Source: Rhynchobatus australiae (taxonomy: Eukaryota). From it: a stretch of 64,000 bases of DNA. Below are positions 1-64,000 of this stretch, piece by piece (the first letter of the stretch is position 1; each line of letters begins with the position of its first letter). Position numbers and translations under genes: made by a program. Where the stretch lies: assembly GCA_034780895.1 (NCBI GenBank), contig JAUZTB010000075.1:15837487-15901486 (forward strand). The letters are read 5' to 3'. Below the pieces are notes generated by a model, which saw only the letters and a program-made list of their open reading frames with translations, was not told the origin of the DNA and did no database searches.

Positions 1-59
1 CAGCGGGGAAGGAGCCCTGAGAAGGAAGCATGAATCTGTGCTGGATTATTGGCAGCAGT

Positions 60-190
60 TTATTATGTTGGCACTGGAAGCATGGTAACACTTACAGGCT
101 GCCCCCAGAACGTGCTGTGCAAAAGATGCATTTCACTGTATGTATTGACGTACCCGTGACTAATAATGATACCTTATCTTATCTTATTTC
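60..190 (+). mobile_element. 3' end of a non-LTR retroelement with a (TCTTA)n tail; further copies near 7835-7980 and 24600-24695
   Basis: Shared ggctgcccccagaac...gatgcatttcactgt...gtgactaataa..atctt sequence; the copies at 60 and 24600 share the full motif, the copy at 7835 only its 3' part. Confidence 0.65.
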
Positions 191-2044
191 TTTGTATCAC
201 AGAGGATGTTGCAGTAACTAACTTTTCCCACGGGTATGTTGACCTGCCACAATGTAGAATGATGGCAGCTGTAGCTTTGGTGGCAATAACTTAGTCAATA
301 AACTAACGTCCAGCATCCTCAGTTGTTGACTGGGAGACATGAGCATGGATCTCACTGTAGTAGTTGAGGAAGGTAAATTCGCGTAACTAAATAGATCTGG
401 AATTACACAAAGCTGGTATCAGCAATATTGACAATGAAACTGTTACAAAACCCACCTGCTGCACTTGCAGAATGTTCCTTAAGGAGAAAATCTGGAGTCT
501 GCCGTGGATTATATGTGACTCTGGATTCTTGATTATCAACTCTCAATTCAGGGGCAATGATGTATAGATAATCAATGCCAGTGCTGACTGCTTCCTGTGA
601 ATAAATATACCTGAATGATTACTGTTGAACTGGCCCCACCTCAAAGCCGAGCGAACTCTATCCAGAAAATCAAAGATGCAAAGTCATCTAATGGAATGCA
701 AAGTGAAAACGAGAATTTGAATCCCTGAGCTTGCGTCAGCTCCTGCGAAAGTATGATGCACATCCAGTGGAGCCAGGTCTGCAGGAAGTCATGACGAGGT
801 TAGTTTACCTTTCATGCAGTTGATGAGCTGCAGGACCTAAAGGCCTGATTATGTTAACCTAGCACCATCAAAATAATAACGTGCTTATATGGTACCTCTA
901 AAATCCTTGCGTGCTTCTCAGGAACCTAATGAGAATGAGGACAGGATACCAAGCTAAAGACACCGATATCTGGGAAGATGATCAAAAGCTTGAGAGCATG
1001 GACAATGGGCTGGAATATCCTCTGCTCCTCTGCAACTTCTGTCATTCTAGGAGGTGGAATGGGGCCAGCCATGGCTGGAAGAAATTAAGTCTTTTTCTGG
1101 CCCATAGGCTCTGCATTTACCACCACCATAACTCATAGCGTTTAGAAAGCAAAGCCAAGGTCACAGTTCCAGTAGACAAAGATTGGAAAGCCACGAAGAA
1201 ATGCAGGCCTTTAGTGCTGACAATATTTTCAGGACTTAAAACTCCCTTGCTGCTTTAAGGTGAGTGCACTACCTCCTCTCCTGATGTCTGTTTTGCCTCC
1301 TTCAGTACCACTTATATCAGACAAAGAATTCAGTAACCTTTTCAATGCGGCACACGGTGCTGATGGATTGAAGGCAAGCTGGAGTGAATACGTGGCAAAA
1401 TAGTGAAGTTCGGAATGATCCACTCCGTTTCCACTGTCTGCAGTTGTTACATGAGAAATCCTTTTTCCAAGCGATCATCTCGTCCGACAGCCCTGAAAGC
1501 AATTGTGACAAAGTGATGCGATGAAGAATTTAGTCTTGCCTGCACATCGTTAAAGCATTCAACACATAAGTAGCTGGGGATTCATCACCCTCCAGTCAAC
1601 CCCCCGACACAGGCCGCACACATATTTTCAAACATCCACGCTGCACAAAAACATGATGAAAAGAACAGGAGAAATCCATGGAAATACAGAGAAGTTATCA
1701 CTGTCCAGTGTTGGATTCACTAGGGAAAATGGAATAAAAAAACAGAAACTGCTGAGAGGCTTTTGCTTGTCCTCAAGAGAATGTGAATGCTTATATACTT
1801 TAATCTCGTTCCAGGGTGTTTATTGCACTGAACACTGTTCTGTGCAGAATGCTTTCATTTCCTTGTATGTGTGGCTGTGTAGCTTATTATGTTGGTTAAA
1901 CATTTTCTTATCTGTGGTAATTCTACTGATTTCTTTGGCAAATGAAATGGGTTTGAATCTTGCAGTCATTGCATATGGACCTACATCACCCTCCAATGGG
2001 CCAAATGATGAGTCCAAGCCCTAACGTTGCCTCCTTGATATCAG

Positions 2045-2330
2045 TGGGTAGTGCCTTTCTGTCATCTGAGTCAAAAGGCTGTGGATACGTCCCACTCCAT
2101 ATTTGAGGATGATCATCTCACTACAACATCAAGGGAGTGGCTGCACTGATGAAATGAGATTTCCGACCAAGATACTGTCTGTTCTCTCATGTAGAAAGAT
2201 TGAGGAAGAGCAAGGGATTTCACCCTGGGGACTTAGCTGATAACAATCCCTCAACCAAAACATAAAACACTGACCATTCATCTTAAACATCTGCAATCTA
2301 CATATAGCCTCTGTGTTCCCTCAACTTCAA
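2045..2330 (+). mobile_element. Deu-domain SINE (SacSINE1/AmnSINE-like), decayed
   Basis: tctgagtcaaaaggctgtgg...agggagtggctgcactg is similar to the copies at 7690-7800 (plus) and 9770-9960 (minus). Confidence 0.5.
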
Positions 2331-2399
2331 ACGTGGTTCACTTGTCATACAGATGGAAATTCTGGGAGCCCTGACAAAGTTTCATTAAATTTCTTTTGT

Positions 2400-4760
2400 C
2401 AGAAAGTGGAGGGATTCAAAGGAAGATAGATGTCAGGACCAGTATAAACAGGCAGGAGTAAATTAATAAGCACAATGGGATGGACAGATTGAAGTGTGTG
2501 TATTTTATTGCTAGGAGCATTATTGGTAAGGGTGAAGAACTTAGAGCATGGATCAGTACATGGAACTATGATGTTGTGGCCATTACAGAGACTTGGTTGA
2601 GGGAGGGACAAGAATGGGTGCTTAATGTTCCAAGGTTTCAATGTTTTAGAAGAGATGGAGAAGGAGGTAAAATGTTGGGGGCGGGGGGGAGGTCATTGCA
2701 TCTCTAATCAGGGATCACATCACTGCTGCACTCAGAGGGGACATAATGGGGGGCACATCCACAGAGTCTATATGGGTAGAACTCAAAAATAAGAAAGGTG
2801 CAATCATGTGATGGGATTATATTACAGACACACCCCGCCCCACCAACAGCCACTGGGACATTGAGAAACAGATATGCAGATTAGGGAAAGGTGTAAAACC
2901 AATAGGGTTGTTGTCGTGGGGACTTCAATTTATTTAATATAAACTGGGACTTCCTTAGTACAACAGGTTTAAATGGGGTAGAATTTGTTAGGTGTATCTA
3001 GGAGAGTTTTTTAAATCAATATATATATAGTTCAACAAAAGGAGGGGCCATACTGGACTTGGTGAGCCTAGTGAGGTGACCGACCTTTCAGTGGGAGAAC
3101 AGTTAGTGAACAGTGATCACAACTCTTTAAGTTTTAAGATAACTATAGATAAGGATAAGTATGGACCTTGTGGGAGAGTATTAAATTGGAGCAGGGCAAA
3201 TTACGAGAGCATTAGGCAGGAACTAGGGAAAGTTAATTGGGAACAGCTGTTTTTAACTTCACAGTACAGAACAAACATGTAGCAGTAAGAAGGAAGGACA
3301 AGGATGACAGGGAAAGTGAAGTGGTGAATTTATCAAGAAGAAAATGGAAGTGTATGTAAAGCTAATGAAGCTAGGATCAAATAGAGCCCCTCAAGATTAT
3401 AAAGAAGATGGAAGTAGGAAAGCCAGGAGGGGCCATGAAAAGTCCTTGGCAAGTAGGATTAAAGAGAATGCCAAGGCAATTTATACATACATCAAGAGCA
3501 AGGGGATAACTAGGGAGAGGGTAGGACCACTCAAGGATGAAGGAGAGAACATGTGCTTGGAAGTGGAAGATGTGGGTGAGGTCCTAAATGATTACTTTGA
3601 GTCAGTATTTACCAAGGAGAAGGACACGAAGGACAGGAAGATTAGTGCGGAGTGTGCCAATATGCTAGGGCACTTCAAGATAAAGAAGGAGGTGGTGTTG
3701 GGTCTCCAAAGAGTATGAGTGAATAAGTCTCCGGGACCTAATGGGATATATCCCAGGTTATTGAGAGAGGCAAAAGATGAGATTGCTGGGGCCTTGCCCT
3801 CTCTAGCCACAGGCGAGTAGCTAATGTTGTCCCATTATTCACGAAGGGAAACAGGGATAATCGTGGAAACTAGAGACCAGTGAGTCTCACTGTAGTGGTA
3901 GGGAACTTACTAGAGAGGATTTTTCGGGATAGGATTTATGAGCATTTGGAAAAATTTATGGCCTAAATAAGGGACAGACAGCATAATTTTGTGCAGGGCA
4001 AGTTGTGTCTTACTAACTTGATTGAGTTTTTTGAGGAAGTGTCAAGGGTGATTGATGAAGGTAGAGCAGTGGATGTTGTCTACATGGATTTTAGTAAGAT
4101 GCTTGACAAGGTCCCTCATGGGAGGCTCATCCACAGGATTAGGATGCATGGAATCCATTGCGAGTTTGATGTTTGCATTCAGAATTGGCTTGTCCATAGA
4201 AGACAGAGGGGAGTGGTTGATGGGACTTATTCTGGCTGGAGGTCTGTGACTAGTGGTTTTCCGCAGGGATCCATACTGGGATCTCTGCTGTTTGTGATGT
4301 ATACGTGTAAATGACCTGGATGAAAATGTGGGTGGGTGGGTTAGCAAGTTTGCAGATGATACGAAGATTGGTGGTGTTGTGGATAGTGTAGAAGACTGCA
4401 AAGGATACAATAGGATATAGATCAGTTGCAGATATGGGCAGAGAAATGACAGATGGAGATTAACATGGCTAAATGTAAAGTGTTCACCTTGGGAGATCAA
4501 ATGTAAAGAGATGGTACACTGTTAACAGCAAGACCCTTAACAGTGTTGATGAGCAGAGGGATCTTGGGGTCCAAATTCATAGCTCCCTGAAGATGGCTAC
4601 GCAGGTTGATAGAGTGGTAAAGAAAACATATGGCATGCTTGCCTTTCTTAGTTGAAGTTTAGTTGGACATTTGATTACTAACTTAATTAGATCAGCACAA
4701 CATTGTGGGCAGAAGGGCCTGTTCCATGCTGTACTGTTCTGTGTTCTATGTTTTATCTGT
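2400..4760 (+). mobile_element. CR1-clade LINE, decayed ORF2 (endonuclease plus RT) with 3' tail
   Basis: LKCVYFIARSI..YDVVAITETWL (APE endonuclease), CLTNLIEFFEEV, VDVVYMDFSK, VTSGFPQGSILG and KFADDTKIG. Frameshifts and stops throughout; (gttctat)-type tail near 4735-4755. Confidence 0.95.
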
Positions 4761-5984
4761 TTTACTTTGAAATCCATTTGTAAGGTTTTAGAAAACAGCA
4801 TCAGCACATCTCCCTCAGCCAATATCACCTTTGGAGTCAACTCTAACAATGTCTCCACAAAGCACAGAAGTAACGACTGAACTACAGTGAAGTCTTCCAG
4901 TGAAAGTATGAATACTTCTCCAGAATAATGCAGGATAATTACATAATACTGGTTATGTGCATGCATCAACTCCAGCCACATACAGCACAGTTGTGCTCAT
5001 TCTGTCCAGGACATCTGGCAGCCATTATACAGAAATCCAGAGAAGCTTAAACAAGTTGGGGAGGTCTCCAAGAATCAATTAAGCTTCTGCCTTGAGGACA
5101 AGTCCATAAAATGAACACCCATCAAACCTGCCAGCCACCGTTAAAGGTGACTCAACAGGCGGTACTTTAATAGNNNNNNNNNNNNNNNNNNNNNNNNNNN
5201 NNNNNNNNNNNNNNNNNNNNNNNNNNNNNNNNNNNNNNNNNNNNNNNNNNNNNNNNNNNNNNNNNNNNNNNNNTTTAATAGACAACCTCTGAAGAATTTC
5301 TTTCACCATGAATGGCTCATCTCTACCTCTGTTAAACTGACTTTTTCAGCAGTTCTCCACTGGAGGAAGAGGTTTTCTCTATCAAGTTCATCAATCATCT
5401 TCAACGGCTCGGTTAGATCCCTTGTTAATCTTTTATAGTTTGAGAGTACAAAACTGGTCTAACCATTATATTTTTGCTGTACAGCTCCCAGTAATAACCC
5501 TCTGTCGCATTCCCTTCCAGTTTAATACAACTTTCCTTAGGTGTGGTGCCTGGATTTGATCACAATGGGGTTAACCAGAGCCTTACATAAATGAAACCTG
5601 ACCTCCAGTGCTTTGCATTCATCTCTGTGAGATAATGACTAATACTCCAAAGGTCTTACTTGATATCAGACTGCGGTCAACATTTTCTAAACTGTACAGC
5701 ATTTATGTGTGCATGGGCATGCTTGTAACCCTCCACCTAACTCTCGTCCTTTAAGGTCATTCTTCAAGCTAACCATTTTAACGTCTTTGATTATTCTTCA
5801 ACAACTCTCCCAAAGCTTAACAGAATCCAGGATAAAGCAGTCCACTTAACTGATAGCCCACCATCTACCTTAGAAACTGCACTCTCATTATCAGAGTACC
5901 ATGGCCATGATGCGCACAGCTGTGACATGTAAAAACTTATTTTTAGACACATCCCAACCGCCACCATCACCTATAAGGATACAG

Positions 5985-6262
5985 GTAACACGTGCACCAT
6001 TGACCCAGTTCAATCCTGACCTCCAGTGCACGTTCTCCATGTGATCGTGTGGTTTCCCTTGGGTGCTCTGGTTTCCTCTCACATCCTAAACATGTGCCAG
6101 TTGTTAGACTATTTGATAATGTAGGGAGGTGGTGAGAGAATCTGAAAGAATACATTGCACAGCAATAAGGAAGGGGGGAATGGGATTGATGGGATATCTT
6201 TGAGACCTGGCATAGACGATGGGCCAAATGGCCTCTTGAAAAGATGTTAGGAAATATGAGAA
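5985..6262 (+). mobile_element. V-domain SINE (HE1-like)
   Basis: B-box-like gttcaatcc followed by gcacgttctcc..gtggtttccc..gggtgctctggtttcctc.cacatcc (V-SINE core) and a CR1-like tail. Confidence 0.75.
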
Positions 6263-6639
6263 CATGAGGGAATCTTGGAACTCCATACTCACCAGTACCT
6301 GTACCATGTATACAGAAGACATTTAAGAAATTTTATTACCAGCTTCCCAAGAGTGACCAGGAATGGGCAAAAAATGTCAGTCTTACTGTCGACACACATA
6401 AAACTGCTCAAGAAAGTAAAAGAAAACCGGACACCTGGAAAACGAAATATTCTGGTGTTTCATCTTCTTTCACCTTGTAGTAAGAATCACTCATTACCTG
6501 CCATCAACCCATTCCAGTGAGGCCAATCATCTTATTCTTTCACAGTACAGTTTAACAGTGCAGTGACCATGCCAACTAATGGCTGTATTCCAGAGATAAG
6601 TTACAACACAAATGTCTTTTGCTTTAACTGCCAACAGCC

Positions 6640-7040
6640 AAGAAGGAAAGACTTGCATTTCTATGGTGCCTTTCACATCCTTATCATGATGTCTTCAAGC
6701 ACTTTGCAATCAATTAAGTATTGATGTTACTATTGTAAACCAGAAAATATTGCAACCATATTGTACACAATGAACTCCCCAAAGAACAATTACTTAATCT
6801 TTTTCCAAAGAAACAGTGGACAAGATAATTCACATCTTCTTTTTCAAGGAAGTATCACAGTATTGTTTGCTTCAACCAGAAGAAACAGATGGAGTCTTGG
6901 TTTAATATTTTATGCACAAGACGGCACTTCTCAAATTCCACTTCAGAATTTTTGCATTCAATTCTCTGGAGTGGAACTCAAACCCGGGACCTCTGACTCA
7001 AATCACTTCAGAGTGCTTCCTGCTAAACCACAGCTGACAT
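6640..7040 (-). mobile_element. Deu-domain SINE, decayed
   Basis: The reverse complement contains tgagtcagaggtcccgggtttgagttccactccaga and gtgccgtctt. Confidence 0.55.
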
Positions 7041-7689
7041 TTGACCAAGCAAACAGAAATGGTTAGCTTTACAGCAATTGATGGGTTAAAGTTTGCTTAA
7101 ATTATNNNNNNNNNNNNNNNNNNNNNNNNNNNNNNNNNNNNNNNNNNNNNNNNNNNNNNNNNNNNNNNNNNNNNNNNNNNNNNNNNNNNNNNNNNNNNNN
7201 NNNNNNNNNNNNNNNNNNNNNNNNNNNNNNNNNNNNNNNNNNNNNNNNNNNNNNNNNNNNNNNNNNNNNNNNNNNNNNNNNNNNNNNNNNNNNNNNNNNN
7301 NNNNNNNNNNNNNNNNNNNNNNNNNNNNNNNNNNNNNNNNNNNNNNNNNNNNNNNNNNNNNNNNNNNNNNNNNNTATTGAATAGTTTCAGAAACAGTGCT
7401 GAACATTTCCAAATACAATAATTTTTAAATGAGAATGCAGAATCAAATATCATTTAGTTGAGACATTTTTGAAAAGATCGTTAATTGGCACCAACAGTGT
7501 CCTGTTTCAGATTGATATAGGCACTTTTGTTTATGTTTAGCTTCTGGATGAATTTTTCCAGCAGTTTGCTTTCTGCTCCAGATTCCAACATCTCTTGTGT
7601 CCACATTTGTTTGTATGTGTTTGTGCATGAGCAGGTGCTTGGGCTCACATATTTCATTGCTTATGTTTCAGGGCATGTTTAGACTCCAG

Positions 7690-7800
7690 AGGTGAACAAG
7701 AATCCAGGCTGATACTCTGGTTCAGTACTGAGGGAGTGCTGCACTGTCAGAGGATCTGTCTTTGAGATGTGATCTACGATTGACGTCCTCTGTGCAGCAC
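7690..7800 (+). mobile_element. Deu-domain SINE core
   Basis: cagtactgagggagtgctgcactgtcagagg matches the conserved Deu-SINE core. Confidence 0.7.
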
Positions 7801-9559
7801 TTCTGGAAGATCTAGAAAGTTTTCCTTACTATCCTGTATTTCACTGTGTGTTTCGATGTTCTTGTGACTAATAANNNNNNNNNNNNNNNNNNNNNNNNNN
7901 NNNNNNNNNNNNNNNNNNNNNNNNNNNNNNNNNNNNNNNNNNNNNNNNNNNNNNNNNNNNNNNNNNNNNNNNNNTATCTTAACCTTAATGATATTTAATG
8001 TTTAAATCAATATCGCTAAGCAACAGGTCATTATTGCATTATCATGTGGAGCAGCATGCTTCAATGATGCCGTGATGTGTGAAAGGTGCTACATAAATGC
8101 AAATCTATGTTTCTGTATGTTTGACTGCTTGTGCTTGGCCAGGCAAGTCTGATGTTCATTTTCAGAAGCATAATTCTGAGTTTTCTATCTGGGTTCATAT
8201 TTGACTTGCATGTTTAAACTTATATTTGGACCCTTGCATTAGAAGATACCTCTCTGAGATTTCCAGAAATGTTATCATTGAAACGCACAAGAAGAGACTT
8301 GACTGGGAGAGAAATTCAGTGCTGAATCAGAGACAAGGAAGAGAGGTAGCACTTTGGTGTTACAGGAAAAGAGTTCCTATACTAATAACACACATCACAG
8401 GTGTAGTGTCATGGGCTGTCACTCTCAGAGTTAAATCCATGTCTCTGAAGTGAGCCATCATTTCTATCCTCTGCATGTAATTCCAGCACTTGTCTGGTTC
8501 TGTGATGATATTCTGCATCAAATACCCTGTGTGAGCTTCACAAACAAGGTTGCCCATGCATTTTCTTAAATGCAACTGTGATGTCGAATGTCAGACAACA
8601 GCACTGTATAAATCCATGCTTTCATTTTGTTGGCAGTTTTGCCTAATCGCCTCTCTTTTCTCAAGTTGCCTTTTGAAACCTACCTCATTGCACAGGCTTT
8701 TGTTCATTGTCTCAAATTGTGGTATAACACTGGACCTTTTCCTTCATTTTCTTTGTGCAGCACTGATTGCCACAAATGGGAATGACCAATTTCTACTACT
8801 TAGTACTGTTATTATGTGCTACTGATATAAATTGATGCATTTACAAAATAGGCCCACACCACCACTCAAAGACCCACATATTGCACAACATCTGCCATTG
8901 TAAAACATTTCAACAGATGAAGTAACTCAACTTTAAGAAATGGTTGCAGTACTGTGAAACCCTACTTCTGTAAAGGAGGTAGTTAAACAACTGCATCTCT
9001 AACTGGCTAAAAGAAAAACAAGGAAGTATTTCCTTTGTTGTGCTTTATCTAAACAAATCTTTCTGTTTTGCTTACAGTTTGGGTAACAACCAAAGACCTG
9101 GCACATATTAGGTGACACTTCATTAAAGACAGTGGAAGATGTAAAACTGTTTCTAAAAATGCACAACAGCCTGAAGACCAGTGAAGCACTTCACTATACT
9201 GCGACTAGTGCTCTTGGATCACTTATATTTATTTGCGGGTGCACATGGGCTTTAGATTTGCATCCTAGCAGCAAAGTGACACTTCTGACAGTGCAATCCT
9301 AACCTCAGTGCTGTCGAATCAGCCTGAGTTATCTGCTGAAGTCTGAAGTCCGGCTTAAACCTGATTCCGAGGTGTACGTGCTAAGCATCGAGCCATGGCC
9401 AACACTTGAAACTGTGAAATGAGGAAAATACTGCAAATTGTTAAAGAAGGATAATGCGAGTGTAAACATTTTAAAAATAATTCAACCATGTATTTCATTT
9501 GTAAAGAGTTCAGTAATTTCTATAGGAACTGTGTGAATGGCATCGAGAATTTGCATTTC

Positions 9560-9960
9560 TGTAGAGCCTCAAGATATCCCAATGTGCTTTACATCAAATT
9601 AAGCATCTACTTGCTTTGTAATTACTGTGGTAACTTGGGAAATATGATGATAAGCCTATACACAGGAAGCTGCCAGAAACAGGAACACAATGCTAGTGAG
9701 ATAATTGGTGTTAGTGATTCGCATAACATCTGGGTTAACTCCCTGGTTGTTCTTCAAAAGAGGGCAGTGAAATCTTACAACCACCTCTGAGAGAGTAGAC
9801 AGGATCTCAGTTTAAAGTTTTGCCTGAAAGGCGATACCTCTGACAGTGCCGCACTTACACAGTACTGCTTGAGAGTATCAGTCTCGAATTTTATACTTAA
9901 TTCTCTGGATTGACACTCAAACCTGGAAGTTGGTGACTCAGACGGCCACCTGAGCCTTGG
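9560..9960 (-). mobile_element. Deu-domain SINE (another fragment at about 9180-9410)
   Basis: The reverse complement contains gcagtactgtgtaagtgcggcactgtcagaggtatcgcctttcagg. Confidence 0.65.
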
Positions 9961-10829
9961 TTGAAAGCAACACAGCGCAGCTGAGCTCATTAGGATTTCA
10001 TACTGCGTTTCATGAAATGGAAAAATTGCCCACAGACATTGTAGTAACAGTTAATTATTTTATAGTGGCTCCATGTATTCCAAAAAGAGCATTAATCTTA
10101 GCTTGGCCTCTGATGATTAAAATCATACAAAGCTCTTTACAAAAACCACTTGGGATTATTTGCTGCAACTCCAGTGCCAGATTCTCACATGTGGTAACAC
10201 TCCAGAAAATGATTATGTAAACTAAAACACAGAGTCAGTCAACTAACAGGCAGGAAAACATGTGGTGGACAAATACTATTTTGGAACTCTGAAGAGAAAT
10301 GGTAAGGTTATTGTTTTCTTTATAGCATTTGACAGGGGCAGGGTGATACTAAGTTTAATTACTTGATGTGGAGGCACTGTTGAGAAGTTTGGGCAGGCTA
10401 CAAAGAAAATTTGGGTCGAAAATCATTAGGGAAGTCATTGTAAAGGGGAAATCAGTCTTTGTGCTGTAAGAGTGGATTGCTAACAACTATTGCTCACCCA
10501 AGGAATGAGTCAGATTATTGTTGCTAAATTACTTTTTAATTGGTAGTCATGGAGTTAGTGGGCTTGAACCCTCTAATGATGGCTAATGTGCAGCATTCTG
10601 GCCTTTAGATTTTCCTATCTTGATTGACTCACTCTGTGTGGGAAAACCATTATATATGGAAGGTTCTGCTCTGTGATAATGACAATCTTTTTGCCTATTT
10701 GACATAAAAGATCCTGACCTTTGATAACATAAATGTTTGAACTGCTCCTCTGACTGTGGCTTAACACCAGCCACAGTCAGAGGAGCAGTTCAAATATTTA
10801 TGTAGGCATGGGAGAGGCTGGCATTTTGT

Positions 10830-11620
10830 CTGGAATTTAGAAGGTTAAGTGATGATTTGTTTGAACTGTTAGAGATACAAAGGAGGGCTGATAGCGTAGA
10901 TGGAGGGANNNNNNNNNNNNNNNNNNNGGTATCTAGGGGCAGAACCTAAAAAAAAGGTTCAAGAGTGAAACTAGTAAACACTTTTACACCAGAAGTTGGT
11001 AGAAATTGGGAACTTTTGAAAGTGATGTCTAGTCGGTTGTTTAAATCTAAATCTGGCCATTTTTTGTTGGTCAGAGGTATTAAGGCATATGGAATAGAGC
11101 TGGGTGTATAGAATTAGGTCACAGTTCAACCATAATCTCACAGAATGGCAGGACAGGTTCAAATAACTGAGCCACCTCTTACTCTTATGGCCTGATGTAC
11201 TTCACATTGAAGTGTCATAGAGTCATGGGGTCATACAGCATCTAAACGGGCCCTTCAGTCCAACTGGTCCATGCCGACCAAAATGTCCATCTAAACTAGT
11301 CCCATTTGCCCAGGTTTGGCCCATATCCCTCTAAGCCTTTCCGATCCATGTACCTGTCCAAGTGCCTTTTAAATATTGTTAATGTACCACCTCAACCACT
11401 TCCTTTGGCAGCTCATTCCTTATACTGGCCACCCTCTGGGTGAAAACATTGCCCCTCAGGTTACTATTAAATTTTGCCCCTCTCATCTTAACCTAAGCCC
11501 TCTAGTTCTTGATTCCCCACCCCTCGGAAAAAACACTGTGTGCATTCACCCTGTCTGTGCCCCTCATGATTTTATATACCTCTGCAAGATTACTTCTCAT
11601 TCTCCTATACTCCAATGAAC
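10830..11620. mobile_element. Two tail-to-tail CR1 3' fragments (plus about 10830-11200; minus about 11215-11620)
   Basis: LEFRRL..DL-type ORF2 C-terminus and CR1 3'UTR/tail (catagagtcat on the plus strand). Confidence 0.75.
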
Positions 11621-11764
11621 AAACTACTCAGTTATGAAGTTGTCTCCAGTCAACTAGGAAAAAACCATCTCCACAACAAAAAATTAAGGATTTTCAGAAT
11701 GTTAAAAGGTCAAAAGGTTTAAATTAGATGGGCAGGTGGATAAACCAATCTTGTATTAGCTGGA

Positions 11765-13135
11765 ATAAAATCAGAAAATACTGGAGAGACTCAGCAGGTC
11801 AGGAAGCATCTGTGGGGAAAACAGTGTCAGCTCGATAACATTTGATCAAAATGGGGGAAAGGTAAAAATTAAATAAGTTTTAAGTTCCAGAGAAAGGGAG
11901 AGGGGTAAAGAGAATAAACGGAGAGTCTGGAAGAATTTGACACAGTACTGGTGGTGCTAGTTGAAAGGGGATGGTCGAGGTATTTCTGGAAGAGTTGTAA
12001 AAAGGAGATAAATTAAATCTGAAACACCGGAAGAGATCAACACAGACTAAATGCCGGAAATGTGATTTGCAAGACTAGGATGGCAGATTCTGAAAATGAT
12101 GAATTCAATATTCAGATCTAGCGGCTGCTCTGTGCCAGGTTAGAGGGTGAGATGCTGTTCTTTAAGCTTACATTGAAGTTCTTTGAGACAACGCCGAGTT
12201 TAAATGGAGCAGGATCAGAATATTCTCATTTCCAACACCTCCAATGTGATGCCACCACAAACACCACCTTCCCTCCCCTCCCCTTTCAGCATTCTGAGGG
12301 GACCATTCCCTTCCCTGATGCTCTGCTTCACTCTTCCATCACCACTGATACCCACTCCCCTCCCTGGGGCATTTTCCTATGCACTGAGGAGCATACAATA
12401 TCTGCCTCTTGATGTCCTACATACCCATGGTCAAATGACCACAACAGTGATTTACCAGTACTTCTTCCAAATTAGTCGCTAGCATTAGGGTCATGTCTAC
12501 ACTGGGAAACCAAACACAGATTGGATGACAACTTTGTGAACACTACATTCCATCTGTAGGGATGGCCTTGAGCTTCCAGTTGCTTGTCACTTTAATTCTC
12601 CACCCCACTCCCACTCTGACCTCTGTATCTTTAGCCTCCTGCACTATTCCAACAAAGCTCAATGTGATGAAACAAGACCGCAGATGCTGGAATCAGGAGC
12701 AACATAGAAGACGCTGGAGGAACTCAATGGGACAGACAACATCTATGGAGGCAAATGGATAGTTGATATTGAGTCCAAGGAACAGCAGCTCACTTACAAT
12801 GTGGCACAGTGCAGCCTTTGGGGCTCAACAATGAATTTGACAATTTCAGGTGATTGGCTGTTCCCATCAGGGATCTTTTAACACCAGCATTCCCTCTCCA
12901 CTTCTAGTGTTTCAGGTTTCATTTGTCTCCTCCTATTTACATCTCCTCTGGGCACTCCTTCCCCACCTTCTCTCAGCCAACACCATCACCACATATCACA
13001 CAATCTCTCCTGATCACCACCCGGTCACAGACCTTCTCTCCAACCCCTACACTCTCCCCACCTCTCTCTCTGCATCTTAAAACTTGCTTCTACTGTAACT
13101 TTTCCCAGCTCCAATGAAAGTTCATCGACTTAAAA
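11765..13135. mobile_element. Penelope-like element remnant with inverted arms
   Basis: Decayed GIY-YIG coding near 12495-12650 (Y.GETK.RL.D.F.EH..CHFNS) and a terminal repeat ctcagcaggtcagg..gcatct. 12095-12175 is the reverse complement of 12778-12850. Confidence 0.75.
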
Positions 13136-13139
13136 TTTG

Positions 13140-13830
13140 GAATTGCAATTGGTTTATTATTGTCTCTTGTACGAAGGTATGGTGAAAAACTTGTCTTACA
13201 TACTGCTCCTACAGATCAATTCATTACACAGTACATTGAGGTGGTATAAGGTAAAACAATAACAGAGTGCAGAATAAAGTGCAACAGCTATAGCCAAAGT
13301 GCAGTGCAGGTCGACGATAAGGTGCTTGGTCATAACAAGGTAGATTGTGTGGTCAAGAGTCTAGCTTATCTTAGTTGGGAACATACAAGAGTCTTATAAC
13401 AGCGGGATAGAAACTGTCCTTGAACCTGATGGTGCATGCCTTCAGCCTTTTGTTATCTTCTGCCTGATAGGAAAGGGGAGGAGAGAGAATGTCCAGAGTG
13501 GGTGGGGTCTTTGATTATGCTGGCTGCTTTACTGAGACGGTGAGGAGTATCGACAGAATCCATGGAGGGGAGGCTGGTTTCACCATGACATGCTGACCTG
13601 TGTCCATAACTCTCTGCAGTGTCTTGCAGTCATGGGCAGAGCAGTTGCCGTACCAAGCCATGGTGCATTCAGCTAGGATGCTTTCTATGGTGCAACAATA
13701 AAAATTGGTGAGCGTCAAAAGGGTCATGCCAAATTTCTTTAGCCTCCTGAGGAAGCAGAGGTGCTCATGAACTTTCTTGGCCATGGCATCTACGTGGTTG
13801 GACTAGGACAGGCTATTGGTGATGCTGACT
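13140..13830 (-). mobile_element. Rex1/Babar non-LTR retrotransposon 3' fragment
   Basis: LCFLRRLKKFGM..LTNFYCCTIESILA.C.MAWYGNCS with a (CCAAT)-type tail. Confidence 0.9.
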
Positions 13831-14989
13831 ACTATCCCTAGATTCAGCCTGACCTCCCCTAAGTATTTCCAGTGTTTTAATGTTTTTACCAGACTTTCAG
13901 TATCTGCATTACTTTGTGTGAGGGAATATTTCATGGTCACCTAATTAAGGTGCTGAAAATGGTTGAAGTGATTAAATGATCAGAGTGAAACTCTTCCAGT
14001 TGGAGGTTGGAGATTGGAATTCAGAACATGGGGGTGAGAAGACATTCAATTCAAAGGAAATTATTTCGGAATGGGCAACATCTGACAATGAAGGTGAATG
14101 AATAGTTCCAGTTCCTGACTGTGATTTTGAGTGTAACAGGGAACAATAGATTTGATCCCATGAAGAAACAATAAAAAAAGAAACCACAGTACACAGGCAG
14201 TACTTTACACACATTAGTCTGAGCTGAGATTTATGTCAATGCAAGCCTCCCACCATACTTCATTTAATCTTATCACTAAAATTCAACGAGTGCCTAGAAT
14301 CAGAATCAGATTTATTATCACTGACTTAGATAATGGGAAATTTGTTGTTTCGTGGTAGCTTTGCTGTTTCAGTGTCCTGTTATCTTCTTTCCCTCCACAT
14401 AACTTGCTCCCACTTGGTTCACTTGGGAAGGTTTAGAGTCGATGGTATTTTTTTAGTGCCTTGAGATACCTGCTAAAGGTGGTCCAGGTTTCAGAGATGT
14501 ATAAGAGGGCAGAGGTCACTGCTGCCTGATAGACCATGAGCTTATAGCTAGATTTGAAGTCTTGATCTTCAAATACCCTGTTCCTCAATTAAACAAAGGC
14601 TGTGCTGGTGCATCAGAGATGGTGAGGAAGGGAAGTGGTCCAGATTTTCCAGGTTTTTGTCATGATCCTTTATTGTCAAGAGGGCAGTGTGGTACAGTGG
14701 AAGCAGGTCAGAAGAGGAGATTGGCCTTGCAGCTATTGAGTATAAAGCCTATCTTTCCATGTGCTTTGGTGAATAAATTGACAATATCATAGAGTTCAAA
14801 GAGTGATACAGCCCAGAAACAGGCCCTTCCACAACCATGGCCCCGAGCCTAGTCTCCAAGCATGTGAAATTGCAAGTATCATCTGCGGAGTGCAGTTTAG
14901 GTGACCACACTGCTGGAGTGTAGTCACTGTAGGTTGGACAGACAACATTCTGGAGATAGTGCTGTTCCCTGAGCAACTATCAATACTTA

Positions 14990-15076
14990 TATTGGCATTA
15001 GTCTATTATTGTCACTTGTACTGAGGTACAGTGAAAATCTTGTCTTGCATACCGATCGTACAGGTCAATTCATTAC
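14990..15076 (-). mobile_element. Rex1/Babar 3' end running into a gap
   Basis: 72 bp identical to 16286-16357. Confidence 0.85.
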
Positions 15077-15721
15077 NNNNNNNNNNNNNNNNNNNNNNNN
15101 NNNNNNNNNNNNNNNNNNNNNNNNNNNNNNNNNNNNNNNNNNNNNNNNNNNNNNNNNNNNNNNNNNNNNNNNNNNNCAATGCTGCCCCTTTTGTTCTATA
15201 CTCACTATATCTGCATCAATGACAGCTGTGTTATGAGGGGGAAACAAAACCCTACCTTAAGCCCAAATCTTAAAACATGAACAGTGACCACACTGGTCAA
15301 TCAACGTAAAACCTCTAAGATTCGGGTAACCTGCAGTTCCTTGAAGCACAACTCATTTATATCTGCAGTCAAAAATACAGAATGCTAATAATGCTTACTA
15401 TGATGAAATCCCATAATCTACAGGCAGCAGAGTGCAAAGCTACAAAGGAGGCTCTGAGAATACTAATGGAAATAATTATTGCAACCCTTCAATTCAGGGG
15501 GTCTACAATCAACCGTTCACCCATGAGAAATTTAATTCAAGTGGGCAGATTTTAAGCTCTCTCTCCAACCAGGAGACATGCATCTTAATAGTTGTTATCC
15601 AAAATGGATTTTACAACTGTATTATCAACCATCAATGCCCATCCACAGACTAGAACCAACTGACAAGATTTCTCATATCTACATTTCTACTCCCATTCAC
15701 CATGTTCCTCTGTCTGTGTGT

Positions 15722-16246
15722 TTAAGATGAAACCTTGATGTTCTGTTTCTGAGATTCCAGTTCAGCAGCTTGCTGGAGTGCAACATCCACCAGCAACTGA
15801 AACCCACTGAAGTCCTGGTGGAGCTCTGGTGGAGTGGGTGGAGGTGTGTTGAACAGTCCATTGTTAGGACTAGTTGAACCTGTGCACATCACCAAGGCGG
15901 TGGGGTTATCAGTGTTGAACAGAGGTTGAACTAACTTTTGGTCGGTTAGTTTTGAGGTTTTCTTACTGTCATTTCCAGAGTCTGGGCAGAAGAGTAAAGG
16001 CATGTCCTTGACCATGGATGTTGTTGCATGACAGATGACAGAAGGCCGAATGGATGCAGGTAAGAGAGTGGGGGCGGGAGCTGCACCAGAATTCTCCAGT
16101 AGGTTTGGTCCGCCTGTTCTTCGTGATGGGGTCAGTTCAGAGGATTTACTCTTACGAGAAATGGTGAACTGATGGGGGTCTTTGCCATCCTTACGCAGCA
16201 TATCTGGCAAAAGTCTCCTCCTTGCATTGATGAACCAGTTGGAAAC
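15722..16246 (-). CDS. TGIF1: Terminal coding exon of a TGIF-family (TALE class) homeobox repressor, TGIF1-like; 174 aa plus stop
   Basis: Acceptor tttgctttcaaactttag|GTT at 16248-16247 (phase 0), then [31 protein letters not shown] (homeodomain helix 3 plus TGIF extension), RPSVICH and [35 protein letters not shown]. These are TGIF hallmarks, closer to TGIF1 than TGIF2. The family is certain; the exact paralog is not. Confidence 0.9.
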
Positions 16247-16270
16247 CTAAAGTTTGAAAGCAAAGATAAA

Positions 16271-17620
16271 TATTGGTATTGGTTCATTATTGTCACTTGT
16301 ACTGAGGTACAGTGAAAATCTTGTCTTGCATACCGATCGTACAGGTCAATTCATTACACAGTGCAGTTACATTAAATTAGTAGAGTGCATTGAGGTACTG
16401 CAGGTATAAACAATAACAGGATGGAGTAAAGTGTCACATCCTCAGAGGAAGTGCAGTGCAGGTAGACAATAAGGTTCAAGGTCACAACAAGGTAGATTTT
16501 GTGATGTCAGAGTCCATTTCATCGTATAAGGAAACCGTTCAATAGTCTTATCACAGTGGGGTAGAAGTGGTCCTTGACCCTGGTGGTATGTGCCCTCAGA
16601 CTCCTGTATCTTCTGCCTGATGGGAGAGGAGGGAAGAGAGAATGGCCTGGGTGGGTGGGGTCTTTGCTTATGCTGGATACTTCACCAAGGCAGCAAGAGG
16701 TAAAGACATGGAGGGGAGGCTGGTTTCTGTGACACACTGTCCACAACTCTCTGCAGTTTCTTGCGGTCCTGGGCAGAGCAGTTGCCATACCAAGCTATGA
16801 TACATCCAGATAGGATGCTTTCTTTGGTGCATCGATAAAAGTTGGTGTGTGTCAAAAGGGACATACCAAATTTCTTTAGCCTCCTGAGGAAGTAGAGGCA
16901 CTGGTGTGTTTTCTTGGCTGTGGCATCTATGTGATTTGACCAGGACAGGCTACTAGTGATGTTCATTCCTAGAAATTTGAAGCTCTCAATCCTCTTGACC
17001 TTAGCACCGTTGATGTAGACAGGTGCATGTACACCTCCCTTATCTTGAAGTCAATGACCAGCTCTTTGTTTTGTTGACATTGAGGGAAAGCTTGTTGTCA
17101 TGACACCATGTCACTAATGTCATGGGTGGTGGTGGAGGCAGATATGTTAGACAGTTTCAAGAGGTTTTTGGATAGGCATATGGAGGAATGTGGGATATAG
17201 GGATATGCAGGAGGAAAGGGTTAGATAGTGTGAGGTGTGGTTTGATGGGCGGCACAACACGGTGGGCCAAAGGGCCTGTATTGTGCTGTATTGTTCTATG
17301 GTTCTATGGTTCTATAAGCTCTCTATCTTCTTCCTGTACCCTGACTCATCGTTATTTGAGATATGGCCTACTACAGTGGTATCATCTGCAAACTTGTAGA
17401 TGGAGTTAGAACAGAATCTGGCCACACAGTCATGAGCATATAGGGAGTAAAGTAGAGAGCTGAGGACACAGCCTTGTGGGGCACCAGTGTTGAGGATAAT
17501 TGTGCTGCAGGTATTGCTGCCTATCCTCACTGATTGCTGTCTGTTGGTCAGAAAGTCAAGGATCCAGTTACAGAGGGAGCTGTTGAGTCCCAGGTCTCGA
17601 AGTTTGGTGATAAGTCCTGG
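16271..17620 (-). mobile_element. Rex1/Babar element (RT plus 3' end) in the TGIF intron, with a nested CR1 tail at 17118-17314
   Basis: [29 protein letters not shown] and LYFLRRLKKFGMS..NFYRCT.ESILSGCI.AWYGNCSAQDRKKLQRVV. Confidence 0.95.
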
Positions 17621-20600
17621 GACCTAACATTCATATAACAGTGTTGAACCATTAGAATTTAATCGGTTGTTTCAGGAGTCAAATTAAAAATAACTTTCTT
17701 GCATTGCTCTTCTGTTTCCAAGGGATTGGCACAGATGTCAAATTTGGACATTATTTTTGCCTTTGAGATCTTCATTGCTCAGAGCAATCCAGAAATTTTT
17801 TTTGTATTATTTAGAAAATCTACATATGTTATCTGGCATCACATTGCTAAAGAATCCTCATCAACAGACTAGTTGCAACTGATTCCAGATAAACTCCTGG
17901 ATAATGCAAACAGAATACTGAACCCACCACATGATTCCATCAGTGTCAAGTGCTCCAAATGCAAGCATTCCTGAGATCTTCAGTAGGCAATAGATGGTTC
18001 AAAATCTGCGCCCACACGCAAGCTGAGTGCAAAATACTTTTTTTGTTTTCTTCCTTCTGTACTTTGAATGTGTAATCCTTGGCCAACGTTCTGCTACCAT
18101 TAGGAGCTAACAGTTAAACTGGGTTAATCATTAAAGTATTGGTTCACAAAGAACTCAGTCTGCTGAAGGATGACTGGCAATTCCCTGTGAAGCTCAGCCA
18201 ACGTTGGAAGAAAGCCCTTATGATAATATACGTATTAGGAACATTCAAAGTGTGGCAGTGATTTATGAGCTTCTGCTCTGTGGTAGGATCAGGTGAAGGT
18301 TGCAACCCACGTCCACAGTGTGGCTTCACAAGGCCATTTCCGACTGATGATTAAATTGAACGGATACATTCTTTCATGCTTCAATCCAGCCTGGATTGAA
18401 TTCCAGCCTGTAATTCACTTCAGATATCCAGAATTCTTTACAAATAATCATCTCAAACCACAACAGGGAAATCACTGTATTGTAATCACTACAGAGCATT
18501 CCATTGATGTTCCAGAAGTATGCTGAAGGGCAATGCAACAATACTTGGAAAACTGCTGTTTTCATCTGAGGTTCTGGGATTGATTGCCCTTGCCAAGCAG
18601 TTTTGTATTTCCTTGGAATCATCAGTATTAGGTCCCAAAATGAAATGTAATAAAATTCCAAGATGTTTCAGAAATGATTGGATTCAAACCACAGTGTAAC
18701 AAATACATTTGGAACCATTTTTTTGTAAGTGAATACAGAAATGAAAACATTTCATTCCCGCCTTACATTTCACACCTTTCAATTGGGATTCATAATTTAC
18801 TTGAGTTAATAGAACAAATAATTTATCCCGTCAATTGTCACAGCACCTTGGGTGAGGCTAAGGAATATTTTGGCAGCCTCAGGAAGCTCAGTATATCTGA
18901 GAGATTTAATACACTGGATAAGATCCAGAACAACTATGTCAGAGCAGATAGAGAAGTGATGGGGATGTTTAAATCAACAGTTATAGTGAGGTAAAGATGT
19001 GTCCAGTCATTGTGGAAGCCATAACGAACTTTGCACTTAAGAATGATATTGGAGAAGCAATCTCATATCCACTATGACTCCGACATTACAGAAATATCTA
19101 AAAGGCATTTGCAGAGATTAACTGAGAATTTAGACAAGAACCATAAAAAAAGACTGGATAACACCTTAACAGAAAGAAATTATAGTTCCTGGGAAGTATC
19201 AATGAATTGCGATGTTTGAATAACTCTGGAAACTAAAGTTAGAAATTAAAAGTTGAGAAGAAGACATCAACAAAAGTGTCGTGTACTTTTTCAGTTCAGT
19301 TGCTGGCAAAAACAGCGTTTATTTCCTCTCCTTAATTGCCCTTGAGAAGTGGGTGGTGAATATTCTTGAACTGCCTCAGAGTTTGGTGTGGTGAAGGTGT
19401 TCATATGGTTCTATTGTACAGGCTGCTCCAGGACCTAGTAAAGATGGTACAGTAGAAGTTCATTTGCAAGTCAGGCTGGTGTGTGACTTGGAGGAGATTG
19501 TGGTGGTCCCATGCATTTGCTGCCCCCCTGTCCTTCTTGTTGGCAGGGATCATGCATAAAGAAGGTGATGACTGAAATTACTTCAGTGGTGCATTTGTAG
19601 TGTGTGTTGTGTAGCCATGGTGCATTATTACTTTTGTTATAAATTAGACAGATTATTAAATATTAATGTTATTTTGGTTAAAATAATTTATCAAATTATG
19701 ATATTCTTCAAATTATAATATTGATCTGACTACTGCAATATGAGCAAAGTGCAAGAGCAAAAACATACCCACTGTGCATTTGAACCACTTGAAAGGAATA
19801 CTGTGAGAATCTAGTGTGTTAATTATCAAGTAGGATACTATAAGAAAATAATTTGTCAAGGCACAAGGCTTGTGCAGCAGATGGAAGAAAAACAAATGCA
19901 GTGGTCTGGATGTATTTCAGGAATGGAAACACCTGAAATATCTCTTGTGGTCCTGCAGTGAGAGGTTTGCCAAGTAAGAAGGAAAACAAGAAACTAAGTG
20001 GAAGAGGCTGTAGAGGTGGAGGAGGGACATGGGGCTACTTGCATGCAAAGATTTTAAAACTGAGATGTTATCAGGGCAGAATTCAGTGAAGAAGAATTTG
20101 CCACAAAGGGGTACAGAAGACTGAAGCCACCAACCTGATTCAGAATTGAAAATAGTGGAAATATTTTCATTGCTGCAGAGTTCCTGATGGCAATTTTGTA
20201 GCAGTACTAGTGCTGGGAAGGTCACTATAACATGCAGGAATTGGGCATTCCCATTTCTTTGTGTTAGAGCCTCTGTGGGTGGTAGGTATATCAAAGTCCT
20301 TTGGATTAAGTGATTTATCTCACTGTGTTCACTTCTGGGTCTCAGGTTGGATTATAAACCATTCACTGAACTAAAGATTTTTCTTTCAGCAGTTTGCAGG
20401 CTGAAGAGAGTTGTGCAATATCAGTGAAAATAGTAGTGGGCACTTGCCAACATCACAAAGCCAAGGTTTGTAAATTCTTTGCCACATTGAATTACCACAT
20501 GGCACTTTCACTTCATAAATTCCATTTGAGTTGGTGACTGTTGCTACGTAACAAATACAGCACCCAAACTCTAAGCAGGATTTTAGTAACCACAAATAAG

Positions 20601-22019
20601 TAAATTAACTTATTGTACTTTTAGCTTGTTGACATTAGTTAAGGGAGGAATATTGGCAGTGTACCAGAAGTCTTCAGATTGTAGCAAGGAATAGAGTCAT
20701 CAAGTTGGATATTCATAGAGTACAGAAACAGGCCCTTCGGCCCAACGTGTCTATACCAACCATCAATTACATGTCTATATTAATCCTTTTGACCAGCACT
20801 TGGACTGTAGCCTGGTGATTCAAATGCTCATCCAGATGCTTCTTCATTGTTGTGAGAGAACCTGCCTCAAAGGCCTTCTCAGGCAAGTGCACTGCAGACT
20901 TCAACATCCTCTGGGTGAAAACGTTCTTCCTCAATTCCCCTCAAAACCTTGTACTCTTCATGTTAAAGTTATGCTGTTTAAATCCTTAGAAACATCCAGC
21001 TGAACATGCCAAGTGCACTATGATTTAATTGGTTACTTAATCTTATGGTTACTACCAATAAGTGAGGGGCAACTTCCTTCTCATTGAAACTCTCCCAGCA
21101 GCAGAGTTCTTACCATCGTTACCCTACCCAGCATGGGGTAGTTCGAGATGTGAGGGGCTTCCTATATCAGTCTTGGGCTTTTCTGACCAGTTCCTGTTAT
21201 CCTACATTCATGTTTTAATCTGAGAAAAATAATATGGATAAGCTTCATCCTTACAGACCTCTTTTAGTTATATGACCATTGGCTCCTGTCAAAGCTGAAA
21301 ATCTTTCTACCTTTTTAGTATAACTCAGATATTTGAAATCAGCCTTACTTCCCTTTTCCCTGTAATGCTTTCAAGGATGAGTTCCTTCTGGTTCTGTGGC
21401 CACAACACAAAGTATAATCTGACCTGAGTTGCATCAATCCCCCCACTCTACATGGTACATACATCATGGGCAAGTCCAGCATTTATTGCCCTTCCTTAAC
21501 TGCCTTGACAGGGTGATCATGACCCTCAGTCTTGAACTAGTGTAGGCTGTCTAGGGACAAGAGAGTGCCTTGCTGGGGCACATACAAGGACTGTTAAAAA
21601 TTAATCACATTGCTGTGAGCCTGGAATCACATATAGGCCAGATAGAACAAGGAGAACAAATTTCTTTTACTGAAGAATCATAATGAACAAGAAAGATTTG
21701 TATAATAATCCAATGTTCACCATTATTGATAACAGTTTTCTTTTAATTCAAGATTATTTAGTCAACAATATTAAATTCTTCAGTTACCATGGTAAGAATT
21801 GAACTTGTGATTCCAGATCATGAGTTCAGACCATCAGCATTTTAACCTTCATACTGCGATTGGCAATGTAATTCTGTTTTGTGTCTGTTTTGTTGACTAT
21901 TGTCCTGGAAGCAACATAGTTACAGAATCTAGAGCACAAGAACTGCCTAATTGCTCCATCTGATCTATACTGGTCTTTACTCACTGTCTCAATAAAGCAA
22001 ATATTAGGGGTCAATAGTC

Positions 22020-22385
22020 GAAGACCCCACCCACCCCAGACATTCACTCTTCTCCCCCCTCCCACTGGGCAGGAGATACAAAAGCCAGAAAGCATGTACA
22101 CACGACTCAAGCATAGATTCTATCCCACTGTTATAAGACTACTGAACGATAAGATGGACTCTCGACCTTACAATCTACATCAATATGGCCTTGCACCTTA
22201 TTGTCTGCCTGCACTGCACTCTCTCTGTAACATTTTATTCCGCATTCTGTTACTGTTTTCCTTTGTACTACATCAATGCACTGATGTCATTAAATGTTCT
22301 TCTCTATGAATGGCATGCAAAACAAAGGTTTTACTGTACCTCGGTATATGTGACCATAATAGACAAATTTATCAATTTACCCAAG
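22020..22385 (+). mobile_element. Rex1/Babar 3' fragment
   Basis: DPHP..HSL..PLPLG.RY..TRLKHRFYPTVIRLLN followed by the same 3'UTR as the other Rex copies. Confidence 0.85.
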
Positions 22386-25019
22386 ACACAAATGTTTCAA
22401 AGTCACTACCCTACCCAGTGTGCATTATTTCAGTCCTTCTTTTATATAATATAAATAATAATTATAAATAAATATTACAAATATTTACATACCTTATTTA
22501 TTATTAAATTAAATATTAGAAAATAAGATGAATGATATGAATAAATGAATGAATGGATAAATACATGATATGGATGACCATGCCCATTATTATCGACTTC
22601 ATGTTTTCCTCAGGAATTCAGTGCCTTAAAGTTCCAATTCTGCACAACGTATCCACCCACTCCTGATAACTGTCTGTTTGAAATGCTTTGCAAGTCTCTA
22701 TGTTCATCCCTGTGAAGGCTCACAGAGAGATGTTGTAGTATTTCTTTCTCTTATTCGTGGTTTCCCTTCTAATGATCTTGTTGATGCTTCAGCAACATTA
22801 ATTTCCATTTAAGTAGCAACTTGGACTCAGCAAATAATCCCAGCATGCTTCACAGGACGTTGTCAAATAAGAATTGAAGCTGAACCACATGAGGAGTTTG
22901 TAAAGACAAGCGACCAAAAGCTTTGTCAGGTGTACATTTTGAGGAGCAGCTTAAAGGAGGAGAGGAGATTTAGAGAGGGACTTCCAGAGTTTTCACCCTG
23001 CAGTTGTCAGTGGTGGAGAGATTACAATGGGATGAGCAATTGGGCAGGATTGGTGGAAAACGAAGTTCCCAGAGAGTTGGAGGGATGAGGGAGGTTACAG
23101 AAATAGGGAGAAACAATGGAGGGATTTGAAAGCAAGAGGGAGAATGTTAAAAATCAGTCATTGCATAACCATGGACTGGTGTTGGTTAGCAAATACATAG
23201 ATGGGGGAGGAACAGGATCAGGGTGAGTTTGGAAAAGAGAGCAGTGGAGCTTTGGCTAATGTTTGCATGGAATTTCCTGCTTTCCAACAGTGTTGATAAT
23301 TCAGAAGTGCCTCACTGGCTGTGAAGGACATCCTGAGATGATGGAAGGAGCTGAAGAGCTCTGAGATCCTTCTAATTTGAGGAAGTTCTGGTGATTTGTA
23401 CGAGTTCTGGCATTGAAGGGCAAACTGAGCTCCAGCAAGCACATCTGTTTACTTTGTGCATGCTCAGCAGTTTACCCACCAGCCTGTCCTTAATTTGCCT
23501 TATTTTAATGAATTCTCTAATCACACTTAACCCCATAAATGTTTCGGGTTTGACAGGGGAGATAGCGAGAGGCTGTCTCCCGACACGAATGTCACCAGTT
23601 GGAGGGGGCAGTTTCAAGATAATTTAAAAGTGCTTGCGAAATTTCCGCTCACAGAGTTCAGAGGCTTTGGAATTCTCTGCCCAAGAAAGTTAACAGTGCT
23701 TAGTCACTGAGCACGTTCAAGGCCAAGTTTGAGTCGGAGATTAGATTCATGTTTGACGGAAATCGGCATTTACACCCACACCTATTTACAACAATCCTGT
23801 TTTAATCTCGCCATTTATTCCCCCGATTCGCCTTGATTTATGAACTCAAAGGGATTTAGGGGAAAGTGGAGTAGGAGATGTGCTTCAGGATCACCGGTGA
23901 ATTTGTTCAATGGCAGAGCAAGTTTGATATCGATTCCCACTTGGCTGCTACAGCTGCTCTTGGCCTTCTTTCACTTCTATCATTGGTTGAATCCGCTCGC
24001 TCTAATGCAGCGGTGTTCAACTATTTTCGGGCGATGCGCTTTCACGTATGAGACCCAGTAAATCTTCTGGTCTGCGGAACCACGTTTATTTACAGGAGCG
24101 GAGATATATTTCAGAATCCCATCCCACTTTGCAAACCAATAATTTAATTCATCCTTCTGTTTGGATTCGTGAAAATAGATTGTTATTACGAAAACAAAAA
24201 TCGGTTGCAATTTCTAGTGCTGAACAGGTTTGAGGGACTGAGCGCGGTTTTCTGCTCCTACATTCTAAGCATGTCTTTGTTCCCATGGCGAGTGTGCTGC
24301 CTTGGGCTTTGGGTCTTGCCAGGTTATGATGTGACATTTGTGAATGATCTTTAGAAAGTATTTAGTAAAACCAATTTACCTACTGCCAAAGATAAACACG
24401 CTAACTTTCCAAAATGTTCTCAATCGTGCGATGAACTGCTTAATGAATAACTGGCTCTGTGCTTTGTAAGGTGTGTATATTTATTCTACCGACTCTATGT
24501 AACCCAACCCTTGTAGAAAAGTCAATACTGGACAAGACTCCATCCCGTTCAACGAAGCTCAGTGGGAAAATGACGCGAACTGAGAGGTTGTCCAAACTAT
24601 CCTTGCGGGCTGCCCCCAGAACACTTCGCAAAAGATGCATTTCATTGTGTGTTTCGTTGTACATGTGACTAATAAAAAAGATATCTTGTTTCTTAAAAAA
24701 GTCAGCGAGAAGCTTCCTGTAACTGAAAGATCCAAGAGAGAGAAAAAAACATTAAGGAGCAAGCGAGAAACGAGAGAAGGAGACGCTGGAGTAGAAATCT
24801 CCGGTACGGATCATTGCATTGAATTGTTGGAATTTCTGTCTGTCGTCGAAGATTGTGTCCAGAATTGACTTTTCATGAATTACAGTATCGCAACTTGAGG
24901 TCATTATTTGTTTTAAATATCTTGATTCCCCCATAATTTAACTGAAATATGGTATTGCAATCAATTATATTTTCAGGTGTAGGTCATGGTGCAAGCATGT
25001 ATTGGTCAGTCTGTATTCG

Positions 25020-25235
25020 AGTGTTTGTATGCGTGTATAGGCGGGATTTTAAATATCTCTTGCATATGTGTGTGTCAGTGTGCGTGACTTAAGTTTCTCT
25101 CCCTGTCCCTGCAAACGCACGTGCGAATGTGTTTGTGCGTGTGCTCGTCGTGTATGAGAATTTATCTCTGTCGCTGCATATATGTGTATGCGTATTTGTA
25201 TGTGTATATGTGTGTTGTGTTGTTCGTGTGTGAGT
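25020..25235 (+). repeat. Degenerate (TG)-rich microsatellite
   Basis: Alternating gtgt/gtat/gcgt runs. Confidence 0.7.
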
Positions 25236-25299
25236 GTCATCACTCACCCCGAGAGACTGCCTGAGAAGAGAAATGACTCGGTAAATTTTTTTCACTGAA

Positions 25300-26100
25300 T
25301 GTGGTCACTGCCAGAAAGTACTATCCGTAATTACCCTTCCAAAGCTGGCGGTGAACCATTTTAATGAACTCAAGCATTTGTGCTGAAAGTACTTCCACGG
25401 CATTGTTTGTTAGGGAGCTAAAGAATTTTTAAAAACGGTGACGGTGAAAGAACAGCAATTCTTTTTAATTAAGATGGAGTGTGACTTGGAGGGGAACCAA
25501 CAGAAAATGTAACAACAGTGACTATATGGCTGATGTAGTTGAATTTCTGGTTAACTTGTGACCCCAGGGAGTTGATAGTGGGGATTTGGTCGTGGTAATA
25601 TCACTGAATGTCAAGAGCAGGGTTGTGAGATGCTCTGTTGTTGGAGATGGCCATTGCCCAGCACTTGAATAATATGAAGGTTACTTTCCATTTATCAGTC
25701 CACCTCTGAATGTTGCCTGGCTCTTGCTACATGCTGGCATGGATTGCTTCAGGTTCTGTGGAACCGTGTACAGAATTCAACTGTCTGGAACTGAATGGTC
25801 CTGACTGTGCCCAAAATGAGCATCACTGAACAGGTAGATGCGCTTGACAAGTCAGTATACAACACCTTCCATTACAATGGTGAGGACTAAACTGATGGGA
25901 AGAGAATTGTCCTGTTCACTATGGACAATCTTGCACATTATCAGTAAATGTCAGTGTTGTAGCTGCATGGAGACAGCTTGGCTGCAGTCACAGCCAGCCG
26001 TGAAGCAAGTCGACAGCTAGAATGATGTTGGGTCCAATAACTTTGGTTTCATTCAGTGTTCTCCGTTGTTCCCCAATATAGAATTGGCTGAGGACTGATC
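25300..26100 (-). mobile_element. Old CR1/L2-group LINE 3' region; related fragments at about 19320-19625, 21475-21660 and 59000-59425 (plus)
   Basis: Shared taattgcccttgagaag..ggtggtga..gtgtgacttggagg motif. The 59014 ORF gives the RT C-terminus YINSMAAKA.KR..IL..AW.S.A.T..K.L.TIQD.A. Confidence 0.6.
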
Positions 26101-26999
26101 ATGTTTAAGTAGATGTCATGGGACTTCATGGAATCTGATGTCAATGCTGAGGATCCCCAAGGCTACTCACTCCTGACTGAATACCACTCTGCACCTATGT
26201 TGGGTTGTCCTACTGGTGAATAGGATGCACTGAAAGATTGTAATAAAGAAGTCTGGGCCGTTGGCTATAAGTTTGAGAATGCCAGGATTGTTGCTTAACC
26301 GTTATGTGGGACTGCAATCCCAATTTAGACTACCCCCAGATGCTTGTAAAGAAAGCTTTGCAGGGTGATCTGAATTGGCTGTGGTGCTGTGACATTTGCA
26401 TGCAATTCGACATGTGTGGCACTATGCATGCAAAATATTATGTGTTAAATGATGATTTCAATGTGAGTAGTGTCAGTAGTCAGTACTTTCAGTGTCAGTA
26501 GTTTCATATGTTGTGGCTCTTCAGTCACAACAAACGAAACTTATTGGTAATTTCTGAATTTTAAAGATTCACTCTTTATGGACTCTAGATTCATCTTGAC
26601 AATTAAATAAAACTGCAGATGATGGAAATCTGACTTAAAAACAAAATGTGCTGGAGATCCTCATCAGGTCAGAGAGACCGCATCAGTGCAAGAGGAAGTC
26701 AGGGTTCCAATCAAAGATCACTCATCAGAACACAGAATATTTTGCACTCTTTAATGCTGGCAGATTAACAGCAAGCATATATAAAACCACAACTGATATA
26801 GTTTAAATCAGGAAGAGATCCCAAATGGAATAGAATTTACACCTTTTCCCCAGTTTACCTAATGATTTTTTTTGCCATGGATATTGCTGAACTGCCTGAT
26901 ACTTTGCTTGCCATTGATTTTATTAGAATGCGCTTACTTTGANNNNNNNNNNNNNNNNACCAAATTATCTCCCTCATTTCCAAAACTCAAAGAAAAACA

Positions 27000-27315
27000 G
27001 GGACAGTGTGTAGTTCTGCAGTTCACAGCTCTAGCAATCTAGGTTCAATCCTGATTTCTGGACCTGTCTGTGTAGAGTTTACTCATTGTGACCATGTGGG
27101 TTTCCTCACACGTGCTGGTTGTTATAATTGGTTATTATAAATTCCCAGTAGTGTAGTTGCATAATAAAGGAATCAGAGGGAATTACTGGGCATGTGAGAC
27201 AGGATATTTAACAGAGAAGTAACTGAGAGAATAGGATTGATGGGATTGCTTTGAGATTTGGCATAGACGTGATGGGCTGAATGGTCTCCTTCTATGCTGC
27301 TAAAAACATAAGAAC
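27000..27315 (+). mobile_element. V-domain SINE (HE1-like)
   Basis: ggttcaatcctga..tgtctgtgtagagttt..gtgaccatgtgggtttcctc, with the same 3' half as 5985-6262. Confidence 0.7.
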
Positions 27316-30099
27316 ATTAATGACATAAATGGGCACCCATTGAAACTGCAGGATTACATGGAATACCAGTGGTGATGAGTTCTGAAACCAGAACAATATC
27401 ACCGGAGACCAATCTTCTGATTGAGGGAGTGAACCACTAACAAAGAAGATGATTCACTTTACATTTCTAAAAATATTTTCCTTTTTAAACATCAGATAAT
27501 ATAAATAAAATATTTTATACCTGTAAATACATCCCAAAGTACTTCACAAGAGCATAAACAAACAAATTTTGATGCCATGAAACATAAGGCCTAATGAGGT
27601 AAGCTCAATAAGGAAAACTACTGAAAAACCCAGAAGAACAGATGAATCTTGGAGCGCATGTCCATATATCTCTGAAGATATCAGGACTGGCAGATACGGT
27701 AGTTACGATGCCATACGGGTTATTTGCTTTTATGACTTGAGGTATTTGAATTTAACAGCAAGGCAGTTATGCTTGAACTGTGTAAAACACTAGTGAATTT
27801 GTAGCAAATCCAGGTCTACATTTCTGAACACCACATTACAGGACCATGGTCAGTTAACCCTGATGATTGCTGCTATAATGAGCTTGACTTTAAAAACATA
27901 CTGCACTGAATTGTGCTGACGCTGGCCAGCAGTTCTGAATTCAGCCATTTTTGAGTAAGTGAACCCTATTCTTGTATGCACCCACTCAAATCCAAAACTG
28001 AAAATTGAAATAAAACATCAGATGACTGAAATCTGAAATAAAAATAGAAAACACTGGAAATGTGCAGCAGGTCAGGCAGCATCTGTGGAAAGAGAAACAA
28101 TTAACGTTTCAAGTCCAAGACCCATTATCAAAGTTGGGAGAGAAAATCAGTTGGTTTTCAGTAGCATGGGGCTTACTGTCATTGGAATTGTCACCTCATC
28201 CTGTTGCTGGACTGCATGAATTGACTCACTCCTTATGACTGCCTTTTGAAACATTTTCCAAGTCCCTGCATTTATTCCCGTGAAAGCTCACTGAGAGATT
28301 TTGGAGTATTTCTTTCTCTTATCCTAATATGCTTGTTAATGTTTCAGCAACATTAATTTCCATTTAAGTAGCAACTTCAATACAGCAAATAGTGGCAGTG
28401 CGCTTCATGGGGATGTCATCAAACAAAAATTGAAACTGAACCACATGGAGAGTTTATGAGCAAACCCGAGCAGAGGTAACTTGAATGAGCAGTTTAGAGC
28501 AGGGGAGATGTCGAGGATAAATCAGTCTTTCAAATACTGAAAGGTTTGCGACACTAATTAGAATCTGTGGCATTTGGGAAAATCAGACAGGATCTAGAAA
28601 AGAGATGACATCCATCCTAAAGTTAACAAGGTTGATTTGAGGAAAGTGCATCTCCGTGCAAACTCATACTGACATATAAAATAATCACCAATAAATCCAA
28701 TCAGAAAAACTGCTTTAACAATGTCAGGTCTTTTTGTAGTTTCGAAAGAGTTGAAGCCAAACTGCCTACACAGACAACGAGAGGGTCAGATGTTTCAGTG
28801 AGGTTGACGGAGGGGCTCTCGCTGCAGTAGGTGGGCTCTGTGGGGCGGACGGTTGCTGATTACCCGGTTAACTCGGTGGCAGACATTACATCAAAAGCGA
28901 GGCAAAACGACCGAGCGGCTAATCTGTGTATTTGTTTTTCTTTGAAAAGATTCCAAATCAAAACTAGTGTACTTAACGCATTCAAACTAACGCTCCTTCG
29001 AAAGTTTGGGATTAGCGTGATCCATATTTTCCCCGAGTTTAAAAACTTTAAAAACGGCCGAAACCTGATATAAAAACGTGGGAGGTTGTGGGACTGGGGG
29101 CGGTGGAGTGAGGTAGGGATCTTCAAAGCAGGACCAATGTTTAATTTGTGACTTTATAGCTCCTTTTGGTTTGAGAAAACCCAATAACAACAATATTGGT
29201 GAAGAGATTTTTTCCCCTGCCTGGAATCTGGCTTCCAAGCATTCACACCACAACTCATCGGCAGACCTGTTTTGGAGGGGAAAACTATTTAAGAAGTTAC
29301 TGTGCTGTTTCACTCTGTGCAAAGTGCACGCATTGCAGCTGAGCTGGAAGAAAAGAGTGCCAGCGAACGGAGAGGTTCGCTGCCAAGTCCCGCTGTACCT
29401 TAAACGTCTTAAATAAACCCTTCCCGAGCTCTTACGGTTTCTAATTCCAAGGAAACCGCATGGTTCAGGGAGACAGGGCCGCAGGAAGCTTCTATCCTCC
29501 GCAGGTTCAGAAAGCAACCGAGCAAACCATTCCACTTTGTGACACGTCTCCCCTCGCCTGACTGTCCCACAGAGCATTAATCCGTTGGTTTATCCCGCCA
29601 CGAAATGGCAGGTGATTTCACTCCTTCGGGTGGGGCCTTTTTTGTTATTCTGTACGTGCAGACAACTAATTTTCATCGCGCCGTCTCCACAAGCTAGGTT
29701 GGGAGAAGCAGTATGACCCCGGGGTTTTGCTCGGTACCTGCACAGACAGAATGAGCAATCATTCTGGTCCAGTCAGTCCGACATGAAGAGCGCTGACCAA
29801 GTGCCCACGGAAGGTTCCTGTCACTCCTATCAACGCCGCTGCAACTCATTCTTAAAGACCTATTAGAAGCACCAACTTCGATGCTGTAAGTATCGGTTAA
29901 GGTAAATCGTTCCTATTCTCAGTGATGGAGACCGCAGTAAAGTCAGGTACTTTGCACAAATGGGTGGTAAAGCGACTCTATTTTCTGGCCTGATTCCTAG
30001 TTTTCAGCTCCTACCTTTTTTAAAAATTGAACTTTGGAATCATTAGAAGGGGGACATTCGGTGCATCACACCGGCGAAGAAAGCAACTTTAAACGAATC

Positions 30100-30420
30100 C
30101 CATTTGGAGTCAAACAGCACGGGAACAGGCCCTTCTGCCCATCATATGCATGCCAGCCATCAAGTACTACACTAGTCCCATTCACCAGCACTTGGTCCAT
30201 TGCTTTCCGTGCCTTGGCAATTCAAGTGCTCGTCCAGAGTTTTCTTTCAGTGTTGCATGAGTCCCTGCCTCCACCACCCGTTCAGCCAGTGCGTTCCAGA
30301 TCCCAACTACCTTTGGGTGAAAAAATATCTTCCTCAGATACCCTCTAAATACCTTATGCCTTGTCCTAAATCTATATTCTAAATCCTTTGCCCTGTGGGG
30401 AAATTCCTGCGGTGTACACA
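30100..30420 (-). mobile_element. CR1 3' fragment (related copy at about 20715-20980)
   Basis: FFHPKVVGIWNALAERVVEAGT, the CR1 ORF2 C-terminus. Confidence 0.85.
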
Positions 30421-31198
30421 CTCGATGCCCCTTACAATGTTCCCAGAACCCAGTCTAAACATTTCTTTTTGGCTGTACCGCAGGTGCTCAACAAGCTACT
30501 TTTTGGTGAGAGGTTTTGGCCTTTGACGAAGAGTTCCAGACCCCGGCCCTTCTTGGGTCAAAACAAATTCTCTCGAGCTCCACTTTATCATCAATTTGTC
30601 CTCCCACCACCCCCCACCCCCCAGTTTCTGGCTTTGTGATAAGGGGAATGAGTCTGTCCTATGGGGCCGACTCATAATTTTATACACTTACTGGTGGGAC
30701 ATGGCGGTCGTTGGCAAGAACAGCATTCATTGTGCATCCCCGACTATCACAAGCAGGGGTTAACTTTAAATTTGGTTCAACCGTATTATAGATTTGTTTT
30801 GATGACTGCGGTTTTAAAAATAGTTTCGTTGCTTTGTCTGGGTCTATTTAATAATGTTACAATTCATAATTCGTAAGGTCCTCCGGCTCCTCTTGTTAAA
30901 TGAAATTTGCATTGGCGACACGAATTCAAATTAGGACTTTATGTCACTCTTATTATTTCCGTTCTTCTGGAATAGAACTTTATGTTGGAACTCTTATCTG
31001 GGGAAAGCACGTCTCAGCACAGTGAAGGATGGATAGAATGGCTGGGCAGGCCGAGTGGTTTATTGGTAATCCTCTCCGATTCTTTAAATCACCGCAATTC
31101 GATAAAACAATGGAAACCACACGGAAACAAGTACTGTCTGAGAAAACAGAATCTGTACACGTGCATGCAATGTACAGAAAAAATAGGCGGGTCTTTCA

Positions 31199-31235
<37 letters not shown>
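31199..31235 (+). repeat. (CT)n microsatellite at a gap edge
   Basis: Direct read. Confidence 0.9.
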
Positions 31236-31861
31236 NNNNNNNNNNNNNNNNNNNNNNNNNNNNNNNNNNNNNNNNNNNNNNNNNNNNNNNNNNNNNNNNN
31301 NNNNNNNNNNNNNNNNNNNNNNNNNNNNNNNNNNNNNNNNNNNNNNNNNNNNNNNNNNNNNNNNNNNNNNNNNNNNNNNNNNNNNNNNNNNNNNNNNNGA
31401 ATGCCACACTATTGAACGTGCATTTTTATTTAAGTGAATGATGGCACTATTTTGATCAACACTCAAAATCCGAAGTTAACTGATTTACAGATTGTTTGGG
31501 GGAGTTTGCTGCTCGTAGAATGAGTTCCTTTCCCCACATTACAGCGGTTGAGTTCACTTCAAAAGGCCCAGGTTGACTGCAAGGTGTTCTGACAGGCGAA
31601 AGAAGTTATAATCTGACAATAAAAGGTGTTAAACTGTGGGCAGATATACAGACCTGCGTAAGAACCGCCGGCCACACACACATCTGCAAGCAAAGACGCA
31701 GCGCTCCCAGACGGCTTCTGTTGCAAAACTCATTTAAATGATACTGCCGCCCGTCCGAAATACAACCGGCTCGACTGGGAGACTCCGAAAGCGTTAAAGG
31801 AGATTCGGAGGCCGCCACCCCGCTTCTGATCAGAGGCGAATACGATTTGTTGTTAGTCTGG

Positions 31862-31893
31862 TGACGTAGGGATATTCATAATCTGGGTTTAAA
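31862..31893 (+). promoter_or_regulatory. Candidate ADRB3 core promoter: CRE-like TGACGT plus TATA-like TTTAAA
   Basis: TGACGTAG at 31862 and TTTAAA at 31888, about 135 nt upstream of the ATG in a CpG-enriched stretch. Confidence 0.4.
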
Positions 31894-31958
31894 CCTACAG
31901 AGTGAGTGACTGAGAAAGACACACGCACACTCGCACACACAGACAGCGACAGAAGAAG

Positions 31959-32045
31959 ATGATCTCAGCCTGGCGCCGGCGTCCCGAATGCGGAGGGCTT
32001 CAGCGGCAGTTTTTAACTTCAGCATGGAAGGGTTGCGAGGTGTGA
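31959..32045 (+). promoter_or_regulatory. Out-of-frame upstream ORF (28 aa) overlapping the receptor start codons
   Basis: aagATGatc at 31959 reads [28 protein letters not shown] and stops at TGA 32043-32045. Confidence 0.5.
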
Positions 32046-33220
32046 ATGGCACGGCGCAGGTCAATTCCCAGAACTCCAGTGAAGAGTTGTCATGGTCCAA
32101 GCAATGGGCTCTGGCCGCAGTCTTCACCGTGATCATCCTCATCATTGTGTTGGGCAACCTGTTGGTGATTCTGGCTATCGCCAAGAACCCACGGCTCCAG
32201 ACCCTCACCAATGTGTTCATTACCTCATTGGCGTGTGCAGACTTGATCATGGGCGTTTTCGTGGTTCCACTGGGGGCCACTATCGTGGTGACTAACAAGT
32301 GGCTCTTGGACTCTCCTTTCTGCGAGTTTTGGACCTCTGTGGATGTACTGTGCGTCACGGCCAGTATTGAGACCCTCTGCGTAATTGCCATCGACAGGTA
32401 CATCGCCATTACTTCACCCTTGCGATACATGAGCCTGTTGACCAAAGCGCGGGCCAGGGCGATTGTGTGTCTGGTCTGGGCCATCTCGGCCCTGATCTCC
32501 TTCTTGCCCATCATGAACCATTGGTGGGAGGACTCGGATCCTTTGGCCCAGCAGTGCTACAGGGAGCCCACCTGCTGTGACTTCGTGACCAATTGGCCTT
32601 ACGCCATCCTGTCCTCTACCATCTCCTTCTACATCCCGCTGGTGGTCATGATCCTCCTGTATTCCAAGGTCTTCAGCGAGGCCAAGAAGCAGGTGAAGAA
32701 GATGAAGAGGAACACACCGAGGATAGGCGACGGCCAGCAGCAAAACAAAGGCAACAAAAGGAGACCTTCTAAGCTGCTGGCTCTGAAAGATCACAAAGCC
32801 CTTAAGACGCTCGGGATCATCATGGGGACCTTTACGCTCTGTTGGTTGCCGTTTTTCCTGGCCAACATCGTGCAAGTCTTGTTCAGGAACCGGATTCCGA
32901 GGACACTGTTTCTCTTCTGCAACTGGCTGGGGTATGTGAATTCTGGCTTTAACCCCTTCATCTACTGCCGGAGCTCTGACTTCAGAAAAGCCTTCAAGGA
33001 GATCCTATGTCTCGGCAGGACAGTCGAAGAGCCCGTGCTCCAAGATTCCAACCGTTACTGCCCGTGTGCTTTCGGCTGGCCCAACTCCATCCGACCACCT
33101 CCCGGGGTCGAGGACCCCACCGAGAACTCCAGCAGCAGCCGGTCCAGTAGTGAGAAGGCGAACGCGACTTCCCACCAAGTGAACGGGGATGTCCGATGCA
33201 CTTTGGAATCGGTGCTATGA
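32024..33220 (+). CDS. ADRB3: Beta-adrenergic receptor, beta3/beta4C type, single coding exon, 398 aa (in-frame upstream ATG at 31988 would add 12 aa)
   Basis: Seven TM helices with [36 protein letters not shown] (Asp3.32, DRY), SSTISF (catechol serines), CWLPFF, NWLGY (Asn7.39) and [17 protein letters not shown] and [19 protein letters not shown] resemble avian beta4C/ADRB3. ATG 32024 has a strong Kozak context (agcATGG). Confidence 0.9.
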
Positions 33221-33331
33221 CCAGTGGGGAGTCTAAGCTCAAAGGGAAATGCCGCCCCCTTTGTTCTGTACCTCAATATCACAACCGTTGAGAAAGCAGC
33301 AAATCGTGGTCTATTCCCCTTTCCAATCAAC

Positions 33332-33337
33332 AATAAA
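33332..33337 (+). terminator. Candidate polyadenylation signal of the receptor gene (alternatives near 34028 and 34183)
   Basis: AATAAA about 110 nt after the stop codon. Confidence 0.3.
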
Positions 33338-35714
33338 CAAGGTCAGATTATTTACTGCTCCACTTTCCAGCCGTTACGTCTCCAACGCCTTGTAGCAGGA
33401 CCTTCACTGACAGATCAGTTGTTTTCGCGGGGGCTGTGGGGTGGTAATAACACAGTTTAGACATATAGTCTCTGAATTGTCCAGGACAGCACAGGGTAGG
33501 AGGGAAGAGTTCTCCTTAAAACAATGTAGACATTTCAGACAATTTATATCAACAGAGGTTTGTGGTGTGGGCGGCTGCACCGCAGGATTTCAGTTGCCCT
33601 TTGAAGACCAGCATAATGCCACAGGCTCCATCTATAATGTGTAATACGCCACATTCTGACCCCGGATGCGCCGGGTGGCGATAATCCAGGTTTCCTGAGA
33701 TTCTTTCTTTCGCCAGTCTGATTCTTACTTTCGTCAATATGATTGCACTTACGGAATGGACTGCAGGAGCGATTTTTTGCACAATTGTAAACAGTAAAAT
33801 AAGCACACATGTCAAATCTTAGTTCGTTCCTACGTGTGGAAAACCTACTGCCCCGAGGATCCCTAACAGCTCGGCTGAAATCAGACAGCAACCTTTCAGA
33901 TCTTATTTTTAAAATAACTCCCGTTAGCTGGGGCCGGTAGAGGGGACCTTTCGGACCTTTTTTTTTGTGTAGGGAGAGGGATTGGGGCCGAGTGGTGGGG
34001 ATCAAAATCTGAGATGGATTGAACTGAAATAAATTAACGATGGCTTGCTGCCGGAAGCTCGATCTCGACTTCTTTTTGTTCCAATTTTGTATTGTCACAG
34101 AGTTTGAATTTAAATGTTAAGTATTGGAAAAAGAGAGATAAAACAATATTATATGGGTAAGTGTGACATTTTCAACTGAAAAAATAAATTACAGAAAATG
34201 CCATGATATTCATTTTAAGATTTTTATAGTAATAGTACACTTACAATTCACATGTTATTAAACTTATTTTTACAATATGGCTTGTCTTGTACATTTGTCA
34301 CCTGTCTCGGAAATGTCCCAGGAGCACATTCCTTATTCTTTTGTGGGAGAGTGGGTGAATAGTGCTTCTGGAGATTTGAATTGCTCATTTTGGGGAAACT
34401 GAAATGAGGAGGGAATTGTACTGCGACTAAGTTATCAATGCCCGAATGGAACTGACCGAAACTCGAACTCAAAACCAGCGCGGCCGGGCGAAGGAAAGAG
34501 TAACACGGTTCACAGAATGAGAACTTATTATATAACAGTAGTCCATCAGCCCAAGCGTACCTAACTGTATAGTCTCCCTATACCCTTTATATCTCCTAAT
34601 TTCGAACAAAAAAACCCCTTCTCAATAATCCTTAAGTCGGCCACAATTATCGCGTGAAAAAAGGTATTCCAGCTTTCAATCGCATAATCTCCGGTTATTT
34701 TTCAAGAGATAATTGAAACTCAATTTTTCGTTGTAGTTAGTCCGGCAAGCAAAAAAAAACTTTCACGATTTATCACCTTCTAAAACCTTTCATTGCTCTG
34801 AAAGTCGCTCCGAGAACCAATCTCACCCTTCACCATTGCAGTGAAAACTCGCTTATTTTAGTTTCAATATATTTCCTTAACTAATCCATCGCACTAGACA
34901 TTACTCGAGTGGATTTCCTTCATAGCCTTTTCCTAACTTTTCAATAATCTGGTGAAACTATTAGAAATATATACAATTATTCCAATGTTTGGAATGCTCC
35001 AAATAATTTGAATCAGTTCAAAATCCTTCGTCCGTCTACGTAGAGACGGGAAGTTTGTACTTTAAGAATCACTGCTTTTGGGATCCGCAGCAGGGACATG
35101 AGACGGACTCGCTCAGTGTTAAAATTTTCAGCATCTACAATATTTTATTTTTTTAAATTTCACTGTCAATGTCCTTGTTTTTTTTTAAACGAACANNNNN
35201 NNNNNNNNNNNNNNNNNNNNNNNNNNNNNNNNNNNNNNNNNNNNNNNNNNNNNNNNNNNNNNNNNNNNNNNNNNNNNNNNNNNNNNNNNNNNNNNCCTTG
35301 TTTTTTTTTAAACGAACATTCTCTTGTAAAGCCTTTACCGTCCACATTTTCACCTCAAGATATATGCACCTATTTCTCATTTCTCCCTCGATTCGTGCGT
35401 CCAGTCACGTCTCTTTAAACATACCACGGCGCATTTCTCTGTTTTTAATTGCATTTGCTGCTTTCCTGGCATTGCATTCACCTTTTTTTTCTGTCTTTCT
35501 TCAGCCATTTATACGTTTTCTCAAATGGCCTCTCGCACGGTAGATGTAACAATTTTCGGTATCATTCTCACGTTTACATCCAAATCATTTTCATAATATT
35601 GTTTTGTACTCCATAACAATTTAAAAGCTCCGAACAAGCCTCATCAACATAACGTATATTTTTCTCTTCTTATGTTACCCAGCTTACACTGAAATACTAT
35701 TGGTTGCAAATGTT

Positions 35715-36570
35715 CTGGAGTCATAGTCACTGTGTGGCACAGCACAGAGACAGACCCTTCAGCCCACCACGTCCATGCCAACCATTCAATGCCAATCAAT
35801 AATAATTCTATTCGGACCATTTACTTGGTCTGCAGCAGAATAGATTCAACTGCTTGTCCAAATGCTTCTTAAATGTTGCGGGAGTCTCTGCCTCCACCAC
35901 CTTCTCAGGCACTGAATTCCAGATTGCAACTCCGGCGAAGTGAAAAAGTTTTTTTTCATTAATCCCCTCTAAGCCTCTTATTCTTCATCTTAAACATATT
36001 CCGTCTGGTCTTAGACATCACGGTCATGGGGGAAAGTTTCTTACCATCCACCGTATCCATTCACCTCATAATTTTGTATGTTTTTATCAGGTTTCCCCTC
36101 AGACTTCTATACTCAAAGGGAAACATCCAGTTTCTCCCCAGAACTGAAGCACCTCATTCCTGGAGATTCCCTCTGCATTCTATCCAGTGCAATCAGAGTC
36201 CTTCTGATTGTGAGGTGAACAGAACTTCACATAACATTCCAGCTGTGGCCGACCCAATGTTTTATAATGTTGTACCCTGACTTCCTGCTCCTTTATGTAC
36301 CAGCGAATGAAGGCATGCATCCCGTTTACCTTCTTTACCATCTTATCTACCTGTGCTGCCACCTTCAGGTATCCTCAGACTTGTACAGCAAGGAACCTTT
36401 GTTCCTCAATACTCTCTATAAGGCCCAATCATTCATAGTATATGTCCTATCTTATTAGAAACCCCCCACACCACTTCTCTCCCAAAATGCATTAAATCAG
36501 ACCTACCCAATTTTCCATTAATGCTGAACAAGGGATCCATCCCAAGCAAAGTCTCTGCAATTGATAAGCA
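35715..36570 (-). mobile_element. CR1 ORF2 3' portion, decayed
   Basis: AAQVDKMVKK..GM.AFI...YKTLGRPQLE.YV.F.SPH plus the CR1 tail. Confidence 0.9.
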
Positions 36571-36574
36571 CATA

Positions 36575-37460
36575 TTAACTCTGGAAACTCTCAGCAGGTT
36601 GGGCAGCACCTGAGAAAGGAGAAATGGTTGATGAATCACATCCAGGACATTTCTTTAGAACTGTGGAAGTTTTCAGTAGGAGCCAAAGCAGTGGATGTAT
36701 GGATAGGACAGAGGGAATGTGGGGTGAGCCCAGATGGGTTAATGGGTGCAAGTACAAGCATATCAAGGTTGTTTGTCTCAGTCACATGTTGTTAATGCTG
36801 ACACTTGGGGCATGGTCAGCAATCAAGACTATCTGAAAGAAATAAGGAAGATTTAATTAAGCATATTGTGCTTCTTACTCTCCATAATGTGTTGTTAATG
36901 GCCAAACTGTACACATAAAACAAGAAAAACCAAGTCAAAATGATGACAGTCAGTAATGACCATTTTTGGATGTAACAGAAAGCAAGAATGAATTATTTAA
37001 AGTTAGAGAATTCACCATTGCCTCTGGTAGGCTGAAATGTGCCCACAGAGAAGTTGGGGTGTGGTTGCTCAAGTTTGTGTTGGACCTCATTGTAACAATG
37101 CAGGAGGCCATACACTCATACATTGGAGAAACCAAATGCAGATTGGGTGATTACTTTGCAGAGCATGTGCATTCAGTCTTCATGACTAACTCTGATCTAG
37201 TAGCTGCCTGTCACTTTAATTCACAATCCCATTCTCACTCTGATCTTTCTGTCTGTAGCCTCCTGTATGATACAATGATGCCTATGCAAGCTTGAGAAAC
37301 AATACTCCATTTACCATCTGGAAATATTACAGCATTTCTGACTCAGTCGGTCCCTGACCTGAAATATTAACTGCTTCTCTTTCCACTGATGCTGCCTGAC
37401 CTGCTGGTTGCTCCAGTATTGTCTGCTTTTATTTCACATTTCCAGCATCTGCAGTTTTTT
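36575..37460. mobile_element. Penelope-like element remnant with inverted arms
   Basis: YIGETKCRLGDYFAEHVHSV...VAACHFNSQSHS (GIY-YIG endonuclease). 37030-37110 is the reverse complement of 37255-37333, and terminal repeats face outward at both ends. Confidence 0.85.
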
Positions 37461-37639
37461 CTTGGATTTTCATGCATTTAGCCCAGTTCCAAATCCATGA
37501 ATCCAGCCTCAAGGTTCTGTCATTCTTTAATACCATGTGTCTTGATTTTTGTAACATGCTTTTTGTTGAGCATTTTATTGAATGCCTTCCAGAATGTGTA
37601 CCCTAAGTAAATAAAGACATCCATTTCTCCAGTACCTTT

Positions 37640-37960
37640 CAACATACCAGGGCATTCCAGTGTTTAAGAGTAATGAGGTACCTTTGATGCACAGTCACCC
37701 TTGTGATATAGGATACAAAGCAGCCAATTGTCTCACAAATAGAATCTGAAAATAACCAGATACATTTCATTGGTATTGTTCATCAAGGAAAAAATCTAGC
37801 TTGGATTATCAGGAAGAAATCCTTGTCATTCTTCAAGAGCTAATAACAATGCAACAACCACCACTACTTGATTAGATTACGCACTTAGGTCTCTGTAGTG
37901 GGACCTGAATGAAGAATCTCCTAACTTTGAGACTAGAATGCTACCGTTCAGTCATGGTTA
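37640..37960 (-). mobile_element. Deu-domain SINE, decayed
   Basis: Same layout as 6640-7040 and 9560-9960. Confidence 0.5.
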
Positions 37961-39251
37961 CTGCATAGTGATTATTGTGATAGTTTTCACTGCCTTTTCT
38001 GTGATTTTCTCAAAAGAATTGTAAGTCACAACTGACCCTTTCAAGTTGATTGCCCCCAACTGGAGAAGCGTTTTTCCAAAGATCCCACCTTTCAACAGCT
38101 ATGTCCATGTTTTTCCATGTGTAAAAGAATGCAAGCTCAATTTCCTGTTAAGCACTGCCAATAGCCGACGCTATCCAAGAAAACTTGGCCCTAAGAATTT
38201 CACCCACTGCCAAGCTAATAAGACTTGGCTTACAATTTCCTGGCATACCACGTGCCCTCTTTCTAAACAAGGAGTAATTTTAGCCAATGGATAATCTCCG
38301 GGCATAAGTCCATTTCCAGAACATTCTGGTTTGTATTTCCACCCACTCCCCAGAGGATGTAACCACAACTTGCTCTGAACAACAAACTTCATAAGTGAAG
38401 ATTCACTATAAACATTACTAACTTTTACACAGCATTTAGAGAAATGGCCAGATCATCCATTTTTGTGGTTACATTTGTTGATGGTATTTCATTCAGATAT
38501 AATTAAAAATGAGGCCTGATACAGTCCAACACATGTATACATAGCAACTTTGTTTATGACAAACATCCAAGGATATCACAGATCTCAGTAGCATCATCAA
38601 ACAACATATGACATTAATTCACATGAGTACATGAGGTAGGTTTTAAGTGATCTATAGAACTTGGGGTCTTGACAAAAGAACACTGGAAATTAGGAGCAGG
38701 AGTAGGCCATCTGACCCCTGTGTATTGCCCTGAATTTTAATATGAACACAGCTGATCTGCCTGAGACCTCAACTTCTCTCCATTACTGGTTACCTGTGGT
38801 CCTCAATGCCAGATTTTTCACCTACTTCTTCTTTAACTACCTCTAATGCCCCCACAGCCCTCCAAGGCAGAGGATTCCAGAGATTCACCAGCCTCTGTGT
38901 GAGCCAGCTGAAGAATGGTCACCCACAGTGGAGTAATTAAATTCAGGGCTGATCAAGAGGCCAGGAAAGGAAGACTCTGGAGATCTCGGTTTGCTGAGGA
39001 CTCAAGGAAATTATGGGGACAGGTTGGCAGGGACAGATTTGAATCCATGGTGAGAATATAAAAATTAAGATGTTACACAACTGGACACTCATGAAGGTCA
39101 GCAAATAGAGTGATTGCTAAACTGAAAGACAAAGCACCAAGAATGTGATAGNNNNNNNNNNNNNNNNNNNNNNNNNNNNNNNNNNNNNNNNNNNNNNNNN
39201 NNNNNNNNNNNNNNNNNNNNNNNNNNNNNNNNNNNNNNNNNNNNNNNNNNN

Positions 39252-39605
39252 ATTCCGGCTTCTGCCCTCTTCCTTTCCAGTCCTGATGAAGGGTCTCGGC
39301 CCGAAACGTCGACTGTTTATCTCCCTCCATGGATACTGCCCGATCTGCTGAGTTCCAGCACTTTGTGTGAGACACAAGAGACTGCAGATGCTGGAATCTG
39401 GAGCAACAAACAATCTGCTGGAGGAACTCAGCAGGTCAGGCAGCGTCTGCTGGGGGAAAAGAATTGTTGACATTTTGGGTCAAAACCCTACGTCAGGACT
39501 CAAGCACCTGATGCAGGGTTTCAACTCGAAATGTTGACAATCCCTTCCCTCCCCCACCAGATGCTGCTTAACCCACTGAGTTCCTCCAGCAGACTGTTTG
39601 ATGCT
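39252..39605. mobile_element. Penelope-like terminal repeat (plus, 39252-39368) followed by a palindromic derivative (39370-39605)
   Basis: ctgctgagttccagca terminus. The arms 39400-39498 and 39507-39605 are reverse complements of each other. Confidence 0.8.
39278..39315 (+). ncRNA. Minimal type I hammerhead ribozyme motif in a Penelope-like element terminal repeat
   Basis: CAGTC-CTGATGA-A-GGGT(CTCG)GCCC-GAAAC-GTC-GACTG: perfect 5-bp stem I, intact core, stem II, and a palindromic ACGT stem III with a GUC cleavage triplet. Confidence 0.75.
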
Positions 39606-40039
39606 ACATTAAAACAAGGCTCCACTACATTCCATTTGATTTCTGGGATGAGGGGTTATCCCATGAGGAAAGATTAAGCAGAATGGACAACGCTCCTTTT
39701 CATAGAATAAGACCATCTCATTGAGACATATGACTCAGAGGAGGTTGAAGCTCAACAGGGAAGATGTTGAGAGAATACTTTGCAGAGTTTTGTATTGGAG
39801 GGCAAAGTCTCAGGATAATAGAACAACAGCACGGATAACCTGATAAACAGAAATCTGATAAATAATCCACCCACTGTTTCAATAGTTTCATTTATTTTAA
39901 ACAGTGCCACATCTGCAATGTAAAAGGCGGGGATGTCAAGCAATGATTGAATCCTAAAGGCAGCAGAAGGGGACATTCCCACTCCATACCAGTTCTAAGG
40001 AGGGAGATTGTGCCTGCTTCTCTGCCCTGAATTGATGGA

Positions 40040-40266
40040 CTTTAAGATAGACACTTGACCTCACAATCTACCTGGTTATGACCTTGCACATTATTGCCTA
40101 CCTGCACTGCACTTTCTCTGTAGCTGTTACACTTTATTCTGCATTCTGTTATTGTTTTACCTTGTATTACCTCGATACACTGTGTAATGAATTGATCTGT
40201 ATGAACGGTATGCAAAGTTTTTCATTGTACCTTGGTACAAGTGACAATAATTAACCAATTCCAATT
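40040..40266 (+). mobile_element. Rex1/Babar 3'UTR and tail
   Basis: gacctcacaatctacc...gtgacaataattaaccaattccaatt. Confidence 0.85.
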
Positions 40267-42329
40267 GTGCAGCAGCATCTTCCAACAAACACACTCCTCC
40301 ACCTCCAATCTTGTTGGAATTGCAAATAGCAATCAGAGTGTCAAAATAGAGGTACATGTGTGCTCTTTGCCCATGCTTGTTTGAAACTGAACACAACTGC
40401 CACTTATTCTCCACATTCTTATGGAGATTAACGATGGCCAGATCAGTTGACCAGCTGGTTCCAATCAGAAGGTCGACAGACTGCCAATTACCAAGAGGGC
40501 CACCTTCAGATGGTTAGCAAAACCAGGGACCTCAGTGCCAAGGACTGGAATCCCCCAGCTTTGGCTTGGGTCCAAACATTGCACCATCCAAGCTGTCGAG
40601 ATTTTCTGGGACAGGCAGTGGGGACCTCCAGCTGAGTAAGATCCCAGCCATTCTTGGATTCTCCGGCTCTGTCTGGGTAGAAAGCTGAATTCTATGAACT
40701 TTGCCCACATAATTATTTGCTCAAGATACCAGTCAAGGCAGAGGTATTTCAGGCAAACGTATGAAGACAAAAGCTGAGCCTAATTTTCTTTTATATAAAC
40801 TCTTCAGATTCCTGCATCCTCCAAGAAAATTGACCTGGAAACCCCAATGAAGCTTCCCACCTTTTTTGGTGTGGGGGTGGGGCACGGATATTAAACCTTG
40901 CTCCAACCCCTCGGGATCACACCCGAGAAATGTCACCAGGGGTTTTTGTGTCAATCATCTGTGGGTCGAAGGAGGTTACCTTATTGGCGCATGCATGCAA
41001 GAGGATCGCATGACCTCCACTGCAACAAGCAACGCATTCAAGCCAGAGTTCGGCAGGATCGCTGGCGTGTCCTGAGCGCTACATGGTCTGCGTAGGGCTG
41101 ATTTTCAGCGAGGAAACCCAACCCATTGAATTTACACCAGAGAAGCAGGCCATTCAGCCCAACTGACATATGCCAGTGCTCCTGTTCCAGATGAATGTCC
41201 TTGCTTCTCTTCAACTCACCCAGTGAACATCACCCACTGTTCCTTCAGTGCTTGTCTAGACTTTCTTTAAATGCCCCTCAACCGTTTCCCTGAACCATTG
41301 TTCAGTTGGTGAGGTGTAGGGGACAACCCAGGTGGTATTAAAATGTGAAATTATAGAAAGCAAAGATATAAACATTACTTTATATAAAACCATGAACTGA
41401 CTGAATGATTGTCATTCAATCTCTATGTCTCTCGAGGCTGATGCTGTGACATCTTACTGGATGTTTGGAAATTCCCCTGAATTTCCTGTTCAAGAAGCCA
41501 GAACTCTATAGAAATAAGAAAACATCATGCGGTGTTTAGATCATTCCTGATACAGTATGTGCTCTTGGCAAATATTTTGAATGCTGAAAAGGAATTCTCT
41601 TCTCCATTTATTTGCACCACAGATTGCCAACTGAAATGTGATCACTGAACATTTGAAGTACAGAGAAATTTGGAAAGCAAGTGATAATTCTTTCATGACT
41701 ACATTACCCTCCCCCATTTGATGATATCTAATTAAAGTGTCTTATCTGAATAGAATGGAAATAATTCTTGACTGTTTTTCCCTTAAATTCACATCTCAAA
41801 ACTGAAAATATCACACATTGCACCTCATAACTCTGGGTACAACATCTCAAGTTGCACTCTGTTCTTGTCACACAACAGCATAAAAACTGGAAAATAGCAT
41901 CTCTTGTTCCAAAGCTCACATGGATGCAAATAGAAGGAGATTCAAGTTCCATGGGACACTGTATATTGACTGCTGGACGGTGCCTATGTGAGGCAGGAGC
42001 AACATTTAAAGTTCTTTCTTGTAAAGGTTACAGAGGTAGTGTTGGTAATAGTGGTCAAGTGAATCACACTTACACTCCTCAGAAAGAAATGACAGGCCTT
42101 GGAGGGAGTGCAGTGCTGATTGACCAGAATAATAATGGGAATGAAAGGATTAAATCAGGAGGACAAGTTGCCTAGACTGGGCTAGTAATCCCTTGAGTAT
42201 AGAAACCTGAAACACATGCTGGAAATCTGAAATAAAAACAGAAAGTGTTGAAAATACTCAACTGTTAAGGCATCTTTGGAGAGAAAAACCACATTTAGGT
42301 GCTAGGTCAATGATCTTTCACCAGAGATG

Positions 42330-42960
42330 GGAAAAGAGAGTCAATGGGTGGATGCCGGGAAGCTCTTTCCCTGGACTGGAGAGGCTAATACTCAGAAGCA
42401 TATTCTCAAGATCAGGGGTCTGCCATTTTAGCACAGAGATGAAGAGAATTTTCTTTATTCAGATGTTTGTGAATCTGAAATTCTCAGCCATAGACATCAT
42501 GGATATCCAGTTGTAAAATACACTGAAGGCTGAAGTTGACAGATTTTGGGGTTCTGTGGAAATCAGAAGATGTGGGAAACAGGTATGGACATGGTCTTAT
42601 TGAAAAGATATTTTGACAGGTTTAAGAGACATTTGAACAGGTACAAGGATAGGATAGGTTTAGAGGGATATGGGTCAAATGTGGGCAAATGTGACTTAGG
42701 TATATAACATGTTTTTCTTGTGTATGCTGTTTTTCTGATGCTATGTGCCTGTGATGCTGCTGCAGGTAAGTTTTGCTTTGCACGTACATGTAATTGTACA
42801 AATGACAATAACCTTGACTTTGACTAGCTTAGATGGGCATCTTAGTCAGCACTGTCAAGTTGGGCCAAGGGCCTGTGTCCATGCTCTATGACTCTGTGTC
42901 CAATGGCAGGACAAGCTTTTGCAGCCATTGGGCCTACTTTTCCTTTATTTAAGTGTTTGT
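42330..42960 (+). mobile_element. CR1 3' fragments with a nested short LINE tail (42697-42820)
   Basis: The CR1 3'UTR tttaagagacatttg..gggatatgggtcaaat is interrupted, and the insert is flanked by TGACT on both sides. Confidence 0.7.
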
Positions 42961-43729
42961 GTGAACTATAGAAACTGCAAGTAAATGGCATTTGACCTCA
43001 TAGCTGTGATAATGGACCAAGGGTTGACATGTGGGTTTAGAACTGTTCCTGAACTAAACTCTTTGACGCTGTAAGCAATGTAGATTTGCTGAGACCTATC
43101 TAATTGCCATAAGGACTGGTTTTCATTGCTGGTGACAAGACAATGAGAGAGTTTAAATAGCATCAGGCACTAATTAGAGCCAGTCTGTATCTTAAAACAA
43201 TTCACTTGGAACAGTATCCCAGATGAGGTAGAGGTCTTTGTATTAGCATGCAGAGCAAATTAAACCCTTCAGTGTACAAATCCAGGGAATCAAACTCAGG
43301 TGAGAAACAAGCCTTTAATAGCTCTGTAATCAAAATTATGATGAAAATGGATCATTGACACTGCTGTGGAAGCACTCCATTCCAAGAAACTACCTGTGCA
43401 GAATTCAGTAGTGTAAAGCACTCGGTATTACTTAAAGATGTTCGATGGTGTGACATCATCGGCCAAGGTCGTTCACAATGCATGAAGTAACTTTTATCAA
43501 CTGAATCTATTCATTGTTTGACAGATTGTACACCACTTCTCTTTATGTGAAGAGTAATGCTGGAGTCGTCGTAATGGTTTATCTCATTGTAAGACTGTTT
43601 AGTTCATGGTCATTGAAGAGTGATGTGCTCAATCTTATTCCAAGGCTTCTAATGAAGACTGCAACACCATCAATGAAGCTCATTCATAATATACATAGTA
43701 ACTTACTTCAACTAAATTTACTTAGACAA

Positions 43730-44225
43730 TAAATAATAGAAGCAAAACTAGTCCATTTGTCCAATCATGTCTGCTTGGATATTCAATCATAGCTGATTTT
43801 TTTTTAACCCCATTCTCCTGCTTTCTCCCTGTAACCCCTCACCCTTTACCAATCATGAACCTATCAAGCTCTGCCTTAAATACACCCAATGACTTGGCCA
43901 CCACAGCTGTCTGTGGCAATGAATTCCACAGATTCACCACCCTCTGGCTGAAGAAATTCCTCCTCAAGGAAGGTTTAAAGGGACGTCCCTTTATTCTGAG
44001 GCTGTGCCCTCAGATCCTAGACTGGAAGCATCCTCTCCACATCCACTCTATCCAGGCCTTTCAGTATCTGGTAGGTTTTAATGAGACACCCCCGTCATCC
44101 TTTTGAACTCCATCAAGAACAGGCTCAGAGACATCAAATACCCCTCATATGTTAAGCCTTTCATTTCTGGGATCATTCTTGTGACCCGACTCTGGACCCT
44201 CTCCAAGGCCAACATATCTTTCCCT
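43730..44225 (-). mobile_element. CR1 ORF2 3' fragment
   Basis: KDMLALERVQSRVTRMIPEMKGLTYE. Confidence 0.9.
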
Positions 44226-44439
44226 ATTTGTTTTCTGACTGATTGCAAACTACTTCTATTTATGTGAAGAGCAGTATTGCAGAGGTTGTAATGACTTACT
44301 TTGGTGAGTAAGTGTACATCAAGTTTATCCAAAGTTAATAGTCAAAGTTAGTAACTTTTACAATTAAACCTTGAAGGCTGGGTTTTAGCTGAATTGTAAT
44401 AGTGACCTTTTCAACTCAAGTTAATTAAATTCAGCTGAC

Positions 44440-45182
44440 TAGATGGGAGTGGGTAAAAAAAGGGAGGCAGAGAAACCACAGTGTGGATTTCCACAGCAAT
44501 TCTTGGAGAGCATCAGACTCTGGTGAGTGAAGGGGCTTTGATGAGGAGGGTGTGGACTTTGGTAAGACAGTGTCACAGGTACCGGTAAGATAGACAGTGG
44601 ATATTTTCACTGTTGTTCATATGAGGAGTGTGAACAGAGTGGATTACAATTTAAGGGGCCCTTTCGGAATTAAAATTATAATGGGTGAGCTCAGAGCAGT
44701 GTGCTGCATAGCTTGCAGCATGCATGAATTCCAACATGCTCCTTAGAGTCTGGATAATTACATCTGTGGGAGGTGCCTCCGGTCTGGCTGGATTGAGTGC
44801 CGGGTTTTGGCAGCGTGGTGGATCTGCAAAGCTGTGGGTAACATGTTCTTCAGAGGTGGTCACACCAGAGCTTAAGGTAAGGCAGTCAAAGATGGAATGG
44901 GTGACGACCAGGCAGAGGAAGGATTGAGGGGTGACCTTACAGAGGTATATAAAATCATGGCTGCCACAGAAACCAAGTGCATCTCACTCCAAAATCATTT
45001 CTCTGTGTTAGAAAGTGGTGGGTGTGAATGTATGTCTGAGGAGTCCACCTAGAGCCATGATCATGGGACTGTGGGTGTCTTAGCTACACAGGAGGGGAGG
45101 ACCAACAGTTGATGGGTAATAGTGGTAGGAGACTTGAAAGTGAAGGGAACAGACAGACAAATCTGTGGCCATAGATATGAGT
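44440..45182 (+). mobile_element. CR1 5' region: ORF1 with N-terminal CxxC and start of the SGNH esterase domain, decayed
   Basis: MGELRAVCCIACSMHE, SEVVTP..EWVTTRQ, ISLQNHFSVL and IVVGDLKVKGTDRQICG (GDS-like block). Confidence 0.75.
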
Positions 45183-45262
45183 NNNNNNNNNNNNNNNNNN
45201 NNNNNNNNNNNNNNNNNNNNNNNNNNNNNNNNNNNNNNNNNNNNNNNNNNNNNNNNNNNNNN

Positions 45263-45314
<52 letters not shown>

Positions 45315-45845
45315 CACATTGAAAGACTGACAGACAAACAGTCGGAGAAGGAGGAGAGATAGAGGCAGACAGAGAGTGACAGTGGATACTGAGAGACAGA
45401 GTGAGGTAGAGAGAGAAGAGACAGGAGCCAGGTTAAGAGAGGTGGAGATAGAGACAAGCGGCACACAGACAGAGTGGGAAGTGAATGGTACATAGATAAA
45501 AAGGAGAGAGGAACAGAAAAAGGGGAGAGATAGACAGAAGACAGAGAGAGAGAGAGAGAGTATAGACTGACAGAAGGGGAAATAAATATGGGCAGAGAGA
45601 CAGACAGAGGGGTGAGGGGAGGCAGATGTCCATTCAGAAAGAGAAGGAGAGAGGCAGAGGGATAGAATGGCAGACACAGAGTGGAATGAGAGACAGACTG
45701 ACCACAGAGAGTACAGTGAGAAATAGAAATAATAGAGAGAGAGAGTAACAGAGTGTGAGAGTCAGAGGCAGAGGGAAAAGGGAGGGAGAAAGAGACTAGG
45801 CAGGCAGAGTGGATACTGACAGACACGCAGATGGGGGAGGGGGGT

Positions 45846-45884
<39 letters not shown>

Positions 45885-45950
45885 GTTATGGAGTCATTGG
45901 CAGTGAGAGAGGGAGATTAAAGCAAGTGACAGACAAATGAGAAAGACAGA
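45263..45950 (+). repeat. (AG)n microsatellite and GA-rich low-complexity tract
   Basis: Direct read. Confidence 0.9.
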
Positions 45951-47760
45951 AATACAGTGCAAGGTGTTTTATTTTGGTAAGTTAAACCAGGGCAGACTTG
46001 CACAGTAAATGGCAGGGCCCTGGAGAGACTTATGGGTACATAGTTTCCTGAAAGTGATGACAGAGNNNNNNNNNNNGGTAGAGAGGGAGGTGAAGAAGGT
46101 ATTTGACATGCTTGCCTTCATTGGTCAGGGCATTGATACAGGATGTGGGACATCATATTGCAACTGCACAAGTCATTGCTGAGACCACACTTGGAGGATC
46201 ATGCAGAGTTCTAGTCACCAAAGTTTAGGAAGGATATCATTAAACTGGAAAGGATACAGAAAAAAATCATGAGGTTGTTACCAGGACTGGAGGGCTTGAG
46301 GTATAGGAAGAGGCTGGATACACTGCAACTTTTTTCTCCTGGAGCATCGGAGGCTAAGGGGTGACCTTATAGAAGATTATAAAATCATGCCCTAAATCAT
46401 GAAATCACCCTGAAATTCTGGAAGATGGGAGGGTGGCTGTTATGTAACATAACATTGTTAAATAACATTGTACTGTTATTTAATAAGGGCAGCAAAGGCA
46501 AGCCAGGGAACCACAGGCCGGTGAGCCTGACATCAGTGGTGGGTAAGTTACTGGAGGGGATTCTGAGGGACAGGATCAACCAGCTTTGGGATAAAGGTCT
46601 GATTAGCAATAGTAGCACAGATTTACGCATAGAAAATTATGTCTCCCAAATCTGTTAGAGTTTTTTGAAGAGGACTGATGAGAACAGAGCAATGGACATT
46701 GTTTATATGGAGTTTAGCAAGGCCTTTGCATAACAGGCTAGTCTGGATGTTTGGATTACATGGGATCCCGGAAGAGCCAGCTAATTGGTAATGTAATTGG
46801 CTTGATAGAAGAAACAGATGATGATGGTGAAAAGCAGTTTTTCAGACAGGAGGCCTGTGACCAGTGGTGTGCCACAGAGATCAGTGTTGAGCACATTGTT
46901 ATTTGTTATTTATATAAACAGTTTTGATGAGAATGTATCAGGCACGGTTAGTAAATTTGCAGATGACACTAAAATAGGTGGTATAGTGGACAGTGAAGAA
47001 GGTTATCAAAAATTACAGGGGGATCTTGATCAGCTAGGTAAGTGGGCCGAGGAATGACAAATGGTGCTCAGTTCAGATAAATGCAAAGTCTTACATTTTG
47101 GGATGTCAAATCAGAGTAGGACTTTTACAGTAGGGCCCCAGGGAGTGTTGTAGAGAAGAGGGGCCTAGGAGTACAAGTACATAGTTCCCTGAAAGTGGCA
47201 TAATAGGTAGATAGGGTGGTGAAGAAAATGTTTGGCATGCTGACTCTGAGTATAGGAGTGAGTCTTTATATTGCAGCTGTACAATATATTGGTGAGGCTG
47301 TACTTGGAGTATTGTGTACAGTTTTGGTTACCCTGTTATAAAAAAGATGTCATTAAGATGGACTTTATTTTTTGGAGAGCAGGAGACTGAGGGGTGACCT
47401 TACGGAGGTGTATAAAATGATGAAGGGCATAGATAGGGTGAACACATACCGTCTTTTTCCCAGAGAAGGAGAATCAAAAACTAGAGGGCATAGATTTAAG
47501 GGGAAAGGTTTAAAAGAGACTGGAGGGAGTCTTTTCACACAGAGGGTGGTGAGTACATGAAACAAACTGCCAGAGGAAGCTGTAGAGGCGGAACAATTAC
47601 GTTTAAAAGACACTTGGACAGGTATGTGGATAGGGTTCAGGGGTGTATGGGCCAAATTCAGGCAAATGGGACTAACTCGGACAGACACCTTGGTCAGCAT
47701 GGACGGGTTGGACCAAAAGGCCTGCCTTCCCTGCTGTATTCCTCTCTGACTCTCTGAAAG
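45950..47760 (+). mobile_element. Two CR1 ORF2 fragments (about 45950-46390 and 46470-47760)
   Basis: KGSKGKPGNHRPVSLTSVVGKLLE, VTSGVPQRSVL, KFADDTKIGG, RRLRGDLTEVYKMM and the 3' tail. Confidence 0.95.
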
Positions 47761-47951
47761 CCAGCAAGNNNNNNNNNNNNNNNNNNNNNNNNNNNNNNNN
47801 NNNNNNNNNNNNNNNNNNNNNNNNNNNNNNNNNNNNNNNNNNNNNNNNNNNNNNNNNNNNNNNNNNNNNNNNNNNNNNNNNNNNNNNNNNNNNNNNNNNN
47901 NNNNNNNNNNNNNNNNNNNNNNNNNNNNNNNNNNNNNNNNNNNNNNNNNNN

Positions 47952-48299
47952 CGCAGACTGGAGAGTGTGGGTGTGAGACAGAGAGATTGGATACTGAAAC
48001 ACAGATATAGAAACACAGAACAGTGAGACCGACAACTAAACAAAGAGGAGAGAGACAGACAAACTGAGGGACAGAGAGAGGAATGTGGCAGATAGACAGA
48101 GAGGGGCGTGTGTGTGAGAGAGAGAGAGAGACAGAGTGAGAGAAGGAGAGAGAAAGAACTATAGACAAGAGGGAAGACTCCCAGAGAGAGAGAGAGGATA
48201 GAAGGAGAGAGGGAGACCCAGAGGGGTGGGAGAGTGGGAGAAAGAGAGCTGGACAGAGTGGGGAGAGAGACAGACAGAGAGTGGGTAGTATGAGAAGGC

Positions 48300-48341
<42 letters not shown>

Positions 48342-51300
48342 GAGACAGTTACAGACAGAAAGTGTGACGAGGATAGACAGATGGAAAGGGAACGGTGGAG
48401 AGACAGGCAGGGACAGATGGATAGAGGGGGAGAAATAAAGGAGAGAAATAGAGAGAGAGGAGTTGAGGAGAGTGGGAAAGGCAGACAAAGAGGAGAGAGT
48501 GACAGGTGGAGGGAGAAGGCAGACTGAGAGGCAGAGAGACAGATAGAGAGTGAGAGTGAGTGAGACAGAGAGAGAGAGAGCAGTACAGACAAATAAGCAG
48601 ACGGAATGTATATTGAGAGAGGCAAACAAGCTGAAATGGAAGAGGGAACGAGAGAGACAGGCAGAGAGGGAGAAGTAAAATGCAGACAGACTGAATGTGT
48701 GCGAGATAGCAATCCAGACAGAGGCAGTCAGAGAGGAAAGGAAGAGATAGACAGACAGAGGTGAGGGAGAGATTCATGCAGACAGAGGGACAGAGGATAG
48801 AATCAGGCAGACAGTTTGTAGGGAGACAAACAGAGGGATAGAAGGGGAGAGAGGCAGCCAGAGAGACAAGGGGTGAGAGGGCCAGACTGACAGGGGAATG
48901 AGAGGCAGGCAGACAGACAGTGGAGAGGCAAACAAAGGAGAGAGACACACCAACAGACAGGCACCCAGACATATGGAAATGGAGGGGAGTGAGGCAGACA
49001 GGAGAGGGGAGAGTGAGAGGAAGCCAAGTGCAATGAGAGAAGTCAGGCAGAGAGGGAAAAGAGGGAATGAAACAGACATGAAAGAGAGAAAAAGATAGAG
49101 AAGGGAGAGTTGGAAGCAGACACATGGAGGGTGGAGAGATAGACAGTCAGACAGAGGGACAGGGGAGAGACAGTCAGAATGACAGGGCAAGAGAGTGGCA
49201 GACCAATAGAGGGAAGGGACAGTCAGGCAGACAGAGACTGAGGGTGTGAGAGAGAGGTAGAACTCCAACAAACAGGCAGATGGGGAGTGAAGGGAGAGAG
49301 AGTCAGATAGACAGAGGCTGGAGAGTCAGACAGACAGAAAATGAAGTGAGGGGCAGGCAGCCTGAGTGGTGAGAGACTGATAGATGGAAAGGGAGGCAAG
49401 AGAGAGAATGAGGCAGAGTGATAGAGAAGCAGAGTTGGGGGGGGTGAAAAAGAGTGAACGAGAGAGTTAAATGCGAGAGGCAGACAGAGACATTCAGAGA
49501 TGAGAGCAAGTGGCAGACAGACAGAAATTGGAGACCCAGAGAAACAGATGGACAGAAAATGTGAGAGGGGACAGAAAGTCAGACAGATAGGGAGGGAGAG
49601 AAGGAGGAGGAGCAAGATGGACAGGCAGTGAGGGAGGGATGAAAGGCAGAGTCAGTGAGCTCGAAATAGTGTAATGCAGACAGACAAGCAGATAGAGAGA
49701 GAAAGGAAAGAGAGGCACAGAGGTGAGGGAGAGAGTGAGACAGAGGTGAAGAGTCAGGATGGAGGAGGATAGAGAGTCAGACTGACAGAGGGCAGTGATA
49801 CAAATGGAGAGACTGGGAGAGGGACAGAAAGAGAGATGGAAGAGGAGAGAGGGTGGTGAGGGACTGGTAGGGAGGGGAGTGAGGGTAGCAGAAAGAGAGG
49901 GAAGAGCTAGACTGAGAGGAGAGACAAAGAAACAGACAGAATATGTGAGGGAGAAGCAGGCAAACATAGATGGATGGGGGGGTGGAGAGAGACAGGATGT
50001 GGCAGACAGATAAACAGACAAACGGACAGAGCAGGAGAAAGAGAGAGAGAAGCAGAGAGGGACGCTGACAGTCGGGAGAGAGAGGCAGGCAGAGTCAGAG
50101 TGGATACAGAAACAGAGCATGAAGGGAGGGTGAGATAGACAGACAGGAGACAGACACACAGAGGAGATAGACAGTGAAGTAGACAACAAGGGAGACAAAG
50201 AGAGAAGAGAGAGCAAGATGGATAGACAGGCAGAGAGGGTGGAGTGAAAGATAGACAGAACAAATNNNNNNNNNNNNNNNNNNNNNNNNNNNNNNNNNNN
50301 NNNNNNNNNNNNNNNNNNNNNNNNNNNNNNNNNNNNNNNNNNNNNNNNNNNNNNNNNNNNNNNNNNNNNNNNNNNNNNNNNNNNNNNNNNNNNNNNNNNN
50401 NNNNNNNNNNNNNNNNNNNNNNNNNNNNNNNNNNNNNNNNNNNNNNNNNNNNNNNNNNNNNNNNNNNNNNNNNNNNNNNNNNNNNNNNNNNNNNNNNNNN
50501 NNNNNNNNNNNNNNNNNNNNNNNNNNNNNNNNNNNNNNNNNNNNNNNNNNNNNNNNNNNNNNNNNAAAGGGGGAGACAGGCAGAAAGATGGACACAAAGG
50601 GAGGGGAAAAAGAGACAGACTGAGGCAGGCAGATACCCATGCAAAGAGACAGAAGGGGAGAAAGAGAGAGAGATAGACACAGGAAGATGGTCAGGCAGAT
50701 GGTGATAGACAGACAGGTGGACAAGGAGGCTGAGAGAAAAAGAGAGAGAGAGAGGTGGAGGGGAGTGTGAGAGGCCAATGGAGAGCAGAGAGTGAGAGGC
50801 AGACAGACAGAGCAAGAGGGAGAGAGAAGGAGAAAGAAAGATAGGACAACAGAGTGTAAACTGAGAGACTGACAGAGAGACAGAAGTGGAAGAGGGAGTG
50901 AGCTGGTCAGTCAGACAGAGAGAGAGGGAGGAGTGAAATGCAGACAGGTTGAGTGAATGAGAGAGATAGATTGGCAGACTGAGGGGGAATGGGGTGAGAC
51001 AGACAGAGATGAAGGAAAGAGTCAGACAGATGGAGGGTAGAGAGGCAAGCTGAGGGGAGATAAACTTGGGGGAAAGACAGGCAGACAGACACAAACAAGG
51101 AAACAGATGCAGGAGAAAGAGAGAGAAATGTAAGGGACAGGCAGATAGACTGAGAGGGAAGAGAAGGAGGCATACAAACAGAGGTTAGACGTAGACAAAC
51201 AGGGGAGGGAGAAAGTCAGACATGGAGGAGAAGGAGATAGTCAGATAGCAGAGATTGGAGAGTCAGACAGAGGGTAGAAAGTCAGACATAGTGCAGAGAT

Positions 51301-52180
51301 GCAGGCTGAGAGAAGCTGAAAGGAAAGAGCACGGCAGACAGACAGACAGGGAAGGGAAAGTGACACACACAGAGCACAGAGAGTCAGACAGAAGTAGGAA
51401 CAGGCAATGATGGAGTGACAGAGAGGGACAGACTTAAAAAGGAGTGATGGGCAGACAGACAGAGACAGACTGAAGGGAGAGTCAGAGAAACAGAAGATAG
51501 AAAGTGTGAGGGGGAGCAACAGACAGACAGATGGACAGAAGGGGGAGAGAAAGGGAAAGAGAGAAAATGAGGCAGAAAGGTATACAGGCAGTCAGACAGG
51601 GAGGGGAGAACCTGAGGGGCCATAGGACAGACAGATAAAGAGGGAGTGGTGAAAAGCAAACAGAGAGAGCGAGACAGAGATAAGCTGTCAGAATGAGAGA
51701 ATCAGACAGAGGATGGAGAGAAAAACTGAGAGGGACAAACAGACAGACCCACAGGCAGACAGACAGACAGCCTGGAAGAGGCAAAAACAAAGATACAGAA
51801 GGGAGAGAGTCAGTCAGAAAGAGGTGAGCAGGACGGATAGAGAGACAGAGTGGAAGACAGAGCAGACAGACATCAGACAGAGAGGGGAAAGAGTGACGGA
51901 CAGACATTGCGACGAGAGACAGGCAGAGGAAAGCAATGGATAGAGGCAGGTAGGCGTGCAAACAGATGGACATAGAACGAGGAAGTGAGATCGACAGATA
52001 AGGGTGGAGGGAGAGAGGGTGGGGGGCAGGGGGAAGGGGAGGGAGAGAGACAGATGTACCGGCAGACAGAGTGCATATTGAAAGACAGACAGCCAGGGAA
52101 GCGAGAGAGGCAGACAGGTAGTTAGAATGGACACTGGGAGACAAGGTAGAGAGACAGGCAGACGGATAGACAGAGAGGAT
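47952..52180 (+). repeat. About 4.2 kb GA/GACA-rich low-complexity tract (contains a gap)
   Basis: The plus strand is overwhelmingly purine. This explains the long Leu/Ser/Pro/Cys ORFs on the minus strand. Confidence 0.95.
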
Positions 52181-52237
52181 AAATTTGAATATCGATTTGT
52201 TCCGAAAACCGGTGCTCAGTTGAACAGACCAACCAAC

Positions 52238-52510
52238 CTGCAGTGATGAGTTCCTGAAGACTTGGGACGGTCCCATCGGCTTGACTCATTTCCCTTGCAT
52301 TGAAACACATCGTTGTATAAGCCCGGTTCCCTCTCCAAAATAAGCTCCCCTTGGCACAGACACGGCGACTCTGCCTTGAAGCTGATCTGCACGCCACATC
52401 ATCTGTATCCCAGTACAGGTAACACGCGGTTCCCCAGGTGTCATCAAACTGCATCTCCAGTCTTCCCGAGCACTGATGATCTCCGGACACCAGTCTCTGA
52501 GCTCTGTGAT
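52238..52510 (-). pseudogene. Decayed SRCR (scavenger receptor cysteine-rich) domain exon, DMBT1/CD163-like
   Basis: Acceptor ctttctcag at 52512-52511, then RLVSGDHQCSGRLEMQFDDTWGTAC..WD..VACR, a frameshift, AVSVPRGAYFGEGTGLI, a second frameshift, and DVFQCKGNESSRWD. The C-terminal HxEDAGVxC is missing. Confidence 0.85.
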
Positions 52511-55497
52511 CTGAGAAAGAGAGCCATAATAATCACAATTTTAAGGGCAATTCACGGAGAAATCCCATTGGGGTTCCAGTCTGGTCTCCTACTGATGACA
52601 CCTGTTCTACCCCTCCCTCCTTCAATTAATTATTCTTTTTTGCTGGAATTACGTTGGGACTAGACCGAGCTGTTGTTGTCCCCGTGTTACAAGATGACAT
52701 TGTATACGAAGGAAGTGATTTGCCAAGTTTTCATAAAGGAATATTGGTAAATCTGTGACAAGCGAACTCTCCGCCAGTTTGTCGAACGCCGGGTCGCCCT
52801 TTCGCTACTTTCACACTAGGATATCGGAGCTGCCCCGACTGCATCCTTCCTCCGCTCCCGCATTTTCTAATGCCAGATCAAAAATTGTTCTCGAACACTT
52901 CCCTCTGCCTCCTGATATGCCCCTCTCTCATACCTCTGCTGCAGTGGCTCCAGTGGGCGGACTTCTGCAGTGATTCTATTGTGTTCAACCAACGTACACT
53001 GGAGCCCAGTCCCATTTTCAACTGTGCTCTGTGATAAAATCCCGAGGTTAATCCCTTCACTCCGGTGTGTTCTCCCATTGGTCCATTGACACGATATCAC
53101 TACCAGTCTTCTCTCGGAATCACCACCTCAATACCTTATTTGTTTGCTGTCTTTTCCACTTTTCCATGTCTATTAGCTCGCACTTTCAGCGACGAGGCGG
53201 GTGATTCCGCTCATCTGCCTGCCGAGATGTGTCTCCGAGCCTCAACCGGGACTCAATGAATGGCTGAAACACAGCTTCTGTGGAGAAAAGCTGACGGTCA
53301 TCATTTCGGGTTCTGACCGCCTGCTTTTCTCCACGGATGCTGCCTGGCCTGCTGAATTCCTCCAGCATCATCGTGGTATTCATCTAGATTCCAGCATCTA
53401 CCGTCCTTTGTTCCTCTTTTTTAATGGCTTAGGGGTTTTTATGTCAGATTTCCAGCAGGAGCAATGTTTCGCTTTTCCTCCAGAGGGAATTCAGGGGAAA
53501 GGACGTCGAAAATAAGTATCACTTCAATTCTAGCCCGTCGCACTAGTGGAACTGTGGTGGAAGCCAAGTGATCATTAAACTGGTTGCACAGCAGTTTACT
53601 GTTAATATTAATATTAAATATTAATATTAAATGTCGATAACTGTCGATTAACTGGCATTAATTAACCGTTAGTTAATATTATATGTCGATACACTTTACG
53701 GGAATAGAAGGGAGATACGCGTAGGTCACACCTGAGTCAGCTGTCTTCACAATATGTACAAACTGATAACGGGCGCCGAAAATAAAAGCGGCATTTTAAC
53801 ATTTCTGGATGACACCTTCTCGGAGCAATAAGCAACACCGAGGAACACTGTGTTGAGAAAGCACAAATACATTAATATCACCGCAGAATTCTCTTCTAAT
53901 TGACAAGGAGGAACATAAGAAAAGCAAACTAGACCAGTCAGTTCCCCCACATCCACTTCACACCCCACCCCACCCCCCCTCCCCCCACCCGTCTGCTCCG
54001 TCGTNNNNNNNNNNNNNNNNNNNNNNNNNNNNNNNNNNNNNNNNNNNNNNNNNNNNNNNNNNNNNNNNNNNNNNNNNNNNNNNNNNNNNNNNNNNNNNNN
54101 NNNNAGTAAGACCGTGGCTGGTCATTTTCTTCAGCACCACTTCCCTGAATTAAACGTGTATCTCCCGATTGCTATAATATTCAACAGTATATGGATCGCC
54201 GATATTTACAAACATGTGGCAAAGAACCAGCAAGATCTCGAGATGCAGACAGTCAAATATCTTTTAACAGTGAGGCAGATTAATAAAGTCGTGAAGTATA
54301 GCGACTGGATTCGAGTTCAGAAAGGACAGAATAGAAGTGCATTAAAATTAAATTTTAAACAGCCAGATGACATTCCATGCAGGATTTGGGGGGGGGAAAA
54401 AAGTACAGGGCACGACTATATCTTTCACTCAGTTAATGCAATGAAGCACGTTTCAACATTTCCCGAGTTTGCAGAAAATAATATGCAGTTATGATGTATG
54501 GGCAAGAAACGCAAGCAGTGTTTCAGAGACAAATCCCATTTCTCATCAAAAGACGCAGCCGAGTTGTGTTTATTATGTGTAACTGCTTCCTTAAACTTAC
54601 TGGTTCAAAGGGCCATTACCCTCAATCCCCGTCGGCTATTCTCTATACGTGGACGGAAGCAAACGGCCGATCTTCACACCCAAGAATCCAACAGCCGGAG
54701 CGCAGCCACGTGTGCCTCAAGACATCGGACCTTGACAGAAATCAGGCTGGGGGCAAAATATTGCTTCATAACAATGATCAGCTGTTTTAAACAGTTTCAC
54801 CGAAGACGCTGACGCTTAAAACTACTTGAAATTTATCAACATATATTGTTCCTGTTATTAAAAGCTATATTTTTCCCAAGTCTGCAACCCGAAGAAACAA
54901 TGAGACCTCCCGACATCGCCAAGCCTATCGAGTCAAATCTGTATAAGAAGCGATTTCCACACCTGAAGGAATACCAGCAGATCGGGCTGCACTGTTGAAC
55001 TCACCATGGAGTCAGGTTCTGGCATCTCACACTCGGGAATGCCGGTTAACTTCCCTGAGAAAATTTGGACAGAGGCGGTTCCATTAGGACGGCTGGGTGC
55101 AGCCAGGAAGACTTGGCCCAACTGTTTTCCACGAGGCCATTTCCTTATCTTTCCAACACTTATCGAAGGTCAGAGTGAGAACTGAAAGTGAGCCAGTTAT
55201 GTGGTCTACAACGCAACTTCTATTCGCCTTCCTCACATTAACCGTAGGCTCAGTTCTGAGGATCCTCCGAGGTAGTGAATCCACTCTCCCGAGTCTCAGT
55301 AGCACAGAACAACTTTTTCTCTGAAACTGAAATATCCCGGCATCACTGTGCGCACCTTCACTCCAAATAATAGTAATCCTAACTTGATCAAATACTCCCC
55401 GGNNNNNNNNNNNNNNNNNNNNNNNNNNNNNNNNNNNNNNNNNNNNNNNNNNNNNNNNNNNNNNNNNNNNNNNNNNNNNNNNNNNNNNNNNNNNNNN

Positions 55498-55670
55498 GGT
55501 GGAAATCTGAAATAAAAACAAAGAGCGCTGCACACACTCGGCAGGTTAGACAGCATCTGTGGAAGGAGAAACAGAGTTAAGGTTTCAGGTCAAAGACCCT
55601 TCGTCAGGACTGGGCAGGACAGATGTTAGATTTTAGTTTCAAGGAGGTGAAGGAGGGTTGGGATGAAATC
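55498..55670 (-). mobile_element. Penelope-like terminal repeat fragment; related fragments at about 26605-26730, 28015-28165, 42205-42330 and 53270-53420
   Basis: ggaaatctgaaataaaaaca..ctcggcaggttagacagcatctgtggaa motif with a hammerhead-like core. Confidence 0.7.
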
Positions 55671-56399
55671 GGATGTGCATCGCTGCTGGATTGCACGTGG
55701 AATCTAATGTCAGAGTGAAGTTGGGGAGACACCAGCAAAGTGTGGAGTTTGTGGTTTTGTCAGCAACAGGAAAGTTCAGACCTTATTTGAGTTTTATTCG
55801 AAACATGCACAGAAGATCTCGCCCACATTAAGACGAGAGAGATAGCGAGGGCTTTAAAGGCATTTCCCAGTCTCTTACATCTTTGCAGCAACATTGAGGA
55901 CCTCAAAGAGGACAGCATCATACTGTCAGAAGCAGCTGAATCTTACTGATGAATGATGAACCTTACTTATGATCCTGAGACTGTGGTACAGGACCTAAAT
56001 AGTCATCAGGCATGCGCTCGCATCTGAAAAGTGGTGCGCATGCCACACAAGTGCCAGACCAAGACCATCTAATAAAGGTCAAAGTCATCTCGCCCTGACA
56101 CTGAAAGGTATTACGTCACGGAGTCCCCTCGGCATCTGTAACGTGGAAGGCACAAATGACCAGAACCATAACAGTTTAGCTCTGATAATACACAAGAAGC
56201 TCGACATCATATGTGACAAAGCGCCCCACTTGACTGACTCCACATCCACCAACCTAGTCATTCCTTCTATCTTCCTGTTCATTCATTCTCTCCGTGACCC
56301 CGATATACCAACCTGCAGTTTGCATCCCCTGACACTTTCATTGCACGTTCTCTGCTGGGTTGCTAAAGACACAGCCCGTCACCTGGCAGGAGGAAAATA

Positions 56400-56670
56400 G
56401 CTACAGGCCATGGGTTCACCACCTCTGGCAGATCCGCCTCTGAGTCACATACCATCATCATATGTAGATATTTCCTCGTCCCTTTGTCAACGCTCTGTGT
56501 AAATCCTCGACGAAAAACCAAACCTCCCCGCAGCCCAGCTCCCGACACACCACAACGTCGTTCTCCAGCCCCCAGCCTGAACAAAACAGAGTCCTCCAGT
56601 TTCCCTTGTAGTGAATCTCCAGTTTTAGGGCGCATGAACTGTCCCCAGTCACCAGCCTCAACTTTACATT
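56400..56670 (-). pseudogene. Decayed SRCR domain exon
   Basis: LRLVTGDSSCALKLEIHYKGNWRTLFCSGWGLENDVVVCRELGCG matches the SRCR N-terminal consensus. In-frame stop after GRGNIYI, and the remainder is degenerate. Confidence 0.85.
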
Positions 56671-57589
56671 TTAAGGGAAAGATCAATTGCTAACACCGGT
56701 TTAAACCGCGGGTCAGTCGGATCTCCGCATACCGGGTTCCCGGTCCTCTAACCGTTCAAAGTCCACAAGTACCAAGTGATGAACGACGGGAATATCAGGC
56801 TGTGGACAGACCCCTACCGAGATGTTAAAAGTCAAAAATATATGGAGTAATCTGCGTATAGGCCTGGAGAACCGGGAGTCACCCGGTCATACATTGGACC
56901 AAGGCGGCTCCCAGGAAGTCAATGTGCGCTACAAATTCGTTTTCATTCTGTGCGGTTCAGCACAGCGGCCGCGATGCGCAGTCCTGGTCACCCACACAGT
57001 GAAGCACAGTAGCTATTAGAGGTATGAATTTATTCCTGGAGCTGGGTGCCGTAGAACGAAGAGCCGGATTAGTTCTTCAAACGATCTCAGTCTCAGCACT
57101 CAAAGATGGGATGGACAGTAGGAGATACTTTAAATTCAGGTACAATGTCGGTGGGGTCGGTTCCTCACACTGTGCCCNNNNNNNNNNNNNNNNNNNGCCG
57201 CTCCGCGTGAAGGTAGCAGTCACCTCTTGGCTGGGAATACAGATCTTCAGGAACAATTGGATTCATACCGCCCGCCTTTCGCTCAGAGAGAGTAGGAGAT
57301 TACCGGTCGGGTCAACCTGATAATCCCCGGGGAGGCTGTAATGAAGAATTCAGATTTGACTGCTGGCAGCGTGTGGAGTGGTGGGATTGGGATGTGGGAG
57401 CGGAGGAGGTCATGGGGAGCCACAACATCAAATTAATAAAATTATTAGCGGAAGAAGTCACAGTAGTAAACTGTGGAGAGTTACACGGAAGGAGTCCTGG
57501 GTATGTGATTTCACCTGTTTTGTTGTAAACTGCAGGTAAGTATCGGTCCTAATTAATTCGCAACGCGCCTTCTCTGTAAGAAGAATTTA

Positions 57590-58499
57590 ATCCAGACCAG
57601 GTCTGAGGTTTTAACTTTGGGAAGTCAAGTTCTGTTTGGATATATGGAGTAAATGGCAGGGATCTTAGGAACACATATGTTCAGAGGGACCTCGGGCTGA
57701 AAATCCAGAGATACCTGAAAGTGGTGACAGAAGTGGATGGGGTTGCGAGGCAGTCATTTGGTACGCTTGCCTTCATAGGCCGAGTCATTGCGTATAAGAG
57801 TTGGGAGGTCAATTTGTAGCTGTACAAAACATTCGTTAGACGGCACTTGGAGTATCGGTAAATTGGTAAATTGTTTTATTATTGTCACAAGTACCGAGGT
57901 ACAGTGAAAAACTAGTCTTGCATATCATTCATACAAATCAGTTCGTTACACAGTGCATTGAAATAATACGAGGGAGAACAATAACAAAATTCAGACCAAA
58001 TTGTTACAGTTACAGAGAAAGTGCAGTGCAGGTAGACAATAAAATACCAGGTCATAATGAGGTAGATTGTGAGGTCAAGAATCCAACCTACCATACTAGG
58101 GAACAGTTCAATAGTCTTATAACAGCGGGATAGAAGCTGTCCCCGACCCCGGTGGTAGGTGGTTTCCGGCCTTTGTATCTTCTGCCTGATGGGGGTGGTG
58201 GGATGGGAGAACAGAGAATGTCTGAGGTGGGTCGGGTCTTTGATTATGTTAGTTGCTTCACCAAGGCAGCGATAAATGTCGACAGAGTCCATGGAAGGGA
58301 GCTGGTTTCCGTGATGTGAAAGGCTGTGCCCACTAATCTCTACAGTTTCTTGCAGTCACGGGCAGAGTAGTTGCTATACCAAGCCGTGATGCATCCTCAT
58401 AGAATGCTTTCTATAGTGCATCGATAAAAATTGGAGAGATAATAATTGATAAAAATTGTGCACAGTTCTGGTGTCCATACTACAGGAACATGTGGCAGC

Positions 58500-58542
<43 letters not shown>

Positions 58543-58950
58543 AGAGAAACAGCAGGATGTTGCCTGAGATGGAACACGGTAGTTACAAGGGGAGATTGGA
58601 TAGGCTCGGTTTATTCTCACTGGAACGCAGTGGCTGAAGACTGACAATATAGAGGTTTACAAAACTGTGAGGGGGTTAGATAGAATAGATAGACAGAATA
58701 TATATCTCAAGGCAGGAACGCTAGAACACAAAGGTACACGTCTCAGGTGAGAAAGGAGGAATTTAAATGAGATCTGAATGGCTGGTTATTCACAGGGTGG
58801 CGGTTTTCTAAAACTACTTGCCAGAGCATGCGTTCGGGCATATTCTTGTATAAGAGAAAAATGGAGAAATGCGGGTCTAATGTGGGCAAATGGGATGTGA
58901 AGATAAACATCACAGTGGGCAAGGGTAAGCTGGGCTGAATATCAGATGTT
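57590..58950 (+). mobile_element. CR1 ORF2 3' part split by a Rex1 insertion
   Basis: CR1 reads cacttggagtat at 57855 and resumes ttgtgcacagttctgg at 58456; SYKGRLDRLGLFSLE follows. Confidence 0.85.
57856..58455 (-). mobile_element. Rex1/Babar 3' fragment
   Basis: RCLGEATNIIKDPTHLRHSLF and the Rex 3'UTR. Confidence 0.9.
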
Positions 58951-61439
58951 GGATACAATGGGATCTACCCACATGCAATTAACTGAGAGTAAATGGCATG
59001 GACCTAAGGAACATTGCGAAGTCCCTCCGTATCATCAGCCTGGGGGTACTTTTTGCCATTAACTTACCTAGCCAGCTACATCAATTCCATGGCTGCAAAA
59101 GCAGATAAGAGGGTGGACATCCTGACTCACTTCCTTACACTGCCAGGGCAGTTCTACAAGGAGGAAGTCAGAAGCATTTATTTCCTTGCCTGGACGAGTG
59201 GAGCTCAAACAATACACAAAATGCTCCAAACCATTCAGGACAATGCAGACTGCCTGAATGTCACCCCATCTACCATCTTAAGCATTCATTCCCTCCATCA
59301 CTTTCGCAGAGTGTTGCAATGTGTACAAAGTATAAAGTACACAGCAGTTAATGACCCAGGATACGCCGACAACACCCCCAGATTTAGGACCACTGTTGCC
59401 AAGAAGCACAAGGGAGTCTGGCATANNNNNNNNNNNNNNNNNNNNNNNNNNNNNNNNNNNNNNNNNNNNNNNNNNNNNNNNNNNNNNNNNNNNNNNNNNN
59501 NNNNNNNNNNNNNNNNNNNNNNNNNNNNNNNNNNNNNNNNNNNNNNNNNNNNNNNNNNNNNNNNNNNNNNNNNNNNNNNNNNNNNNNNNNNNNNNNNNNN
59601 NNNNNNNNNNNNNNNNNNNNNNNNNNNNNNNNNNNNNNNNNNNNNNNNNNNNNNNNNNNNNNNNNNNNAAAATACAAAAAGAAAATCCCTCATTTTAATG
59701 TGAGGATAAAAATACAGGGAAGTTCAAAAGATTTTTTTCTACTAATGCATATATATTATGTGGTTTAATGCGACATTCACCTTTCAATCAATTCAATACT
59801 TTCAGAGACTTTCCTGTTGTATCACAAAATACAGACAACTCTCTGAGAGATATCAGGAAGAGAGCAATTTGCATCAATAGATCTAGTTAAACTTTAATGA
59901 CACAATTAAAAGGAGAGCAGCTTTTACCATGTGATCTCGTGTGGATGTGCAGAAATCACTGGAAGTGGCAGAGCAGGTTGAAAAAGGGGTTTAAAACGAC
60001 CAAAGATTTATGAATAGAAGCACAAGAATACAAGGGCAAAGAAGTCATCATGAAACTCGTTCGGCCTTAACCGCAATATGCAGTTTTTGCCCCCATCACT
60101 GCACTTGGGAAACATGGTGACGGCCTTCGTTGAGGCTGAGTTTCTAGTTATATGGAAAGGCTGAAGATGAAGAAACTCTTCCCCTTTGGAATGGAGGAAT
60201 TTGGTTTCTGATGGAGGCATTTAAAGTGACAAAAGATCCAGAGCGTATAGATAAAGGGAAAACCAAAGGACGTGGAATAGAAGCATTCGGCAAACACAAA
60301 TGAAAGTGACCTGAGTTGTTTTCTATAACTCGCTTGTGGTTAGGATCTGGAATGCTCTGCCACTTGTGGATTAAATTGTGATACTCAAAAGTGAGTTGAA
60401 TATGTACTTGAAAGGGAAAAATGAAGGCCTGCGAGCAGAGGACAAGGGTGGGACAAAATTCAGGTAAGTCTATGCATAAAATCACTCCCTAATTAAGGGG
60501 GGGGCACGGGCGACGGACGGACGAGATGCCATTACCAACGCGTTCGGAGGATCTGTTATAGTGAGAATTGTTTTGGCCCAAAGATGGTGGATGTAGATAA
60601 GGGGGAAGAAGCGAGAGTCTTAAAGGCTATTCTTTTGGGAGTGGGAATCTAGAAGGGCTTGAGATCTTCTGTATGAGATAATCATTGTCAATGCTCAGAT
60701 GTTTCGTGTGGGTTGGAACGTAATTTTCTTGGGGTAAGGGGCTGTCAATCTGTTAGTTGTGGGCGAAACGTTTTAAAATTCATCAGAGATCATTCAGCAG
60801 ATGTGGACGGATAGCGGTGCGTATGATCTATTTCAGCATGGAACAGATGACTGCTCGGAGTTTTTTTTTGCAGAACAACAATAAGTTTATCAATGGCCGT
60901 TGTGGATAATAAGGTGAAAATAATCTGACGAGAAATCAGTGACAGTCTGAGAAGGATATTTTGATGTTTTNNNNNNNNNNNNNNNNNNNNNNNNNNNNNN
61001 NNNNNNNNNNNNNNNNNNNNNNNNNNNNNNNNNNNNNNNNNNNNNNNNNNNNNNNNNNNNNNNNNNNNNNCTCAGTCTGGCGACTTTCCTTTTTCTTACA
61101 ATTACACCAACTCAAACATTTAACTTTAAAACAATAACATTTCATTGACCTCAATTAACATTCCATTCTTAAATTTCCGCTTCACAGTACCATTGGCGTC
61201 ATTCCTTCTTTGTGTTGAATGTATGATATCACTATTCTTTATTAATATTCTTACGTCATTTGCTATGCCTGATTCTACGTAAGTTTGGAGTGTATCTCTT
61301 TGAAATCAATGGCGGTTCTGATGGATTGCTTCAGTTATCAAGATCATTCTATGACGTCATTGATATTTACCAAGTTATTGCGTTGATACTATTTCAACTT
61401 GTATTTGACCTGCAGTTTTCATTGAATATTCAGTCATTG

Positions 61440-61675
61440 TCTTAGAGTCATTGAGTCATATAGCACGGAAACAAATCTGTTGGCTCATGATCCGCGCCAC
61501 CCTTCGAACGCTCAATTGTACTGATCGTTATTCTCCCGGCACTCCCATTATTCCCCCCCAACCCCCAATTCTACCACTTCCCTACATACGAATTAAAATT
61601 TACAGTGGCCAACTAACTTAACAACCTGTCAGTCTTTGGCATGTGAGAGGAAATGGGATGAGGCCGGAGAAGACG
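61440..61675 (-). mobile_element. V-domain SINE 3' part with CR1-like tail, just downstream of the GPR139-like stop
   Basis: Reverse complement ttcctctcacatgccaaagac...ttagttggccactgtaaatt. Confidence 0.6.
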
Positions 61676-61802
61676 GGGTGATTTTGTTGACCATTGTAAA
61701 GTGGGTAGTTTGCACCTCCTGTGTCCACAGCTCACTTCCGGTGATTGGGGAAGGGATGAGATGGCCTTTAGATTGACGCTGTGGATATTTCAATTCATTT
61801 CA

Positions 61803-62695
61803 TCATTTTGCAAATTTAATAATTAGTGTAAAAGGATATTTGATAATCTGTGTGAACTGTGTCCTGAATTTAGTTTGGGTCACGGCATAAATACAAGTGT
61901 TTGTGCAGCAACTCAGGAGCTGGAGCATGAACCCCGCTTCGCGCACAAAGAAAGGGAGGGATGCAGACATATACCCTAAATAACGCATTCGTCGCCATAT
62001 GAAGAATACCATAAATACTGCCCATAATATTATAAAATTCCCTGAGATTACGAAGAGTAAAATAATAGATTTCCTTCTGCTCTCCATCTCGGTGTCCTTT
62101 GGCCGTTCCCCAGGATTTTGGTTCCGCAGTCTGCTGCGTGCTCTGCTGGCCGATAAAATGTGTCTGACAGTCAATGCATTGAGCAGTAGGATCAGAATAA
62201 ACGGAACTCCTGGTGTCAGGAGAAAATGAAGAAATTCAATCGCTCCCCAGATACGTGAACCCAGAACACCATCTCTTACTATACAAAACCAGGGGTCATT
62301 TAAAAGCCAATAGTTTCTCGTATACACAAAATACCAGCTGACGTTTTTGAGAAGGGAAAGTACACCCACCGTTGCTAAAATCACCATTGCTGCCTTTTCG
62401 CTGCAATATTTGGGTTTCAGTTTGTGACTGCAAATGGCCACAAATCGATCAATGGTAAAAGCTACCGTGAACCAGACAGAACAATCTGTGACTGCATAAA
62501 GGAAGACAGCATGAATATTACACAGAGGGATGTACAATACAAATTCAATCTGATAAGTGATTGGAATCTGCCTCAATATCAGATCAATGATAATCACCAG
62601 TAGATCTGTGGTTGCCATGGCCACCAGGTAGCAGGTGACACATTTGGAGAGCCCACACTTTTCTCGAGACAAAATCGCAATCGTTACAAAGTTAA
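61803..62695 (-). CDS. GPR139-like orphan GPCR, coding exon 2 (joined protein 331 aa)
   Basis: Acceptor ctctctttctttcag|TT at 62697-62696 joins in frame to give GIPVNFVTIAILSR. Contains YLVAMATTDLL, SVWFTVAFTIDRFVAIC, PFILILLLNALTVRHI and SCCTNTCIY, which are GPR139/GPR142-like motifs. Open frame to TGA. Confidence 0.9.
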
Positions 62696-63249
62696 CTGAA
62701 AGAAAGAGAGGAGAGAGTAAGTTATGNNNNNNNNNNNNNNNNNNNNNNNNNNNNNNNNNNNNNNNNNNNNNNNNNNNNNNNNNNNNNNNNNNNNNNNNNN
62801 NNNNNNNNNNNNNNNNNNNNNNNNNNNNNNNNNNNNNNNNNNNNNNNNNNNNNNNNNNNNNNNNNNNNNNNNNNNNNNNNNNNNNNNNNNNNNNNNNNNN
62901 NNNNNNNNNNNNNNNNNNNNNNNNGCAGTGCCTGGAAGAGCAGAGGCCACCAGCCTGAATTCTTGGTCAAAATTGAATTCACATGTCATGGGCTGCAGTG
63001 CAACTCCTTGAGCCGAATCACCAACTTCTTTTGCCTTCGCCAATATGTTCCTGCAGGCAAGTAGATAATAGCCATTGAAGCTTTGACATACTTCAACGGC
63101 TGTAATACTGGAATTCATTGAACTTGTCAGAAAGGACCATGACTTTAAATGTACTGTTTTGTTAAAAGTAGCAAGAATGGGAGAGTAAAATCTAAGAATG
63201 GCTCTGTAGTTAAACATTAATAAATGAATAACTGGATAGAAAGTCTTAC

Positions 63250-63352
63250 CAGGGATGCCGATAGCAGCAAGGAAAGGATAATAAAACTTCTGTGTATCCC
63301 AAAGTGCGATTAATATCTGAATCTCTATGGGTACTGGATGACTGCGGTCCAT
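63250..63352 (-). CDS. GPR139-like orphan GPCR, coding exon 1 (MDRSHP...YYPFLAAIGIP)
   Basis: ATG in acaATGG context at 63352. Donor CCTG|gtaaga at 63249 (phase 1). Encodes the N-terminus and the start of TM1. Confidence 0.85.
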
Positions 63353-63485
63353 TGTAAAAACAGACACATCAATTATTCTATTATCACAAGTCTTGATTCC
63401 TTTTCTGAATTGTTGCTGATCCCTGCTTTCCCCAGAGATTATGCACTCAAAGTCACGATGGAATATTGCATTGTAGGTAACCCAC

Positions 63486-63493
63486 TATATATA
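63486..63493 (-). promoter_or_regulatory. Candidate TATA box of the GPR139-like gene
   Basis: TATATATA about 135 nt upstream of the ATG at 63352. Confidence 0.35.
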
Positions 63494-63574
63494 GCCTAAT
63501 TGAAGGTCTTGGGACTAAAATTAATCACAGTCACTGAACAAACAAGTAGAGTTAACTCTTGAACAGAAGGGGAA

Positions 63575-64000
63575 TGGAACGTCACCACACGCCCCGACAC
63601 CTTTCAATGCTCCCAAACACACAGTCACTGTTACAGACGTCAGTTCAGTCTTCCGGAGAGTAAAGCTGCGGAAAGCATCTGGCCTGGATCGTATCCCAAG
63701 CCACGTCTTCAGATACTGCACAGGCGGGAATATTTGCAGACATTTTATAACCTCTCCTTACTTCAAACTGAGGTTCCCAACTGCTTTAAGAAGACCACTA
63801 TCATCTCGGTACCTAAGAAAAATAAGGGAAAATGCCTTAATGCCTACCGCCCAGTGGCTTTAACATCCACCATCATGAATTGGTTCGAGAGGCTAGTCAT
63901 TTGCACACATCAGCTCCATCCTTCCAGACAGCCTCGACCCACAGGCAATTCGACTACTGCTGAAAGAAGTCCACGGCGCATGCCATCTCCATGTCTCTAC
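63575..64000 (+). mobile_element. Rex1/Babar RT N-terminal fragment, runs off the window
   Basis: RKASGLDRIPSHVFR, EVPNCFKKTTIISVPKK and LNAYRPVALTSTIMNWFERLV. Confidence 0.9.

What the first reader, a model, noticed from the sequence alone, without database searches (positions are those of the whole stretch)
39278..39315. Apparently intact minimal hammerhead ribozyme
Seen: stem I CAGUC/GACUG, core CUGAUGA plus one extra A, stem II GGGU-CUCG-GCCC, GAAAC, and GUC with predicted cleavage after 39310. Stem III is the loopless palindrome ACGU, so it can form only between two copies. The CpGs are undecayed, suggesting a young copy. Established: Penelope-like terminal repeats carry minimal type I hammerheads thought to cleave as dimers. 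Inference: this is an active or recently active family, and a partner copy may lie in the adjacent gap (39152-39251).
Basis: partly seen in the sequence, partly recalled or inferred. Interest (0 to 1): 0.7.

Follow-up and report, generated by a model that had tools for sequence, protein, structure and literature searches.

The report
Orphan Penelope transposon hammerhead ribozyme copy
This is a real, sequence-perfect copy of the tiny self-cutting RNA motif that Penelope-like jumping genes are known to carry, left at the end of an old, broken insertion; it likely has no partner to cut with here, so it is an ordinary example rather than a sign of an active family.

Summary
The 38-nt motif is exactly as described. 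It is the minimal type I hammerhead in the terminal repeat of a Neptune-type Penelope-like retroelement (PLE): longer copies carry RT and GIY-YIG remnants upstream. This is a known feature (PMC4209133), and the scan reported it three times elsewhere in this genome.

The genome holds at least 141 exact copies among very many decayed pieces. 'Young, active family' is not supported. This copy is about 5% diverged in its flanks, exact copies are at most 97% alike, no intact ORF was seen in 50 protein-selected loci, and the core decays about as fast as the flanks. A partner in the gap is unlikely: 13 of 30 exact copies have the same upstream gap, and none of 120 copies has an intact same-strand partner within 1-1.5 kb. 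One compensatory stem I change separates an older family, so the fold was once selected.

Side result, also noted by the scan in other genomes: copy 5' ends pile up at the start of stem I (0 of 90 at the cut site), often after an extra G, which suggests uncleaved, capped RNA as template. Cleavage was not tested.

The parts
39278..39315 (+). Minimal type I hammerhead motif, identical to the family's majority sequence; predicted cut between 39310 and 39311
   Evidence: Sequence; majority sequence of 21 copies chosen without regard to the motif
39252..39369 (+). Visible 3' end of a Neptune-type PLE insertion: pyrimidine-rich end of the 3' UTR, hammerhead, and the short (tail-less) 3' end, 54 nt past the motif
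   Evidence: HMM hit from model position 34; longer copies link this end to GIY-YIG and RT remnants upstream
39152..39251 (.). Assembly gap, 100 N; likely holds the 5'-truncated C-rich element body and possibly an inverted arm
   Evidence: 13 of 30 exact copies have a gap within 150 nt upstream against 45 of 703 background points; a contig identical to the left flank ends exactly at 39151; content not seen
39369..39500 (-). Left, long-tailed arm of an older head-to-head pair of PLE ends from another subfamily; hammerhead core broken
   Evidence: HMM hit model 62-195; about 72% identical to the finding
39507..39608 (+). Right, short arm of that pair; the nearest same-strand hammerhead remnant, core broken (CUGAUGC, GAAAU), so not a plausible partner
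   Evidence: HMM hit model 65-165; fails the relaxed core pattern

Best explanation
The motif is an unmutated copy of the hammerhead carried in the terminal repeat of a Neptune-type Penelope-like retroelement, left in an old 5'-truncated insertion, and it is likely inert at this locus. Shown: its sequence, its link to RT and GIY-YIG remnants in longer copies, its age class, and neutral-looking decay across copies. Inferred from published work on PLE hammerheads: in tandem read-through transcripts of a master element, two motifs swap strands, ACGU pairs with ACGU as a shared 4-bp stem III, and each core cuts the other after GUC, slowly and probably with help from the element's protein. Inferred for this copy: alone it folds into a rod in which the core (GAUG) pairs with CGUC, it has no intact same-strand partner nearby, and it is intact because about one in a hundred or fewer of many thousands of copies escapes mutation over 38 nt, not because it is used.
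For: 141 exact and 1165 core-intact copies; 116 related pieces in 660 kb of random DNA, only 3 with a relaxed intact core. RT motifs, a CX4CxxC linker and a GIY-YIG domain with internal CxxC lie upstream on the same strand. Non-CpG change: motif 40/624 against flank 101/1383, p=0.51; core 36/608 against flank 67/948, p=0.40. This copy's flank 3/63; exact copies median 4.7%, unselected copies mean 7.4%. Pairs of exact copies: best 96.8%, median 89% over 252 pairs. No intact same-strand core within 1.5 kb of 30 exact copies or 1 kb of 90 tail-selected copies. Monomer rod -12.7 kcal/mol; double hammerhead -19.9 against -25.4 for two rods. PMC4209133: a single minimal motif does not cleave, dimers cleave weakly. 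PMC11167929: a lizard PLE hammerhead cleaved only with the protein and was not needed for insertion in vitro.
Against: Core positions were somewhat better kept than flanks in one sample (9/231 against 101/1383, p=0.066), not repeated in the larger sample. The 141 exact copies are roughly 3-4 times my rough neutral estimate. This copy keeps 2 of 6 possible flank CpGs against 8 of 122 in unselected copies, so it is younger or better protected than average. A gapped short-read-type assembly hides young full-length copies: C42:42405485 and 42407719 are two exact motifs around a 2.2-kb gap and could be a partial tandem. Folding energies omit Mg2+ and tertiary contacts. Pfam found no RT or GIY-YIG match on five decayed fragments.
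Confidence: 0.85

Rival explanations
1. Young copy of a still or recently active family, with a tandem partner or full element in the gap.
For: Motif identical to the family majority sequence with 4 of 4 CpGs, seen in 1 of 21 unselected copies; flank divergence below the family mean. The gap is unresolved. One real tandem of exact motifs 1.03 kb apart (C83) and one gap-spanning pair (C42) exist.
Against: 4.8% flank divergence and a deletion; best match over 95 nt or more to 30 exact copies is 95%; no intact ORF in 50 loci; 0 of 140 long-tail copies share sequence beyond the tail; upstream gaps are typical of the family.
Confidence: 0.1
2. Host-domesticated ribozyme that ends or processes a transcript, for example read-through from the rhodopsin-family GPCR reading frame 6 kb upstream on the same strand.
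For: 7tm_1 reading frame at 31910-33217 (+), E 6.5e-71; the motif is on the same strand and intact.
Against: It needs a partner to form stem III; the predicted monomer fold sequesters the core; no excess conservation across copies; nothing shows the motif at the orthologous site in relatives.
Confidence: 0.03
3. Unit of a non-LTR retrozyme (tandem, non-coding hammerhead repeat that makes circular RNA).
For: Type I hammerhead; such repeats are reported in a cartilaginous fish and derived from PLE terminal repeats (bioRxiv 10.64898/2026.07.22.740005, parts 1-2 read).
Against: No tandem array here; longer copies lead into RT and endonuclease remnants.
Confidence: 0.02

Closest known systems
Minimal hammerheads (min-HHR) of metazoan PLE terminal repeats (Cervera and de la Pena 2014, PMC4209133; parts 1-2 of 4 read)
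   Same: Type I, stem I 4-5 bp, one base between positions 9 and 10.1, G10.1-C11.1, palindromic 15.2-16.2 without loop 3, thousands of mostly single copies, PLE-linked
   Different: Stem II is only 4 bp here (7-8 bp in the Schistosoma examples); the read parts name no shark or ray family; figures and supplements not seen
Neptune/Nematis-type EN+ PLE insertion architecture (PMC8557442, PMC3846280; passages read)
   Same: C-terminal GIY-YIG with CxxC between GIY and YIG, CX2-5CxxC linker, heavy 5' truncation, inverted 5'-truncated arm, optional 30-40-bp tail at one end, assembly gaps at insertions
   Different: No full-length or intact copy recovered; clade not tested by a tree
PAc Poseidon element of Anolis (PMC11167929; main text part 2 and passages read)
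   Same: Two 3' end classes matching two internal RT start sites; no sign that the cleaved RNA is the template
   Different: Different clade; in PAc the ORF starts at stem II, here the open frame's first ATG lies downstream of the cut site; protein-assisted cleavage not tested here
Rfam hammerhead families
   Same: Core CUGAnGA...GAAA and NUH site
   Different: No Rfam match even at E<=10, as expected for a motif without stem III

Membership tests
PLE minimal hammerhead | Intact core CUGANGA / GAAA / NUH with type I topology | tested here: met
PLE minimal hammerhead | Extra base between 9 and 10.1, G10.1-C11.1, palindromic 15.2-16.2 | tested here: met
   A39290; G39291-C39302; ACGU 39306-09; features as listed in PMC4209133
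PLE minimal hammerhead | Covariation in the stems | tested here: met
   Inner stem I pair C-G 14, U-A 24, U-G 6, other 6 of 50 rows. This is one event between two families, and the 29 old-family rows were picked by a pattern; none seen within the family
PLE minimal hammerhead | Lies in the terminal repeat of a PLE | tested here: met
   Same-strand hammerhead-plus-tail about 300 nt after the GIY-YIG stop in longer copies; for this copy by homology only, its body is in the gap
PLE minimal hammerhead | Self-cleavage as a dimer | not testable with these tools
   No assay; energy model does not favour the double hammerhead
Neptune/Nematis-type EN+ PLE | RT followed by CX2-5CxxC linker and GIY-YIG with CCHH cysteines | tested here: met
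   Motifs read in translations of decayed copies; Pfam gave no hit on five fragments
Neptune/Nematis-type EN+ PLE | RT phylogeny places it in the Neptune clade | not tested
   No reference RT set held
Active PLE | Intact ORF in a partial tandem; near-identical copies | tested here: not met
   a gapped assembly can hide such copies
Non-LTR retrozyme | Two or more consecutive tandem units each with a hammerhead | tested here: not met
   gap content unknown
Rfam hammerhead families | Covariance-model match | tested here: not met

The most novel reading that the evidence does not exclude
The family's fossil copies record how vertebrate Neptune-type PLEs replicate: the RNA starts, capped, at the first bases of hammerhead stem I (CCA+1GTCC), is copied uncleaved from two internal start sites, one on each nicked DNA strand, and the two short cDNAs join head to head. 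The hammerhead then marks the RNA's 5' edge and never defines the end of an inserted copy, and subfamilies that lost core bases (CUGAUGC) still spread.
Probability: 0.4. Interest if true: 0.45.

Novelty: new member of a known kind. Interest (0 to 1): 0.17.

Why it matters
As a single motif it matters little: PLE hammerheads are described as numbering thousands per vertebrate genome. What is useful is the family as a natural data set on an open point, the role of PLE hammerheads. Copy ends avoid the cut site and pile up at the ribozyme's 5' edge, which agrees with the in vitro result that uncleaved RNA is the insertion template, and gives a sharp prediction for CAGE or 5' RACE.

Tried and rejected
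Rfam scans found only miRNA-type hairpin matches far below threshold. Pfam found nothing on five decayed RT/EN fragments. The first degenerate pattern had a miscounted spacer and found 6 copies (redone). Gap closure from public contigs failed: no listed piece bridges it; one run's contig is identical to the left flank and stops at 39151 (it may be this DNA's source), another's runs 1751 letters on without a listed match right of the gap. No RNA holder listed. The head-to-head pairs as a MITE amplified from one master was rejected because their junctions all differ. The close exact pair on C87 looks like one copy duplicated across a 100-N gap. The idea that cleaved RNA is the template found no support: 0 of 90 breakpoints at model 92-97, apart from two copies cut by gaps at 91 and 95. 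Lunse et al. 2017 (dimer cleavage of PLE hammerheads) is not held; only its title and a review's summary were seen. The protein atlas did not hold the fragment.

Full report
Observation. Stem III is the loopless palindrome ACGU. The genome holds 141 exact copies against 0 for the reversed control and 1165 with the core intact; both are lower bounds. Rfam has no hammerhead match here.

What it belongs to. The 30 fetched exact copies share a pyrimidine-rich upstream region and a downstream tail. The longest lead upstream into a GIY-YIG endonuclease with CxxC between the GIY-like and YIG-like motifs, a CX4CxxC linker and a reverse transcriptase, all on the same strand. By the features given in PMC8557442 (passages) this is a Neptune/Nematis-type Penelope-like element; no tree was built, and Pfam did not recognise five decayed fragments. 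The closest named protein relatives are from two rays at 62-72% identity, so the host is probably a cartilaginous fish (inference). Related ends are very common: 116 HMM hits in 660 kb of random DNA, 10 in this window. The window copy shows only the last 118 nt, 39252-39369, and abuts an older head-to-head pair of related ends with broken cores (39369-39608).

Is it young? Against the majority sequence of 21 copies chosen by their protein remnants, its non-CpG flank differs at 3 of 63 sites and has a 3-nt deletion. Those copies average 7.4% and exact-motif copies have a median of 4.7%. Exact-motif copies are at best 96.8% alike, median 89% over 252 pairs, and the window copy's best match over 95 nt or more is 95%. 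No intact ORF appeared in 50 loci picked by RT or endonuclease similarity, and none of 140 long-tailed copies shares sequence beyond the tail. The copy is younger or better preserved than average, with 4 of 4 motif CpGs (1 of 21 unselected copies) and 2 of 6 possible flank CpGs, but it is not recent. Exact copies also cluster near contig ends (21 of 27), so CpG retention is partly regional. A gapped assembly can hide young full-length copies; one gap-spanning pair on C42 could be such a case.

Is the motif selected in genomic copies? Non-CpG change is 6.4% in the motif against 7.3% in flanks (p=0.51), and 3.9% in the core (p=0.066) in 21 copies. In 56 tail-selected copies that span it, the core changes at 5.9% against 7.1% (p=0.40), and 4 of 56 keep a whole core. 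With a per-copy chance of 0.27% of staying exact and roughly 20,000 copies (my estimate from 2631 exact 35-nt tails), some tens of exact copies are expected. The 141 seen are a few times more, which age spread and regional CpG retention could cover.

Covariation. An older family (about 23% diverged; 188 hits) has U-A at the inner stem I pair where this family has C-G, and GUU for GUC at the cut site. By eye in the first 100 listed hits: old family U-A 71, U-G 22, C-G 1, C-A 6; young family C-G 72, C-A 23, U-A 3, U-G 2. The formal count on 50 rows gives 87% paired cells and 18 two-sided changes, but this is one event between two lineages and the old-family rows were pattern-selected. Within the family, variation is mostly CpG decay plus U-G/U-A in stem II.

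The gap. 13 of 30 exact copies have a gap within 150 nt upstream against 6% of background points, and 33 of 90 tail-selected copies within 200 nt. That is where the C-rich element body lies. Upstream neighbours within 1 kb are inverted in 27 of 90 and same-strand in 7 of 90; no same-strand neighbour of 120 copies has an intact core. Public contigs did not bridge the gap.

How it likely works. PMC4209133 (parts 1-2 read) reports that single minimal motifs do not cleave and dimers cleave weakly. PMC11167929 reports that a lizard PLE hammerhead cleaves only with the element's protein and is not needed for insertion in vitro. Here the monomer folds into a rod with the core paired (-12.7 kcal/mol, 73% of the ensemble), and the strand-swapped double hammerhead (-19.9) is less stable than two rods (-25.4) in the energy model. 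The motif is likely competent in a tandem construct and inert at this orphan site; neither is shown.

What the family's ends suggest. 3' ends fall in two classes about 35-40 nt apart, the known tail. In adjacent head-to-head pairs 29 of 38 have one long and one short arm and none has two long arms; at looser distance 4 of 27 are long/long. No 5' breakpoint among 90 copies lies at the cut site, while 10 of 45 lie at the first bases of stem I, often after a G. This fits a capped RNA starting at CCA+1GTCC and copied uncleaved; a splice acceptor (the same bases read pyrimidine tract plus CAG) or microhomology are alternatives. The inverted arm and one-sided tail are published (PMC3846280, PMC8557442, passages). 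I did not find the 5'-edge pile-up in the passages read (searches; supplements not seen), but the scan noted it in three other genomes (read after my own test). Those notes are not independent support.

Verdict. Real, a new member of a known kind, already seen three times in this genome by the scan. Interest 0.17.

Noticed in passing
window 31910-33217 (+), in a CpG-rich stretch about 30000-36000: 436-codon stop-free frame of a rhodopsin-family GPCR (7tm_1, E 6.5e-71); CpG observed/expected 0.55-0.9 there against about 0.1-0.3 around the finding.
   Followed up: no
window 61806-62726 (-): Second 7tm_1 frame, 307 codons, next to a gap (E 4.8e-20).
   Followed up: no
window 39369-39608: Older head-to-head pair of PLE ends abutting the finding's 3' end with one shared base; contigs of four other runs run from inside it into the right flank, so it predates those lineages' split.
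   Followed up: partly
38 head-to-head pairs in fetched loci (a few are the same locus twice): Junctions all differ; 29 have one long-tailed and one short arm, none has two long arms. With a looser 1-kb distance 4 of 27 are long/long.
   Followed up: yes
L209-L298, L299-L328: 5' ends pile up at the start of stem I (10 of 45 breakpoints at model 61-64, p 3e-5). The base before AGTCC is G 49, T 33, A 18 in the first 100 of 683 non-C hits (counted by eye); all 10 G cases among 30 loci have unrelated upstream DNA. Cap-derived G, a splice acceptor and microhomology remain alternatives.
   Followed up: yes
G000 contigs C1, C2, C64, C76, C87: 21 of 27 listed exact copies lie in the outer 15% at either contig end; not compared formally with the family's overall distribution, which also leans that way.
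   Followed up: partly
L198 (G000:C83:7432800-7433866): Two exact motifs on one strand 1.03 kb apart without an ORF between them, in CpG-rich DNA: the best candidate for a dimer-capable locus.
   Followed up: partly
random loci L087-L166 and flanks: Subfamilies whose majority sequence departs from the core: CUGAUGC (A9 to C) and, in many members of another, CAGAUGA.
   Followed up: partly
window 10722-10808 and 53271-53343: Near-perfect hairpins giving sub-threshold miRNA family matches; the second overlaps a PLE-end piece at 53319-53403.
   Followed up: no
window about 45000-52000: Long purine-rich (GA-type) low-complexity stretch with strong strand skew.
   Followed up: no
window 3967-4311 (+), 17315-17623 (-), 16685-17050 (-), 13518-13802 (-): Other retroelement remnants: RVT_1 and ALKBH8_N matches.
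   Followed up: no
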